Shown here: one piece after another, positions 1 through 64,000 of the stretch
How positions within the stretch are numbered: the first letter of the stretch is position 1
Layout of the letters: every line of letters begins with the position of its first letter
NCBI GenBank assembly: GCA_973895155.1
Contig: OZ316897.1
Location: 23,411,455-23,475,454 of the forward strand
DNA from: Marsupella aquatica
Lineage: Eukaryota > Plantae > Marchantiophyta
Length of the DNA stretch: 64,000 nucleotides
Reading direction: 5' to 3'
Position numbers and translations under genes: made by a program
The notes under the pieces: generated by a model
The model's database searches: none
What the model saw: the letters and a program-made list of their open reading frames with translations, nothing else
Told to the model about the DNA's origin: nothing

Positions 1-2128
1 CAGGAAAACCTTCATGAGATGTAGAGAGGTGGGTCTCAAGTTACACCCAGATAAATGTTTTTTTGCAGTAACCGAGGGGGTGCTACTAGGTCACAAGGTA
101 TCAAGGAAGGGCATTGAGATTGACAAAGGTAAGCTAGCAGTATGGCTAGATATCATGCAACCTAAGAACATAAAGGATGTAAGATCCTTCTTGGGATGCA
201 TTGGTTACTATCGCCGGTTCATCAAGGATTTTGCCAAGCTGGCTTTACCATTAACCAATATGCTCAAGGCAGGAGCAGACTTCGAACCCACACCCGAACG
301 AGTCACAGCGGTGGTAGAATTGAAGCAGATGTTAGTAGAGGCCCCAGTCATGATAGCACCGGACTGGAACAAAGATTTTCATGTTTTTGTAGATGTCTCG
401 GGCTTCTGTATTGGCTCAGTACTAAGTCAGTTGGATGAGAAAGGAAGGGACCATCCCATATACTTCGCAAGCCGTCAGCTTGCCGATGCCGAACGGAACT
501 ACTCTACCATGGAAAGAGAAGCATTAGGAGTCATTTATTCTTGTAAAAAGTTTAGGCATTATTTACTAGGGTACAAGGTAATCTTTCATACTGATCATGA
601 AAGTTTGAAGTACCTAGTCAATAAGCCGGACCTTACAGGCAGAGTAGCAAGATGGATTTTGCTATTACAGGAGTTTGACTATGAGCTGAGGATCAAGCCG
701 GGAAAGTTACATGCCAATGCCGACTTCTTTTCAAGGATCACAGGTAAACCTGCCACGGATTGCATCGATGATCGATTCCCCGACGAGGAGATATTCGTTG
801 TGGAAATAGCTGGTACATGGTACCCTGAGATTTTACAATTTCTCAGCACTTCCAGATTACAGCCAGGATTAAGCCGAGAGCAAGCCGCAGTCTTTGTGCG
901 GAAGGTCAGACAGTATCAGTGCATTAAAGGCATACTGCACAAGCATGGAATCAACGGCACGATTCAAAGATGTTTGGAAAAGAGAGAGGTAAAACGAGTC
1001 CTACGGGCCATGCATGGAGAGGAGGCTGGAGGACATTTTGCCCCAGTAACCACGTCTAAGAAGATATTAAATGCCGGTTACTGGTGGCCCACCTTGCACA
1101 AAGATGTCTATCAGTTTATCAAACAATGCGATCCTTGTCAACGAGCGGGAGGACCAAGGGCGTCCACCAGGCATCCACTGCACCCTATTCTACCTCTGGC
1201 ACCATTCGAGAAGTGGGGTATTGATTACATTGGACCTCTGAAACCACTGACCCACCCTCGACGGAACAAGTACATAATCCTGGCTACGGATTATGCAACT
1301 AAATGGGTAGAGGCCAGACCAACAACGAAGGATGATGCAATTACTACGGCTAGATTCATGTATGAGCAGATCTTCACCAGGTATGGAGCACCCCTAGAAT
1401 TAGTTAGTGATAGAGGAACCCATTTTTTGAATGATATAATTAGTCGTTTAAATGAGCAGTATTTAGTTAAACATAGGCCTACTACTCCCTACCATCCAAA
1501 GGCAAACGGGTTGACAGAACGAGCAAACGGAATCATAGGAAAGATATTGAACAAGACAGTAGCTCAGAACAAACTCGATTGGGATGATAAATTGTTTGCT
1601 GCTGTTTTTGCTTAAAATCTTGCCTATAAATCCACTACCGGTCATACACCCTTCTTCTTAACCTTTGGACAAGAAGCCCTGGTACCCATGCAACTTGAGA
1701 TACCGACATTTCAAGTTACAATTGAGGAAAGAGCCTCAGCAGAGGAGAGCCTAAAGGAGCGAGAATATAGGTTAGAAGCTTTAGAGGAAGTGAGAATGAT
1801 TTCAGCCGAGAGAGTAGAATATAGACAGAATATCATGAAGCAGCAGTATGATAAAAGGTTAAAAGTAGTTAGTATTCATACCGGTGATCTTGTGCTACTT
1901 TATGACAATAGGTATAGTAGGTTTCCAGGAAAGCTTTACACTCGCTGGTTAGGACCCTTTAGAGTAACCATGATGTTCCCCAATGGCTCCGTACAATTGG
2001 CCAACATTACGGGAGAGGTATATCCAGTTCGCATCCATTATGACCGCCTCAAGAAATACTATATGGACGAAGATGAAGTTGTTCGCGAGGACGCTTCACA
2101 ATTAAGTGGGGAGCTATGTGATGCCTAG
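1..2128 (+). pseudogene. pol: pol (RT C-term, RNase H, integrase) of A1 with one premature stop
   Basis: Motifs FVDVSG, YFASRQL, HTDH, WGIDYIGP, SDRGTHF, WLGPF. TAA at 1613-1615 is TAC in A2/A3. The stop codon lies inside the LTR. Confidence 0.9.
2100..2116 (+). other. polypurine tract of A1
   Basis: AATTAAGTGGGGAGCTA immediately before the LTR TG. Confidence 0.75.
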
Positions 2129-5100
2129 ACAGGAATCACTCGGCCGGTTAAGTGGGTAAAGCAGGAAGGCACCCTAGGAACACCTTAGTATAGGGACAAA
2201 ACAAGGAAAATATAAACAATTAGGGGCAACCATGGAACCCGGCCAGAGGCCGGAGGTAAGGCTGAGGGTGAAAACCCGATTAGGGTTAGGGCGCGTTAAG
2301 CGTCGGCGGCTAGGAAGGATCAACGGGAAGAAGGACCGGCAGAGGAGAGGGGTAAGGAGCGCTTGCAGGAGATGGTGGCTCATTTGCGAGCACGAACTAG
2401 GCAGACGACTATGGGAGGCCAACTACTGTCAGCTGCTTAGGCAAGCACTCGGGGAGAGAATAGATACCGACGATCGACCTAAGGAGGGTATGAGCAACGT
2501 CAATCAAGCGGCACATTTCTGGGGATGCCTGTTCGAACGGGCAACTGAGTACATCAAGACTTACGAGGACGAGGAGTCAGAAAGGGCAGCTCGAGAACGG
2601 CAGGAGCTCGCTCGATTGTGGGAGCTGCAGAAGACGGCTTTCTTAGGAGGCGAACTCATCAAGGACGAGTTCCTGTGGACGCCTACTTCCAATCAACTCG
2701 ACGATCTTTTGTTTTGCAAAGACAGCGTCGTCGGCATCCGAGAGGCCATCAAGAACTGCAATGACATACACTGGGAATTAAAGGGTAGCACGGAAAGGTG
2801 GACCCAGGCAACGGTGCTAGGAGAAACCTCCACGGCAGCAGAGATGAAGAGGAAGGGGGCCGTCAACGATGAAGCCACCCCGGCAAAAAGAACGAGGTCG
2901 GCGGCACCAAAGAGGCCAGCCGAGCAGCAGAGCAGGAGGCAGGGAGAAGCCGAAGAGGAGGAGGTCGATCCCATCAAGGCCATTCCAACCAGGGATGACA
3001 CCTGGAAGGGCTGGGCGGCAACCCTACCGGTGGAGGTGCAACTACATTTTGCACGGGAGGAGGATGCATGCTTTACGGCCATGCAGACCAAGAAGTACCA
3101 AGGCTTCATGGCCGGATCCGGCTTGGAGGCCTTTGTAAGATTACCATGGCTGAAGCCGGAGGTACCGGAGTCAGACCTATTAGAATTCATGGGGTCATGG
3201 GAACCCGAGACCAATTGCACGAGGATATATGGGAAGGATTTCTATCTTACTCCCAAGGTAATTGCCGAAGTGTTTGGCTTGCCGATAGGCAATAAGACCA
3301 AAGTTGATACCAGGAAGACCTTGCCTGACAAGGAGTTCCGGTCGTTCCCCGGGCCATCAACGAAGAATGGCTTCTTCCGGAACACTTGCACCAACCCGCA
3401 CATAGGAGAGATGATCGACTTCTTGCGGGTGACCATGCATTGTAACTTGCCGAGGGCAGAGATCGGCAAGGCACAGGTCTATCTGGCAGAAAGGCCAGAC
3501 CCAAGCCGGGACTACAACGGGTACCTCCTCAACCAATTGAAGAAGATCTTAAAGGAGGAGCAGCAGGTAATCGGCATGGGGAGCGTGTCGCGGCTTGGCT
3601 ATCACATGCCGCTGTTGTGCCGGTATGCCAGAGGTCAGACTTTTGCCCCGGTACTTCCCCTGCAGGTAAGGGCACCCGAGGAAGCTCCAACGCCGAGGCC
3701 GTTGGCTGAGAAGCCTCAACCACCTGTTAGTCCTACGATCGAGCAGGTGTTTAGGCCCAGGAAGGAAGACTTGCCGATGCAGCAACCAGGCATGCAGAGT
3801 CTGCTGAAACTACTGGAGAAAGAAAAGAAATCGGCATCGGCAACAACAACGGCAACGGCAACAATGCAGGACACTACTACAGAGGTAGGCCTACACCGGC
3901 TCACAAGAGAAAACCCCTTTGCTGGAGACAAGGAGAGAATCAGGCCGGAATCCAAGCCAGGTGTTCGAATGTACGTGGGAACCTCAAGCTCCAAATCTGA
4001 GGCAGAATTGCCTGAAGCTCCTACCGACGAAGAGGAGAGGGAGAAGCCGGACGTCCAAGAGGTAGAGGAGGCAGTGGAGGACTGCAGCCATGATAATTCC
4101 GGCTATGGGTCGGACCATCACGTTCCAGGAGTAAGGACCTGTGGCCGGTTTGTCCCCACACTTCCAAGGGTAGTGCGAGGGGACCCCAACCAGCAGAGTA
4201 GCCCTGAGTCTCCCCCACCAGATGTTGCTCCCCCGAGCTTCGACGGCATAAAACAGACGGTGCAGGAATTTCAGGAGCGAATCAAGCAGGAGGAGGAGGC
4301 CGCCCTGGCTAAGGAAAAGGATTTACCAGGAGGAGATTGGCCGGAGGACATCAGGCGGCTAGCCGAAAAAGGAAGCAAACCTCTAGCCACGATTGAAGAG
4401 ATCCGCAGGACGGCTTGGGAGCAGAGGCCACGATGGGCGATGCCGATCACTTCTACTTACTCCACCTACGCTAAGAATAGAGCCATGGAGTATGGTGAGA
4501 TGTGTGGGGAACTTGCGCTCGGCATCTTTGGAGAGGAGTTGGAGGTAGGACCCTTTTTCCATAGGGAGCAGTTGGAGAAGCACCAATTAGAAGAAGCGGT
4601 GGCTTTAGAGAGAAGCAAGAAGGACGAGGTCATTCGGCGGCTTAGGAGGATGGAAGCCGAGATTGAAGATCTAAGGGCGGCCAAGAAAGCCCAAGATGAA
4701 CTGCGGATTAAACGACATGAGCTGAACATCATGCAGGGGCAGTTGGACACCGCGCAGGCTGATAATCAGAATATCAAGGATAAACTGACTCAGACGCAGG
4801 AAGAGTTGGCCGACACGATCAAAGAGAGGGAGAAGTGGAAGCAAGAGCTGAAGAATACAGAGGAGGCCCACATAACAGCCAACAGCCGGGCCATGGCGGA
4901 GACCCAAAGAAAGGAATGGGCGTTGAAAGGGGAGCTCGAGAAAATCCGCGGAGCCCTTGAGCAGAAGGAGGTCGAGTTAGGGAAATCCTATCAAGGGATT
5001 ATGGCGCTGCAGCAGGAGCTTGCGTCCCTGACGGCCAGCTTCAAGGCCGACCTAAGGGAGAAGGACGAGATGCTCGAACAGACTTACGCCAAGATGAACC

Positions 5101-6752
5101 AGATGGAGTCTGTCATCATTGCAGAGCTCGACAAGGAGCTAAGAGCAACCCAGGAGGAGAGGGCTACCTTGAAGAAGGAATTGGAGGAAGCCCACAGGGA
5201 GCAGGAGGAGGCCAAAAACGAGCTGGAGGGGGCACGTAAGGACCTGGATGAAACCCAAGAGGAGTTGGAGGAAATCACGAGGAAGATGGAGAACCTACAG
5301 CGGCGGGCCGACAACCAAACAGAGCGGCTGAAGAAACAAGCCGCAGTATTTAAATGCTTAGCTGCAGCAGGTCCATCTCCCGTTGGGACAAACCAGTTAC
5401 CAGGGGTGGTAATTGCCGAAGGACAAGCCGCGCCACCTGCACCAGTGCCGGAAGTAAGTGGGAAGGGGAAGGGACCAGCTGCCGAGCCACCAACGAAGAA
5501 GAAGCGGAAACCTTCAGGGTCAAGGAGTAATACGACTTCACAGGCCGTGGTGATCAAGGAGCTAGACCCAGCACCGACCCCAGACAGGGTCACGGCTAGG
5601 GATCCAACTACCCTAGGGGAAGGGGAGGCCGAAGCCGAGGGAGTGGCTGAGGCCGAAGCCGTGGGTATTGCCGAGGCCGGTGTCGAGGCTGAAGCCGAAG
5701 GTGGACCCAGTCAGGCCGATGGAGAGTTGACTCAGTCAAGGGCAGGTAATCTGTCAGAGAATGAACCTACGGCAGTGGCTGAGGAGGAAGCATTGGGGGC
5801 ATCCATTAAGGATCCACCACCGGTGTCGTGACGGTGCAAGGGCGCCGTTCCTTTTAGGGAGGGCGGACGTGGAGGGAGGAGGCGTGAGTGGGCAGGGCGG
5901 GCGCGGATCTCCACGTTTAGGATTAGGATCAGAACCAGGAGCGGCCCTGACACTTAGCTTAGTGGGATTGCGGTCCCACTGGTAGGAGCAACACTTGTGC
6001 TCCTGCCTTGCTGTACATAGGTAGATTCGGGCAAGTAGATTACTGTTAAGTAGATTAGGCTTACGATGCAAAGAATGGCGGATCCACTACCAGGATAAGT
6101 ACCTGGGCAGCGGGGAGCTCAGGGCCTCTTCTTTAGCAAGTTTTTAGTTTGCACCAGCCGGGCTGGGATCAAGTAGTACGAGAAGCTCTCGGTTAGTCAT
6201 ACAGTGACCCTTGTGTATATTCATGTTTCCTCATGCCTAAGAGCTGAATAGAGTTGGCCTCACGGCTTAGTTCACAGAACTTGTGTATGAGATGTACTGT
6301 TTGTATGGCAAGTGCATGGTATGACTCAGTCAGAATGAGTCATTTTGCTATTTGTGTGTCACATTAACTTGTGTGAAGAGTGCCCACATCAACAGAAGGA
6401 AGGAAAGTAAGCAGGGGAGTGAGAGTTGGATGTGTCGAGCTGAGAGAGGTCTTAGCGGCTTAACCAAGCCTATTGGGGATCATTCCGGCGGCGGAATCCA
6501 AACATACCTAACAAGACGGAGGGGAAGACAGGGGAAGACAGGGGAAGGCCTATATTAGGCCGGCTACGTATCTCATGACCCGATGAAGGATCTGTCCAGT
6601 ATATGTGTGTAAAATGTTAATAGTAGTAGTAGAAGGTTAGCAGCGTCCCATGCCGCTAAGCCGCGGAAACGGCCTCGCCAAGCACGAAACCTGCGGGAAT
6701 CGGCTTGAGCTGGGGGGTTTCTTGGGTTTAGGGAGCCATGGGACGCACCACA
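2117..6752 (+). repeat. 3' LTR of A1 (4636 bp, TG...CA), contains a long ORF
   Basis: Homologous end to end with 7594-12338 and 54880-59599. Termini are fixed by the CTGTC TSD of A3. Confidence 0.85.
2232..5831 (+). CDS. Intact LTR-embedded protein (1199 aa; likelier start ATG 2490, 1113 aa): transposon accessory-type N-terminal domain, low-complexity linker, long coiled coil, acidic tail
   Basis: Uninterrupted ORF conserved in three copies. Motif GLEAFVRLPW..EF..LTPKVIAEVFGLP..NGF..C is shared with the B and D extra ORFs. E/K/L/Q-rich heptad region. TATAAA at 2211. Confidence 0.85.
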   Translation: MEPGQRPEVRLRVKTRLGLGRVKRRRLGRINGKKDRQRRGVRSACRRWWLICEHELGRRLWEANYCQLLRQALGERIDTDDRPKEGMSNVNQAAHFWGCLFERATEYIKTYEDEESERAARERQELARLWELQKTAFLGGELIKDEFLWTPTSNQLDDLLFCKDSVVGIREAIKNCNDIHWELKGSTERWTQATVLGETSTAAEMKRKGAVNDEATPAKRTRSAAPKRPAEQQSRRQGEAEEEEVDPIKAIPTRDDTWKGWAATLPVEVQLHFAREEDACFTAMQTKKYQGFMAGSGLEAFVRLPWLKPEVPESDLLEFMGSWEPETNCTRIYGKDFYLTPKVIAEVFGLPIGNKTKVDTRKTLPDKEFRSFPGPSTKNGFFRNTCTNPHIGEMIDFLRVTMHCNLPRAEIGKAQVYLAERPDPSRDYNGYLLNQLKKILKEEQQVIGMGSVSRLGYHMPLLCRYARGQTFAPVLPLQVRAPEEAPTPRPLAEKPQPPVSPTIEQVFRPRKEDLPMQQPGMQSLLKLLEKEKKSASATTTATATMQDTTTEVGLHRLTRENPFAGDKERIRPESKPGVRMYVGTSSSKSEAELPEAPTDEEEREKPDVQEVEEAVEDCSHDNSGYGSDHHVPGVRTCGRFVPTLPRVVRGDPNQQSSPESPPPDVAPPSFDGIKQTVQEFQERIKQEEEAALAKEKDLPGGDWPEDIRRLAEKGSKPLATIEEIRRTAWEQRPRWAMPITSTYSTYAKNRAMEYGEMCGELALGIFGEELEVGPFFHREQLEKHQLEEAVALERSKKDEVIRRLRRMEAEIEDLRAAKKAQDELRIKRHELNIMQGQLDTAQADNQNIKDKLTQTQEELADTIKEREKWKQELKNTEEAHITANSRAMAETQRKEWALKGELEKIRGALEQKEVELGKSYQGIMALQQELASLTASFKADLREKDEMLEQTYAKMNQMESVIIAELDKELRATQEERATLKKELEEAHREQEEAKNELEGARKDLDETQEELEEITRKMENLQRRADNQTERLKKQAAVFKCLAAAGPSPVGTNQLPGVVIAEGQAAPPAPVPEVSGKGKGPAAEPPTKKKRKPSGSRSNTTSQAVVIKELDPAPTPDRVTARDPTTLGEGEAEAEGVAEAEAVGIAEAGVEAEAEGGPSQADGELTQSRAGNLSENEPTAVAEEEALGASIKDPPPVS

Positions 6753-6880
6753 GTAGGTCCATCCTCTGACAGATTACTTGCTCTGGACCGAGTCAACTCT
6801 CCATCGGCCTGACTGGGTCCACCCTCGGCTTTGGCTTCAGCATCGACCACGGCTTCTGATATGGTTACGGCTTCCCCGGC
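6753..6880 (-). repeat. Fragment of an older family A LTR in opposite orientation
   Basis: Aligns by eye to about 8567-8712 (GACCGAGTCAACTC..ATCGGCCTGACTGGGTCCACCC). Confidence 0.7.
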
Positions 6881-7593
6881 CTATTCGGGCATGGCCACCG
6901 AGACAGGAAACAGCAAACCAGGAATCCTGTTAACAGCAAAACAGTTTCTGGTACCAGGAAACTCATTAGGTTTTAGGGTCATTTTACGGTCCCAAGGATA
7001 GACATGGTAGCCAGGATTTTCTGTACAAATTATCCGCTAGTTATGACTATAATAGTACTGACAATATGCGTGAGTCAATACTATGGGTCCCACCCTGATA
7101 AAAATAATCAGATGAGCCTCATTTAAAAAAAATGTACATCTTCAAAAATATCGCCATCATATTTACATTAATATATTATACCGATGGGTATAACTAAATG
7201 AAATAGTAATGCCTTCAAGCTCCGTATATTCCAACATGACATACAACATTATGAGTGGAGTATCATCAGAGTATAGTAGCGTTTGGCGCTACCCATATTA
7301 TATTTCCACGTATCAATCTTGCCTTAGATTCAGGAAACAAACATACAGTGTATTATACAATCTGAAACACATTGGACCACCCAAATATGTTTGACCAATT
7401 CAAAGTAGCGCCCGGCGCTAACTAGAGTCAGAATAAAAAATCGACCAATATGTTATGAAAATGCAAAGAGTGTTTGGTATAAAAAAAGGAAATAAAATTT
7501 GCATATGCGACAAACAAGATAGGAGCCGTTCAACGTTCCTAAATATCTCCCCTATAAATCCAGAGCATTCTGCTGTGCAAGAATGAGCCTAAT

Positions 7594-10500
7594 TATGGTG
7601 CGTCCCATAGCTCCCCAAACCCAAGAAACCCCCCCGCACAAGCCGATTCCCGCAGGTTTCGTGCTCGGCGAGGCCGTTTCCGCGGCTTAGCGGCATGGGA
7701 CGCTGCTAACTTCCTTCTACTACTACTATTAACATTTTACACACATATACTGGACAGATCCTTCATCGGGTCATGAGATACGCAGTCGGCCTAATCTAGG
7801 CCTTCTCTTGTCTTTCCCTCCTGTTGGTTAGGTATATTTGGATTCCGCCGCGGGAATGATCCCCAATTGGTTTGGTTAAGCCGCTAAGACCTCTCTCAGC
7901 TCGACACATCCAACTCTCACTCCCTTGCTTACTTCCCTTCTACTTGTTGATGTGGGCACTCTTCACACAAGTTAATGCGACACACAAATAGCAAAATGAC
8001 TCCTTCTGACTGAGTTATACCATGCACTTGCAATACAAACAGTACATCTCATACACAAGCTCTGCGAACTAAGCCGCGAGGCCAACTCTATTCAGTTCTT
8101 AGGTATGAGGAAACATGAATATACACAAGGGTCACTGTATAACTAACCGAGAGCTTCTCTTACTACTTGATCCCAGCCCTGCTGGTGCAACTAAAAACTT
8201 GCTAAAGAAGAGGCCCTGAACTCCCCGCAGCCCAGGTACTTATCCTGGTTGTGGATCAGCCTGATTCCTTGTAGCGTAAGCCTAATCTACCTACTGTAAT
8301 CTACCTAACTATCTACCTATGTACAACAAGGCAGGAGCACAAGTGTTGTCCTCACCCGTGGATCCGAAATCCCACTAATCTAAGTGTCAGGGCCATCTCC
8401 TGGTCCTGATCCTAAGTCTAAACTTGGAGATCAGCGCCCGCCCTGCCCACTCATGCCTCCTACCTCCACGTCCGCCCTCCCTAAAAGGGACGGCGCCCTT
8501 GCACCGTCACGACACTGGTGGCTGGTCCTCAATGGACGCCCCCAATGCTTCCTCCGCAACCACTGCCGTTGGTCCGTCTTCTGACAAATTACCTGCCCCT
8601 GACCGAGTCAACTCTTCATCGGCCTGACTGGGTCCACCCTTGGCTTCGGCCTCAGCATCGGTCACGGCCTCCGCTACGGCTACGGCCTCTGATACGGCTA
8701 CGGCCTCCCCGGCATGTTCTAGTGGAGGATCCGGTACCTCGGCAACATTACTGGTTCTCCCGGCCTCGGCCTTGCCATCTCCTCTTCCTAGGACTGGTGG
8801 ATCCACCGCCGTGCTGATGCCGGAGGTTGGTGCCGGGTTTATCTTCTCGGTCACAACAGCTTGAGAAGCCGTATAACTCCCAGACCTAGAAGGTTTCCGC
8901 TTCTTCTTCTTCCCTATTTTGATAGTCGGTTCCTTCCCCTTGCCACTTACCTCCGGCACCGGGGTGAGTGTTTCGGCTTGTCCTTCAGCCAATACTACCC
9001 CTGGTAACTGGGTTCCCCCAATTGGAGTTGGACCTGATGAAGCCAAGCATTTTAATACTGCGGCTTGTGTCTTCAGCCGCTCTGTTTGGTTGTCGGCCCG
9101 CCGTTGTAGGTTCTCCATCTTCCTCGTGATTTCCTCCAACTCCTCTTGGGTCTCGTCCAGGTCCTTGCGCGCCTCCTCCAGCTCCTTATTGGCTTCCTCC
9201 AATTCTTTCTTTAAGGTAGCCCTCTCCTCCTGGGTTGCTCTTAGCTCCTTGTCGAGCTCTGTTACGACCACAGACTCCATCTTATTCATCTTGGCATAAG
9301 TCTGGTCGAGCTGGTCGTCCTTTTCACGCAGGTCGGCCTTGAAGCTGGCCGTTAGGGACGCAAGCTCCTGCTGCAGCGCAATAATTCCTTGATAGGATTT
9401 CCCTAACTCTGCTTCCTTCTACTCAAGGGCTCCACGGATATCTTTGAGCTCTCCTTTCAAAACCCTCTCCCTTCTTTGGTTCTCCACCATGGCCCGATTG
9501 TTGGTTGCTAAGTGAGCCTCCTCTGCATCCCTTAGCTCTCGCTTCCATTTCTCTCTTTCCTTGACTACGTCGGCCAACTCTCCTTGGGTCCGAGTCAGTT
9601 TATCTTTGATAATCTGATTGTCAGACTAAGCGGTATCCAACTGCCCCTGCATGATGTTTAGCTCATGCCGCTTAATTCGCAGCTCATCTTGGACTTTCTT
9701 GGCCACCTGCAGGACTTCCACCTTGGCTTCCTTCTCCCTAAGCCGTCGGATGACCTCGTCCTTCTTGCTTCTCTCCAAAGCCACTGCTTCTTCTAATCGG
9801 TGCTTTTCCGACATCTCCCTCTGGAAAAAGGGTCCCTGTTCCAACTCCTCCCCAAAGATGTTGAGCGCCAAGTCCCCACACATCTCCCCGTACTCCATGG
9901 CTCTATCCTTAGCATAGGTGGAGTAACTAGAAGTCATCGGCATCAACCACCGCGGCCTCTGCTCCCAAGCCGCCTTGCGGATTTCTTCTACGATGGCAAG
10001 AGGGTTGCTTCTTTTTTTGGCAAGCCGCCTGATGTCCTTCGGCCAATCTCCTCCTGGTAAATCCTTCTCCCTAGCCAGGGCTGCTTTCTCTTCCTCCCTA
10101 AGTCGCTCCTGAAATTCTTGTGCCGTCTGCTTTATGTCGTCAAAGCTCGGGGGAGCAACCTCTGGTGGGGAGACTTGGGGCTACTCTGCTGGGTGGGGTC
10201 CCCTCGAACTACTCTTGGAAGCGTGGGGATAAATTGGCCACAGGTCCTTACTCTTGGAACATGATGATCCGACCCATAGCCGGAGTTATCATTGTTGGAG
10301 TCCTCCACCGCCTCCTCCACTACTTGGACTCCCGACTTCTCCCTTTGTTCCCCTGGTCCAGTCGTGAAAATGGCCTTACGGATCACGGGCTCTGGTTCCT
10401 CTGGTTTCCAGGCTGTCGTCTCCCTCTGCTCTCCGCGGGAAGGAGTCTTAGGCTGCTCTGCCTCTGATTCGGGGCTTGAGGCTCCCACATACATTCGCAC

Positions 10501-12338
10501 TCCCAGCTTGTGTTCTGGCCTCCTTCTCTCCTTGGCTCCGGTAAAGGGGTCTTCCCTTCTGAGTCGGCTTAGGCCGACCTCTGGGGCAACGTCTTGTATC
10601 GTTGCCGTTGCCGGAACCGGAACCGTTTCCTTCTCCAGCAATTTCAGCAGATTTTGCATGCCTGGTTGCTGCATCGGCAAGTCTTCTTTCCTTGTCCGAA
10701 ACACCTGCTCGATCATTGGACTGTCGGGCTGGTTGGGCTTCTCTGGTGCTGGCCCCTGCTCTGGAACCTCCTCCGGTGCCCTTGCCAATAGGGGAAGTAC
10801 TGGGGCAAAGATTTGACTTCTGGCATACCGGCACAACAGCGGCATGTGATAGCCAAGCCGGGACACGCTTCCCATGCCGATCACCTGCTGTTCCTCCTTC
10901 AAGATCTTCTTCAGTTGGTTGAGGAGGTACCTGTTGTAATCCCGGCTTGGGTCTGGCCTTTCTGCCAGGTAGACCTGAGCCTTGCCGATCTCTGCCCTCA
11001 GCAAGTTACAATGCATGGTCACCCGCAAGAAATCGATCATCTCTTCGATGTGTGGGTTGGTGCAGGTGTTCCGGAAGAAGCCATTCTTCGTTGATGGTCC
11101 TGGGAACGACCGGAACTCCTTGTCAGGTAAGGTCTTCCTGGTATCAACCTTGGTCTTATTACCCATCGGCAAGCCAAACACCTCAGCAATCACTCGGGGA
11201 GTGAGATAGAAATCCTTCCCATACACCCTCGTGGAATTGGTCTCGGGTTCCCATGATCCCACGAATTCTAATAAGTTTGAGTTCGGCACCTCCGGCTTCG
11301 GCCATGGTAATCTTACGAAGGCTTCCAAGCCGGATCCGGCCATGAAGCCTTGGTACTTCTTGGTCTGCATGGCCGTAAAGCATGCATCCTCCTCCCGTGC
11401 AAAGTGTAATTGCACTTCCTCCGGTAGGGTCGCCGCCCAGCCTTTCCGGGTGTCATTGTTTGTTGGAATGGCATTGATGGGATCGACCTCTTCCTCTTCG
11501 GCTTCTCCCCTTGTCCTGCTCTGCTGCTCTGCTGGCTTCCTAGGTGCCGCTGACCTGGTCCTTTTTGCCGGGGTGGCCTCTTCGTTGTTGTTTCCTTTCC
11601 TCTTCATCTCGGCTGCCATGGATGTTTCTCCTAGCAAGGTTGCCTTCGTCCACCCCTTCGTGTTACCCTTCAACTCCCAGTGTAGGTCGTTGCAGCGATT
11701 GATGGCTTCCCGGATGCCGACGATTCTGTTTTTGCAAAACAGAAGGTCGTCGAGCTGATTGGCAGTAGGAGTCCACAAGAACTCGGCCTTGATAAGTTCT
11801 CCTCCTAAGAAAGCCGTCTTCTGCAGTTCCCAGAGCCGAGCGAGCTCCTGCCGTTCTTGAGCTGCTCTCTCCAATTCTTCATCCTCGTAAGTCCTGACGT
11901 ACTCACCTGCCCGTTCGAACAAGCATCCCCAAAAATGTGCCGCTTGATTGACGTTGCTCATACCCTCCTTGAGTCGATCGTTGGTATCTGTTCCCACCCC
12001 GAGTGCTTGCCTAAGCAGCTGACAGCATTTGGCCTCCCGTAGTTGTCTGCCCAGTTTGTTCTTGCAAATGAGCCACTATTCCTCGCGAGCGGTCCTTACC
12101 CCTCTCCTCCTCTGGTCTTCCCTCCCGTTGGTCACCCCTAGCCGCCGACGCTTAGCGCGCCCTAACCCTAATCGTGTTCTCTCCCCCGGCATCCTTACTT
12201 CCAGCCTCGGCCCGGGTTCCATAGTCACCCTTAATTGTTTATATTTTCCTTGTTTTTGTTCCTATACTAAGGTGTTTCCAGGGTACACTCTTGCTTTACC
12301 ATGTAAACCGGGATAGTGATTCCTGGCTAGGCATCAAC
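7594..12338 (-). repeat. 3' LTR of A2 (~4.75 kb, mutated termini)
   Basis: Reverse complement of the A1 LTR, with the PPT adjacent at 12339-12355. Confidence 0.85.
8507..12222 (-). pseudogene. Disrupted LTR-embedded coiled-coil protein gene of A2
   Basis: ORF pieces 10132-11997, 9626-9946 and 8507-9289 are homologous to the 1199-aa ORF. Confidence 0.85.
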
Positions 12339-15300
12339 TAGCTCCCCACTTAATTGTGAAGCGTCCTCGCGAACAACTTCATCTTCGTCCATATAGTATT
12401 TCTTGAGGCGGTCATAATGGATGCGAACTGGGTACACCTCTCCAGTAATGTTGGCCAATTGCACGGAGCCATTGGAGAACTTCATGGTTACTCTAAAGGG
12501 TCCTAACCAGCGAGTGTAAAGTTTACCTGGAAACCTATTATACCTACTGTCATAAAGTAATACAAGATCTCCTGTGTGAATACTAACTGGTTTCAACCTC
12601 TTATCATACTGTTGCTTCATGGTATTCTGTCTATATTCTACTCTCTCAGCTGAAATCACTCTTGCCTCTTCTAAAGCTTCTAACCTATACTCTCGCTCCT
12701 TTAGGCTTTCCTCCTCTGAAGATCTCTCCTCAATTGTAACTTGAAATGTAGGAATCTCAAGTTGCATTGGTACCAGGGCTTCCTGTCCAAAGGTTAAGAA
12801 AAAAGGTGTATGACCGGTAGTGGATTTATAGGCTAAATTGTAAGCAAAAACAGCAGCAAACAATTTATCATCCCAATCGAGTTTGTTCTGAGTTACGGTT
12901 TTGTTCAACATCTTTCCTATAATTCCATTGGCTCGTTCTGTCAACCCATTTGCCTTTGGGTGGTAGGGAGTAGTAGGCCTATGTCTAACTAAATACTGCT
13001 CATTTAAACGACTAATTATATCATTCAGAAAATGGGTTCCTCTATCACTAACTAATTCTAAGGGTGCGCCATACTTGGTGAAGATCTGCTCATACATGAA
13101 TCGAGCCGTAGTAATTGCATCATCCTTCATTGTCGGCCTGGCCTCTACCCACTTAGTTGCATAATCCGTGGCCAAGATTATGTACTTGTTTCTTCGAGGA
13201 TGAGTCGATGGTTTCAAAGGTCCGATGTAATCAATACCCCACTTCTCAAATGGTGCCAGAGGTAGAATAGGGTGCAGTGGATGTCTTGTGGACGCCCTTG
13301 GTCCTCCCGCTCGCTGACAAGGATCGCATTGTTTGATAAACTTATAGACATCCTTGTGCAAGGTGGGCCACCAGAAACCGGCATTTAATATCTTTTTAGA
13401 AGTGGTTATTGGAGCGAAATGCCCCCCGGCCTCCTCCCCATGCATAGCTCGTAAGACTCGTTTTACTTCTCCCTCCTCCAAACACCTTTGAATCGTGCCA
13501 GTGATTCCATGCCTGTGTAGTATGCCCTTAATGCACTGATACTGTCTGACCTTCCACAGAAAGACTGCGGCTTGCTCTCGGCTTGCTCTCGGCTTAGTCC
13601 TGGCTGTAATCTGGAAGTGCTAAGAAATTGTAAAATCTCAAGGTACCATGTATCAGCTATTTCCACAACGAATAGCTCCTCGTCGAGAAATCAATCGTCG
13701 ATGCAATCCGTGGCAGGTTCACCTATGATCCTTGAAAAGAAGTTGGCATTGGCGTGTTGCTTTCCCGACTTGATTTTTAGCTCGTAGTCAAATTCCTGTA
13801 ATAGCAAAATCCATCTTGCTACCCTGCCTGTAAGGTCCAGCTTATTTACTAGGTACTTCAAACTTTCATTATCAGTATGAAAGATTACCTTGTACCCTAG
13901 TAGATAATGCCTAAACTTTTTACATGAATAAATGACTCCTAATGCTTCTCTTTCTGTGGTGGAGTAGTTTCGTTCGGCATCGGCAAGCTGGCGGCTTGCA
14001 AAGTATATGGGATGGTCCCTTCCTTTCTCATCCAATTGACTTAGTATTGAGCCGATACAGAAGCCTGAGACATCTACAAAGACATGAAAATCCTTGTTCC
14101 AGTCTGGTGCTATCATGACTGGGGCCTCTACTAACATCTGCTTCAATTCCACTACTGCTGTTACTCGTTCTGGTGTGGGTTCGAAGTCTGCACCTGCCTT
14201 GAGCATGTTGGTTAATGGTAAAGCTAGCTTGGCAAAATCCTTGATGAACCGGCGATAATAACCAATGCACCCCAAGAAGGATCTCACATCTTTTATGTTC
14301 TTAGGTTGCATGATATCTAGCCATACTGCTAGCTTACCTTTGTCAATCTCAATGCCCTTCTTTGATACCTTGTGACCTAGTAGCACACCCTCTATTACTC
14401 CAAAGAAACATTTATCGGGGTGTAACTTGAGACCTACCTCTCTGCATCTCATGAAGGTTTTCCTGAGGTATTTAGCATGTTTCGATGCCTTCCCAAATAC
14501 TGCAAAGTCATCAATGAAGATTTCCATGAATTTTCTCAAGTAGTCATGAAAAATGTTCACCATTAATCGTTGGAACATAGTTGATGCGTTACAGAGTCCA
14601 AACGGCATACGATTGAAGACATAGATCCCCCATTCCGTGATGAAGGCTGTCTTGATTTGGTCCTCCTGCCTAATCCTGATTTGGTTATAACCAGAGTACC
14701 CATCCATGAATGAGTATAGTTCATGACTGGCTACCATGTCTAACACCATATTAGTAAAGGGTAAAGGAAAATGATCTTTCAATGTAGCCTCATTCAACTT
14801 CCTGTAATCCTGACAAACATGGATCTTTGGTTTACCATCGGGTCCAGCTTTCTTGGGAACTATCACAATTGGAGACACCCAATCTGAATGCAGGACTGGA
14901 GTGATGAATCCGGCTTCCACTAGTTTATCAATTTCAGCCTTGACCATCAGAGAATACTTAGGGTTCATCCTTCGAATCGGTTGTCGAAATGATTTGGCCC
15001 CTAACATGAGATCAATTTGGTGTTCTCCTAGTTTTGGGTCTACTCCCTTCAGATCTTGGTGACTCCATGCGAACACATCCTGAAATTCAATTAGTATTTC
15101 ACTGATCTCTTTCTCAAGCTCAGGTGCTAGGTCCCGCTCCAAGTTCAGTTCCCTTCCTTCTCCTAAGTCAAGCTTCCGGTATTGCCGTGCTTGGATCATA
15201 TTAATCTGCTTCTTTAAATTCGGGTCCAACCCGGCCTCCAGCCTCTCCAGTCTCATACCTCCATAGACTGGAATCTTGGCGGTACTAGCCAAATTGGTTG

Positions 15301-17000
15301 ACTGGAGTTCTCCCTGGTTATTAACAGACTGTTCCCTTACCGTTCTGCTTGGTTTTGCATTGGTTGTCGGCTCCCCTTCCTGACTCGGCTATGGTTTCTT
15401 TCTGTGCATCTTATCTATTCCTGCTTCCTGAGGGTCAGGCCGTCGTGCTCTTCCGGCTTCTAGCAGGGCCTCAATTTGTTCTGCCCTTGTGATCGGCTTG
15501 TAAGCCAATCCTTTGGTATTTAATTTGTTGCCGATGATAGATGGCGTTGTGGATCCTGTCGGCTCTGCCACAATGCCCGAGGAAAATCCACTGTCTCTGG
15601 TGTAGCTCCCCACCTAGCCGTTTCATCTAGCCGATCCGCCTCTTGTGTCTCCTCCGGAATTGAAGCTAAAAATGTTGACTCTATGGCAAAGCAATCCTCA
15701 GTCTCTTCTTCACCTTCCTCCAGGTTACTCTCCATATGTTCGTGCCATAGTCCGCTGGGGGGTACTTCCGGTCCAAACACACTTTCTTCGGTTAGGTCAG
15801 TGAGGCATTCTAACCAACGGACTTCATCGGCTGACTCGAGTCCACTGTCGTACCCATCTACTTCCCTGATGCTTTTCCTACAATCATCCTTAGTGTCCCA
15901 GGATACCGTGATAGAGGGGGTCCCAAAAGTGAACTCCTTCTTACCCCAATCTTCTATTACCTTGGCTAGGTACAGCCATGGCTTGTCAATTAATAGTCGG
16001 AACGACGTAGGATTTACTGGCTTCATTACTACATAGTTAATGCTAAAGAAGATACCTCCTATCTCTATCTTGATGCCGGTTAACACCCCTGTGGGAATGA
16101 CCTGATACCCATTGGCCATGTTTAACACTCTTCCAGTCATCTCCGGCGTTAGACCCCATCCTTTTGCTGTTGAATCAATCATAATACATACCCCGGATCC
16201 TCCATCAATGGGTACCCGCAGTAATATTTCTCCTTGAATCATTAATGGTAATGCTGGGGCTCCTTGATCTTCTTCTATCATCAACACATCGGATCTGGTT
16301 GCTACCTTGGGTAATCTCGGTTTGTCAAGAATCGCCTTCCTTAATTGCTTCTGGAAGTACGGGCTATTTTTCAATAGTTGACCTACGGTTGCCGAGACTC
16401 TAGATTCTAGCACATCTTTAGCCAGGTCATAGGGAACTATCGGCTTCTCTTCTGGCGGTGTCTTCATCTTGGCTTCGGCCTGTTTCTTCACGCTGGTTTC
16501 CACAGCCGTTGGATCCTCCGAAGCAAACAGTGCTTTTGCTCATTCCACATCCTTGGCTATGGCTTCGGTAATCTCCAGGGTTTCTAATTGTCGTAGTTGT
16601 TCCTTAACACTAGCCGTAATAGCGGGGTAGAACAACTTAGGGTGATCTCGATTGAAATCATTGTCCTGTGAAGGATTGGGGTCACTGGTGAGCTCATGGC
16701 TTACCTGTGTTGCCGGCGCCTTTCCTTCCCCTTCTGTCGACGTTGACGAAGAGTTGATTCTTTCTTCCTTATCCTTCCCTTTATTTTTGGCCAGCCCATC
16801 CCACCTTCCCTTCCTTCTGGTGGATCGAGTAGAGACCCGGTAGCAATCATGATCCAAATCTTCTTCTGAAAATGTTGATAAGGCCTCGGCCTCATCGTCA
16901 GATGGTCCGAACTCTGCCTCGGCATCCGTTTGCCATCCGAGTTTGATGTGGTTGATTTGAACTCCTCCGGGGGTAGTACCTGGCGGTAAAACTTTGACTG
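12327..17000 (-). pseudogene. pol: gag end / protease / RT / RNase H / integrase of A2 with stops and frameshifts
   Basis: ORFs 16540-17000, 15520-16503 (protease), 13691-15292 (RT-RH) and 12327-13481 (INT). Confidence 0.9.
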
Positions 17001-17603
17001 TGTCGTGCGCATACACATCGCTACACAACATACATTGCTTGTCACATACATCCAAACATAGTCACACTGCCACATCACAAACACAAGAGAATGGAATACA
17101 AGTGGAACTCATGTCCACACATGTCCAAAACCCACAATAATCTCCATACAATCGGCACAATGATCCCGGTCAACAATACCCCATCGATCCCGCACCGATC
17201 CGATCACACACGTATGTCAAGCCAACGCACCTTGCACTACTCAAGGAATCCACGTTACACAAGCGGAGCTCACAGCCACCATAGCCACTCAAGCTCCTCT
17301 CTCTCCAAGGCTCAACATTGAAAGATGACCTTTCAATGCCTCACAAGTGAGAAGTACCCTCTCACACAAACCTGACGGAACCTTATCGGCTCATATAGCA
17401 CACATACCAAATATACGGATCTAGATAGTACGATACACTCTAACACTACCTAGAATGGCGTGACAGCTATCGTGCGCATACACATCGCTACACAACATAC
17501 ATCGCTTGTCACATACATCCAAACATAGTCACACTGCCACATCACAAACACAAGAGAATGGAATACAAGTGGAACTCATGTCCACACATGTCCAAAACCC
17601 ACA
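17001..17603 (-). repeat. 3' terminal repeat region of C with internal 138-bp direct repeat (17001-17138 and 17468-17605)
   Basis: The duplication is directly visible. A PPT-like TAGGGGGGCGAT lies on the minus strand at 17604-17615. TG..CA ends are present. Confidence 0.7.
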
Positions 17604-17778
17604 ATCGCCCCCCTAGCTGGGAGTAAGGTCCCCTAACTCTAGCTAGCCATGAGTTCTACAAGGTTGATATACACCTTTTTAGGTGTGAAGATCAGGAGGC
17701 CGGGTGCAAGTGAGCCCCATCGATCACCTACCTGCAATCCATATCTGCCAAGAGAACACAAATGATAACTAGTCGGCT

Positions 17779-19359
17779 TCACCGACACTGAGGACACAAC
17801 CATGATCCACTAGGAATCACCTGCAATGGTGGTGTCAAACATGACATATGCCATCCTCTAGAACACTTATCACAAATCAACATAGTAGCTGCTCCCTGAG
17901 CAGATCCACACAACATACATTTCAAGCTAGCACGAACATGTGCCAAGCTTGGATCTACTGTACCATCAATGTTGGGAAGGTGACATGGTGCACAGTTGCG
18001 CACATGATCCTTCCAAACCATACCATCGCGTCCCTCCAACATCAGGACACCAGAAGGCAACACTTCACGCACACGAAAGATTGTCCGGCCTACGGTCACA
18101 TCAAGTGTTGTGGGTGCTGTCTGCTGCAAATAAACATAATCACCAGGATGAAATCGTCGAATGCTTGCACGGTAACCTCCTCCACGAATAGTGGCATACC
18201 TCAAAGTATCATGATGTTGGGCAATGGCAAAGTTATCAAAAGCCACGGGCATCACTCTCTGAAATACCCGTGCTCTCTCTGAACACACCTTGACCCAAAC
18301 ATCAGGATCATCCAAGTTCACAACTGGTATAGCATCACGACGAATAGCTGCTGGCAAATCTGGCTCTCTACCATAGAGCAAAAAGTAAGGTGAGAAGGAT
18401 GCAAGTGATGCTTGCCGACTGAAACGGTAGCCCATAGCTAACCAAGGTAGCTGGAGATCCCAATCTCCCAGATGACCAACCTGCAAGCCATACTTACGCA
18501 ATCCTCTCTTCACAGTTTGCACAACTCTCTCAGCTATTCCATCTGCCTCAGAATGATCACAAGAGGTAGTACGATGATCAATCAAAGCTTGTTCACACAA
18601 ACTCTCAAACTCTCCATGGAACTCAGTTCCCTGATCAGTCAACACCTCAGCTGGTGCTCCAAAATGACTAAGTACGCGATCCAAAAATGTAGCAGCAACT
18701 CCTCCACTGGCTTTATCTGGCAACGCCACTAGCTCAATCCACTTGGAGAAGTGCTCCACCATGACCAAAACATACCGATTATGGCGTTGGGTAAGAGGTA
18801 ATGGACCAGCAAAATCCAAACTCCAACGATATCCCAAACCCATGATCGGTAACGGGTGCAACTGGGGAGTGGGAGCATTAAATGATGCTCTCACTCTATC
18901 GCATACCACACACTTAGCTATCAACTGCTGGACATGAGTATGCATATCACGCCACCAATATTGTGTCTGCAGCAAGCTATAAGTGCGCTTCACACCAAAG
19001 TGACCCAACTCCTCGTGTGCATGTCGCACCAAATGTACTCGTTGTGATGGTTTTGGTACCACCAACACCCTACCATCATGCAATACTCTCAAAAGATGGT
19101 TTCCCTCCCATCGAAACCTCTTGGCTCTTTGTAGAACCCTGTCACGTTCTTTGGCATCAACACTACCAACAATAGAACCACTGCACAGATATTCCAACAC
19201 TCTCACATCATTGTGAATATCTTGCTGTCCAGAAGTTACCTCACCAACATCCACATCTGAAGACTCATCATCCACTCCATCCAATGAGGTAGAGTCCACA
19301 GATCCACTGTATGCTGGCACCCAACAAAGAAAGGCAGATGCATGCCATCCTGGCACCAT
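17779..19359 (-). CDS. Integrase of element C with C-terminal PHD finger
   Basis: HHCC (HAHEELGH..CVVC), DDE core (SLDFAG, LTDQGTEF, AERVV) and C4HC3 finger CMLC..CDKCSRGWHMSC..WLCPQC (17782-17922). Confidence 0.9.
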   Translation of the reverse strand: MVPGWHASAFLCWVPAYSGSVDSTSLDGVDDESSDVDVGEVTSGQQDIHNDVRVLEYLCSGSIVGSVDAKERDRVLQRAKRFRWEGNHLLRVLHDGRVLVVPKPSQRVHLVRHAHEELGHFGVKRTYSLLQTQYWWRDMHTHVQQLIAKCVVCDRVRASFNAPTPQLHPLPIMGLGYRWSLDFAGPLPLTQRHNRYVLVMVEHFSKWIELVALPDKASGGVAATFLDRVLSHFGAPAEVLTDQGTEFHGEFESLCEQALIDHRTTSCDHSEADGIAERVVQTVKRGLRKYGLQVGHLGDWDLQLPWLAMGYRFSRQASLASFSPYFLLYGREPDLPAAIRRDAIPVVNLDDPDVWVKVCSERARVFQRVMPVAFDNFAIAQHHDTLRYATIRGGGYRASIRRFHPGDYVYLQQTAPTTLDVTVGRTIFRVREVLPSGVLMLEGRDGMVWKDHVRNCAPCHLPNIDGTVDPSLAHVRASLKCMLCGSAQGAATMLICDKCSRGWHMSCLTPPLQVIPSGSWLCPQCR

Positions 19360-19401
19360 CTCCTTATCTGACTCATCATGCCATCTGGCTCCAATCTCAT
19401 C

Positions 19402-19747
19402 CTACTGACTGGTACATGGATTGCGGCTTAATCCATCTGCATCCAAGTTCACTTTTCCAAGCCTATGCACCACCTGGAAATCATACTCCTGTAACAACAA
19501 TGCCCATCGTGCAAGCTTCCCTATAAGCTTGTCAGACTCCATTAACCACTTAAGAGGCTGATGATCAGTGATCAAGGTGAAGGGGTTACCAAACAAGTAG
19601 CAACAAAAGTGTGCAACAGCCCACACTGCTGCCAAACACTCTCCCTCATAAGAGCTATACTTAGCCTCTGCTGAATTGTTTGATCTACTGGCATAAGCCA
19701 CAACAAACTCATTCCCCTTATCATCCTTCTGAATCAACATTGCTCCA
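19402..19747 (-). pseudogene. RNase H (C-terminal part) of element C
   Basis: VAYASRS, YEGECLAAVWAV, LITDHQPL, NLDADGLSR. Confidence 0.88.
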
Positions 19748-20106
19748 TGTGACGCCGCCGGTACGGCGGTTAAATGAGTGATTCAGTCTAACTGCGCTCG
19801 GCACGCGCGTTAGGTGGGTCTTAGGCCGCTATTATTAGCATAACGACAGTATTTAGGTAATCATTAGGGGTAGGACATCATTAGGCAATAAGGGGGACTT
19901 TAGGTTCGGGCTGGCGGCGGGTCGCTATTCGCACACCCGGGTTATGAGCATGGAGGGGCCCCTCCCTCGGGTCCGTATAACGAACTTAAGGAAGCGGCCA
20001 CTGACGCACGCTGACTCAGACCGGCGGAGTGGCCGGTACACCACAAGCGTGAGCGGTTCAACCTATGGGCGTCGAGGAGACGTCGGGGATCGACAAGCCC
20101 TCAAAG

Positions 20107-20113
20107 TATAAAA
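20107..20113 (+). promoter_or_regulatory. Candidate TATA box in the B LTR (copy at 30167-30173)
   Basis: TATAAAA about 100 bp upstream of the LTR ORF ATG, followed by a CT-rich leader. Confidence 0.5.
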
Positions 20114-20214
20114 GGGGAGCCAACCCTTTGTAGTGCACCAGTCCATCAGTCCGCGCGCCAGCTTCGACCCCAGCTCTCTCGTTCTCTCTAGGTCGCCACT
20201 ACTATCTCCTCTGA

Positions 20215-22845
20215 ATGTCGCACACGATCCTCTCCAGCTCGGCCATTCGATTCTGGACGTAGTTCCTATCTACTGGAAGGCACTTGGCCGATTCATTGAA
20301 ACACGCCAACCCACGCCGATACGAGATCGAACGTGAATACGAGAGAGCCATCCGCCTAGCAGGACGACACCACTACGTCCTTAACTTTGACTACCCGTCT
20401 CAGAGCGAGCTTTACCGACCAGCTGAGGTATCTGGGTACTTCTTTGACGGAGACAAATATATCGGGTTCTGGGAAGCATTGCTTCGGCTTCCGGACGAGG
20501 TCTTCAATATCCCGGGTACAATCGACCTGCAGCGACATCACTTCGACCACATCCCTGCCCAGGTTCGGGCAGTCATTAACGGCGAGTCCAGTACCAACCG
20601 TTCGACAAGGGCGTCCGCACTCGCTTCGGAGAACTTCTACCAGCACCTACAGAGCTTCATGGGAACTCGGCCATCAACCAACATGACCAACTCAGCCGTA
20701 CCCGTACCCGTGCCCATGCAACCGCAGCTTCAGCTTCAGCCTCAGCCACAGCCTAGCCAAACCCCACCACCTATCACCTAGCCAGCACAGGTACGCTCCG
20801 TCATCAACGCTGTGGATCTTAGCGATGACGACGAGGCTACCCCACCCTTGACCAGGCGGCCCAGAGGAACAAGCGCTCGGGGGGCCGACACTATATCGTC
20901 CCCACCCCCTGCTCTGACCCCAGGAGCGGCCCCAGCAGACAACATGGTGACCGTGGCCGCCCCGGGCCCGTTACCAACCGCAGTGGCACTCCCCAGGCCC
21001 GATCGGGAGGATGGGGAAGTATCACCTTCCCCGAGTCAGTCACGGGGAAAGAAGAGGAAGGAATCCGCCAGTGCATTCGGGTTACCGTTGGCCACGGTAG
21101 CCGTAGCCAAGGTAACGATGCATCGCATGGGGGAAAACGTTCACAGCAACATCCTCCATCCCAAGCATGTGGTGTACCTGAAGACTCAGGGATTTGAGCA
21201 CCTCGCCTCTCTCCCCTGGAACACTTGCAGGTACTACGGGGAGGACATGACAGAATTCGTCAAGAATTATGACGACGTACGTCAACAGACTCGGCTGCGG
21301 GGAAGGAATATGTCCCTCACAGAAGAACGGCTCAAGATGATCTTCGGGTTACCCGAAGGTGACCATCGAGTCGAATCACGGGCTCCCGGGGGCAAGGGGG
21401 CCAAGTACCAATCTTCAAGTTTTCCCTCAGAGGGATCAGTAGACAACGGGTTCGTGATGAGGACCTGCCTCATGCCCGAGATAGCTGAGCGGTTGGAGTT
21501 CCAGAGGTACGCTCTCCACATGATGGAACCCCGGGGGGAGATCTCCGCCGCCCAGGTCATCCAGGTCGAGAACTATCGACCTAGGAAGTGGGCGTCGTAC
21601 TTCGCTAAGAAATTCCATGAAGAGATGGAGCGGCGAAGGAAGACGCTGTACATTGGCGGGAAGGCGTATTTCGCTAGCCACATCGAAATCATTCTTGAGT
21701 GGTACGCCCGGTTTGATCGACGAACCCTTCCCCGCATCAACGTTACAAAGCTGGTCCCAGCTAGGTGGGTTTTTCCGGCATTGGAGAGACGGCCCCAACC
21801 CGAGGCCCGAAGTCCACTGGACACGCCAGCTTCACCCACTCCACCTCCACAAATAGCTGTAATCATAACCGAGGAGGCGCCGGAGGGGTCGGTCGTCGCA
21901 ACCGTTGATGCGACCCAACTAGCCGGGCTAAGTACAGAAGTTGGTACGGCAGAGGTCTTACCCGAACCTGGGTCTCCCAAGGACCCGCCGGTGGCAATTC
22001 CGGAGAACCGGACATCGCTGCAGGAGGATACTCCGGCCCCTTCCAACGTTATGTCCCCAGGGCTGGACGTCACTGCCCCGGCCCCTGCGCGTGTTGATGT
22101 CTGCCCGTGCCCAAATCCGGACAGGCACAACTTGGACCACCCGGAACTCTTCGTACAGGGTACGTTTCTGAACGGGCTTCTGGGAGATTTCTCTCATCAA
22201 ATTGCCCAGGATACCGGGGAGTTCATGGCTCGGAAGGTAGCCTGTTTCTTCAATCAGGAGTTGGTTGCCGCCGTAAAGGCAGGGCGGGCCTAGTCGGAGG
22301 CCCTTCAGAGGATAGAGCGGTACCGGGTGGAGTCCGTGTACCTAAAGAACGAAGTGGCAGCTCAAGAGGCTGAACTTCTGCAACTACGACCCAAGGTTGC
22401 AGCCGCCGATGAGTTGTTAGCAAAGGCGTACGCTCTTACCGCCCTAGCCGAACAGGCCAAAGCTGGGAACGAGGCCGAGATTACACGACTCCGGAACCAG
22501 ATTGATAGTTTGAAGAAACAAGCTGTCACCTGGCAGAAAGACCTGGAGGAGGCCGAGGAGCGAGCCCAGCGAGACGCGACGGAGATAGCCACGCTGCAGG
22601 CCGAGATGGCGCGGCTCCAAACCGAGGCCGAGAAGCAGGACCAGCTGGCGAGTAAACTAGCGAGCGACGCCCAGCAGCTGGAGGAGGCATGTCAGGAGGC
22701 AGCAGAGGAGACGGACGCGGCGAGGCGAGAGAACGAATCTCTGCTGGACCAGGTCCAGCTCCTCAAAGCGGACAATGACAGGCTTCGAAGGCAGCGGGAT
22801 GGCCGTTCCCATTCGGGTGGCTCTGGCAAGCGTGCCAGGCATTAG
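20215..22845 (+). pseudogene. LTR-embedded protein of B, 5' LTR copy (876 codons, three CAG>TAG stops)
   Basis: Single frame. TAG at 20260, 20779 and 22291 are CAG in the 3' LTR copy. GFEHLASLPW..EFVKNY..IFGLPEG motif and C-terminal coiled coil. Confidence 0.85.
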
Positions 22846-23757
22846 CGGCGGAGTAGGAATAGATTAGGATTAGGATTGGCTTAGTCAGGCTCTTGGGACA
22901 GGCACCTGCCTTAGGTACGGCAGCGCTGCCCTGCTGTCCAGCCTGCGTAGATTAGGATCTTCTAATAAGACACAACCGTTTTCCGGCCTGACTGTCAGCT
23001 TAGTTAGGACCTTGGTCAGCGAATCTTCGGCGGGAGGATACCCCGTTCCTCGGCTCTTAGTATTTAGTGCACCCCTCGGTAGAGGCAGGGGGGGGTTTTT
23101 AGTTTCAGAGTCGGACATCCGCGGGACATGCGGGGAGTCCCGACCTCTGGGAATGACAAAGTACCAAGGGGAGGGGGTAGGACTAAGCTTGCCGGGCGAG
23201 TGCGGAGCCGGGCTCCGTTGTAGTGTGCACCCTTGGTCTTGAACCTGTGCATTCCAGGGCTGTCGTGTCAACTAAGTGTACGCATATGTTCCCTTTGTAG
23301 TAAAAATCCTTTCCCATCATTTTTCCTTCGTGTAAATCGAGATTGTATGCATGTGTGCGCATATGTGTGTGGGTTTCTCGTATATGGGTGGCAGCGCCGG
23401 GCCGAACGCACTACCCGAGACGTGCACAGGGTGCAGCCTGCGGGTAAGTGGTTGCGAGCACGGGTTGAGGACCTGTATCATCGAATCCGGATCGAAGGCG
23501 GACAGCACGAAGGCTTAGAAGCCCTTAAGCCGGGGTCGATCCTGCTATCGACTAGGGTACGTTCCGGCGGCGGAACACAAACCATACCTAGGAGGTGTCC
23601 GTATTTAGCAGTATGCGCACTTAGCGCTAGTTTACGAGAATAAGGTGCATTACGTGCTTCCCTTCCTGCCCGAACCCTCAGATTTACGAGGGATGTGCCC
23701 GTCTAAGCTGAAGTCTGAGTTAAGGCCGAAGCCTACGACGTGACATAGCCTTTGTTT

Positions 23758-23775
23758 TGGCGCTAGATGGAGGGG
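23758..23775 (+). other. Putative primer-binding site of B (TGGCGCTAGATGGAGGGG; primer not identified)
   Basis: TGG-initiated motif 12 nt after the 5' LTR. Confidence 0.55.
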
Positions 23776-23868
23776 GCACTCTACATATCGTAGAGGGGAG
23801 ACATGTGCGTATTCACCTAGGCAGGATACATCAGGACGTAGTACTAACCATTGCATTTATATGAGTAA

Positions 23869-25677
23869 ATGCCCGTCACTCGTTCTCAAGCAGCTTACTT
23901 GAGGAGATTGACCAGCGAACGAGAAAGTGCAACCACAACAAGCTCCGACTCGTCGGGCTCGGAGGACTCGCAATCGTCCCGACGTATGAACATACCCCCG
24001 GGATCTTCGGGGTCCGGTTCGACCGGCCCTGCTGCGGTTCCACCACCACCACCACCTATGGCAGCCGCTCCACCGGTGGCCCGCGCTGCTCAGGCGCCTC
24101 CACAAATATCGCAACGATCGCGATTTCATTATCGACCTTTCAAAGGGCGTCATGGGGATGATCCGGATGAATGGTTGGATGAGTTTGAAGCCACTGCTAA
24201 AGCTAATGGGGAAGACGCCATTAAGCTAACCGTCCTCCCGGGAGTAATGCGGGGAGAAGCTCGTCCATGGTACAACTCGTTACCACCCGGGACTACCTGG
24301 GCACAATTCCAAGCTGCATTGCTGCAGGAGTTTCGTGCCATTGGATCAGAACAACGTTCTCTATTAAAGATTGGCCAGCTTCGCATGGGAAAAAAAGAGT
24401 CCCTGCGGAAGTTCATTCAGAAGTTTCAGAAACTTGCGGCCAAGATCCGGCCCAGGCCAGGAGACGCGCTCCAGCTTACATGGTTCCTTCATGGTTTGCC
24501 CACGAATATGCAATTCTGGGTACGCCAAAATAATCCAATTTCAATGCAGGCGGCCATAGCGTGCGCCGAAACTTACCGGGAGTCCACCTATAACTCCTGG
24601 CAGAGCCAGCGAGCACGCCGCAGGAAGGGTAAGTACGAAACCTTCAGTGACAGTGACTCCGAATCGGACGACGAGAGGAAGAAGAAACGGAAGAAGAAGA
24701 AGAAACATCGTTCGACCTCGTCCAGCTCCGAGACGGAATCCAGTTCGGATTCAGCTTCAAGCATCGGATCCTCTACCTCCAGTTCATCAGGAAGTGACTT
24801 GGAGAGCGAAAGCCGGAGCAAAAAGAAGAAGAGACGAGTGAAGAAGGAGGGGAAGATTAAACCCCGGGCGCGAAGAACGATACCAGATCCAAAGGCTGCC
24901 GAAGCAGACAAGCTGAACGAAATCACGGATCGACTCAAAGCACTATCAGTACATCTTGCGGAGAAGCCGGTGGAGAAGAAGAAGCCATCTGAGATTCGAG
25001 CCCATGCGTGGTGTTCAAAGTGCTTCCAATCCGGCCATGTGGTGCAGGAATGCCCAAGGTGGAAGAACCGAGTTCACCAAGTAGAGCTGGATGATGTTGA
25101 CAACCCGGGCCCCGAATCGGAGTCCACGGAGTATTTCTTTGAGGACCCTCCTGATTCCATGTACCAGATTTCAACGGTTGGTCCGCGTAATTTAGCGGGT
25201 AGAACTGCGTACCCCTACCCAAGTAATGGCCAGAGTTTCCAGGTTATCAGTAACCCGAGCATCCCTCCTAAGCCAGGGATTTGGCGGTCCCCGGTTTGTT
25301 ACAACTGTGAAAAGCCAGGACACTTTGCGAGGGAATGCACCGAACCAAGACGTCAGGGAGATGGCCGAGGCACCCCACTATGTCAAGTTTGCAAAACGGA
25401 GGCTCATTCCACGGCCAACTGTCCGTTGGTAATCGCTACTCGAACGAGTGCGGCTAGACCGGCCCAGGCTGGACCAGTCACGAGCGATGCAGTCGTCCAA
25501 ATGATTGCTGTAGAATGGCAAGATGACAACACCGAGTGGGTGAATCTGGTGGACGTGGCGGAACACCCTAATCCATTGGATGAGGCCGAGTGCTACCGAG
25601 TGTCGACAAGGGCCGAACGGAAGGAAGAAAAGACGGAGGAGAAACGGAGGAAAAAGCAAGATACTACTCCGGTGTAG
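23869..25677 (+). CDS. gag: gag of B (retrotransposon gag domain, Ser/Lys-rich tract, three CCHC knuckles)
   Basis: DPDEWLDEFE..ARPWY..TW..F motif; CSKCFQSGHVVQEC, CYNCEKPGHFAREC, CQVCKTEAHSTANC. Confidence 0.9.
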   Translation: MPVTRSQAAYLRRLTSERESATTTSSDSSGSEDSQSSRRMNIPPGSSGSGSTGPAAVPPPPPPMAAAPPVARAAQAPPQISQRSRFHYRPFKGRHGDDPDEWLDEFEATAKANGEDAIKLTVLPGVMRGEARPWYNSLPPGTTWAQFQAALLQEFRAIGSEQRSLLKIGQLRMGKKESLRKFIQKFQKLAAKIRPRPGDALQLTWFLHGLPTNMQFWVRQNNPISMQAAIACAETYRESTYNSWQSQRARRRKGKYETFSDSDSESDDERKKKRKKKKKHRSTSSSSETESSSDSASSIGSSTSSSSGSDLESESRSKKKKRRVKKEGKIKPRARRTIPDPKAAEADKLNEITDRLKALSVHLAEKPVEKKKPSEIRAHAWCSKCFQSGHVVQECPRWKNRVHQVELDDVDNPGPESESTEYFFEDPPDSMYQISTVGPRNLAGRTAYPYPSNGQSFQVISNPSIPPKPGIWRSPVCYNCEKPGHFARECTEPRRQGDGRGTPLCQVCKTEAHSTANCPLVIATRTSAARPAQAGPVTSDAVVQMIAVEWQDDNTEWVNLVDVAEHPNPLDEAECYRVSTRAERKEEKTEEKRRKKQDTTPV

Positions 25678-28600
25678 CCAGCGATAAATATACCCCCGGA
25701 AAAGGATGATGACTACCGACGGGACGACCCGAAGCTATTTTTCCCCCGCATCGAAGAATTGGTAAAGAAACAGCTGGAGGCTTACGAAGCTCGGGAATAC
25801 CAGAAGGCAATCGATAAGGACATCAAAGCAGCCGAGACAGCCCAGCGTCAGGAGCAAGAAAAGCAAGATAAACAAGAGGAAGCCAAGCAGCAGCCAACGA
25901 AAGAAACAAAGGAGGACTATGATATTAAGGAGGACGTGAAGAGTTGCCCGGGTACAGCAACGGTGGGGCAACTGCTGCAGAACAACCCACAGTACAGACG
26001 ACAACTGAGGGAGTTGCTCATGGGTCGCCGAAGGAGAAGACTACCCCGAGTTGGGAGTGCGGACTGCAACATGATATGCGAGGACCTTGGAGCGCCGGAC
26101 ATCTTGATCGAAATTAATAACTGTACCATCAAGATGGTCCTTGTAGACGGAGGAGCGGGAGTCAACATCATGACTGAAGAAACGTCAGTCAAGTTAGGAT
26201 ACCTCACGTATCAACCCACGGCCCGAGCTATCAGATTAGCAAACGGGGCAAGGGTCCTCCCATTAGGCACGCTCACACGAGTGCTCACTCTGGTGGGAGG
26301 GGTAGAGTTCTATCTCAACTTCTTAGTCATGAGGCCGGTTCGTCCCTCCTCTTATCCGGTTCTTCTGGGCAGGCCGTGGCTGTACGGTGGCCGTGTAGTC
26401 ACGGATTGGGGAAAGAAGGAGCTACGGTTCGGGGAACCCACCGTACGGGTATCCTGGGCAATGGACGATTATCAGGGAGAAACCCCACAAGGACCCGAGG
26501 AATATGATTCGGAGACCTCGGAGGAAGAGGAACTCAATATGATCGAACTCATCTCGTCCCTATCCGAGGAAGATGTCTTCGGAGTTGAAGCAACCCGAGA
26601 AACACATCTCCTAAATTACCCGAGGGCTGCCATTGAGTCCACCCCAAGTACATCTACTGTCGGGGATGAGGAAACGCACGAACAACTCGTCGAGACGGAG
26701 GACACGGCTCCAGCCAAGCAGGGAGCCGTGGCTACTCCTTCCATTTCAGAGCCTTGTAACTATGAACCAGCCCAACAACCGCCTGAGGCCGAAAACTCGA
26801 GACCGAGACATAAAAAGCGAGTCTCATGGGATCCGTCCATTCCGCAATTGGAGGAAGTAAACCCCATCCCGAGACCAATCCCGGTCCCACCCATGTACGG
26901 AGGGGTTCGGTTAGCTGAGCTTGACGCGAGCCTGGACCCGAGTCTGCGAAACCAGGTTGAAGTCATCAGGAAGGAGCACTACCGGAAGTACACTATTGGG
27001 ATGGACAAATCTTTTAACCTGGGCCACGCTTTGACGGGGAAGGCTGAAAAAGCCATCCAAGCTTTGCTCAAGGAATATGAAGATGTGTTTGCATGGAGTC
27101 ATCATGATTTAACAGGCGTCTCCCCCGAGTTGGGAGAACACACAATCGATCTGAACCTAGGAGCCCATGCGGTACGACAGCGACAACGTCGCATGAATCC
27201 GAGGTACTCCATCTTAGTGAAGGAGGAAATTGATCGTCTCCTCGCCGCCGATATCATTTACCCGGTAATGGCCAGCGACTGGGTCTCTCCCATTGTCATT
27301 GTACCAAAGAAGGGAGGTACGGATGGAAAACCTAAGATTCGTATCTGTCAGGACTACCGTAAGCTGAATGACGCAACCCGAAAAGACCATTACCCATTAC
27401 CATTCACGGATATGGTTCTAGATATGGTGGCCCGAAATGAAATCTATACATTTCTTGACGGGTATTCAGGTTATAACCAAATCTGGATTCGTCTCGCGGA
27501 TCAGCTCAAAACAACGTTCACTACGGAGTGGGGAACGTTCGCATTTTGGAGGATGCCTTTTGGTCTGTATAACGCCCCGGCTATGTTTCAGCGCCTTATG
27601 ATGAATATCTTCCACGATTTCCTACGGGAATTTTTGGAGATATTTATCGATGACTTTGCCATCTTCGGAACCGTTGCCATGCACCCCAAACACCTACGAC
27701 GAACGTTGCAACGATGCCGAGATGTTAACCTCAAACTACATCCCGCCAAATGCTTCTTCGGGGTAGAGGAGGGGGTGTTACTCGGGCATCGTGTGTCCAA
27801 ACGGGGCATTGAGGTGGACCAAGAGAAAGTTGCGGCCTGGATGGCGGTGGTGTTCCCCTTGGATCAAAAAGCAGTATGATCCTTCTTGGGCTGCGTAGGG
27901 TATTACCGCCGGTTCATTAAAGACTTTGCTAAAATTGCGTTGCCCTTAACTGAGATGATGAAGAAGGACGCAACGGTCGAGGAAACACCCCGGAGACGGA
28001 TTGCTTTTGAGGAACTCCGTAAACGACTCACCACCGCGCCTATCATGGTCACCCCAGACTGGAATAAGGAGTTCCACGTGTATGTCGATGTGTCAGGGTT
28101 CTGTATCGGATCCGTACTTAGTCAGCTAGATAAGGATGGACGTGATCACCCCATCTATTTCGCTAGCCGTCAACTATTTGCAGCCGAAAAGAATTATTCC
28201 CCCACTGATCGAGAAGCTTTGGGAATAATCTACTCGTGTAAAAAGTTCCGACACTATCTGCTAGGCTACAAGGTCATTTTCCACACGGATCATGATAGCC
28301 TGAAGTACATGGTCAACAAAGCGGATGTGACAGGACGGATAGCCCGGTGGGTGCTACTTCTCCAGGAATTTAATTACGAAGTTCGGGTTCGGCCAGGAAG
28401 GGTTTCTTTTCACGACTGGACGGCGTACCAGTCGATCAGCCAATTGATGATATTTTTCCGGATGAGGAGTTGTTCCACGTAGGGGAAGGGACACCAACGT
28501 GGTACGGCTCAATAATCACCTTCCTTTTAACGGGCCGCATCCCTGACGGCATCAATCAGGAGGCCGCCGCTGTGTTTTTACGGAAAGCCGGGCCTTACGT

Positions 28601-29837
28601 CATGATACAGGGTCACCTACATAAGGAAGGTATTAACGGAAAGTTACGACGCTGCTTAGAGTATAAGGAGACACTTATCGTGATACGGGCCCTGCATGAA
28701 GAAGAAGCTGGAGGCCATTTTGCGGCAGTTACGACAGCCCGAAAGATTCTGGACTCGGGGTATTGGTGGCCTACATTGCATCGGGATGTACAGCGCTTCA
28801 TTAAGGGCTGTGACTTATGTCAGCGAGCGGGGGCCCCGAGGCGGGCTCATCATCACCCGCTCACATCTGTGCTTCCATTGGCACCATTCGAAAAATGGGG
28901 AATTGATTATATCGGACCGTTCACTCCCGTTACCCGAAGGCGAAGGTGCAGGTACATCCTATTAGCTATTGATTACTCCACCAAATGGGTCGAAGCGCGG
29001 GCTACGGTAAAGGACGATGCCGCAACCAGTGCCAGATTCTTATACGAACAGATTTTCACCCGATTCGGACCGCCCTTAGAATTGGTAAGCGACCGTGGAA
29101 CCCACTTCCTCAATGACACCGTAGCCCAGCTTACGGAGCGTTACCTAGTCAAGCACCGCAAGACTACCCCATATCATCCTAAAGCCAACGGGATGGCGGA
29201 GAGAGCAAATGGTATCATTGGGAAGATCCTCAACAAAACTGTAGCTGCGCACAAAACGGATTGGGATGATAAGTTGTACGCGGCGGTGTACTCGTATAAT
29301 CTAGCTTACAAAACTACTACGAGTCATAGCCCGTACTTTCTGGTGTTCGGCCAACATTCGTTGGTGCCCGTCGAATTTGAAGTGCACACTCCACGGGTCA
29401 GCATTCGGGATCGCTTACCTGAATCTGAAAGTCTGTCAGACCGAGCTTATCAGATTGAAGCCTTGGAAGAAGCACGGCTACTGGCAGCTCGACACACCGT
29501 GAAGAAACAGGCAACTTTGAAGAAGCAGCACGACAAAGGACTACGGAGGGTCGACGTCGTGGCAGGCGATCTAGTCCTTCTGTACGATAGTAGGTACATG
29601 CAGTTTCCAGGGAAGCTGCATACCCGGTGGTTGGGGCCCTTCCTTGTCAATCAGATCTACCGAAACGGATCTTTGGAGCTTGCGACGTATGCCGGCGATT
29701 TACTCCCCACGCGAATCAGCTACGATCGTGTAAAAAAGTACCACCATCAAGATGACGACGCCAATAGCGATGTTCGCGAGGACGCTTCACAATTAAGCAG
29801 GGAGCTATGTGACGCCGCCGGTACGGCGGTTAAATGA
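25678..29837 (+). pseudogene. pol: pol of B (PR-RT-RH-INT), in frame with gag; TGA at 27877 and frameshifting deletion near 28400
   Basis: LVDGGAG protease, FIDD RT, YVDVSG RH, WGIDYIGP/SDRGTHF INT. The frame runs into the 3' LTR. Confidence 0.92.
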
Positions 29838-32800
29838 GTGATTCAGTCTAACTGCGCTCGGCACGCGCGTTAGGTGGGTCTTAGGCCGCTATTATTAGCA
29901 TAACGACAGTATTTAGGTAATCATTAGGGGTAGGACATCATTAGGCAATAAGGGGGACTTCAGGTTCGGGCTGGCGGCGGGTCGCTATTCGCACACCCGG
30001 GTTATGAGCATGGAGGGGCCCCTCCCTCGGGTCCGTATAACGAACTTAAGGAAGCGGCCACTGACGCACGCTGACTCAGACCGGCGGAGTGGCCGATACA
30101 CCACAAGCGTGAGCGGTTCAACCTATGGGCGTCGAGGAGACGTCGGGGATCGACAAGCCCTCAAAGTATAAAAGGGGAGCCAACCCTTTGTAGTGCACCA
30201 GTCCATCAGTCCGCGCGCCAGCTTCGACCCCAGCTCTCTCGTTCTCTCTAGGTCGCCACTACTATCTCCTCTGAATGTCGCACACGATCCTCTCCAGCTC
30301 GGCCATTCGATTCTGGACGCAGTTCCTATCTACCGGAAGGCACTTGGCCGATTCATTGAAACACGCCAACCCGCGCCGATACGAGATCGAACGCGAATAC
30401 GAGAGAGCCATCCGCCTAGCAGGACGACACCACTACGTCCTTAACTTTGACTACCCGTCTCAGAGCGAGCTTTACCGACCAGCTGAGGTATCTGGGTACT
30501 TCTTTGACGGAGACAAATATATCGGGTTTTGGGAAGCATTGCTTCGGCTTCCGGACGAGGTCTTCAATATCCCGGGTACAATCGACCTGCAGCGACATCA
30601 CTTCGACCACATCCCTGCCCAGGTTCGGGCAGTCATTAACGGCGAGTCCAGTACCAACCGTTCGACAAGGGCGTCCGCACTCGCTTCGGAGAACTTCTAC
30701 CAGCACCTACAGAGCTTCATGGGAACTCGGCCATCAACCAACATGACCAACTCAGCCGTACCCGTACCCGTACCCGTGCCCATGCAACCGCAGCTTCAGC
30801 TTCAGCCTCAGCCACAGCCTAGCCAAACCCCGCCACCTATCACCCAGCCAGCACAAGTACGCTCCGTCATCAACGCTGTGGATCTTAGCGATGACGACGA
30901 GGCTACCCCACCCTTGACCAGGCGGCCCAGAGGAACAAGCGCTCGGGGGGCCGACACTATATCGTCCCCACCCCCTGCTCTGACCCCAGGAGCGGCCCCA
31001 GCAGACAACATGGTGACCGTGGCCGCCCCGGGCCCGTTACCAACCGCAGTGGCACTCCCCAGGCCCAATCGGGAGGATGGGGAAGTATCACCTTCCCCGA
31101 GTCAGTCACGGGGAAAGAAGAGGAAGGAATCCGCCAGTGCATTCGGGTTACCGTTGGCCACGGTAGCCGTAGCCAAGGTAACGATGCATCGCATGGGGGA
31201 AAACGTTCACAGCAACATCCTCCATCCCAAGCATGCGGTGTACCTGAAGACTCAGGGATTTGAGCACCTCGCCTCTCTCCCCTGGAACACTTGCAGGTAC
31301 TACGGGGAGGACATGACAGAATTCGTCAAGAATTATGACGACGTACGTCAACAGACTCGGCTGCGGGGAAGGAATATGTCCCTCACAGAAGAACGGCTCA
31401 AGATGATCTTCGGGTTACCCGAAGGTGACCATCGAGTCGAATCACGGGCTCCCGGGGGCAAGGGGGCCAAGTACCAATCTTCAAGTTTTCCCTCAGAGGG
31501 ATCAGTAGACAACGGGTTCGTGATGAGGACCAGCCTCATGCCCGAGATAGCTGAGCGGCTGGAGTTCCAGAGGTACGCTCTCCACATGATGGAACCCCGG
31601 GGGGAGATCTCCGCCGCCCAGGTCATCCAGGTCGAGAACTATCGACCTAGGAAGTGGGCGTCGTACTTCGCTAAGAAATTCCATGAAGAGATGGAGCGGC
31701 GAAGGAAGACGCTGTACATTGGCGGGAAGGCGTATTTCGCTAGCCACATCGAAATCATTCTTGAGTGGTACGCCCGGTTTGATCGACGAACCCTTCCCCG
31801 CATCAACGTTACAAAGCTGGTCCCAGCTAGGTGGGTTTTTCCGGCATTGGAGAGACGGCCCCAACCCGAGGCCCGAAGTCCAGTGGACACGCCAGCTTCA
31901 CCCACTCCACCTCCACAAATAGTTGTTATCGTAACCGAGGAGGCGCCGGAGGGGTCGGTCGTCGCAACCGTTGATGCGACCCAACTAGCCGGGCTAAGTA
32001 CAGAAGTTGGTATGGCAGAGGTCTTACCCGAACCTGGGTCTCCCAAGGACCCGCCGGTGGCAATTCCGGAGAACCGGACATCGCTGCAGGAGGATACTCC
32101 GGCCCCTTCCAACGTTATGTCCCCAGGGCTGGACGTCACTGCCCCGGCCCCTGCGCGTGTTGATGTCTGCCCGTGCCCAAATCCGGACAGGCACAACTTG
32201 GACCACCCGAAACTCTTCGTACAGGGTACGTTTCTGAACGGGCTTCTGGGAGATTTCTCTCATCAAATTGCCCGGGATACCGGGGAGTTCATGGCTCGGA
32301 AGGTAGCCTGTTTCTTCAATCAGGAGTTGGTTGCCACCGTAAAGGCAGGGCGGGCCCAGTCGAAGGCCCTTCAGAGGATAGAGCGGTACCGGGTGGAGTC
32401 CGTGTACCTAAAGAACGAAGTGGCGGCTCAAGAGGCTGAACTTCTGCAACTACGACCCAAGGTTGCAGCCGCCGATGAGTTGTTAGCAAAGGCGTACGCT
32501 CTTACCGCCCTAGCCGAACAGGCCAAAGCTGGGAACGAGGCCGAGATTACACGACTCCGGAACCAGATTGACAGTTTGAAGAAACAAGCTGTCACCTGGC
32601 AGAAAGACCTGGAGGAGGCCGAGGAGCGAGCCCAGCGAGACGCGACGGAGATAGCCACGCTGTAGGCCGAGATGGCGCGGCTCCAAACCGAGGCCGAGAA
32701 GCAGGACCAGCTGGCGAGTAAATTGGCGAGCGACGCCCAGCAGCTGGAGGAGGCATATCAGGAGGCAGCAGAGGAGACGGACGCGGCGAGGCGAGAGAAC

Positions 32801-33810
32801 GAATCTCTGCTGGACCAGGTCCAGCTCCTCAAAGCGGACAATGACAGGCTTCGAAGGCAGCGGGATGGCCGTTCCCATTCGGGCGGCTCTGGCAAGCGTG
32901 CCAGGCATTAGCAGCGGAGTAGGAATAGATTAGGATTAGGATTGGCTTAGTCAGGCTCTTGGGACAGGCACCTGCCTTAGGTACGGCAGCGCTGCCCTGC
33001 TGTCCAGCCTGCATAGATTAGGATCTTCTAATAAGACACAACCGTTTTCCGGCCTGACTGTCAGCTTAGTTAGGACCTTGGTCAGCGAATCTTCGGCGGG
33101 AGGATACCCCGTTCCTCGGCTCTTAGTATTTAGTGCACCCCTCGGTAGAGGCAGGGGGGGTTTTTAGTTTCAGAGTCGGACATCCGCGGGACATGCGGGG
33201 AGTCCCGACCTCTGGGAATGACAGAGTACCAAGGGGAGGGGGTAGGACTAAGCTTGCCGGGCGAGTGCGGAGCTGGGCTCCGTTGTAGTGTGCACCCTTG
33301 GTCTTGAACCTGTGCATTCCAGGGCTGTCGTGTCAACTAAGTGTACGCATATGTTCCCTTTGTAGTAAAAATCCTTTCCCATCATTTTTCCTTCGTGTAA
33401 ATCGAGATTGTATGCATGTGTGCGCATATGTGTGTGGGTTTCTCGTATATGGGTGGCAGCGCCGGGCCGAACGCACTACCCGAGACGTGCACAGGGTGCA
33501 GCCTGCGGGTAAGTGGTTACGAGCACGGGTTGAGGACCTGTATCATCAAATCCGGATCAAAGGCGGACAGCACGAAGGCTTAGAAGCCCTTAAGCCGGGG
33601 TCGATCCTGCTATCGACTAGGGTACGTTCCGGCGGCGGAACACAAACCATACCTAGGAGGTGTCCGTATTTAGCAGTATGCGCACTTAGCGCTAGTTTAC
33701 GAGAATAAGGTGCATTACCTGCTTCCCTTCCTGCCCGAACCCTCAGATTTACGAGGGATGTGCCCGTCTAAGCTGAAGTCTGAGTTAAGGCCGAAGCCTA
33801 CGACGTGACA
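29808..33810 (+). repeat. 3' LTR of B (4003 bp)
   Basis: Preceded by PPT-like AATTAAGCAGGGAGCTA and followed by the TSD. Confidence 0.95.
30275..32911 (+). pseudogene. LTR-embedded protein of B, 3' LTR copy (878 codons, one CAG>TAG stop at 32663)
   Basis: 796-aa ORF plus in-frame 79-aa continuation; the stop is CAG in the 5' LTR copy. Confidence 0.87.
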
Positions 33811-33982
33811 CTCCAAGTCCTACTCCACTCCAATCAGTGTGTAGCTGAAATGGTTTGCCTGAAATGGGTCTTCTCAAAATAGGGGATGATGCCAACCTTT
33901 GCTTCAACTCCTGAAAGGCATGCTCCTGGTCATCACCCCAAATCCATTCCTGATCCAACTTAGTGAGTATGGTCAAAGGTTT
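33811..33982 (-). pseudogene. RT connection / RNase H start of element C between insertions B and D1
   Basis: LTKLDQEWIWGDDQEHAFQELKQRLASSPIL..PFQLHTDWS. Confidence 0.88.
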
Positions 33983-35372
33983 TGTGGTATGGGTGTCCCT
34001 GCAATTTTTTCTGGAAACTTGTTTATTTTTAGCATATCACAAGATTTACTTACACTTTAGACACCTTCCGGCCAACATTTACTTGTTCTGGACACTTATA
34101 GAAATATTTGACATCTCCGGCTTTCCTGACGATTCCTAGTGTACTTTGCCCGACGCTGTGACCAGCGCCCGTTTCTTTTACTCAAGACGCTGCGGAAGCA
34201 TCCAAACTCCTCATGACGCTTTTGGCAGTGCCCGACCGCCACCAAGACTCTATGAGGATTTCGACCGACGCTGTGGAAAGCGTCAGCTTCAACACACGAC
34301 GCTGTGAGCAGCGTCCACCCTAGTATTGACGCTGTGAGCAGTGTGAGCAGCGTCCGTTGGTTTTACTTAAGACGCTTCTAGCAGCGTCCAGATTCTCCCG
34401 ACGCTTCTAGCAGCGTCCGCTCAACACTTAGTTTTTGAAGTAGATTACTAGTAAAGTAGTATTCTACCACCCTTGTTGAAGTACTTATGCTGTGCTTCTC
34501 CCTTGTTTAGTTTTAAGCTTGGAAAGGCACGACTGTTCTTACCTCCTCCATTTTAGGATTCCAGCACTTATAAGACAGAGTAGAATGCTCATTTGAAGTA
34601 GAGAGAAATAGAGTTAATACTGTATTCAGAATTGAGTCTTCTGAATAGTTTTCTCCTCCTTCCATTGTAACAAGGCATGCTGTGAGTGTTTTGTATGGAA
34701 GTAAAGCTATATTGATTGAAGTTAAGATTGAATTCAAGAGATTCCTGTGGTGATTGAATTCAGTTGCAGATTTCTGAAACTCGTATTGAATTCACTGCTA
34801 GGCTTGCTTGCAGAGTCGGGATTCGCTAGCCAATTCAAGAATAGTTAATGATAAATGAGAAGTAAATTCTGATTCTCAGAGTAGTTAGTACTGTTGCTTT
34901 GATTCTGGAATATGGTTTAGAGTTTGACTGAATTGCGTATCGCTGATGTCAAACCATGTTGACGGCATTTTAAATCATATCATTCATTTGCAATCAGAAA
35001 GCTTCTGCTTCATCAGATTGAGAATTCCATTATCATTAACCTTTGTGTTTTGAAGAGTGAGATGGATGAATTATGAGATAGATTTCATGTCTATACTGAG
35101 CCCAAATCCTTTCTGAAGGAGTGGCAGTAGCAGCTTGTAGTCTCTAAATCCTTACTCATTTCTTCTCTAATTCATAAATCAGAAGTTCAGTTACTTTGTT
35201 GTTTGTTTATTCGATTTTTTTATTGAGAAGTGAAGTCAACATAGAGCTCAAGACTCTAAATCATTCGGAGTGATAAAAGTTATACAATTCATTCTGAAAT
35301 CTGTTCTTAAAGGGATCGAAACCCTGGTTTTAGGTGAGGAGAGTCACTTTTGATACTTAGCACTATACGACA
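33983..35372 (+). repeat. 5' LTR of D1 (1390 bp)
   Basis: TGTGGTATGG...TACGACA, matching 51939-53328 and 60530-61979. Confidence 0.95.
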
Positions 35373-35378
35373 TCTTTT

Positions 35379-35396
35379 TGGCGCCGCTGCCGGGGA
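35379..35396 (+). other. PBS of D1, tRNA-Asp type
   Basis: TGGCGCCGCTGCCGGGGA, one mismatch to the Athila-type TGGCGCCGTTGCCGGGGA. Confidence 0.85.
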
Positions 35397-36590
35397 ACGA
35401 ATTTAAGATTGAATTGACGTACAGGCAGTGTATGCCAGAAGGAGCTAGACGGGAGAGGAATTCACGTTCTACTATAATTGTGAAGATGCGTCATCACTCC
35501 AGTTAAAAAGATGAAGAGCTTCCATTTCGAGGTGATGCCGTACTCTATCCAAAGCGCCCCGGAAGCCCTCTTAAGAGTATTGGAAAAATTTGTGGTGCCA
35601 AACTTAAGAGAAGAAACCGCCCTCCCACCAGAAAAGGCCTCACAGAGAGGAGCTGTTGCTCGTCAAGTTGCTTTGGAGATAGTCGAAGACACCAAAGACA
35701 CTTTGAGTGACAAGTGAAGTTATTCTAACGTTGCTCGGGACGTATGATTTGTAAAATTGTCCAACCATCCTGGTTCGTGTGACCGATGCCACCTATCCGA
35801 TCTTTGGGAACATTAAGAATTAGGAATTTGAGGAATCGTTATGTTAATTCTTGGGTTCTGAGCCTGAGAGGGAGGAATGGCATACATTGGTTAACTATCA
35901 CCTGGTGGGAAGATGAAAGTTTGCATTTAGTAATATTAAGGCTGAATGGTAGGATCACACAGGAGTGATATTTAGTCATTTCCATTCGGGAGTTAGCGGA
36001 AAGAATCATGCACCAGGAATTGCGTAGAAGATTAGGAAGGAGTTAGACGTCTGATTAGTAGGATGGCCTAGTGTAGCGTACCATGTGGTAAAGAAATTTC
36101 AGGGTGAAGGAAGTCGGAGATTATGGGGAACGCCCGGTTCCAGTAATCGCCACCGTAAAGGAGATAAGGAAGGACGCCGCGAAGAGCGTCCAATGCGATT
36201 CGTCCCAGAAGATTCCGCAAGTCAGGACGCTTCGAGTAGCGTCCGATCCCAGTGGACGCTGTGAGCAGCGTCCGGTGGAATCTGTGACGAACCAACGTGC
36301 GCGACGCTTCTGGTGTGCCTTTCCGCGTCTCAACCTGAAGGACGCACCAGAGAAAACGAGGTTTTAGAATCTCGGCTGGTCACTGAAGGGAAGTATTAGC
36401 TACGGGATAGCAAGGGGGAGGAATCATGCAAGGGATGTTGAACGACGCTACGGGAAGTCACTTTGAGGAAGCAGGTTCATATCTCCCGGAGTGGGGTGAT
36501 AACGTCGCACCTAAATGGTGACTCCTTGCATAAAGACTCCTGAGGAGCGGGTCTGGTGTCTCAAAATCACCCGTGCTTGGAGAATGAGGG

Positions 36591-38547
36591 ATGTCTGAGG
36601 GAGATCCACCGAATAAAAGAAAACCTACCAAGACCTCCAGTAATTCGGATGCTGCAAAATTAGTAGTGACCCCTCGCACATTGTTACCCGAATTCCAGTC
36701 ACCAGGAGCACCTGCACCGGGTAGTGTGTGGAAACAAGTGGGATCTATTCAAGAGGCAAGTGGCTCTTTGGAAAGGCCCACGTCGACCCGACCCCTGTTT
36801 GTAAATCTTCGTTCAGGTCCAAAACTTATTGGTTCTCAAAAGACCAAGCTCCGCCAGCAGACAGTACGTTCGGTGAACCAAATTGACTCTGGTGTGGATA
36901 GTACCACTGAGAGGGCCTTATCTCATACCGAAGGAAGAAATTTGGGTTTGCCCGAGAATACAGTTGCAGAATCGCTGGCCCAAGATAATTCTGTCGATCT
37001 TTCACAATTGGATAATCCAGAACCACTGAGTGAAGCCGGTGGTTCGTCTTCTAGTGAGACAAGCAGCAGTTCAGGCTTGGGCAGCCCAAACCCATTTGCT
37101 ACCCGATCAGCTCTTCCTTTCGTTACCCTCCTAGCTCCAACCACGATGGCTCGAAATAATGTGAGGTACGACCGGTTCTTCGGTACTTCCAAGGAGGATG
37201 CAGAGGTGTATTTGAAAGAATTTGAAGCTGCAGCTGCATCCAATGGACAGAGTCAAGACGCTGAAAAAGCCAATCTGTTTGGTGGTCTAATGAAAAAGGG
37301 TGCTCAGAAATGGTATGACCGTTTTCCGGACAAGCAGGATTGGGGGAAATTGAAGGCTGCTTTCTTGGCCAAATATAAAGAAGAAGGAGCAGCTGCGCGT
37401 GCCTTTGCCCGAATCTCACATCTGCACATGAAGAAACATGGGTCTGTGAGGAAATATGCCGACAAATTATTGGATTTGGTAGATCAATATAATCCAGCTA
37501 CCTCGAAATCTACTATCAAGGACTGGTTTATTAACGGTTTACCCTCCAGGATTGCTCGTTACGTGAGACGAGAAGGTGGCACCACTTTGGAAGAAGTACA
37601 AGAGGCAGCCCAGAAGTACGTAGACTCGGAGATTTCAGAGAGAAAACGAGTTAAGAAGGACCTGAAGAAAGACAAAAGAAAGAAGAAGAAAACGTCCAGG
37701 TCTAAATCTGACTCGGAGACGGAATCAAGTGAAAGTAGCACTAGTGAGGAGGACGAGAGTACAAATTCGAGCACTAGTGATAGTTCAAGCTCAAGTTCCG
37801 ACTCAGAATCCGTTGCTCCTAAAAAGAAGAAATCCTCTGTAAAAGGGAATAATAAAGTTCCCAACCAGAAGAAGATGGATCGCATGATGGAAGAACTCTC
37901 TGGCCAATTGTCCAAGTTGAATGTCAATATCGCCGCGGTAAAACCAGTACGAAGGTTGCCTGCTCCCATGAGAATGAACGTATGGTGCACCCGATGCAGT
38001 CAGCAGGGCCATTACCCGAACGAGTGCCCCACATTACGAACCCCGGTGAATTATGTAGATGGTCAAGAAGAGGCTGAGGAGTATGAGTACGATCCCACGT
38101 ATACCGTCCAAACAGCACCCCCTGGACAGTATTTCCCACCACCTCCTGCTTCCAGACCGACTTGGGGACCACCTAAGCCCACTTTCAATAAACCAACGTC
38201 AAGACCACCCATGGGACCCCCGGGAGGATACCCACCACGAGGAATGCCGCGTCAAAAAGGGGCTTGTTGGAATTGTGGCCAACCTGATCATTATTCACCC
38301 CAGTGCCCTTATCCCAAACAGGAGGTGGGGTATACACCTGTCTGTGGGAACTGTGGAAAAGAAGGACACTTACCGGTGGAATGCCCGAATCCGGCTAAGC
38401 CTAGGCTGATGGTTCGATTTGCTCAAGAGCCAGTTAAAGAAGCAAGTCGACCTGAAGCCAAGATTCGGATGGTTTATTCTGAAGAGATGGAGCAATGCAG
38501 CTTCATTCAACATATGGATGTAAATCGGGTGGAATTAAAGCCAGATT
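36591..38547 (+). CDS. gag: gag of D1 (N-terminal part, interrupted by Copia E)
   Basis: Gag core (AQKWY..DW..LK.AFL..Y) and three CCHC knuckles. The frame resumes after 44345 (ELKPD|SLFHQP). Confidence 0.9.
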
Positions 38548-38694
38548 TGTTATGAATACACAAGATGATAGTAGTCAATAATCCCCACTCACTTCCATTA
38601 TGCCAAGGACTTATATAGTCCAGAAGGGTTAACATGGTTGGGTTAATGTTAACCTATCCTATACTAGGGTTAAGTCATATTATGGGTTATAACA
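38548..38694 (-). repeat. 3' LTR of Copia E
   Basis: Identical by eye to 44194-44340. Confidence 0.95.
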
Positions 38695-39032
38695 CTTCCC
38701 CTTGGTTACTTGGACGGGTGTCAAGGAACCACACATTTAACCCTAGTTTAAAAGTGGGAGTCACTTATGATGTAGCCTCATCAAACCTTGCTGCTTTCCT
38801 CTCAAGGAAGAGTACTACCATCATTACAATTTGTGGTCCCTAATTCAGAAAGTCTCTAATGTGTATGCTCTAAGTCTAAAAGTAGCCTATTACTGTCTAA
38901 GCCAGTGGGCTAATAGTAAGTAAGCGTTTATTTGTTACTCTAGTCGGGGTAGTATTGTATTCATGATGGGGGAACATGTGTCTCTCTGTAAACTGTTCGT
39001 TAGATACTACGATTTAGTAGTTTGTCGAGGTT

Positions 39033-42000
39033 CTACTTCGATTTTGCGTTGGCTGTGTGTTCGTGTCGGGAGTTGTCGTTAGTCGAGGAGGTTAGGGAGG
39101 AGAGACGATGCATTCCAATGGCGCTGACGTGCTTTCGATGTGTAGTCGCTGGTAGCGGCTTGGTGAAGAGGTCGGCGCAATTGTCTTGTGAGCTTATCCA
39201 CTTTACTTGTATTTGCTTTCCGCTGTGTTCGTGCGTAAAGAAAAATTTCGGGTCTATGTGCTTGGTTCGATCGGTCTTCATGTAGCCTGTAACTATCTGG
39301 TCGACGCATGCCCTATTGTCCTCGTAGATGGTGGTTGGATTTGTGAGTAAGGTTTTTCCTGTCTGTTTGAGTATATGTGTGATTATACTACGGAGCCAAA
39401 TCGCTTCGCGGCATGCCTCATAGAGGGCAATTACTTCGGCGTGATTCGATGACGTTGTGGTTAGGCTCTGCTTCGTGCTTCTCCAAGATATGGCGGTTTT
39501 ACCCTGCAAGAAGACGTATCCTGTCTGCGACTTTGAATCTTGGGGGTCTGAGAGGTATCCAGCGTCCGCGTATCCTGTAAGTTCATCCTCGCTTTCGTTG
39601 GGGAAGAATAGTCCCATGTCAATTGTTCCTTGGAGGTATCGGAATACTCGTTTTATGCCGTTCCAGTGGCGTATTGTCGGGTGCGCGCTATGTCGTGCGA
39701 GAAGGCTCACTGCAAAGGATATATCCGGTCGGGTGTTGTTGGCCAGGTAAAGGAGGGCTCCGATAGCCGATAAGTATGGCTTATCTGAATCTAGTATTGG
39801 TTCGTTGTCCTGTCTTTGCCTGAACATGTCCTTCGCAGTGTCTAAGGATCTCAGCTCCATTGGTGTTGATACCGGGTATGCCTTTTGCATATTGAATTGT
39901 TGGAGGATTTTGTTTGTATAGGTAGACTGGCTAATGAATGTGCCTGTCTGTAGGTGATCGAACTGAAGGCCGAGGCAGTAAGTCGGTTCTCCCAGTTCTT
40001 TCATCTCGAAAATGCCCTTCATTGTGTTGATTGTTTGTCGTAATAGTCATTGTGTACCGAAGAGATTAATGTCATCGACATATAGCGCTAACACGACGAA
40101 CTCTGTGTCTACTCTTTTGATGAATATACAGGGCGCTATGTCTTCTGTAATAAATCCGAGTGCTTGTATTTCGGTTTTAAATTTCTGGTACCATATACGG
40201 CCGCTTTGTTTCAGGCCGTTTATGGGTTTCAATACTTGCACAGCAAATGCCTGCTGTCCAGTCCTTCGTTTTCCGGGGTACTGGAGTGGTGCTTTCTGTG
40301 TGTTGCCACTGCTCAACACAAGGCCTTTACAATCATCATTAGGGATAATCTGGTCAATTCCCGACTTCATATCCTTGCTCAGGTTTGGGTATTGCTTCCC
40401 CTGAATGTGTTCTGCCACTCTTTCGAGTAATTCCTTTGGTGCTTTCATATGAATTTCGGAGTCTAAGACTCCATATAGGTATGCCGTTACTACGTCCATA
40501 AGGATATTGCATAATTGGTGTTTGCGAGAGAAAGCAATTAAATACCTGAATGTCGTCACGTCCATTACTGGTGAATATGTTAGATCATAGTCCCTGCCTG
40601 GGATCTGGGTGTATCCTTTTGCTACTAATCGCGCTCTGTATCTGATAACATCACCTTTTGCATTTCGCTTTTTAATGAACGTAAATCGGCTGTCTGTATA
40701 GTCATTGTTAGGATCAACTTGTTTGACTGGTCCGAAGACTTGTCGACGGATTAGTGCATCCATTTCTGTGTCAATGGCCTCTTTCCAGTGTGGCCAATCT
40801 GACCTTGTTTGTGCTTCTTTGATTGTTAAAGGGTCCGAAGTATCATTGGTTATTTCTTGAGCTATATGGTAAGCAAATTGTTCGTCGACAGTAGTGTTTT
40901 GTCTCGTGTAAATTTGTCCTGTATGCTTATACTGAATTGACATCTCCTCATTACCCGATATGTCTGGTGTCTCGGATTCATTATTAATGAAGTGAAAAGT
41001 AGTTTCAGGAATTACCTGATGGGGGCGTCTTTGGCGGGGTCGGGTATCATGTGATCCTGGTGGCCTACCTCTTTTCGCCTTAGGGGCAGCTACTGTTGCT
41101 GGAGGAGTATTCATTTGTACTCTGGCTGGTACATTGGTTGCCTCGTTGTGGGATTTTGTAACATTTGCTGCATCATTAAATGCATCTGGGATCTTATCCA
41201 GCATCTCGTGGAGGTGGAGTAATCGTCTAACTTCTGCATCCGTTTGTTTCGTCCTCGGGTCCTGGTTGAGTAAGTTTCTGCTGTTCCAGTTGATCTGGTG
41301 TGGGTGCAAGTCCCCTGTCATTTGTTTGTCTATGTTTAGGGTGGGAAAAGTGTCTTCGTAAAAATGACAATCTGTATGTCTGGCCTTAAACACATCGGCT
41401 GTTGTCGGTTCCAGGTAGCGAATGATCGAGGATGAGTCATTTCCGATGTAGATTCCTTCTTGTCTTTGAGGTCCGATTTTTGTACGCTTGGGTCCCAGTA
41501 TTGGGACCATGACTTTGCATCCAAATACCCGCAGGTGTGACAGGTCTGGAGGTAGTCCGAACGCTAAGTGGTGTGGAGTCTTTGTGTTGAACGCCGATGG
41601 TCTGTATTGAAGCAGTGTGGCAGCATGGAGGACTGCGTGTCCCCATGTGGATAGGGGTAACTTTGAATTCATTAACAGGGGTCTGGTTATCATCTGTATA
41701 CGCTTGATAACGGATTCTGCCATTCCGTTTTGGAAATGGACATATGGGACTGAGTATTCAGTGTCAATGCCCGCTGCCCAGCAAAACTCATCGAATGCTT
41801 TTGAGGTGAATTCCCCTGCACCATCCACTCTCAGTTTCCGAATTGGATGTTCTGGGAATTGTGCTTTAAGCTTTAGAATGTTGGCCAGTATCCTAGCGAA
41901 GACCAAGTTGCGTGTAGAGAGTAGAGATACTTGCAGCCATTTGGTCGAAGAGTCGATGATGGCCAGGAAATACTTAAACGGTCCACTTGGTGGGTGGATC

Positions 42001-43646
42001 GGGCCGCATACATCTGCGTTCAGGTGTTCCAGGAAGTTCGGGATGGCATAGATTGTCTTCTGTATTTGTGGGCGTGTAATCAGCTTCCCCTGAGAGCACG
42101 CCAGGCATTGCCTTTGTTTTGTTGATGGGTTGACTCCTTGGGGGATTCCACGGGAGTCATGAATAATTCTGCGGTACATGTTTACTCCGGGGTGTCCCAG
42201 TCGACAGTGCCATAAGTATGTGATATCAGGTAAGTCTGCAGTGACATAGTGAGCTTGAATTTGAGTTGCGTAGAGGCCTGGTGGTATAAGGGGTAAGGTT
42301 TCTTTAATATGTATACCTTGTTCGGTAACCTCCACGATTTGGAGGGTATCTTCCTCGTCTGTTTTCACTGTGCGCAGTTGATATTTATTTGCGACTATGT
42401 CTCGGAAGCTGATGAGGTTCCTTGTAGCTCGCGGGGCGAATATCGCTGCTTCGATGGCGAGTGCAGTGCCTCCTGGGAATATTACCGTGGCTGTGCCTTT
42501 ACCCTCCTCAATCTGGTTTGTGCCTGAAATGGTGGTCATATGCCGGGCTGATGGGGTAATTGAGTGGAAATATTTCTTGTCCTTTAGTATTGTATGAGAC
42601 GTACCGCTGTCAATTATGCCCAGATTGGGGTCTTGTAGTGTGTAGGGTCCTCTTGCTGGAGTTACTATGTGGGTCTCCACTTCATGAGGTTGTTCGGGGT
42701 CTTTGTAGGTGGCTATTGCTTCTTCTAGCTCCATGTAGTTCCCTGCTGGGTTTTGTTTGAGTCTAGCTCTTGATTCTGTATGTTTCCTGGCTATTTGGTC
42801 CGATGCCCAACAATTTTTCTTCAGGTGTCCTATTTTTCCGCATCGGTAGCACATCCTGTCATCTTTGGTGTTGTCCGATGCATTATCACTCATCCTGCCT
42901 CTGCCGCCTACTCCCCTGCCTCTTGTGTTGTATGATTGTCGATATCCTCGACCTCTGTAGGATTGGTTTCTACCTCTGCCTTGGTATCCGCCTCTGCCTC
43001 TTGGTCGGCCTCGTCCCATGTTATCTCGCTGATAGTAATTTATCTCTGGTTTGTGTGGTGGTGGTTCTGTTCCCGCAGGTCTTTTTCGGGCGTTTTGCAT
43101 GGCGACCACCTGTTGCTTCTCTTCTACAAGTAAATGTGCGATAAGATCTGAATATGTGGTGAATTGCATATTTCGGTACTGTGTACCGAGTGCAATGTTT
43201 GATTCGGGGAATGTACTCAGTGTCTTGTCGATCTTATCTGCGTCTGGGACTGGATGGCCGCAGAGTTCTAGTTGAGAGGTAATTTTAAATAGAGCGCTGT
43301 TGTAGTTAGCAATGGAAGTATGATCCATCACTCGTAGGTTGTACCAATCGCGGCGAGCCTCAGGAAGCCATATTTCGCGCATATGGTCGAATCGGGCCTT
43401 TAACTTGTCCCACAGGAGTCGTGGATTGACTTCGTTCATGTATTGGGATTTTAGTGAGGGAACCAAGTGCTGGCGCAAAAGGAACACGGCCTTGGCCTTC
43501 TGTTGTAGAGTCAGATTTTGGTCTGTGATTAATGTATCTTCAAGCTCCAACGATGCGAAGTATGTTTCCGCATCTACGGCCCATGTCAAGTAGTTGCTGC
43601 CGTCTACTAGTAGGGCTGGGAAATGTAACTTCTCCAATGTTGCCAT
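39033..43646 (-). CDS. Copia gag-PR-INT-RT-RH polyprotein with a single in-frame TGA at 40047-40049
   Basis: CYRCGKIGH, IDSGTSHT, WHCRLGHPG, DVCGP, YRARLVAKG, YVDD, GYADAGY. The 1199-aa and 329-aa ORFs are in the same frame. Confidence 0.92.
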
Positions 43647-44193
43647 GTCTATTTCGCCTGATTTTGGGCCTTATAAATATATGGTGTTCCTTTGTATCAA
43701 ATGCCTATGACTTTCGCCTTGTCCCGCCCGATCGATCGGCTGTTGTGATGGATCAAGTTAACCAAAAGAAAGAGAAACGATAGCGATCCTTTCGCTCAAG
43801 GCACGGGACTCATCTGCCCCTTGAATCGCATCCAAATTGTCCCCGATGGAGTTCGTTCGTATGTCCTTGTGTGCGGTCCTCAAAGTTTTCAGTTTTCGCC
43901 AATGTCTTTTATTTTGTTTTTCGCGTCTCGTCGCGTTGTCTCCTTCGTTCAAGGTTGAGAATCTTCGCTCGTGATTAGGCTCGACGCTCTATGGCCAGTT
44001 CTTTGTTCTTCGATCATAAGCTTGTTTTCTCTATTCTCGGGAGGTAGTTAGGCGGTTATTCTCGCCATTAGAGCAAAAAACACACAACATTGTGTTGTTT
44101 TCTTTGTGTGGACCTCGATCTATTGAGTTGTCAGATTTTGGGGAGGGAGCACATGTAAAAAAAAATGTAATTGAGCAAGTCGCGCTGATAACG

Positions 44194-44340
44194 TGTTATG
44201 AATACACAAGATGATAGTAGTCAATAATCCCCACTCACTTCCATTATGCCAAGGACTTATATAGTCCAGAAGGGTTAACATGGTTGGGTTAATGTTAACC
44301 TATCCTATACTAGGGTTAAGTCATATTATGGGTTATAACA
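44194..44340 (-). repeat. 5' LTR of Copia E
   Basis: TG...CA, with PBS adjacent. Confidence 0.95.
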
Positions 44341-44345
44341 AGATT

Positions 44346-45442
44346 CACTTTTTCATCAACCAGTATCCGGGGTGGTGCCTGATGTCTTGGTAAGTCATTT
44401 AGTGAAACCTGAAGTAGTTGGTATGCCGAATGATCGAGTTCAGAATCGGGATAAAGTTCTGACTAATATTTACGCAACTACTCGTTCGAAGAAAAAGGAG
44501 ACCAAGAAGCACGAGCATCAGAAGGTCGCGAAAGCTCCCAAGGATGAAGGGCGCAAGCCATGTAAGGAAGGCCTCGACAAAGAAGACGACCCTGCTTATG
44601 ACCGATATGACCCAAAATACTTCTTGCCCGACATCTCTTTGGAAGTGAAAGACCATCTGGAAGAGCTAGTTAAGGAGCAAGTGCAATCTCCTAACCCACC
44701 AGTAGTAGTCAAAGCTAAAGAGCCACTGAAAAATCCAGGTTATGATATTGTTGAAGATGTCAAGAATCATCCTGCACATATCACCATTGGGGAATTATTA
44801 CAGGACAATCCGGTTTATAGGCGACAGCTGAGGAGCCTCCTTGCAGGAAAACGGAGGAAGAAGAAGTTACCTTCTGTGGATGTGCTACGAACAGAGTGGG
44901 AGGACAAAGGACCGATGGAAATTGAGGTTCAAATCCAGGGGTGTGTCATTCGGAGAGTTCCTGTGGATGGAGGAGCCAGCGTTAATCTGATTACACAGTC
45001 AGCAGCATTTAATTTGGGTTTCACTAAGTTTGAGCCCACTCCCAAGATTTTGCGCATGGCGGATCAGTCTCGTGTGGTACCCATAGGGAAGCTGACCAAA
45101 GTAGAAACTTTGATTGCTGGTGTCCCTTTTCTGTTGGATTATGTGGTTATTAATCCGGAAATACCATCCAGCTTTCCTGTTTTGTTAGGCCGACCATGGT
45201 TGTATAAGGCTCAAGTTCAGGTTAATTGGCAATCTCAAGAGCTTTCATTTGGGAAGCCTAAGGTGACTGTTAGTTGGGTTCCGGAACCACATTTTGGAGA
45301 AACACAAACAGATGATGGGTACACCTCGGATTTTTCGACCTCTTCGCTAGTCCTGCAGCCATTGGAATTTGAACTGGAGGAAGTTCGTTACTTGGAAGTT
45401 TATCTGTCTGATGCTCCCATAAAACCAACTAGGCCCTCCTGA
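44346..45442 (+). CDS. gag C-terminus plus aspartic protease of D1
   Basis: VPVDGGASVNL and VLLGRPWL motifs; ends at TGA-CAATTA in frame with RT. Confidence 0.9.
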
Positions 45443-48415
45443 CAATTAACTTCATCATCGGAAGTGGGCCCAGCAGCAGACGAACCTCCTAATACTGAGG
45501 CTAATAGGGATTTACACCATGATATGGGAGTGTCAGCTACCCTTGAGCCATTTGCACCAGAAGTATCCAAACTTGGACTTCAGCCGGCAAACCTCACGGA
45601 TGGAATTGTGGATCCAAAAGCTTGTCAGAAAATCGAAATTGAGCCAGGCAAGTTTTTGAATATTGGTAAGCATATCGAAGGAGAGCTACGGGAACAGTAT
45701 ATCAGTTTATTAACCCAGTATAAAGATGTCTTTGCCTGGAGTCATTCTGATTTAAAAGGTATCCATCCACATTTGGGCGAACATCGTATTGACCTTATGG
45801 AAGGAGCAGTACCTGTCCGACAGAGACAGTACCGTTTGAATCCCAAATATTCCATCCTGGTTAAAGACGAGTTGGACAAGCTCACGACTGCTGGATTTAT
45901 CTACCCGGTCTTGAGTAGTGAATGGGTCTCACCAATTGTCATTGTCCCCAAAAAGCCGGGACCCGATGGTAAAACGAAAATTCGCGTTTGTCAAGACTTC
46001 CGGAAGTTGAATGCTGCCACTCGGAAAGATCATTATCCTTTGCCATTTATTGATCTGGTACTTGATTCAGTGGCCTTGCATGAGTTATACAGTTTTTTAG
46101 ATGGGTACTCTGGTTATAACCAGGTGTCCATTCGGAAGGAGGATCGCGACAAGACTACGTTCACCACCGACTGGGGTACATATGCATTTACCATGATGCC
46201 TTTTGGGCTGTGTAATGCCCCGGGTACTTTTCAGCGCATTATGATGATTATTTTTCAAGAATATTTGCGGCATTTCATGGAGATTTTTATTGACGACTTT
46301 TGTGTTTACGGGTCAGCGGCTGAACACCTCGTCCATTTGGAGAAGACATTTCAGAAGTGTAGAGAGGCTCAGTTGTGTCTTCATCCAGAAAAGTGCTTTA
46401 TTGGTATGAAGGAGGGAATTTTGTTAGGCCATGTTATTTCACAACGCGGCATTGAGGTTGATACAGAGAAGGTTAGAGTAATTATGGAGTTGCAACCACC
46501 GACCGATTTAAAGCAGCTTCGTGCTTTTCTGGGACATGTGGGGTATTATCGTCGGTTCATTTATAAACATGCTAATATTGCCTTACCCTTAACCCAACTG
46601 TTAAAAAGTGATGTGGAATATACATGGAATGAGGAGCGGCAGCAAGCATTCCAGTTGCTCAAGGATCGGTTAATCTCTGCACCTATTTTGTCACCCCCAG
46701 ATTGGACTAAGAAGTTTCATGTCTTCATTGACTCTTCTGCGTTCTGCATTGGAGCTAATCTCAGTCAGAAGGATGTGGAAAACCGTGACCATCCAATTTA
46801 CTATGCCAGCCGCCAAATGAGTGCAGCCGAGAAAAACTACTCCGTCACTGAACGGGAAGCTTTGGCCATCGTCTTTGCGTGTAAGAAATTTCGTCACTAT
46901 TTGTTGGGGTATCAGGTTACTTTTCACACTGATCATAATTCCTTAAAATATTTGGTTAACCAAGTGGATCTCTCAGGACGAGTAGCCCGCTGGGTTTTAC
47001 TACTCCAAGAATTTGATTATGAAGTTCATGTCCGACCTGGCAAACATCATGAGAATGCAGACTTCCTATCTCGGTTACCTGGTCCGGAGAATCAGCATAA
47101 TCTCTCCGATGAATTTCCTGACGAGCATTTGTGGCACATTGAAGGGGAGTCTTCTCGATATTTTAATATTGTGCACATGCTGCTTCATGGAACGTTCCCT
47201 GAAGGCTTTAATGCGGAAGAACGAGCTGTCTTTGCTCATAAGGTGGGTCCCTATACCATTATTCGGGGCACTTTGTTTAAACAAGGTCCTGATCAACAAT
47301 TGCGACGTTGTCTAGAGGATAGGGAACTTCCCCAAGTAATTGAAGCTTTACATTCAGGAGAAACCGGTGGGCATTATGCTGTGAATACCACAGTTAAGAA
47401 AATTTTGGATGTTGGATACTGGTGGCCTACTATGCATCGAGATACTTACAATTTTATTAAGACCTGTGATCCCTGTCAAAGGATCGGGAAGCCCACTGCT
47501 AGTTCCAAATGGCCTCTTACGCCTATCCTTCCGTTGGCACCATTTGAGAAATGGGGGATTGATTTTATTGGCCCAATTTCTCCAGCAGCTCGGAAAAGCC
47601 GAAGCAAATATATTATTCTGGCCACTGATTATGCCACCAAATGGGTAGAGGCGAAAGCTACTCGCAAGAATGATGCTATAACCGCAGCTGCATTTCTCTT
47701 TGAGCACATTATCACCCGGTTTGGTTGTCCTTTGGAGTTGGTAAGCGATAGGGGTTTGCATTTTCTTAACTCAACTATTGAGTTAATCACTGACCTTTAT
47801 CTTATCAAGCATCGCAAAACTACTCCTTACAACCCCCGAGCTAATGGCTTAACCGAGAGAGCTAATGGCATTATGGGCAAGATTCTGAATAAAATGGTAG
47901 AATCTCACAAGACAGATTGGGATGTGAAGCTCCATTCTGCATTATGGGCTTACCGCACCGCTGAGAAGATTACAACTCTTCACACCCCCTTCTATCTGAC
48001 CTATGGCCTGAATAGTATTATTCCAATAGAATTTTCGTTACCAACGGAACGTATCTTGGTACCACACCGACTCTCTCCTTCAGATAGTCTCTCACATCGG
48101 TTTTCCAATATTGTTAAATTAGAAGAAGTTAGACTTTTAGCATTAGACCATACAGTCACCATTCAGAACCAGCGTAAACTTGCTTATGATAAGAAGCTGC
48201 GCGTAGTGCAGTTAGATGTTGGTGATTTAGCATTAGTCTTTGATTCTCGTTATATGCTATTTCCTGGGAAACTTCATACTCATTGGATTGGTCCTTACCG
48301 AGTTACACACATCTGGGATAATGGTTCAGTTTCATTGACTACCTTAGATGGTCACCCACTTAACACTAGAATCAATGGGTTTAGGATTAAACGGTACTAT
48401 GAGTCTTCCATTTAG
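45443..48415 (+). CDS. pol: Uninterrupted RT-RNase H-integrase of D1
   Basis: LDGYSGYNQ, FIDD, FIDSS, WGIDFIGP, SDRGLHF, WIGPY. Confidence 0.95.
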   Translation, partial: QLTSSSEVGPAADEPPNTEANRDLHHDMGVSATLEPFAPEVSKLGLQPANLTDGIVDPKACQKIEIEPGKFLNIGKHIEGELREQYISLLTQYKDVFAWSHSDLKGIHPHLGEHRIDLMEGAVPVRQRQYRLNPKYSILVKDELDKLTTAGFIYPVLSSEWVSPIVIVPKKPGPDGKTKIRVCQDFRKLNAATRKDHYPLPFIDLVLDSVALHELYSFLDGYSGYNQVSIRKEDRDKTTFTTDWGTYAFTMMPFGLCNAPGTFQRIMMIIFQEYLRHFMEIFIDDFCVYGSAAEHLVHLEKTFQKCREAQLCLHPEKCFIGMKEGILLGHVISQRGIEVDTEKVRVIMELQPPTDLKQLRAFLGHVGYYRRFIYKHANIALPLTQLLKSDVEYTWNEERQQAFQLLKDRLISAPILSPPDWTKKFHVFIDSSAFCIGANLSQKDVENRDHPIYYASRQMSAAEKNYSVTEREALAIVFACKKFRHYLLGYQVTFHTDHNSLKYLVNQVDLSGRVARWVLLLQEFDYEVHVRPGKHHENADFLSRLPGPENQHNLSDEFPDEHLWHIEGESSRYFNIVHMLLHGTFPEGFNAEERAVFAHKVGPYTIIRGTLFKQGPDQQLRRCLEDRELPQVIEALHSGETGGHYAVNTTVKKILDVGYWWPTMHRDTYNFIKTCDPCQRIGKPTASSKWPLTPILPLAPFEKWGIDFIGPISPAARKSRSKYIILATDYATKWVEAKATRKNDAITAAAFLFEHIITRFGCPLELVSDRGLHFLNSTIELITDLYLIKHRKTTPYNPRANGLTERANGIMGKILNKMVESHKTDWDVKLHSALWAYRTAEKITTLHTPFYLTYGLNSIIPIEFSLPTERILVPHRLSPSDSLSHRFSNIVKLEEVRLLALDHTVTIQNQRKLAYDKKLRVVQLDVGDLALVFDSRYMLFPGKLHTHWIGPYRVTHIWDNGSVSLTTLDGHPLNTRINGFRIKRYYESSI

Positions 48416-48437
48416 AATTCCACCTGGGACAGGTTGC

Positions 48438-48453
48438 AATTTAAGTGGAGGGC
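48438..48453 (+). other. Internal second PPT copy of D1
   Basis: AATTTAAGTGGAGGGC, identical to 51921-51936. Confidence 0.75.
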
Positions 48454-48798
48454 GGTAGTTATACTTAGTTAGAATTAGTGACCCTCCCTAGTAAGTATTC
48501 GGCATATTTTTTTAATTTTTTTTAGTTACTTTCAGTTTTTACATTGGACGCTGTGAAAAGCGTCCATTGTAACTCGACGCTGGGGAAGCGTCCACTTAGT
48601 TTACAAAGGACGTTGTGCAGAGGTCCGCTTTTGTATTAGTTCAGTTGCATGAGACGCTGTGAGCCGATGACTAGGCATCTTGTACAATGGCGGATTGCGA
48701 CAGCTCAACGGGACGCTGAGGAGTAAGCAGTCGCGCTTCGCCCTAGTTCACTATGGAACACGATTCTCACTGAGCTTACGGAGCTAACAAGTCACGCG

Positions 48799-51372
48799 AT
48801 GGCGGAGACTGAGCTGACGACGCGACCAATACTCGCAGACATTCCATCGAATGCAGTGCATAGGCGGCAGTTGAAGACGGCTCTGGCAAAAATGGGCTTG
48901 AAGAAGCTGCTTCAACTTCCTTGGAAGATTTGCGAATTCAGCCTTATCGATCAAGGTGTCTGGGACGCTGAAGAAAGGATTGGTGTGCGCTCGCGTCCCA
49001 GTGTTTGGACTGAAGCGCTCATAGCGAAGGTCTATTCGACGCCGATGGAGGGCGAGGATTTACAGAGGGTTGATTGTGAGCCTCGGGTTTATGTAGAATC
49101 CTTCTTCGCTCCAGGATCCTTCAAGAGGCGGAATGGATGGCTAGCGGCGGACTGCTTAGATAATTCTCTGCAGCGTCTATTTCGATTTCTGGCACCAATT
49201 TTCTACCCAGAAAGCCAGACGCGCATCACTCTTTCGTTCGCTGCAACGGTGATCTGTTCATTAGAACAGACGCAGTCTATCAATTGGACGAAGGTTTTGC
49301 ACCGAGTAATTCATACTCAGGTCAAAAATTTTCGTAGCAGGCTGAAAACGGGGAAAATAAGGTGTACCTACTTGGCCCCTTATTTAGCTCACATTTACCA
49401 TAAGTATGACTGTCTGCTTGTCTTGGAAAAAGATTTTTATCGCAACAATCAGAGAGCATCTACCGGTGAAGCAAATTATATGCCTGAAGTACGAGAAGTC
49501 CGAGCCAATTCCACAGTGGTAGAGCTATGTGCAATACTCGACTGTGAGGAACCTGAACTGGTGGGTGAAGTTCGGAAATTGAAAGAGACAAGAGCATCAG
49601 CTGAAGGGAGTGACGATCCGATTCTTCACCAACCAAGAGAGGCTCAAGTTGCCGAAGATGTTCCTTCAGCAATGCCCACAGGGTTGGAGCATTCTATGTC
49701 ACCTCGACTCTCGTGTTCACCTTGTGCTGCCGAGCCTATTTATGATGTTGATCAGGATAATTCTGCTTCTCGGATGAATGTTGAAGATGAGGTGAGGGTG
49801 GATGAAGAAGGTTTTTCAGGGGAACCTCTTCAACATTCTACTGCTGAGGACGAGTATGATGGATTTACTTCTACCCCTGTTTTGGTTCCCATAGAGGCAA
49901 ATAGTGATGCTTTGCAGGCTTTACAGGAGTATGATTCGTCCGACTCTCTTAGTTCTAGCCCAAATATAGGTGAAATCCCTCTGGTCCAGGAGTCAGAAAT
50001 ATTAAGCTCAGAAATTGTGAAGCTGGTTAAAGTTGATTCGGAGGATGCAATTGTGGATATAGACGAAGTAGGTGAACCAGTGACTTCTCCCCAATCTGTC
50101 GCAAGATACCCTGCCTGGTCTACACCTGGTTCACTCATATCGATTCCTTTGGATATAACTAAGGAATTAGATGAGGCAATAGCCGCGATAGGAGCTCCTT
50201 CATTTCCGCCTGTAAAATGGGTTTCTCCTGAAGATGAGTTGATTGAAGGAGGCTCTGCTGGTTTTCCGAGTCGCAATCAGGTATCTGGTAATATGGGTAT
50301 ATCTGTACCCATATTGGTACCCGAGACACCCGCTTCGACAACCAGCTCAGCACCAGTTTCATTGGCTACAAACGAGGATAAAAACATTCGGGAGGAGTTT
50401 TCAGTGACGTATACTCGAAAATCTTGGAAACGGTTGCGCCATGCTATCAGTCGACAGATCTTTCCTGAAGCATCTTCCCAGGATTTTGAACAGGGAGAAG
50501 CACCTATCGGAACAGACGAGCTACCCCTTCCTGTACTTTTGACAGATCGAACTAACCAGGAAGTCTCTTTACCTAGCGATAATTTTAAAGAAGAACTTCC
50601 TGTTTTAGTACCAATGCATCCCATTGCAGATCAACCAGCTACTGTTGCAAGAGAAGAATTTGAACCACTGGAGCCCGAACCTTCTGCTCCTTCGTCTCCT
50701 GTTACATTGCCAATTCGACCAGTTAAGGAGTCAGTGATTCCTTCCGCTATGCCAGATGTAATTTTCCGTTGGATAGGAGCACCAAGTGATGGAGAAGAAG
50801 ACGAAGACCCTCGCATTATCAGAGTACCTCCTCGACTTCGGCATACAGTGGATTTGCCACCCCGAAATCCTATCCCTAATTTGGCTTCAATTCACAGGTG
50901 GGAGAAGAAACATTTTCGAGTAGCTTTTCGACATCTGGAGATGGAGAGCATTTTGCAGCAGCAGCAGATTTTGCCAATGACATCCCATCCGAGGATTCGT
51001 AGTTTGATTCGCACATATGAACCTGGGAAGGCGGTTCCTCCCATTGATAAGGACAGACGACATAAGTTTTCGGAGTTCGAAATTTGGTGTTGGGTGTATA
51101 TGCTTCGACGAGCTCAAGCTCCATTTCCGCCCCTTGTGCCGGAAATTCCATGGCCCTATCCATACTATGTTTGGGTTTGTCCTGGTGGGTTTGCTATTCC
51201 AATTAAATATGAGAAGAAGCTTGTTAAGCTAAGGGAGCAGTTGATTACAAAACAATGTATGCTACCGGCTTCCCAAGGGTTCAAGTCGCTTAGGTGTTTA
51301 GCGTTCCTACCTATTATTCCTTCTTATCCGGATGTGATTATTCAAGGTGTTTTATCTAGGACACAGATTTGA
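48799..51372 (+). CDS. Extra ORF of D1 at the env-like position (857 aa): accessory N-terminal domain plus acidic/Pro-rich region
   Basis: Intact ORF. GLKKLLQLPW..WTEALIAKVY..P..NGW...C resembles the A/B LTR proteins. Confidence 0.8.
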   Translation: MAETELTTRPILADIPSNAVHRRQLKTALAKMGLKKLLQLPWKICEFSLIDQGVWDAEERIGVRSRPSVWTEALIAKVYSTPMEGEDLQRVDCEPRVYVESFFAPGSFKRRNGWLAADCLDNSLQRLFRFLAPIFYPESQTRITLSFAATVICSLEQTQSINWTKVLHRVIHTQVKNFRSRLKTGKIRCTYLAPYLAHIYHKYDCLLVLEKDFYRNNQRASTGEANYMPEVREVRANSTVVELCAILDCEEPELVGEVRKLKETRASAEGSDDPILHQPREAQVAEDVPSAMPTGLEHSMSPRLSCSPCAAEPIYDVDQDNSASRMNVEDEVRVDEEGFSGEPLQHSTAEDEYDGFTSTPVLVPIEANSDALQALQEYDSSDSLSSSPNIGEIPLVQESEILSSEIVKLVKVDSEDAIVDIDEVGEPVTSPQSVARYPAWSTPGSLISIPLDITKELDEAIAAIGAPSFPPVKWVSPEDELIEGGSAGFPSRNQVSGNMGISVPILVPETPASTTSSAPVSLATNEDKNIREEFSVTYTRKSWKRLRHAISRQIFPEASSQDFEQGEAPIGTDELPLPVLLTDRTNQEVSLPSDNFKEELPVLVPMHPIADQPATVAREEFEPLEPEPSAPSSPVTLPIRPVKESVIPSAMPDVIFRWIGAPSDGEEDEDPRIIRVPPRLRHTVDLPPRNPIPNLASIHRWEKKHFRVAFRHLEMESILQQQQILPMTSHPRIRSLIRTYEPGKAVPPIDKDRRHKFSEFEIWCWVYMLRRAQAPFPPLVPEIPWPYPYYVWVCPGGFAIPIKYEKKLVKLREQLITKQCMLPASQGFKSLRCLAFLPIIPSYPDVIIQGVLSRTQI

Positions 51373-51384
51373 AGGACACCATTT

Positions 51385-51861
51385 ATGAGAGATATCAAAC
51401 GGTGTTGTCATTTATATGTATATAAGCCGTTACTTTTGCAGCATCCTGCAATTGTTTCCTTCTTTCTCCTTCGAATTGATATTTATCTGCTCATGTGGGA
51501 CATCAAAGCTACTATGGATTGTTGGAATTCTTTACCCCGTGCTTTCCAACATTCCTTTGAAGGCAAGATCAAACTGGGAGGACATGCTATTCAACACTTT
51601 GTTATTGATCCAGGCTCTCGAATTAATTTCCTCTCCCACAGACTGTGCCAGCAATTTGTTCATCAAGAAGTACAACCGATATCTGCTCAGATATCAATCG
51701 ATGGACGAATCATTAATCTTTGGGGAAGAGTTAAAGGAGTCCCAATACAGATCGGAGAAGAATTCCATGACCTCGATTTTTATATTCTGGATTCGGATAT
51801 CTCCCAACTCCCGTCAATAATTTTGAGCACTACTTGGATTATTAAGCCAGAATATTATTAA
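51385..51861 (+). CDS. Second retropepsin-like aspartic protease domain, in frame with the extra ORF after one TGA
   Basis: FVIDPGSRINFLS...GRVKGVPIQIG...DFYILD...IILSTTWI. Confidence 0.7.
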   Translation: MRDIKRCCHLYVYKPLLLQHPAIVSFFLLRIDIYLLMWDIKATMDCWNSLPRAFQHSFEGKIKLGGHAIQHFVIDPGSRINFLSHRLCQQFVHQEVQPISAQISIDGRIINLWGRVKGVPIQIGEEFHDLDFYILDSDISQLPSIILSTTWIIKPEYY

Positions 51862-51938
51862 TGAAGAACATGTCACTCGCTTCTGATTCAATTCGGTCAT
51901 GTCTTGTGGGGACACGGCGAAATTTAAGTGGAGGGCTA

Positions 51939-53328
51939 TGTGGTATGGGTGTCCCTGCAATTTTTTCTGGAAACTTGTTTATTTTTAGCATATCACAAGA
52001 TTTACTTACACTTTAGACACCTTCCGGCCAACATTTACTTGTTCTGGACACTTATAGAAATATTTGACATCTCCGGCTTTCCTGACGATTCCTAGTGTAC
52101 TTTGCCCGACGCTGTGACCAGCGCCCGTTTCTTTTACTCAAGACGCTGCGGAAGCATCCAAACTCCTCATGACGCTTTTGGCAGTGCCCGACCGCCACCA
52201 AGACTCTATGAGGATTTCGACCGACGCTGTGGAAAGCGTCAGCTTCAACACACGACGCTGTGAGCAGCGTCCACCCTAGTATTGACGCTGTGAGCAGTGT
52301 GAGCAGCGTCCGTTGGTTTTACTTAAGACGCTTCTAGCAGCGTCCAGATTCTCCCGACGCTTCTAGCAGCGTCCGCTCAACACTTAGTTTTTGAAGTAGA
52401 TTACTAGTAAAGTAGTATTCTACCACCCTTGTTGAAGTACTTATGCTGTGCTTCTCCCTTGTTTAGTTTTAAGCTTGGAAAGGCACGACTGTTCTTACCT
52501 CCTCCATTTTAGGATTCCAGCACTTATAAGACAGAGTAGAATGCTCATTTGAAGTAGAGAGAAATAGAGTTAATACTGTATTCAGAATTGAGTCTTCTGA
52601 ATAGTTTTCTCCTCCTTCCATTGTAACAAGGCATGCTGTGAGTGTTTTGTATGGAAGTAAAGCTATATTGATTGAAGTTAAGATTGAATTCAAGAGATTC
52701 CTGTGGTGATTGAATTCAGTTGCAGATTTCTGAAACTCGTATTGAATTCACTGCTAGGCTTGCTTGCAGAGTCGGGATTCGCTAGCCAATTCAAGAATAG
52801 TTAATGATAAATGAGAAGTAAATTCTGATTCTCAGAGTAGTTAGTACTGTTGCTTTGATTCTGGAATATGGTTTAGAGTTTGACTGAATTGCGTATCGCT
52901 GATGTCAAACCATGTTGACGGCATTTTAAATCATATCATTCATTTGCAATCAGAAAGCTTATGCTTCATCAGATTGAGAATTCCATTATCATTAACCTTT
53001 GTGTTTTGAAGAGTGAGATGGATGAATTATGAGATAGATTTCATGTCTATACTGAGCCCAAATCCTTTCTGAAGGAGTGGCAGTAGCAGCTTGTAGTCTC
53101 TAAATCCTTACTCATTTCTTCTCTAATTCATAAATCAGAAGTTCAGTTACTTTGTTGTTTGTTTATTCGATTTTTTTATTGAGAAGTGAAGTCAACATAG
53201 AGCTCAAGACTCTAAATCATTCGGAGTGATAAAAGTTATACAATTCATTCTGAAATCTGTTCTTAAAGGGATCGAAACCCTGGTTTTAGGTGAGGAGAGT
53301 CACTTTTGATACTTAGCACTATACGACA
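51939..53328 (+). repeat. 3' LTR of D1 (1390 bp)
   Basis: Preceded by PPT at 51921-51938 and followed by TSD GGTTT. Confidence 0.95.
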
Positions 53329-54404
53329 GGTTTAGCAAGCTGGCTAAATCCTTTAACATACCTCCTGTAGTAGCTCGCCAATCCCAAGAATGCACGAACT
53401 CTACTCACATTAGCAGGACAAGGAATCTGTGTAATGGCCTCCACTTTAGTCTGCTGTACACCCAATCCCCCTGGGTATATAGTGTGGCCCAAATACTCAA
53501 TCTGGTCTTGGAAGAACTTACACTTGCTAGGATGGAGCTTCAACCCATGTGCTCTCAATCTCTCCAACACAATCTGCAAGTGCTGCTGATGTTCTTCCAC
53601 AGTAGAAGAATAGACCAAAATATCATCAATATAACATCTGATAAAATCCAAACCTGCAAGGATTCGATCCATGACTCTCTAGAACTCAGCTGGTGCATTC
53701 TTCAACCCAAATGGTAAGAATAACCACTGATACAAACAATCTTTGCCATAAGAATCAATCCCCCAGAATGCTGTCTTGGACTTGTCAGCATGCCTAATTG
53801 GAAGTTGATGGTACCCTGCCCTCAGATCCAATGAACTGAAAACCTTTGCATGCCCCACAGCATCAAAGATCTCCTCAGGTGTGGGCATGGCATATCTATT
53901 AGATTTTGTCTGGCAATTAATGGGTCTGTAATCACCGCACATGCGCCTATCTATGTAATTGCCATGCACATCCTTCTTGGCTGGCATCACTGTGGCAGAT
54001 GCATACTCCCCATATGAAATCTCCACCAATCCAGCCTCCAACAAATCTTGAGTTCTGTTTTGAATCAGAGCTCTCTCCATGTCACTATAACGGTATGGCC
54101 TACGAAAGATTGGCGCATCACGAGCCAATTTAATCTGAATACCAGGACCCTTTAATGTCCCCAAATCTTTCATGCTAAATGCAAAACAATTCCAGTAACT
54201 CTTCAGGAATCGACGCATGCGACGTCTCTCCTCCCCTGTCAACTTAGGGCCAAGCTGTGGTTCCCAACTCTCCACCAAATCCCTAGCTAATATCTCTTTG
54301 TAGGGTAGAAGAGATAGCCGATGATTGCTATTTAGCAGTAGATTGAGTAGTCCCTTCCTGCTCAACAATCTGTCCAGCCTTGGCCAATCCTGCCATAGGT
54401 CCAT
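53329..54404 (-). pseudogene. Reverse transcriptase of element C (one TAG at 53679)
   Basis: RMCGDYRPIN, LDLRAGYHQ, LPFGLKNAPAEF, CYIDDILV, FLGLASYYRRYV. Confidence 0.93.
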
Positions 54405-54879
54405 GGACTGTCTGCTCGCCCCCAGCTGTGGTCAGTACTGTCTCAGTGGACCGCAAGCTCACCAAGCGACAATCAGTAATTCTAGCAAAGCGCATCCGCA
54501 ACTGTTCAGCTACTCCCAAGCTGATAATCCAAGTCAAACAATTCAGGTCCATTGCTTGACCAAGAACCTGGCGTCGCAAACTCTCTGACATAGAGGCAAC
54601 TACAGTGGTGCCAGTCAAAAATCCCATAGCACGCTCTCTCTCATCAGCAGTAGGTTCCACTAATTGCTGGAGAACTGTGTTCCACACAAGTCCAGGGCCA
54701 CCTGCTCTAAATGCATATGAAGCAGAGTGGCTTACAAGAGTGGGTAATGCACAACGGGGGCACCCAACTACATTGACCATTGCTAATGGAGGTCTATCAG
54801 GTTGGGTCACACCCTATGCACGACGCCCTGGATCCAAAACATCATCCACCACTAAGGCTGGTGAGCGTGGAATGCTGTC
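54405..54879 (-). pseudogene. C5-cytosine DNA methyltransferase (DNMT3-like), target-recognition region and motifs IX-X, of element C
   Basis: ERERAMGFLTGTTVVASMSESLRRQVLGQAMDLNCL aligns without gaps to DNMT3A [36 protein letters not shown] (recalled sequence). Confidence 0.8.
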
Positions 54880-57800
54880 TGTGGTGCGCCCCATGGCTCC
54901 CCAAACCCAAGAAACCCCCCCCCCCCGCACAAGCCGATTCCCGCGGGTTTCATCCTCGGCGAGGCCGTTTTCGCGGCTTAGCGGCATGGGACGCTGCTAA
55001 CCTCCTTCTACTACTACTATTAACATTTTACACACATATACTGGACAGATCCTTCATCGGGTCATGAGATATGTAGCCGGCCTAATCTGGGCCTTCCCTT
55101 CTCTTCCTCTCCTTCTGGTTGGGTATATTTGGATTCCGCCGCCGGAATGATCCCCAATAGGCTTGGTTAAGCCGCTAAGACCTCTCTCAGCTCGACACAT
55201 CCAACTCTCACTCCCTTGCTTACTTTCCTTCATCTATTAGTTGATGTGGGCACTCTTCACACAAGTTAATGCGACACACAAATAGCAAAATGACTCCTTC
55301 TGACTGAGTCATACCATGCACTTGCCATACAAACGGTACATCTCATACACAAGCTCTGCGAACTAAGCCGTGAGGCCAACTCTATTCAGCTCTTAGGCAT
55401 GAGGAAACATGAATATACACAAGGGTCACTATATGACTAACCGAGAGCTTCTCTTACTACTTGATCCCAACCCGGCTGGTGCAACTAAAAACTTGCTAAA
55501 GAAGAGGCCCTGAGCTCCCCGCTGCCCAGGTACTTATCCTGGACGCGGATCCGCCTAATTCCTTGCAGCGTAAGCCAAATCTACCTAACTGAATCTACCT
55601 AACTACAGCGAGGCAGGAGTACAAGTGTTGCTCTTACCAGTGGAACCACAATCCCACTAAGCCAAGTGTCAGGGCCGCCTCCTGGTCCTGATCCTAATCC
55701 TAAACTTAGAGATCCGAGCCCGCCCTGCCCACTCACGCCTCCTCCCTCCACGTCCGCCCTCCTTGAAAGGAGCGGCCCTCCACCACCGTCATGGCAACGG
55801 TGTCTGTTCCTTAGTGGACGCCCCCAACGCTTCCTCCTCAGCCACTATCGTAGGTTCGTTCTCTGACAAATTACCTCCCTTGACTTAGTCAACTCTCCAT
55901 CGGCCTGACTGGGTCCACCTTCGGCTTCGGCCTCGGCACCGGCTTCGGCATCAGCCACGGCTTCGGCCTGAGCTTCGGCTTCGTCATCCCCTGCTTCTAG
56001 GGTAGTTGGATCCTCTGCCGTGACCTTGCCTGGGGTCGGTGCTGGGTCTGCCTCCTGGGTCACCACGGCCTATGGAGCCGTATTACTCCTTGACCCTCAA
56101 GGTTTCCACTTCTTCTTCTTTTCTGGTTCGGCAGCTGGTCCCTTCCCCTTCCCACTTACTTCCGGCACTGGTGCAAGTGGCGCGGCTTGTTCTTCGGCCA
56201 GTACCACTCCTGGTAACTTGGTTGCCCCAATTGGAGTTGGGCCTGATGGAGCCAAGCCTTTAATTACTGCGGCTTGTTTCTTTAGCCGCTCCGTTTGGTT
56301 GTCGGCTCGCCGTTGTAAGTTCTCCAGCTTCCGCGTGCTTTCCTCCAACTCCTCCTGCACTTCATCCAGGTCCTTGCGCGCCTCCTCCAGTTCTTTCTGG
56401 GCTTCCTCCAGCTCCCTGTGGGCTTCCTCCAATTCCTTCTTCAAGGTAGCCCTCTCCTCATGGGTTGCTCTTAGCTCTTTGTCGAGCTCCATTACGACCT
56501 CAGACTCCATTTTATTCATCTTGGCATAAGTCTGGTCGAGCTGGTCGTCCTTCTCCTGTAGGTCGGCCTTGAAGCTGGCCGTCAGGGACGCAAGTTCCTA
56601 CTGCAGTGCAATAATCCCTTGATAGGATTTCCCTAACTCAGCCTCCTTCTGCTTAAGGGCTCCACGGATAACCTCGAGCTCCCCCTTCAACGCCCTTTCC
56701 CTTCTCTGGGTCTCCGCCATGGCCCGGTTGTTGGCTGTTATGTGGGCCTCCTCTGCATTCCTCAGCTCTCGCTTCCACTTCTCCCGCTCCTTGATCGCAT
56801 CGGCCAACTCTCCTTGGGTCCGCGTGAGTAGATTCTCGATCATCCGATTATCATACTGTGCGGTATTCAACTGGCCCTGCATGATATTTAGCTCATGCCG
56901 CTTAATCCGCAGCTCATCTTGGGCTTTCTTGGCCGCCCTTAGGTCCTTGATTTCGGCTTCCCTTTCCCTAAGCCGACGGATGACCTCGTCCTTCTTGCTT
57001 CTTTCCAAGGCCACCGCTTCTTCTAAATGGCGCTTCTCCAACATCTCCCTCTGGAAAAAGGGTCCCTGCTCCAACTCCTCCCCAAAGATGCTGAGCGCTA
57101 GTTCTCCACACATCTCCCCGTACTCCATGGCTCTATTTTTAGCATAGGTGGAGGAAGTAGAAGTCACCGGCATCATCCACCGCGGCCTTTGTTCCCAAGC
57201 CGCCTTGCGGATCTCCTCTATCGTGGCCGGAGGGCTGCTTCATTTTTCTGCAAGCCGCCTGATGTTCTCTGGCCATTCTCCTCCTGGTAAATCCTTCTCC
57301 CTAGCCAGGGCTGCCTCCTCTTCCTCCCTCATTTGCTCCTGAAATTCCTGCGCCGTCTGTTTTATGCCGTCAAAGCTTGGGGGAGCGACATCTGGCGGGG
57401 GAGACTCGGGGCTGCTCTGCTGGCTCGGGTCCCCTCGGACTACTCTTGGGAGTGTGGGGATAAACCGGCCACATGTCCTTACTCCTGGAACATGATGATC
57501 CAACCCGTAGCCGAAGTTATCATTGCTGTAGTCCTCCACCGCCTCCTCCTCGGTTTGGACTACCGGCTTCTCCCGCTGTTCTCCTGATTTTGTTGTGAAC
57601 ACGGCTTCACCTCTTGCCAGTCTTGGTTCCTCCTCCGGCTTCCGTGTTGATCTCTTGTTCTCCTTGTCGGGGCCGGGAGCTACGGCCTGCTTCTCTTCGG
57701 CTTCGGGACTAGAGGCTCCTACATACATCCGGACTCCCGGCTCGTGTTCCGGCCTCCTTCTCTCCTTGACTCCAGTAAAGGGGTTTTCCCTTGTAAGCCG

Positions 57801-59599
57801 GTCTAGGCCTACCTCTAGAGCAGTGTCCTGTATTGTTGCCGTTGCCGTTGCCGTTGTTGTTGTTGTTGCCGTAGCCGTAGCCGTTCTCTTTTCTTTCTCC
57901 AGCAGTTTCAACAGATTCTGCATGCCTGGTTGCTGCATCGGCAAGTCCTCCGTCCTTGGCCTAAACACCTGCTCAATTGTAGGATTGTCGGGCGGTTTAG
58001 GTTTCTCCGTTGTCGGCCTCTGTTCCGGAACCTCCTCTGGTGCCCTTGCCTGTAGGGGAAGCACCGGGCCAAAGGTCTTACTTCGGGCATACCGGCACAA
58101 TAGCGGCATGTGATAGCCCAGCCGGGACACGCTTCCCTTGCCGATCACCAGCTGTTCCTCCTTCAAGATCTTCTTTAGTTGAGTGAGGAGATAACCGTTG
58201 TAGTCCCGGCTTGGGTCTGGCCTCTCTGCCAGATAGACCTGTGCCTTGCCGATCTCTGCTCTCGGCCAGTTGCAATGCATGGTCACCCGCAAGAAATCGA
58301 TCATCTCTCCTATATGGGGGTTGGTGCAAGTGTTACGGAAAAAACCATTCTTTGTTGAAGGCCTTGGAAACGACCTGAACTCCGTGTCTGGCAAGGTCTT
58401 CCTGGTATCTACCTTGGTCTTATTGCCCATCGGCAAGCCAAATCCTTCGGCAATCACCTGGGGAGTAAGATAGAATTCCTTCCCATACACCCTTGTGGAA
58501 TTGGTCTCAGACTCCCATGATCCCACGAATTCAAGTAAGTCTGAATTTGGCACCTCCGGCTTCAGCCATGGTAACCTTACGAAGGCTTCCAAGCCGGATC
58601 CGGCCATGAAGCCCTGATATTTCTGAGTCTGCATAGCCGTAAAGCATGCATCCTCTTCTCTTGCAAAGTGTAATTGGACCTCCTCGGGGAGGATTGCCAC
58701 CCAGTCTTTCCAGGTGTCATCTCTCGTTGGAATGGCGTTGATGGGGTCGACCTCCTCCTCCTCGGCTTCTCTCTGCCTCCTGCTCTGCTGTTCGGCTGGT
58801 TTCTTTGGTGCCGCCGACCTCGTTCTTTTTGCCGGGGTGGCCTCGTCGTTGTTAATTCCCTTCCTCTTCATCTCGGCTGCCGTGGATGTCTCTCCGAGCA
58901 CGGTTGCCTTTGTCCACCCCTCCGTGCTACCCTTCAACTCCCAGTGTAGGTCGTTGCAGCATTTGATGGCTTTGCGGATGCCGACGACTCTGTCTTCGCA
59001 AAACAAAAGGTCGTCGAGTTGATTGGTAGTAGGAGTCCACAAGAATTCGGCCTTGATGAGTTCTCCTCCTAAGAAGGCAGCTTTCTATAGCTCCCACAAT
59101 TGAGCGAGCTCCTATCGTTCTCGAGCTGCTCTCTCCGATTCTTCGTCCTCGTAAGTCCCAATGTACTCAGTTGCCCGTTCGAACAGGCATCCCCAAAAAT
59201 GTGCCGCTTGATTGATGTTGCTCATACCCTTATCGAGTTGATAGTCGGTATCTGCTCCCCCCCGAGTGCTTGCTTAAGCAGCTGATAGTAGTTGGCCGCC
59301 CGTAGTCGTCTGCCCAGTTCGTGCCTGCAAATGAGCCACAACTCTTCGCGAGCGGTCCTTACCCCTCTCCTCCTCGGCGTTTCTCTCCCGTTGGTGACCC
59401 CTAGCCGCCGGCATTTATCGTGCCCTAACCCTAATCGTGTTCTCTCCCCTGGCATCCTTACTTCCGGCCTCGGCTCGGGTTCCATAGTCACCCTTAATTG
59501 TTTATATTTTCTTATTTCTGTAACTATACTAAGGTGTTTCTAGGGTACACTTCCCATTTCCACTTCAACTAGCCGAGTGATTCCTGGCTAGGCATCACA
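54880..59599 (-). repeat. 3' LTR of A3 (4720 bp)
   Basis: TGTGATGCC...GCACCACA on the minus strand, with PPT adjacent. Confidence 0.9.
55789..59485 (-). pseudogene. Disrupted LTR-embedded coiled-coil protein gene of A3
   Basis: ORF pieces 57240-59042, 56598-57176 and 56097-56519 are homologous to 2232-5831. Confidence 0.85.
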
Positions 59600-60311
59600 T
59601 AGCTCCCCACTTAATTGTGAAGCGTCCTCGCGAACAACTTCATCTTCGTCCATATAGTATTTCTTGAGGCGGTCGTAGTGAATACGAACTGGGTACACTT
59701 CTCCGGTAATGTTGGCCAATTGCACAGAGCCATTGGGGAACTTCTTTGATACCCTGAAAGGTCCTAGCCAGCGAGTGTAAAGCTTCCCTGGAAACCTACT
59801 ATACCTACTGTCATAAAGTAATACAAGATCTCCTGTGTGAATACTAACTACTTTCAACTTTTTATCATACTGCTGCTTCATGATATTCTGTCTATATTCT
59901 ACTCTCTCGGCTGAAATCATTCTTGCCTCCTCTAAAGCCTCTAATCTATATTCTCGCTCTTTCAGGCTTTCCTCCTCTGAGACCCTTTCCTCAATGGTAA
60001 CTTGAAATGTTGGTATCTCAAGTTGCATGGGTACCAGAGCTTCTTGTTCAAAGGTTAAGAAAAAAGGTGTATGACCGGTAGTGGATTTATAGGCTAAATT
60101 GTAAGCAAAAACAGCAGCAAACAATTTATCATCCCAATCGAGTTTGTTCTGAGCTACTGTCTTGTTCAATATCTTTCCTATAATTCCATTGGCTCGTTCT
60201 GTCAATCCATTTGCTTTTGGGTGGTAAGGAGTGGTAGGCCTATGTTTAACTAAATACTGCTCATTTAACCAACTAATTATATCATTCAAAAAATGGGTTC
60301 CTCTATCACTA
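59588..60311 (-). pseudogene. Integrase C-terminal fragment of A3
   Basis: SDRGTHF...WLGPF...ELCDA; the N-terminal MKWKWE is LTR-derived. Confidence 0.9.
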
Positions 60312-60362
60312 ACTTCCCATTTCCACTTCAACTAGCCGAGTGATTCCTGGCTAGGCATCACA

Positions 60363-60529
60363 CTGTCAAATGCACGCTTCAGCATGCACCTCACATGGGA
60401 TCAAATTAGTCCACCACAAGCGTGGACGATGTGCACGAGAACTCACACGTGCAGCATCCAATAACACAGTAGGTCCAATCCAAGACCTCACCTGGTGAAC
60501 ACTACTGGCAACAATCCGACTACGATCAT
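60363..60529 (-). pseudogene. DNMT3-like methyltransferase motifs VII-VIII of element C
   Basis: PTVLLDAARVSSRAHRPRLWWTNL versus DNMT3A [22 protein letters not shown] (recalled sequence). Confidence 0.8.
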
Positions 60530-61979
60530 TGTGGTATGGGTGTCCCTGCAATTTTTTCTGGAAACTTGTTTATTTTTAGCATATCACAAGATTTACTTAC
60601 ACTTTAGACACCTTCCGGCCAACATTTACTTGTTCTGGACACTTATAGAAATATTTGACATCTCCGGCTTTCTTGACGATTCCTAGTGTACTTTGCCCGA
60701 CGCTGTGACCAGCGCCCGTTTCTTTTACTCAAGACGCTGCGGAAGCGTCCAACCTCCTCATGACGCTTTTGGCAGTGCCCGACCGCCACCAAGACTCTAT
60801 GAGGATTTCGACCGACGCTGTGGAAAGCGTCAGCTTCAACACACGACGCTGTGAGCAGCGTCCACCCTAGTATCGACGCTGTGAGCAGCGTCCACCCTAG
60901 TATTGACGCTGTGAGCAGCGTCCACCCTAGTATTGACGATGTGAGCAGTGTGAGCAGCGTCCGTTGGTTTTACTTAAGACGCTTCTAGCAGCGTCCAGAT
61001 TCTCCCGACGCTTCTAGCAGCGTCCGCTCAACACTTAGTTTTTGAAGTAGATTACTAGTAAAGTAGTATTCTACCACCCTTGTTGAAGTACTTATGCTGT
61101 GCTTCTCCCTTGTTTAGTTTTAAGCTTGGAAAGGCACGACTGTTCTTACCTCCTCCATTTTAGGATTCCAGCACTTATAAGACAGAGTAGAATGCTCATT
61201 TGAAGTAGAGAGAAATAGAGTTAATACTGTATTCAGAATTGAGTCTTCTGAATAGTTTTCTCCTCCTTCCATTGTAACAAGGCATGCTGTGAGTGTTTTG
61301 TATGGAAGTAAAGCTATATTGATTGAAGTTAAGATTGAATTCAAGAGATTCCTGTGGTGATTGAATTCAGTTGCAGATTTCTGAAACTCGTATTGAATTC
61401 ACTGCTAGGCTTGCTTGCAGAGTCGGGATTCGCTAGCCAATTCAAGAATAGTTAATGATAAATGAGAAGTAAATTCTGATTCTCAGAGTAGTTAGTACTG
61501 TTGCTTTGATTCTGGAATATGGTTTAGAGTTTGACTGAATTGCGTATCGCTGATGTCAAACCATGTTGACGGCATTTTAAATCATATCATTCATTTGCAA
61601 TCAGAAAGCTTCTGTTTCATCAGATTGAGAATTCCATTATCATTAACCTTTGTGTTTTGAAGAGTGAGATGGATGAATTATGAGATAGATTTCATGTCTA
61701 TACTGAGCCCAAATCCTTTCTGAAGGAGTGGCAGTAGCAGCTTGTAGTCTCTAAATCCTTACTCATTTCTTCTCTAATTCATAAATCAGAAGTTCAGTTA
61801 CTTTGTTGTTTGTTTATTCGATTTTTTTATTGAGAAGTGAAGTCAACATAGAGCTCAAGACTCTAAATCACTCAGAGTGATAAAAGTTATACAATTCATT
61901 CTGAAATCTGTTCTTAAAGGGATCGAAACCCTGGTTTTAGGTGAGGAGAGTCACTTTTGATACTTAGCACTATACGACA
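60530..61979 (+). repeat. 5' LTR of D2 (1450 bp, two extra 30-bp units relative to D1)
   Basis: The unit GACGCTGTGAGCAGCGTCCACCCTAGTAT(C/T) is expanded. Confidence 0.93.
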
Positions 61980-61985
61980 TCTTTT

Positions 61986-62003
61986 TGGCGCCGCTGCCGG
62001 GGA
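61986..62003 (+). other. PBS of D2, tRNA-Asp type
   Basis: TGGCGCCGCTGCCGGGGA. Confidence 0.85.
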
Positions 62004-63197
62004 ACGAATTTAAGATTGAATTGACGTACAGGCAGTGTATGCCAGAAGGAGCTAGACGGGAGAGGAATTCACGTTCTACTATAATTGTGAAGATGCGTCA
62101 TCACTCCAGTTAAAAAGATGAAGAGCTTCCATTTCGAGGTGATGCCGTACTCTATCCAAAGCGCCCCGGAAGCTCTCTTAAGAGTATTGGAAAAATTTGT
62201 GGTGCCAAACTTAAGAGAAGAAACCGCCCTCCCACCAGAAAAGGCCTCACAGAGAGGAGCTGTTGCTCGTCAAGTTGCTTTGGAGATAGTCGAAGACACC
62301 AAAGACACTTTGAGTGACAAGTGAAGTTATTCTAACGTTGCTCGGGACGTATGATTTGTAAAATTGTCCAACCATCCTGGTTCGTGTGACCGATGCCACC
62401 TATCCGATCTTTGGGAACATTAAGAATTAGGAATTTGAGGAATCGTTATGTTAATTCTTGGGTTCTGAGCCTGAGAGGGAGGAATGGCATACATTGGTTA
62501 ACTATCACCTGGTGGGAAGATGAAAGTTTGCATTTAGTAATATTAAGGCTGAATGGTAGGATCACACAGGAGTGATATTTAGTCATTTCCATTCGGGAGT
62601 TAGCGGAAAGAATCATGCACCAGGAATTGCGTAGAAGATTAGGAAGGAGTTAGACGTCTGATTAGTAGGATGGCCTAGTGTAGCGTACCATGTGGTAAAG
62701 AAATTTCAGGGTGAAGGAAGTCGGAGATTATGGGGAACGCCCGGTTCCAGTAATCGCCACCGTAAAGGAGATAAGGAAGGACGCCGCGAAGAGCGTCCAA
62801 TGCGATTCGTCCCAGAAGATTCCGCAAGTCAGGACGCTTCGAGTAGCGTCCGATCCCAGTGGACGCTGTGAGCAGCGTCCGGTGGAATCTGTGACGAACC
62901 AACGTGCGCGACGCTTCTGGTGTGCCTTTCCGCGTCTCAACCTGAAGGACGCACCAGAGAAAACGAGGTTTTAGAATCTCGGCTGGTCACTAAAGGGAAG
63001 TATTAGCTACGGGATAGCAAGGGGGAGGAATCATGCAAGGGATGTTGAACGACGCTACGGGAAGTCACTTTGAGGAAGCAGGGTCATATCTCCCGGAGTG
63101 GGGTGATAACGTCGCACCTAAATGGTGACTCCTTGCATAAAGACTCCTGAGGAGCGGGTCTGGTGTCTCAAAATCACCCGTGCTTGGAGAATGAGGG

Positions 63198-64000
63198 ATG
63201 TCTGAGGGAGATCCACCGAATAAAAGAAAACCTACCAAGACCTCCAGTAATTCGGATGCTGCAAAATTAGTAGTGACCCCTCGCACATTGTTACCCGAAT
63301 TCCAGTCACCAGGAGCACCTGCACCGGGTAGTGTGTGGAAACAAGTGGGATCTATTCAAGAGGCAAGTGGCTCTTTGGAAAGGCCCACGTCGACCCGACC
63401 CCTGTTTGTAAATCTTCGTTCAGGTCCAAAACTTATTGGTTCTCAAAAGACCAAGCTCCGCCAGCAGACAGTACGTTCGGTGAACCAAATTGACTCTGGT
63501 GTGGATAGTACCACTGAGAGGGCCTTATCTCATACCGAAGGAAGAAATTTGGGTTTGCCCGAGAATACAGTTGCAGAATCGCTGGCCCAAGATAATTCTG
63601 TCGATCTTTCACAATTGGATAATCCAGAACCACTGAGTGAAGCCGGTGGTTCGTCTTCTAGTGAGACAAGCAGCAGTTCAGGCTTGGGCAGCCCAAACCC
63701 ATTTGCTACCCGATCAGCTCTTCCTTTCGTTACCCTCCTAGCTCCAACCACGATGGCTCGAAATAATGTGAGGTACGACCGGTTCTTCGGTACTTCCAAG
63801 GAGGATGCAGAGGTGTATTTGAAAGAATTTGAAGCTGCAGCTGCATCCAATGGACAGAGTCAAGACGCTGAAAAAGCCAATCTGTTTGGTGGTCTAATGA
63901 AAAAGGGTGCTCAGAAATGGTATGACCGTTTTCCGGACAAGCAGGATTGGGGGAAATTGAAGGCTGCTTTCTTGGCCAAATATAAAGAAGAAGGAGCAGC
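63198..64000 (+). CDS. gag: gag of D2 (partial, open at window end)
   Basis: Same sequence as the D1 gag starting at 36591 (MSEGDPPNKRK...). Confidence 0.9.
   Translation, partial: MSEGDPPNKRKPTKTSSNSDAAKLVVTPRTLLPEFQSPGAPAPGSVWKQVGSIQEASGSLERPTSTRPLFVNLRSGPKLIGSQKTKLRQQTVRSVNQIDSGVDSTTERALSHTEGRNLGLPENTVAESLAQDNSVDLSQLDNPEPLSEAGGSSSSETSSSSGLGSPNPFATRSALPFVTLLAPTTMARNNVRYDRFFGTSKEDAEVYLKEFEAAAASNGQSQDAEKANLFGGLMKKGAQKWYDRFPDKQDWGKLKAAFLAKYKEEGA

Follow-up and report, generated by a model that had tools for sequence, protein, structure and literature searches.

Accessory genes of two kinds of plant transposon bear most closely on the locus described here, and the accounts of them given below follow the accessible portions of the sources cited. 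In VANDAL elements, the VANC21 protein binds a 9-bp motif found in non-coding parts of the transposon that encodes it and brings about loss of methylation (PMC5735166), and VANC and MAIN/PMD proteins have a common fold (PMC13547354; bioRxiv 2024.09.27.615353). Athila retrotransposons, in turn, carry extra open reading frames (ORFs) that include ORF-1 (PF03078) and Transposase_32 (PF20167) (PMC6317226, PMC11728184). What the extra ORFs of plant gypsy elements do is given as unknown (PMC7264820, PMC11728184), and how gypsy PMD and the host PMD genes are related by descent is described as fully open (PMC5418596). Our literature search, which covered mainly openly accessible papers, returned no paper on protein genes in plant long terminal repeats (LTRs), nor any on the VANC21 structure itself. 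In this work, we analyse a window of 64,000 nucleotides from the liverwort Marsupella aquatica, in which a gypsy family, here called A, carries within its LTR a gene under purifying selection, whose core is predicted to adopt a VANC-like fold.

The element and the limits of its LTR

Family A is a non-chromovirus Ty3/gypsy retrotransposon, with the order reverse transcriptase, RNase H, integrase (RT-RH-INT), TG...CA LTRs, a polypurine tract (PPT), a primer-binding site (PBS), and 5-bp target-site duplications (TSDs). The window opens on the plus strand with the 3' part of pol of copy A1 (1..2128), which comprises the end of the reverse transcriptase, an RNase H with an intact catalytic D-E-D, and an integrase carrying one stop (1613-1615), its frame extending across the PPT to take in 12 nt at the start of the LTR. 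Searched against Pfam, this region contains a single RNase H stretch and no chromodomain, and the C-terminus of the integrase matches no family. The PPT (2100..2116, plus strand) lies directly at the end of pol, is identical in sequence to those of copies A2 and A3, and differs by 2 mismatches from that of family B and by 3 from each PPT of family D.

The 3' LTR of A1 (2117..6752, plus strand) measures 4,636 bp, runs from the TG at 2117, right after the PPT, to the terminal CA at 6752, and has a 7/8 terminal inverted repeat. Both limits were verified. The original observation that A3 begins like this LTR is borne out by about 49 identical nucleotides at the start of a copy with the TSD GACAG on both sides; in addition, a public contig (run X6, contig 25) begins at LTR position 2117 with an unrelated flank, and another (run X6, contig 31) continues past the LTR end with the PBS of family B. 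The window has no full-length A element with a 5' LTR, and that the ORF also stands in the 5' LTR of family A is our inference.

Upstream of the ORF lies the only TATA[A/T]A box of the LTR (2211..2218, plus strand) which, judged from sequence, is likely the promoter of the extra gene. The best-conserved non-coding part (6117..6752, plus strand; 92-97% among A copies) includes a TGTA cluster (6214-6305, plus strand), which we take to resemble a poly(A) signal. It also holds, near the 3' end, a palindromic 29-nt motif (6483-6510, plus strand) common to the A and B LTRs (E 8e-4), so that their LTR DNA, earlier described as otherwise unalike, shares this one element. An Rfam search of 1900-7600 gave no match. 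In runs X1 and X2, the summed contig depth of pol was lower than that of the LTR with its ORF; this is not a measure of copy number and was given no weight.

Two further A copies lie on the minus strand. The 3' LTR of A2 (7594..12338) is followed by pol up to about 17000, where an element of another family, E, has inserted. A3 (54880..60362) has a full 3' LTR (59599-54880) and a deletion that fused the first ~49 nt of its 5' LTR to the integrase. Insertions are nested in the window: B, D, A3, and a second D element (D2) lie within E, and E within A2; A1 adjoins another A-type LTR piece.

A selected gene within the LTR

The extra ORF of A1 (2490..5831, plus strand) encodes 1,113 amino acids and, with its own TATA box, forms a 3.3-kb gene that makes up 72% of the LTR. 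The stop-free frame is longer (2178-5831), and an upstream ATG at 2232 was considered and rejected; we set the protein start at ATG 2490 because dN/dS over 2232-2489 is 1.0-1.55. Among the three A copies, the ORF is intact only in A1. A 1-bp frameshift breaks it in each of A2 and A3, along with 2 stops in A2 and, counted in aligned codons, 6 in A3, so the open frame originally ascribed to the copies holds for A1 alone.

With A1 as the common partner, dN/dS of the ORF is 0.27 against A2 and 0.23 against A3. The core domain reaches 0.10-0.12, close to the 0.06-0.10 of pol, and the other frames give 0.96-1.59. Indels, already suspected of preserving the frame, have lengths divisible by three in 7 of 9 pairwise cases within the ORF versus 4 of 15 in the non-coding stretch of the LTR 3' of it, the counts of the two copy pairs not being independent because A1 is in both. 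These values, together with the verified ends and the presence of the ORF in both LTRs of family B, uphold the proposal of a 4.6-kb LTR with a selected gene.

The protein starts with a conserved helical domain of ~100 residues with an FW motif (2490..2819, plus strand), common to B and relatives. Its MS..FW similarity between A and B is not significant in pairwise comparison, where 61 of 500 shuffles scored as well, but a profile built without A sequences gives A1 20.5 bits versus 5.5 for the best of 1,000 shuffles. A ferritin-like bundle was considered for this domain and rejected, the matches being generic (best Z 6.3, with the next rows close; model pLDDT 76). Then comes the core (residues 190-388, ~200 aa; 3057..3653, plus strand), with a predicted VANC21/DUF1985/PMD-like fold. 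A proline-free segment of ~230 residues rich in E, K, R, and Q (residues 716-945; 4635..5324, plus strand), with a hydrophobic period of 3.55, is likely a coiled coil; a strict period of 3.5 failed the test (862 of 1,000 shuffles), and a range of 3.4-3.7 passed, as did the linker control, which makes the period test unspecific. Two basic clusters, KKKRK (5496..5510, plus strand) and KRTR at residue 133, resemble nuclear localisation signals (NLS) and have a putative function as such, and the linkers are acidic and of low complexity. No transmembrane segment is present in the A1 protein, since its highest 19-residue Kyte-Doolittle mean is only 0.82.

The core and its relatives

A match to the VANC structure was fixed as a test before the core model existed. 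The AlphaFold2 model of the A1 core (pLDDT 91.8, pTM 0.88) had DNA-bound VANC21 (9lnk) as its top match in VIA-align among 48,161 chains, with Z 7.6, which is below the caution level of 8 given for this tool, rmsd 4.2, and 189 of 199 residues aligned; the next match had Z 2.6. Foldseek, run on 350,542 chains, placed 9lnj at the top of 99 matches with TM 0.48, the other rows listed being at or below 0.19; with E 1.4 and prob 0.33, this match is not significant alone. Identity of the core to VANC21 is 7-13%. ESM Atlas features led to DUF1985 (0.89; cluster 82% DUF1985) and PMD (0.88; cluster 14% PMD). We consider the case for a DUF1985/VANC fold in the modelled core to be of moderate strength.

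Sequence searches reach less far. Neither the A1 protein nor its core matches any Pfam family, including PF09331, PF10536, and PF20167, and the models of PF09331 and PF10536 match none of 66 aligned family members. Transposase_32 (PF20167) matches 6 of these 66 (best E 1.6e-7), and the best of 48 scanned relatives scores 34 bits versus a curated cut-off of 45, which points to a distant relation with the core. A PDB sequence search gave nothing at E < 0.25, and both metagenome scans yielded no relatives. Two word-indexed protein searches came back empty, a third gave 4 matches, 1 of them new, and a viral fold search returned one 805-aa entry (E 0.017).

Between A and B, the core is clearly homologous (28% over 185 aa, E ~1e-16, 0 of 500 shuffles), and the A/B likeness noticed at first holds for the core and, by profile though not pairwise, for the N-terminal MS..FW match. 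Overall, 103 relatives of the protein were found, the named ones from Calypogeia fissa and Selaginella moellendorffii. The age and lineage-wide spread suggested for the gene are supported for the protein family; the position within the LTR is seen only in A and B.

A proposed route from an internal gene to an LTR gene

Family B is a sister of A, represented by a full-length element (19748..33810, plus strand; TSD CTCCA) whose two 4.0-kb LTRs differ by K2P 0.0098 and both contain the homologous ORF (ATG 20215 and 30275); it has a TATA[A/T]A box at 20107 and a PBS after the 5' LTR. Family D, whose element is very young (LTR divergence 0.0007), has a homologous extra ORF, as foreseen, though located outside its LTR: PPT1 (48439), the ORF frame (48727-51372), and PPT2 (51922) occupy 48439..51938 on the plus strand, all outside the 1.39-kb LTR. 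The two tracts of D are an identical 15-mer, of which A and B have the first only, the A LTR having no second PPT downstream of the extra ORF. Athila, too, has two PPTs.

Because D has the gene between two identical PPTs, the comparison suggests that a PPT switch moved the gene into the LTR. In the ancestor, two PPTs would have flanked the gene, as in D, and plus-strand priming would later have shifted to the one adjoining pol; owing to this shift, reverse transcription would have copied the gene into both LTRs. We infer the direction of this change on an unrooted comparison: a midpoint-rooted tree of the core, built from 174 columns of 88 of the 106 sequences and placing the D core in a separate clade, is too weak to root it.

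D also differs in its candidate target DNA. The word GACGCT-N6-AGCGTC recurs in the LTRs and 5' leader of D and also ahead of its extra ORF, with 24 of the 25 matches in the window falling in D non-coding DNA and a half-site count above that of all 200 shuffles. The non-coding LTR DNA of A and B has no enriched 6- or 7-mer, the top 6-mer count being reached by 140 of 200 shuffles for A and 153 of 200 for B; the internal 5' leader of A lies outside the window. Since no repeated target word was found in these LTRs, the array that is a hallmark of VANC is seen only in D. Short palindromes, enriched in the A and B LTRs, were rejected as a signal, being enriched in the unrelated E as well.

Proposed function of the LTR-borne protein

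Because the core is predicted to share the DNA-binding fold of VANC21, we lean, by a modest preponderance, towards a VANC-like protein that likely binds the non-coding DNA of its own element and likely counters host silencing. The anti-silencing role had been among the functions first proposed, and gains structural support from a predicted fold that has VANC21-DNA at the top of two PDB searches. According to this model, the core would bind the non-coding DNA of the family, and the coiled coil would serve oligomerisation. Each LTR, solo LTRs included, would be a self-contained cassette of TATA box, ORF, and TGTA-rich 3' end, and its nuclear protein would act in trans on family members. Likeness of fold, nonetheless, does not establish function, and the PMD proteins of hosts work in silencing or in opposition to Polycomb.

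A plain activator of the LTR promoter, recruiting polymerase from one or two dyad sites and leaving silencing marks in place, would be an unlikely competitor, which draws on the same fold evidence, on the acidic, low-complexity linkers, and on the single palindromic 29-nt element that A and B share in place of motif arrays. It sits poorly with the activity of VANC and PMD-C, the two groups characterised so far among proteins of this fold, both of which target silencing marks, and with the spread of the D arrays across three non-coding regions.

Somewhat less probable still is a protein that anchors the integration complex on chromatin or on a DNA word, directing insertion into other elements or centromeres. 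The nested window and an integrase without chromodomain would fit such a role, but nesting is frequent in repeat-rich DNA even without targeting, the three TSDs (GACAG, CTCCA, and GGTTT) have no word in common, and the gene is not fused to the integrase. The enrichment of gypsy elements at predicted centromeres, described for one liverwort in the accessible text of PMC12885004, also speaks for tethering.

The particle role that had been entertained, taken here together with an Env-like one, found no support, and we regard it as improbable; the protein would then be an Env-like product or a particle or RNA chaperone, and its coiled coil would form a structural rod. The sense orientation 3' of pol, as in the env-like ORFs of Athila (accessible text of PMC7264820), and the long coiled coil agree with it; against it stand the lack of a transmembrane segment, the NLS-like clusters, and a DNA-bound nuclear protein as the top structural match of the core. 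It is very improbable that the true LTR is confined to the final 0.6-0.9 kb, with the ORF lying in the internal region: the window has no complete A 5' LTR and conservation among the non-coding parts peaks in the last 640 nt, but the TSD-bounded start of A3 coincides with the post-PPT start, no PPT follows the ORF, contig 25 of run X6 starts at 2117 beside unrelated DNA, and in B each of the two LTRs contains the ORF.

Returning to anti-silencing, we put forward only tentatively the wider scenario. VANC-type anti-silencing would operate in liverwort gypsy elements, the A/B gene having entered the LTR via a PPT switch, being doubled with each insertion and autonomous in solo LTRs, and the fold would have been borne by retrotransposons since early land plants, before the MAIN-like host genes that are the proposed source of VANC.

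Comparison with known systems

Retroviral genes such as MMTV sag and HIV nef lie in or overlap the LTR, and reverse transcription places a copy at each end; they are unrelated to the family A gene and encode far smaller proteins, whereas family A has a complete 3.3-kb gene.

The closest elements are those of the Athila/OTA group of non-chromovirus Ty3/gypsy retrotransposons, which share, in the accessible text of PMC6317226 and PMC11728184, RT-RH-INT without chromodomain or added RNase H, and a 5-bp TSD. A large LTR and a sense extra ORF after pol add to the likeness, and the assignment follows these features. The extra ORFs known from this group are internal (PMC7264820; PMC6317226, as far as accessible), like that of D, whereas the A/B gene lies within the LTR, whose duplication also duplicates the gene; the family A protein, moreover, has an added N-terminal domain and no Pfam match.

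The PMD domain, found in gypsy elements (PMD-A) and in the host proteins MAIN, MAIL1, and MAIL2 (PMC5418596), belongs to the superfamily predicted for the core and is likewise an accessory domain carried by gypsy elements. Accounts of PMD-A concern angiosperms, and the in-LTR position is absent from the accessible text of bioRxiv 2024.09.27.615353 and PMC5418596. To VANC, the likeness lies in the predicted core fold, in a globular domain plus coiled coil (for VANC, PMC13547354), in being an accessory gene of a transposon, and in the motif arrays in non-coding DNA of D, though not of A or B. Contrary to VANC, which belongs to VANDAL Mutator-like elements (VANC21, PDB 9LNJ/9LNK) and is dicot-specific according to the accessible text of PMC13547354, the carrier here is an LTR retrotransposon in a liverwort.

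The window thus ties a gypsy extra ORF, through a predicted fold, to VANC21-DNA, a solved structure; it also supplies an intact gene in A1 and a young D element with a candidate palindromic target array. Comparison of A, B, and D suggests a short route from an internal gene to an LTR gene, and a coding LTR makes solo LTRs potential protein-making units, which may be mis-annotated as host genes. Set beside these systems, the LTR-borne gene is a variant of the known gypsy extra ORFs, set apart by its position within the LTR.

The LTR of family A and its surroundings

The window is made up of plant LTR retrotransposons nested in one another. It holds three copies of the Ty3/gypsy family A, namely A1 (forward strand, up to 6752), A2 (LTR 12338-7594) and A3 (60362-54880), the last two on the reverse strand, as well as two full-length relatives, B (19748-33810) and D (33983-53328), whose pol proteins are 58-74% (B, segment by segment) and 54-59% (D) identical to that of A. 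Of the 15 public sequencing runs listed, 13 contain window sequence, and six contain at least half of its words.

The stretch 2117-6752 of A1 is an LTR, as the original prediction had claimed. Its TG lies directly behind the polypurine tract (PPT), it ends in CA, and its terminal inverted repeat agrees at 7 of 8 positions. The proposal that the start of A3 is an LTR start also holds, since its first ~49 nt are those of the A1 LTR and the target-site duplication (TSD) GACAG flanks A3 on both sides. In sequencing run X6, a 270-nt match in contig 25 starts exactly at 2117, the remaining 106 nt having no match in the window, and in contig 31 the sequence beyond 6752 is a primer-binding site, the same as that behind the 5' LTR of B. 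Summed depth drops steeply at 6752 in all four runs, and a search downstream of the A1 ORF found no second PPT. B itself has two 4.0-kb LTRs (K2P 0.0098, TSD CTCCA), both with the ORF; these ORFs have 3 and 1 internal stops which, because they fall at different codons, arose after insertion. Reverse transcription copies the LTR to both element ends, and a complete A element would thus be expected to carry the ORF in its 5' LTR too, B being the direct example.

The integrase frames of A (2070-2128) and B (29760-29837) run across the PPT into the LTR and have a common ending, VREDASQLS.EL.DA, despite otherwise unalike LTRs. Immediately 3' of A1 (6753-6874, reverse strand) lies an inverted fragment of a further A-type LTR, which makes it probable that A1 inserted into a member of its own family; contigs of run X2 likewise join LTR ends to LTR sequence. 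D is very young, its 1,390-bp LTRs differing at one site, and already contains a copia insertion (38548-44340, identical 147-bp LTRs, TSD AGATT) which we take to be Bianca-like. In E, an element hosting other insertions, the translated integrase (17782-19401, reverse strand) ends C-terminally in a PHD-finger-like Cys/His motif, without a chromodomain.

A gene under selection

By its pattern of substitution, the extra ORF of A1 (2490-5831) is a gene, encoding 1,113 aa counted from the ATG at 2490. The predicted selection is borne out by a whole-ORF dN/dS of 0.27 against A2 (CI 0.22-0.33) and 0.23 against A3 (CI 0.18-0.27), falling to 0.12 and 0.10 in the core (aa 190-388); pol gives 0.06-0.10. 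The other two reading frames give 0.96-1.59, and the stretch upstream of the ATG (2232-2489) 1.55 and 1.03; constraint is weak or absent in the C-terminal tail (0.51 and 1.03). As had been suggested, indels within the ORF tend to preserve the frame: 7 of 9 do so, against 4 of 15 among those in non-coding LTR sequence. The ORF described as intact is so in A1, but broken in the other two family A copies.

Each LTR looks like a complete gene cassette, since its only TATA box (2211 in A, 20107 in B) is upstream of the ORF and is matched, 370-500 nt past the stop codon in both families, by a TGTA cluster, presumably a poly(A) signal.

Protein anatomy and predicted fold

The homology proposed between the A and B proteins was recovered in two regions. 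The N-terminal domain (~100 aa) of A1 scores 20.5 bits, versus at most 5.5 in 1,000 shuffles, with a profile built from B and three relatives and no A sequence; its model is helical, and a search for a specific fold match gave none. The core (~200 aa) is common to A and B (E about 1e-16) and shows a weaker likeness between A and D (E 1e-2 to 1e-5; 0 of 500 shuffles). With a profile made from five window sequences, 103 relatives were found at E <= 0.001 among 1.84 billion proteins; of 20 proteins looked up, five come from the liverwort Calypogeia fissa and one from Selaginella moellendorffii, which suggests a liverwort host for the element. Transposase_32, described as related to Athila ORF1 (PMC11728184), is matched by 6 of the 66 aligned members. 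The C-terminal coiled coil of the original prediction is likely for aa 716-945, which are charged and proline-free with a period of 3.55, although the periodicity test is non-specific. The protein has two NLS-like clusters, and no transmembrane segment was found in it.

The core model (pLDDT 91.8, 66 sequences) very probably has a VANC/DUF1985/PMD-like fold, which alone says nothing on function. Among 48,161 chains compared by VIA-align, eight reach Z >= 2, the first being VANC21, the anti-silencing protein of VANDAL transposons, with its target DNA (Z 7.6, rmsd 4.2, 189 of 199 residues; second match Z 2.6). Foldseek also places VANC21 first of 99 (TM 0.48), yet with E 1.4. In the Atlas search the leads are DUF1985 (0.89) and PMD (0.88), the three best matches being unnamed; DUF1985 is described as a domain of VANC similar to PMD-C (bioRxiv 2024.09.27.615353; PMC13547354). 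Against a viral structure library, the core model (3057-3653) matches an unnamed 805-aa entry, A0A890CAY5 (E 0.017, prob 0.92).

Candidate target sites and function

VANC21 is described as removing methylation and as binding a short word that recurs in non-coding parts of the transposon encoding it (PMC5735166). When up to one mismatch is allowed in each half, the window has 25 matches to the palindrome GACGCT-N6-AGCGTC, of which 24 fall in D, an enrichment reached by 0 of 200 shuffles. The sites of family D (34152-34417, 36173-36272, 48547-48720, 52108-52373, 60699-61024 and 62780-62879) lie in the LTRs, the 5' leader and the spacer upstream of the extra ORF, and form a candidate binding-site array for the family's own VANC-fold protein. 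No comparable array was found in A and B. Their LTR DNA, said to be otherwise unalike, is so overall, except for one 29-nt element with a palindromic core (6483-6510 in A, 23562-23590 in B), 150-240 nt upstream of the LTR end; it may be a conserved protein site or RNA hairpin.

Most likely, the extra protein would be a nuclear, oligomeric factor that binds the DNA of its own family and keeps that family active. An anti-silencing role is somewhat favoured. That the protein is a plain activator is rather unlikely, that it directs insertion slightly less likely still, and a particle function is improbable.

Proposed route of the gene into the LTR

In D one and the same 15-nt PPT occurs twice, just after pol and before the 1.39-kb LTR, with the extra ORF in between; A and B have a single PPT at the end of pol, where the LTR begins. 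If plus-strand synthesis were primed at the first PPT, the region with the extra ORF would become part of the LTR. The opposite change, from LTR gene to internal gene, may have occurred instead; in the core tree, which is unrooted, A and B group with the Calypogeia proteins and D forms a separate clade. Downstream of the extra ORF of D, a 162-codon frame (51373-51861, forward strand) with a protease-like segment, FVIDPGSRINF, may be what is left of a second aspartic-protease-like gene.

Comparison with known systems

The feature is real: an extra ORF of a gypsy element that now lies in the LTR and falls structurally in the VANC/PMD/Transposase_32 group. The protein probably acts like VANC without being one: the likeness lies in the predicted core fold and in the repeated word of D, which resembles the VANC21 target pattern, whereas A and B are without an array. 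Gypsy-borne PMD-A is known in angiosperms, its ancestry being called open (PMC5418596), and long LTRs plus a separate ORF0 have been reported (PMC3485330). The literature searched yielded no report of plant LTRs that contain a gene. In OTA elements, extra ORFs with PMD, Transposase_28 or Athila ORF-1 domains are described as common (PMC6317226), and are placed by reviews in the internal region (PMC7264820), whereas in A and B the extra ORF sits inside the LTR.

What the first reader, a model, noticed from the sequence alone, without database searches (positions are those of the whole stretch)
17782..17922. Integrase of the methyltransferase-bearing element ends in a PHD finger instead of a chromodomain
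Seen: a complete C4HC3 pattern (CMLC-CDKC-H-MSC-WLCPQC) terminates the integrase ORF. Knowledge: PHD fingers read histone H3 tails, host DNMT3 uses a PHD-like ADD domain to sense unmethylated H3K4, and I recall a PHD-bearing integrase in the Chlamydomonas REM1 element. Inference: one polyprotein would carry both a chromatin reader and a DNA-methylation writer, possibly coupling targeted integration to methylation.
Basis: partly seen in the sequence, partly recalled or inferred. Interest (0 to 1): 0.75.

Follow-up and report, generated by a model that had tools for sequence, protein, structure and literature searches.

The report
PHD-tipped, methylase-carrying Gypsy with leaky stop
A dead plant jumping gene ends its integrase in a genuine PHD zinc finger and carries a DNMT3-like DNA methylase, a pairing that is the rule in its relatives; in this branch a conserved stop codon, likely leaky, separates methylase from integrase, so the finger probably picks landing sites while the methylase probably marks the new DNA copy separately.

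Summary
Confirmed: a complete C4HC3 PHD (Pfam 41.7 bits) ends a DDE integrase. Integrase and methylase pieces belong to one Gypsy element, split by three nested insertions with perfect target duplications; RT, integrase and methylase trees agree. The PHD is the family norm (134 of 135 long-enough relatives in a PHD-blind search). The element works like KnitGypsy-Dnmt3 (de Mendoza 2018); PHD-bearing Gypsy polyproteins are published in Chlamydomonas, and this scan found the same pairing on two other genomes. The 'one polyprotein' reading needs correction: here gag-PR-methylase ends at an in-frame stop in TMV-type readthrough context (stop-CAR-YY; 22 of 29 loci, six lineages counting the window), so methylase is likely made in excess of RT-integrase-PHD. 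A second, green-algal arrangement puts the methylase next to the integrase. Element ends are split repeats (A-coding-B-A-B) with a conserved CA-NN-TG inner junction and 4-bp target duplications, pointing to integrase cutting a circle junction. The PHD resembles readers of unmodified H3 but lacks the K4-contact acid. No binding, readthrough or methylation was tested. The copy is dead.

The parts
17782..17922 (-). PHD finger (C4HC3), C-terminus of the integrase
   Evidence: PF00628 41.7 bits; pLDDT about 80 over residues 491-539
17779..19401 (-). Integrase ORF of this copy: HHCC zinc domain, DDE core, beta-rich C-terminal domain, flexible linker, PHD
   Evidence: best folds: foamy-virus and Ty3 integrases
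19402..19746 (-). RNase H, C-terminal part, in frame with the integrase; premature stop at 19404-19402 in this copy
   Evidence: intact relatives L001/L002 have one 1047-aa frame here
33811..33982 (-). RT connection and RNase H N-terminal part, between two nested insertions
53329..54321 (-). Linker and reverse transcriptase (RT core 54185-53478); one premature stop and a frame break in the linker in this copy
   Evidence: the RT stop is not shared by other copies and linker length is polymorphic
54322..54330 (-). Conserved ORF1 stop in TMV-type readthrough context, TAG CAA TCA
54331..54879 (-). C5 methyltransferase C-terminal part (target-recognition region, motifs IX and X) and ORF1 tail; one premature stop in this copy
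   Evidence: (family profile, 141 bits, iE 1.5e-44); no Pfam hit for the fragment alone
60363..60529 (-). C5 methyltransferase middle part with motif VIII (DAA..S.AHRPRLWWTN)
   Evidence: 36.6 bits, iE 8.5e-13
17605..17616 (-). Polypurine tract
   Evidence: same position in most covering loci
17468..17604 (-). Repeat B, first copy (137 nt)
17459..17474 (-). Inner B|A junction CACGATA-GC-TGTCACG (family form CACGACA-NN-TGTCAYG)
17138..17465 (-). Repeat A, 3' copy (the 5' copy is expected outside the window)
   Evidence: A recurs at the 5' end in L021, L026, L063, L077
17001..17137 (-). Repeat B, second copy; 3' end of the element (CACGACA), inserted in the gag-pol of another Gypsy element

Best explanation
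This is a dead, nested copy of a Gypsy-DNMT3-type retrotransposon whose integrase ends in a PHD finger that likely tethers the integration complex to unmodified histone H3 tails, while its DNMT3-like methylase, separated from RT-integrase-PHD by a likely leaky stop codon, probably methylates the element's own cDNA rather than the landing site. Shown: anatomy, one element, family-wide PHD, selection on PHD and methylase, the conserved stop and its context, split repeats, 4-bp target duplications. Inferred steps: (1) most ribosomes stop after gag-PR-methylase and a minority read through into RT-RH-IN-PHD, so particles hold far more methylase than integrase; (2) reverse transcription yields a molecule in which the B and A ends are joined (a circle); (3) integrase makes a staggered cut after CA on each strand of CA-NN-TG, giving normal processed ends and a 4-bp duplication; (4) the PHD binds H3 A1-R2 and, lacking a methyl-lysine cage, steers insertion away from H3K4me3 promoters; (5) the new copy arrives methylated.
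For: PHD in 136 of 150 best integrase relatives found without the PHD in the query, 134 of 135 among those with a long enough tail; 68 of 79 integrase-bearing proteins found with the methylase alone. Purifying selection: L001 vs L002 dN/dS 0.066/1.48 for PHD, 0.178/1.71 for the methylase C-part. PHD keeps the equivalents of KDM5B PHD1 L325, D328, P347, G349, W351 (A1 and R2 contacts; PMC4225485 passages) at identical spacing; Gly at the position two before the His in 150 of 160 family fingers. Methylase of L002: Pfam PF00145 51 bits, best solved structures DNMT3A/B/C, catalytic Cys motif in 132 of 146 domains. Stop: L002 is intact, 1369-aa gag-PR-methylase, TAG CAG TTA, 1047-aa RT-RH-IN-PHD in the same frame; stop-CAR-YY in frame 126-159 nt before RT in 22 of 29 loci; CARYYA follows only 4 of 1572 TAG in the window and 50 of 21727 in the loci; no other letter reaches 5% at 54319-54337 in 4 runs while neighbouring sites vary; synonymous sites between lineages are near saturation. 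CAR YYA is the TMV readthrough signal, 6-32% in plants (PMC2754532 passages). Ends: 3 of 3 loci with both ends show TG...CA and a 4-bp duplication; junction motif in 29 of 54 loci against 91 of 1080 shuffles.
Against: No binding, readthrough, methylation or circle was observed; everything mechanistic is inferred from sequence. The window clade has Ala at the equivalents of KDM5B D308 (K4) and E321 (T3), and 0 of 12 closest fingers have two acidic loop residues against 122 of 160 family-wide, so H3 binding may be weak or different. The K. nitens methylase did not methylate DNA in yeast (called inconclusive; PMC5890265 section 10). The largest group of loci has CAR-YYC/T, not the optimal CAR-YYA, and 7 of 29 loci lack the match (three with a changed context, one at the edge of my search stretch, two with none, one with TGA CGG at another place). 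The 22 hits are only about five independent lineages. ORF2 could instead come from a spliced or internal transcript. A methylase-bearing lineage without PHD exists (P0138, P0140, P0148), so the two are not obligately linked. L010 vs L014 show no excess of synonymous change in the PHD (decayed copies). The copy itself sits in another retrotransposon, which fits either targeting or selection.
Confidence: 0.55

Rival explanations
1. One reading: PHD and methylase act in one complex, the PHD playing the part of the DNMT3 ADD domain, so that the landing site and new copy are methylated where H3K4 is unmethylated.
For: Methylase and PHD sit in the same protein in 78 of 120 long relatives; in 71 of them the methylase directly precedes the integrase, so a methylase-integrase-PHD fusion could persist. 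The PHD class fits unmethylated H3K4. Single-frame type I proteins exist (P0013, P0014).
Against: In the window's lineage a conserved stop and the RT-RH block separate them. The methylase occupies two different positions while the PHD stays put. PHD-less methylase elements exist. The finger is not ADD-like.
Confidence: 0.2
2. The PHD serves another job (binding the methylase, Gag, DNA or a non-histone host protein) and no longer reads H3 in this land-plant branch.
For: Loss of the acidic K4 and T3 contacts and of the acidic loop in the 12 closest fingers, which are basic instead.
Against: The R2 Asp and the A1 pocket are kept in 12 of 12; best structural relatives by sequence are H3 readers.
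Confidence: 0.2
3. The stop after the methylase is a true end; RT-IN-PHD is made from a spliced or internally started RNA, and the split repeats are resolved without integrase cutting a circle.
For: Gene callers find Met starts shortly after the stop (P0003, P0005, P0006). No RNA run was available.
Against: ORF2 stays in frame with ORF1 and the six bases after the stop match CAR-YY across lineages whose linker peptides differ. The inner junction keeps exactly two bases between CA and TG from land-plant-type to algal loci.
Confidence: 0.2
4. Artefact: chance cysteine pattern, or a chimera of unrelated element pieces.
For: The pieces are spread over 43 kb and the copy is decayed.
Against: Pfam score, three target duplications, contiguous profile positions, congruent trees, intact relatives.
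Confidence: 0.01

Closest known systems
KnitGypsy-Dnmt3 of Klebsormidium nitens, 'Gypsy-DNMT3' of streptophytes (PMC5890265: abstract, passages, sections 10 and 11, supplement search; bioRxiv 10.64898/2026.05.21.726589: passages)
   Same: Gypsy RT-RH-integrase, DNMT3-like C5 methylase, DIRS-like split repeats.
   Different: There the methylase is said to lie in the Pol ORF; here a conserved in-frame stop closes gag-PR-methylase. 'PHD' does not occur in the text or in the three supplement files held, but Fig. 4c could not be seen and may show it. Readthrough, the CA-NN-TG junction, 4-bp duplications and the algal arrangement are not in the passages read.
Gypsy-7a_cRei and REM1 of Chlamydomonas reinhardtii (PMC9940879, PMC6673714, PMC8557442, PMC2774666: passages; the REM1 paper itself is not held)
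   Same: Green-lineage Gypsy with a PHD in the polyprotein; a targeting role was already suggested, with 2.6-fold excess of intergenic insertions for Gypsy-7a.
   Different: No methylase is listed for Gypsy-7a; REM1 has a truncated reverse-frame integrase with a chromodomain. Their relation to this family was not tested.
Chromoviruses and EpiLTRs (PMC6317226, bioRxiv 10.64898/2026.05.21.726589, bioRxiv 10.1101/2021.11.30.470311: passages)
   Same: Histone reader on the integrase tail; EpiLTRs already combine reader and DNA methylases.
   Different: They use a chromodomain and a DNMT4-related plus Dam methylase; this family uses PHD and a DNMT3-like enzyme.
TMV type I stop-codon readthrough (PMC2754532, PMC13517186: passages)
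   Same: UAG CAR YYA context ahead of an in-frame polymerase ORF.
   Different: Here it lies after protease and methylase in a retrotransposon, not between gag and protease; function untested.
Foamy-virus integrase cleavage of 2-LTR circle junctions (PMC1180852: abstract); PAT-type DIRS split repeats (PMC5890265 legend)
   Same: A palindromic end-to-end junction as integrase substrate; A-coding-B-A-B layout.
   Different: Here a copy of the junction is carried inside every integrated element, and the enzyme is a DDE integrase leaving 4-bp duplications, not a tyrosine recombinase.

Membership tests
PHD finger (PF00628) | C4HC3 ligands and score above the curated cut-off | tested here: met
   41.7 bits against 24
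Unmodified-H3 reader PHD (KDM5B PHD1 type) | A1 pocket (Leu, Pro, Gly, Trp) and Asp for R2 | tested here: met
   same spacing as L325, D328, P347, G349, W351
Unmodified-H3 reader PHD (KDM5B PHD1 type) | Acidic residue for K4 before the first Cys; acidic T3 contact | tested here: not met
   Ala at both; acidic in 2 of 12 closest fingers, 103 of 160 family-wide
Unmodified-H3 reader PHD (KDM5B PHD1 type) | Measured binding to H3K4me0 | not testable with these tools
   needs peptide assay
H3K4me3-reader PHD (ING/BPTF type) | Aromatic cage (positions recalled, not from a call) | tested here: not met
   Gly two before the His in 150 of 160; aromatic before the first Cys in 1 of 160
DNMT3/ATRX ADD domain | GATA-like finger plus atypical PHD (recalled) | tested here: not met
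   single canonical finger; no ADD among the 60 best solved matches listed of 78
Gypsy-DNMT3 (KnitGypsy-Dnmt3) | Gypsy order RT-RNase H-integrase | tested here: met
Gypsy-DNMT3 (KnitGypsy-Dnmt3) | DNMT3-related C5 methylase | tested here: met
   window fragments match the family profile; full domain of L002 hits DNMT3A/B/C first. The catalytic half of this copy is outside the window.
Gypsy-DNMT3 (KnitGypsy-Dnmt3) | Methylase in the same open frame as RT | tested here: not met
   same frame but closed by a conserved stop in this lineage; met in P0013, P0014
Gypsy-DNMT3 (KnitGypsy-Dnmt3) | DIRS-like split repeats A-coding-B-A-B | tested here: met
   B-A-B in the window; full layout in L021, L026, L063
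Gypsy-DNMT3 (KnitGypsy-Dnmt3) | Direct sequence kinship with the K. nitens element | not tested
   no sequence labelled as that element was in hand
Gypsy-DNMT3 (KnitGypsy-Dnmt3) | Methylase activity | not testable with these tools
   catalytic Cys motif in 132 of 146 family domains
Chromovirus | Chromodomain at the integrase C-terminus | tested here: not met
   no Chromo hit; one weak hit below cut-off, P0113, among the 26 proteins
Chromovirus | RT placement among chromovirus clades | not tested
   no named reference sequences; the trees had only three window elements as outgroup
DIRS/PAT | Tyrosine recombinase, no target duplication | tested here: not met
   DDE integrase; 4-bp duplications in 3 of 3
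TMV type I readthrough | Stop-CAR-YYA with the downstream ORF in frame | tested here: met
   window, L001, L002, L005, L054/L055 exact; the L008-type group CAR-YYC/T
TMV type I readthrough | Measured readthrough | not testable with these tools
   needs reporter or proteomics

The most novel reading that the evidence does not exclude
A green-lineage-wide Gypsy clade with its own replication logic: a leaky stop (land-plant branch) loads particles with DNMT3-like methylase at Gag level to pre-methylate the cDNA; a DDE integrase integrates from a circle by cutting a pre-encoded CA-NN-TG junction; and a PHD steers it to H3K4-unmethylated chromatin. In algae the methylase has moved next to integrase-PHD, giving a true reader-writer-integrase fusion.
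Probability: 0.3. Interest if true: 0.8.

Novelty: new variant of a known kind. Interest (0 to 1): 0.55.

Why it matters
The PHD alone is not news. What the anatomy adds is testable: why retrotransposons keep a cytosine methylase is an open question (PMC5890265, section 11), and a stop placed right behind it predicts high, particle-associated expression and cDNA self-methylation. The split repeats with a fixed two-base junction would make this a natural system in which a DDE integrase must use a joined-end substrate, a route long debated for retroviruses. The algal methylase-integrase-PHD form is the place to test real reader-writer coupling. The family appears abundant in some land-plant genomes (22 runs in 11 studies hold the stretch or part of it) yet PHD is not mentioned in the plant LTR classification text searched (PMC6317226).

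Tried and rejected
No whole genome is held, so copy number and insertion-site context in this host could not be counted. No RNA holder listed: no evidence on expression either way; only Logan contigs could be laid. Pfam does not see the methylase fragments alone; a family profile was needed. REM1 paper not held. Searches for print: retrotransposon + readthrough + CARYYA, 0 papers; PHD + integrase + Chlamyvir, 1 irrelevant; bryophyte Gypsy DNMT3, only PMC5890265; PHD finger + gypsy + integrase + split direct repeats, no listing that pointed to this family; stop codon suppression set, none on this family by title; Gypsy-DNMT3 names, 3 papers. Subscription journals, theses and Repbase are not covered, and bioRxiv supplements were not seen; PMC6453930 and PMC8226300 (passages) added nothing. 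The careful integrase tree did not finish; the quick tree is reported. CpG observed/expected is low in the host pieces (0.32-0.38 against 0.52-0.98 in four neighbours) but 0.50-0.75 in four relatives: not used as evidence. The loose junction scan hit too much by chance and was replaced. The bacterial promoter scan is irrelevant. No complex prediction was run. The earlier-findings search by sequence and the one on split repeats plus readthrough returned nothing. Whether the stop between RNase H and integrase is peculiar to this copy was not checked with reads.

Full report
1. Observation. The stated stretch, read on the minus strand, is a complete C4HC3 finger followed at once by a stop. Pfam gives PHD 41.7 bits, E 1.2e-10, behind H2C2 and rve domains, and no chromodomain. 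An AlphaFold model from 18 sequences (mean pLDDT 67.7, pTM 0.39, so domain packing is unreliable) shows zinc domain, catalytic core, a beta-rich C-terminal domain, a low-confidence linker and the finger; its best folds are foamy-virus and Ty3 integrases.

2. One element. The window is a pile of nested LTR retrotransposons of plant type (the host is unknown, a non-seed land plant is my inference). The host element lies on the minus strand in four pieces: 60529-60363, 54879-53329, 33982-33811 and 19746-17001. The three insertions between them begin TG, end CA and have perfect 5-bp duplications CTGTC, GGTTT and CTCCA. Family profiles continue across the breaks. In trees of RT (47 rows, careful), integrase (47 rows, quick) and methylase C-part (38 rows, 1 left out) the window groups with L010, L029 and L031, starred each time. 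The copy is dead: premature stops in methylase, RT and before the integrase, and a frame break in the linker. Other copies nearly all read another letter at the methylase and RT stops, and linker length varies among copies (24-100% of local contig depth in five runs). Its 5' half is outside the window.

3. The PHD is the family rule. With the PHD in the query, 117 of the 120 listed long relatives (of 185 found) have it. Without it, 136 of the 150 best representatives have it, 134 of 135 with a long enough tail. With the methylase alone as query, 79 of 101 hits have an integrase and 68 of those a PHD; of the 11 without, three form a real PHD-less branch and the other eight end early or look frameshifted. 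No chromodomain is among the precomputed domains. Two orders exist: PR-methylase-RT-RH-IN-PHD (window; 7 of 120 as single proteins, 38 more as RT-first ORFs whose upstream ORF is not shown) and RT-RH-methylase-IN-PHD (71 of 120; the named ones are chlorophytes), the latter one starred clade in the RT tree. PHD and methylase are under purifying selection between intact copies.

4. What the finger may read. Its best solved relatives are CHD4, ATXR5, KMT2D, DPF3, PHF12, KDM5B/5A PHD1, BHC80 and UHRF1 fingers; that most of these read unmodified H3 is recalled, and shown for KDM5B in PMC4225485 (passages). The A1 pocket and R2 Asp are kept; the K4 and T3 acids are Ala; there is no methyl-lysine cage. 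So the likely ligand is the free H3 N-terminus, with a weaker K4 read-out than in algal members. This is inference.

5. The stop. In L002, an intact relative, gag-PR-methylase (1369 aa) ends in TAG CAG TTA and RT-RH-IN-PHD (1047 aa) follows in frame. L001 and the window have TAG CAA TCA, L005 TAG CAA CCA, L054/L055 TAA CAA TCA, and a large group TAG CAA CCC. Of 29 loci that I picked for covering the RT start without an inner methylase, 22 have stop-CAR-YY in frame 126-159 nt before RT; with the window these are about six lineages. Background is 0.2-0.3% of TAG for CARYYA and 0.4-0.7% for CARYY. The stop and its context are invariant at the 5% level in 4 of 4 runs. Thirteen database proteins of 1330-1451 aa end about 70-130 residues after the methylase (P0122-P0133, P0136), as ORF1 products would. 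CAR YYA after UAG is the TMV readthrough signal. I infer readthrough; it was not measured. It would put the methylase at Gag level and RT-integrase-PHD at a fraction of it.

6. The ends. After the polypurine tract the window has B(137)-A(328)-B(137). Of 23 loci picked for having the junction motif, 13 show a second B, 4 a 5' A, and the 3 with both ends have TG...CA termini and 4-bp duplications AAGG, TCTC, AATC. The inner junction CACGACA-NN-TGTCAYG recurs in both domain orders (29 of 54 loci with up to 3 mismatches, shuffles 91 of 1080). A-coding-B-A-B is what results if a circle with two B-A repeats is opened inside one of them, and a cut after CA on both strands of CA-NN-TG gives the two-base 5' overhangs of processed retroviral ends (established integrase chemistry, recalled). 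Foamy-virus integrase is reported to cut such junctions (PMC1180852, abstract). This step is inference.

7. Comparison. It works like KnitGypsy-Dnmt3: Gypsy domains, DNMT3-like methylase, DIRS-like repeats (PMC5890265). It differs in the stop; kinship by sequence was not tested, so I file it as a variant of that kind rather than as a proven member. PHDs in Chlamydomonas Gypsy polyproteins, with a proposed targeting role, are in print (PMC9940879, PMC6673714), as are reader-plus-methylase elements with chromodomains (bioRxiv 10.64898/2026.05.21.726589). Two earlier agents of this scan reached the PHD-plus-methylase reading on other genomes; that is no independent support, and one gave the lead to the preprint. 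Readthrough, junction geometry and the algal order were not found in the searches, which do not cover figures, theses or subscription journals.

8. Verdict. Observation confirmed; interpretation partly supported. The PHD itself is ordinary for this family (about 0.3 alone). The conserved leaky-stop context and the junction raise the whole to 0.55.

Noticed in passing
window 19748-23746 and 29808-33810: A Gypsy element with 4-kb LTRs (98.9% alike) that each contain a roughly 800-aa ORF without Pfam match (30275-32665 intact).
   Followed up: partly
window 2178-5831, 8507-12075, 56097-59084: A second Gypsy family whose terminal repeat of about 4.6 kb holds a 1217-aa coiled-coil-rich ORF without Pfam match; three copies 84-88% alike, one internally deleted (54880-60362).
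   Followed up: partly
window 33983-53328: Very young Gypsy insertion (LTRs differ at 1 of 1388 bases) with an 881-aa extra ORF after pol (48727-51372, no Pfam match); it already holds a Copia element (38548-44340) with identical 147-nt LTRs and duplication AGATT.
   Followed up: partly
L042:210-218: A GC-rich relative has TGA CGG right after the methylase, the type II readthrough context: possibly a second, independent leaky stop (one locus only).
   Followed up: no
P0026-P0121 (algal-type proteins): Many carry 120-470 conserved residues after the PHD; P0105 has a weak Tudor-like hit there and P0113 SH3 plus a weak chromodomain hit.
   Followed up: no
P0142, P0198: Family polyproteins with a precomputed PF01585 domain (G-patch, name recalled) besides methylase and PHD.
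   Followed up: no
P0035, P0094: Algal-type members whose methylase is degenerate (catalytic motif missing in P0035) while integrase and PHD are intact.
   Followed up: no
L021:10690-10700, L026:10835-10865, window 17131-17150: The A-to-B joint near the 3' end differs between copies, with extra bases in L026, as expected of a joined-end product.
   Followed up: partly

Follow-up and report, generated by a model that had tools for sequence, protein, structure and literature searches.

A decayed Gypsy retrotransposon with a DNMT3-like methyltransferase domain upstream of its reverse transcriptase in the liverwort Marsupella aquatica

Element C, a decayed member of a Gypsy (Ty3) retrotransposon family with multiple copies, lies on the minus strand of the 64-kb window (the whole stretch of Marsupella aquatica DNA analysed here) and carries a domain supported, through its close relatives, as a DNMT3-like C5 cytosine methyltransferase (DNMT). 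This domain is followed by reverse transcriptase (RT), RNase H, integrase and a PHD finger, an order interrupted by three nested insertions (Table 1). In three distant lineages the DNMT closes a Gag-protease ORF, and a single conserved stop separates it from RT, which continues in frame. For this decayed copy, the reading that we favour with some confidence is that the DNMT was likely made at Gag level and Pol likely by readthrough, and that the enzyme likely CG-methylated the new DNA copies of its own element. The Gag-protease-DNMT ORF with its conserved stop before RT, the conserved internal att-att junction and the strong CpG depletion are new here. The 5' half of element C (Gag, protease and motifs I–VI) falls outside the window, past element D2; of the Gypsy order Gag-PR-RT-RH-INT, the window thus holds RT-RH-INT, and Gag and PR are found upstream in relatives.

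Table 1. Parts of element C and the nested insert A3, in window coordinates
Feature	Position	Strand	Description
DNMT piece 1	60363..60529	-	just past motif VI to end of motif VIII (RAHRPR, WWTNL); truncated at 5' side by element D2
Nested insert A3	54880..60362	-	internally deleted Gypsy element with TG...CA ends, separate from element C; target duplication CTGTC at 54875-54879 and 60363-60367
DNMT piece 2	54331..54879	-	spans the target-recognition region, motif IX (ERAMGF), motif X (GQAMD) and the C-terminal tail
ORF1 terminal stop	54322..54330	-	TAG CAA TCA, matching the UAG-CAR-YYA readthrough context; stop codon 54328-54330
Reverse transcriptase	53329..54321	-	copy-specific frameshift near 54283; premature TAG 53679-53681; interrupted by element D1 (33983-53328, TSD GGTTT)
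RNase H, start	33811..33977	-	interrupted by element E (19748-33810, TSD CTCCA)
RNase H remainder, integrase (H2C2, rve) and C-terminal PHD finger	17779..19747	-	premature TAG 19402-19404
Purine-rich tract, putatively PPT-like	17608..17617	-	immediately precedes repeat B1; conserved in relatives
Repeat B1	17468..17605	-	near-identical to B2
Internal att-att-like junction	17460..17474	-	end of B and start of A (TGTCA), separated by a spacer of two bases
Repeat A	17139..17465	-	expected 5' partner outside window; assigned by analogy with L050 and L061
Repeat B2	17001..17138	-	ends GACA = 3' end of element C

A sequence-only reading of this DNA had proposed that the excision of A3 joins two minus-strand DNMT pieces. 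The TG...CA ends, the target duplication and the natural relative P0001 bear this out, and the peptides quoted at the time are present, spread over separate minus-strand pieces. These match consecutive stretches of P0001 (residues 494–538 at 83% and residues 544–564 at 76%), and P0001 is 76% identical to the 161-aa window piece across 99% of that piece. Contigs of sequencing run X1 connect 54879 to 60387 across A3, and most of the read depth of runs X1 and X2 has a short indel at 60382 relative to the window copy; therefore, the A3-free join exists in other copies, and the frameshift within the domain is real. This frameshift, near 60382 in piece 1 and specific to the copy, and a premature TAG at 54814-54816 in piece 2, where P0001 is open, had both been described correctly. 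The second frameshift reported ahead of RT is likewise real in this copy, but it represents decay and not a family feature, since the spanning contigs among those listed for four runs differ there; with the RT of relatives mostly in the same frame, a programmed +1 frameshift at this place was dropped. The stop that closes the DNMT frame, absent from the earlier reading, is by contrast a family feature.

Related proteins numbered 75 at E ≤ 1e-3, and the identity of the domain is drawn from them. The window's own DNMT pieces gave no PF00145 match in Pfam and no match in the PDB, because motifs I–VI lie past D2; the pieces are without the region by which PF00145 recognises the relatives. The profile check that had been recommended thus failed on the window pieces, whereas in relatives 55–83% identical PF00145 is present and the catalytic motifs are intact; 16 of the 20 relatives scanned were above its cut-off. 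Against a profile of relatives, pieces 1 and 2 were matched with E values of 4e-18 and 4e-59, respectively. Motifs I, IV (PC) and VI (ENV), which for element C itself fall outside the window, are present in the relatives, with WPCQ exact in 52 of the 55 matches spanning motif IV and ERAMGF in 69 of 75. The collinearity with DNMT3A claimed earlier holds for motifs VIII, IX and X of this copy, in a non-permuted order that is not that of DRM, and P0001 has the DNMT3A order from I to X. A profile of 50 relatives searched against the PDB found DNMT3A at 1e-26, DRM2 at 1e-11 and HhaI at 1e-7, and the predicted model of the L001 domain (pLDDT 93.5) had DNMT3A as its top fold match (TM 0.72). By this ranking of profile and fold, DRM, DNMT2 and bacterial enzymes are all more distant from the relatives than DNMT3 is. 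The catalytic domain of mammalian DNMT3A/3B is the nearest match of the relatives in sequence and fold, at about 22% identity, but no PWWP or ADD was seen among the scanned relatives, and here the domain sits in a polyprotein. The DNMT domain is under purifying selection in relatives, with dN/dS of 0.07–0.14 in five pairs within the L053 group; the value for the window copy against L003 is 0.09, with dS near saturation, and two Sphagnum-type copies, which are dead, gave 0.88.

As for the role of such an enzyme, we infer self-methylation: it would CG-methylate the element cDNA before or at integration, and new copies would thus arrive pre-marked, either quiet or similar to CG-methylated DNA of the host, at the cost of CpG loss. 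CpG across the codon 3|1 boundary is strongly depleted in element C (8 seen, 52.3 expected, 0.15), in comparison with 29 of 62.8 (0.46; p 0.002) in A2, the older element that C entered and whose gag-protease region flanks its 3' end, and with 322 of 482 in the other neighbours pooled (p 1e-7), while the GpC control is normal; the host control for these values is this single window. The loss in element C therefore exceeds that of A2 and of the elements inserted into C. This argues against a rather unlikely alternative in which an active enzyme has host chromatin as its main target, either the integration site or loci in trans, reached through the integrase PHD or by nuclear release, although the enzyme would be abundant if produced at Gag level, and the PHD finger of element C resembles histone-H3 readers such as CHD4, ATXR5, DPF3 and KDM5. 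The CpG loss is milder in relatives (0.35, 0.58 and 0.65) and could stem from host methylation across the history of the family. This unevenness favours another improbable reading, namely that the domain was retained for a non-catalytic job (cDNA binding, or a decoy for silencing factors) or needs a host partner, the CpG loss being the host's. In line with it, the available text of the 2018 study reports no methylation in yeast by the isolated Klebsormidium enzyme, a result that its authors deemed inconclusive, but human DNMT3B likewise failed in the same assay (PMC5890265). A non-catalytic job is also disfavoured because the catalytic PC and ENV motifs and those that bind SAM persist in relatives from liverworts, mosses and chlorophytes.

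The arrangement between DNMT and RT was followed in 81 related loci, and in 62 of these RT lies at most 1.5 kb from the DNMT, so that the linkage expected of other copies is found. The two share a frame in 43 of the 62 loci, and the remaining 19, out of frame, are read as decay. Exactly one stop separates them in 27 loci, with CAR next in all 27 and the full CAR-YYA in four. In L053, L057 and L081, the stop-CAR-TYA is followed by 1047 open codons up to the PHD, with the first Met at 116, 13 and 116, respectively. Among long relatives, 28 of 32 terminate 35–163 aa past motif X, without RT. In the window, positions 54322-54330 had no difference among those listed in the four runs, which alone is not beyond chance (8 variable places listed over 201 bases). 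The Sphagnum-type loci read CAA CCC, with no YYA; their stop is TAA in 8 of 23 cases, and an ATG lies two codons past it. As they are copies of one family, the 27 loci amount to about two lineages, or three counting the window. The DNMT had been placed directly upstream of RT: it is indeed upstream in the same Gypsy element, but outside the RT reading frame, and the single-stop loci and open relatives correct this to the end of a Gag-protease ORF.

In the text available for it, CAR-YYA is given as the readthrough signal of TMV, UAG-CAR-YYA (PMC2754532). The window and four loci share this context at the end of ORF1, from which readthrough is predicted here, whereas the Sphagnum-type loci retain CAR only. 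With such readthrough, each Pol chain would be accompanied by many Gag-protease-DNMT chains, from which the protease would release the enzyme inside the particle; the layout, if true, would fix the enzyme dose at Gag level. Production of Pol through re-initiation, or else from its own RNA or a spliced one, which would leave the role of the enzyme unchanged, is permitted by the Sphagnum-type ATG and by four annotated gene models that continue from DNMT into RT. We hold it to be quite unlikely, because L053 and L081 are without a Met for 116 codons, well inside RT, and because the frame and CAR are kept, whereas the flanking peptide and the spacing (80, 97, 112 and 115 codons) vary.

Two complete TG...CA LTRs, as expected at the ends of a Gypsy element, were not found in the family, the layout being split. 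Relatives present the repeats as A-coding-B-A-B, with element ends TG and CA and 4-base target duplications, and the window holds the DIRS-like B-A-B, in which B2 and B1 agree at 135 of 136 bases. The complete arrangement was seen in 3 of 38 loci of at least 7.5 kb, two of which look like the same locus. The internal att-att junction is conserved, which suggests that the opening of a two-LTR circle takes place within an LTR. A self-primer-like complement of 10–16 bases immediately follows repeat A in 6 of 11 loci, and the A|B joints are precise in four of six. By the route that these sequences suggest, the element RNA would prime itself and be copied into an ordinary two-LTR cDNA (LTR = B+A), which would close to a circle, and integrase would open this circle at the internal CA-NN-TG junction to give A-coding-B-A-B. 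For a DDE integrase, the manner of integration indicated by this repeat layout would be unusual. A wider reading, which we put forward tentatively and consider doubtful as a whole, is that of an ancient green-plant Gypsy lineage, from chlorophytes to mosses and liverworts, with an active Gag-level DNMT3, cDNA self-methylation and circle opening by the DDE integrase at att-att, and invisible to LTR finders because of its split repeats. The REXdb survey required full TG...CA LTRs, and its available text has no mention of PHD, Marchantia or Klebsormidium (PMC6317226).

This kind of element is already known, as the Klebsormidium element named in the sequence-only reading is itself a Gypsy element: KnitGypsy-Dnmt3 of Klebsormidium nitens was described by de Mendoza and others (de Mendoza et al. 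2018, PMC5890265). As described there, it resembles the element C family: both are Gypsy elements whose DNMT3-type domain is intronless and non-permuted, and both have a DIRS-like repeat layout, a likeness drawn from that description and from the integrase. In KnitGypsy-Dnmt3, DNMT, RT and RNase H are said to lie in one ORF, whereas the element C family has the conserved in-frame stop between DNMT and RT and lives in liverworts and mosses. SymbioDIRS-Dnmt3, which methylates CG in yeast, shares the DNMT3-type domain in a retroelement and the A-coding-B-A-B repeats, but it is described there as a tyrosine-recombinase element of dinoflagellates (PMC5890265), in contrast to the DDE integrase and 4-base target duplications of our family. 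EpiLTRs and DAM-LTRs are likewise of the Gypsy type and combine a DNA methyltransferase with a chromatin reader, but theirs are a DNMT4-sister enzyme, an adenine methylase and a chromodomain, and the accessible portion of the preprint sets them apart from streptophyte Gypsy-DNMT3 (bioRxiv 10.64898/2026.05.21.726589). A literature search found no land-plant description, although figures or supplements of PMC5890265, PMC12344493 and the 2026 preprint may include land-plant rows. The present findings extend methyltransferase-carrying retrotransposons from one alga to land plants, including the model liverwort Marchantia. The question of 2018, what a retrotransposon's own DNMT is for, can thus be tested where genetics and methylation mutants are available, and bryophyte methylome studies may contain unnoticed de novo methyltransferase genes.

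The land-plant lineage anticipated from the sequence is supported by the relatives, the DNMT-RT linkage and the trees. Relatives occur in Marchantia, Calypogeia, Riccia and Sphagnum assemblies, the genera of the 19 named proteins, and more distant ones, with a different domain order, in chlorophytes. Marchantia has many copies, and several full-length Gag-protease-DNMT genes are annotated merely as hypothetical proteins. An accidental neighbourhood, or the single capture of a host DNMT3 fragment among nested repeats, might be thought of since the window pieces have no direct Pfam or PDB match, but it is refuted by the 75 related proteins, the RT linkage in the same order in 62 of 81 loci, the shared repeat layout, the many Marchantia copies, the intronless domain and the congruent DNMT and integrase trees. 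The named integrases closest to that of the window are from Calypogeia (81–85%) and Riccia (81%). Two integrase-PHD proteins of K. nitens, possibly from DNMT-bearing copies, share 51% and 47% identity with the window integrase and fall with it into a weakly supported group (85/53) of the integrase tree. A locus scan with P0001 alone gave 55 pattern matches, of which none was confirmed, and none of 22 viral contigs carries the element; among 363 prokaryote genomes it was found in one, on a contig of a cyanobacterial bin that probably derives from a plant or an alga.

The sequence-only reading held that element C, a decayed minus-strand Gypsy retrotransposon, encodes a DNMT3-like methyltransferase upstream of its reverse transcriptase (RT), hidden by the insertion of A3, a copy of Gypsy family A. 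This observation was confirmed. Excision of A3 at its CTGTC duplication joins the DNMT pieces: the minus-strand peptides previously quoted sit either side of A3 and match, in successive parts, one natural protein, P0001 (83% identity at residues 494-538, 76% at residues 544-564, and 76% for a 161-aa window piece). In one public run, contigs pass directly from 54879 to 60387, which shows that A3 is absent from some copies. The frameshift and TAG described in the domain, and the further frameshift before RT, are all present in the window copy; at each of the two frameshift sites, other copies depart from it.

The proposed check of the excised window pieces against PF00145 gave no match, nor did a PDB search with these pieces; the identification of the domain rests on close relatives. 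At E<=1e-3, 75 related proteins were found, 19 of them named (Marchantia 14, Sphagnum 2, Calypogeia 2, Riccia 1), and a larger library contained 587 clusters. The PF00145 match exceeded its cut-off in 16 of 20 scanned relatives; where zinc knuckle and aspartic protease matches score, it lies downstream of them. Motif IV was exactly WPCQ in 52 of the 55 matches covering it. A profile of 50 relatives ranked DNMT3A first (1e-26), ahead of DRM2 (1e-11), HhaI (1e-7) and DNMT2; the two window pieces score 4e-59 and 4e-18 against the relatives' profile. The unbroken domain of the related locus L001 was modelled with a pLDDT of 93.5, with DNMT3A/B/C as best fold matches. In the L053 group, dN/dS values of 0.07-0.14 in five pairs, the sixth being saturated, indicate purifying selection on the domain, and between two Sphagnum-type copies the value was 0.88. 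The DNMT3-like reading is supported by the relatives, and the domain is considered almost certainly a true DNMT3-type enzyme encoded by the element.

C was traced past its inserts by following target duplications. It carries four insertions and is itself nested in A2, another family A copy, terminating at 17001 within the gag-protease region of A2. Because a plus-strand primer site and gag come after its LTR, D2 continues beyond the window edge, which leaves C's Gag and protease unreadable, along with motifs I-VI, of which VI, IV and I had been expected past D2.

Features of element C and its insertions (window positions)
Feature	Position	Remark
E	19748-33810	C resumes beyond it with integrase and PHD finger
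D1	33983-53328	C resumes beyond it with RNase H
A3 insert	54880-60362	TG...CA ends; CTGTC flanking both sides
D2 LTR	60530-61979	followed by primer site and gag, plus strand
TAG	19402	before integrase, window copy
TAG	53679	in RT, window copy
Frameshift	near 54283	window copy
ORF1-end stop, TAG CAA TCA	54330-54322	minus strand
TAG	54814-54816	DNMT domain, window copy
Frameshift	near 60382	window copy

In trees that were midpoint-rooted only and contained no host DNMT3 sequences, the window falls together with liverwort and Sphagnum-type sequences for the DNMT (support 100/99) and likewise for the integrase (98/97, L053 group included), where a weakly supported node (85/53) attaches integrase-PHD proteins of Klebsormidium to the plant group. 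A bryophyte host is likely. Chlorophyte relatives form a separate branch, and their DNMT lies between RNase H and integrase; the position of the domain has changed in the course of the lineage. These related Gypsy-DNMT-PHD elements were seen in Hariotina, Enallax and Tetradesmus; the proteins concerned are P0262, P0268, P0269, P0286 and P0290, two of them from transcriptomes. Locus L081 and proteins P0044 and P0330 sit in genome bins assigned to bacteria (cyanobacteria, Minisyncoccia); these family members are probably eukaryotic contamination and could be mistaken for bacterial methyltransferases.

The frame survey covered 81 related loci. RT follows DNMT within 1.5 kb in 62 of them, in the same frame in 43 and out of frame in 19. 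Exactly one stop separates the two in 27 of the 43, followed by CAR in all 27: 23 are copies of one Sphagnum-like family (CAA CCC/CCT/CTC after the stop; 15 TAG, 8 TAA) and four distant loci read TAG CAR TYA. Past the stop, L053, L057 and L081 stay open for 1047 codons as far as the PHD end, and their first Met comes at codons 116, 13 and 116, respectively. At the window's own ORF1-end stop no difference is listed in four runs. Among 32 long relatives, 28 stop shortly after motif X, and the four that continue into RT are all annotated gene models; some other relatives, such as P0139, have protease, DNMT and RT in one open frame. For tobacco mosaic virus (TMV), the signal for readthrough is UAG then CAR-YYA (PMC2754532). 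The DNMT would form the tail of the Gag-protease ORF, and Pol would be produced through a leaky stop as a readthrough extension of Gag-protease-DNMT. Against readthrough count the Sphagnum type, where YYA is missing and an ATG stands two codons past the stop, the 19 of 62 loci out of frame, and the lineages being three, not 27. The earlier interpretation was supported, with corrections, among them that the DNMT ends ORF1, before a likely leaky stop preceding RT.

Across codon positions 3/1, C has 8 CpG where 52.3 are expected. A2, which is older and received the C insertion, has 29 where 62.8 are expected (p 0.002), and the neighbours taken together have 322 where 482 are expected (p 1e-7). 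The GpC control was normal, TpG and CpA were raised and CHG was not depleted. Relatives gave CpG values of 0.35-0.65, without host controls. The loss fits extra CG methylation of C's family and does not itself identify the agent laying the marks. The element's own DNMT may lay CG methylation on its copies, and this full self-methylation mechanism appears moderately probable. The integrase PHD finger (17782-17946) is nearest the CHD4, ATXR5, KMT2D, DPF3 and KDM5 fingers; several of these, and the ADD domain of DNMT3, read unmethylated H3K4.

The terminal repeats of the family, A and B, have a split layout. At the window's 3' end of C they run B-A-B, the B copies being equal at 135 of 136 bases and A measuring 327 bases. 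Among 38 loci at least 7.5 kb long, three contain both element ends (L050, L051 and L061, the first two looking like one locus), arranged A-coding-B-A-B with 4-base target duplications, 5' TG (altered in L061) and 3' CA. Eight loci from two distant lineages keep the B1-A junction CGACA-NN-TGTCA, and the window has it with a single change; a purine tract lies directly before B1. After the 5' A, a 10-16-base complement of a site within A occurs in 6 of 11 loci, two of them with a TATA box 26-33 bases above it, an arrangement shared with self-priming elements (PMC6317226). The split layout would be accounted for if an ordinary two-LTR cDNA (LTR = B+A) closed to a circle that was then cut open at the junction lying inside one LTR, and the att-att junction suggests integration from a circle. 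Four of six A/B joints are precise, one is slightly different and one has extra bases. In L061 (10825-10860), about 17 extra bases separate the 3' repeat A from the final repeat B, as end-joining of linear cDNA there would give.

KnitGypsy-Dnmt3 of Klebsormidium combines a DNMT3 domain with DIRS-like repeats, and its enzyme was inactive in yeast; SymbioDIRS-Dnmt3 was active on CG in yeast (PMC5890265). The DNMT of KnitGypsy-Dnmt3 shares one ORF with RT, whereas that of C's family ends ORF1 before a likely leaky stop. PMC12344493 and a 2026 preprint speak of 'streptophytes', citing the KnitGypsy/SymbioDIRS work. In the literature outside subscription journals, Repbase and figures, no land-plant description of the family was found; searches for Gypsy split repeats, for circle junctions in Gypsy and for readthrough gave nothing on it either. 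The land-plant range, the DNMT at the ORF1 end before what is likely a leaky stop, and the junction suggestive of circle integration appear to be new.

The inserts themselves include a young nest (33983-53328, 38548-44340, 60530-64000). The two D1 LTRs show a single difference over 1390 bases. D1 contains a Copia element, whose 147-base LTRs are identical, and an extra 881-codon ORF without Pfam match. Family A LTRs are apparently about 4.7 kb (54880-59598, 2178-5831) and contain a long ORF without Pfam family, of 1217 codons in copy A1; the 5' LTR of A3 is reduced to some 50 bases fused to the integrase end. The 4-kb LTRs of E (19748-23745, 29807-33810) are 98.9% alike and carry a long ORF without Pfam match, of 796 codons in the 3' LTR and broken in the 5' LTR.
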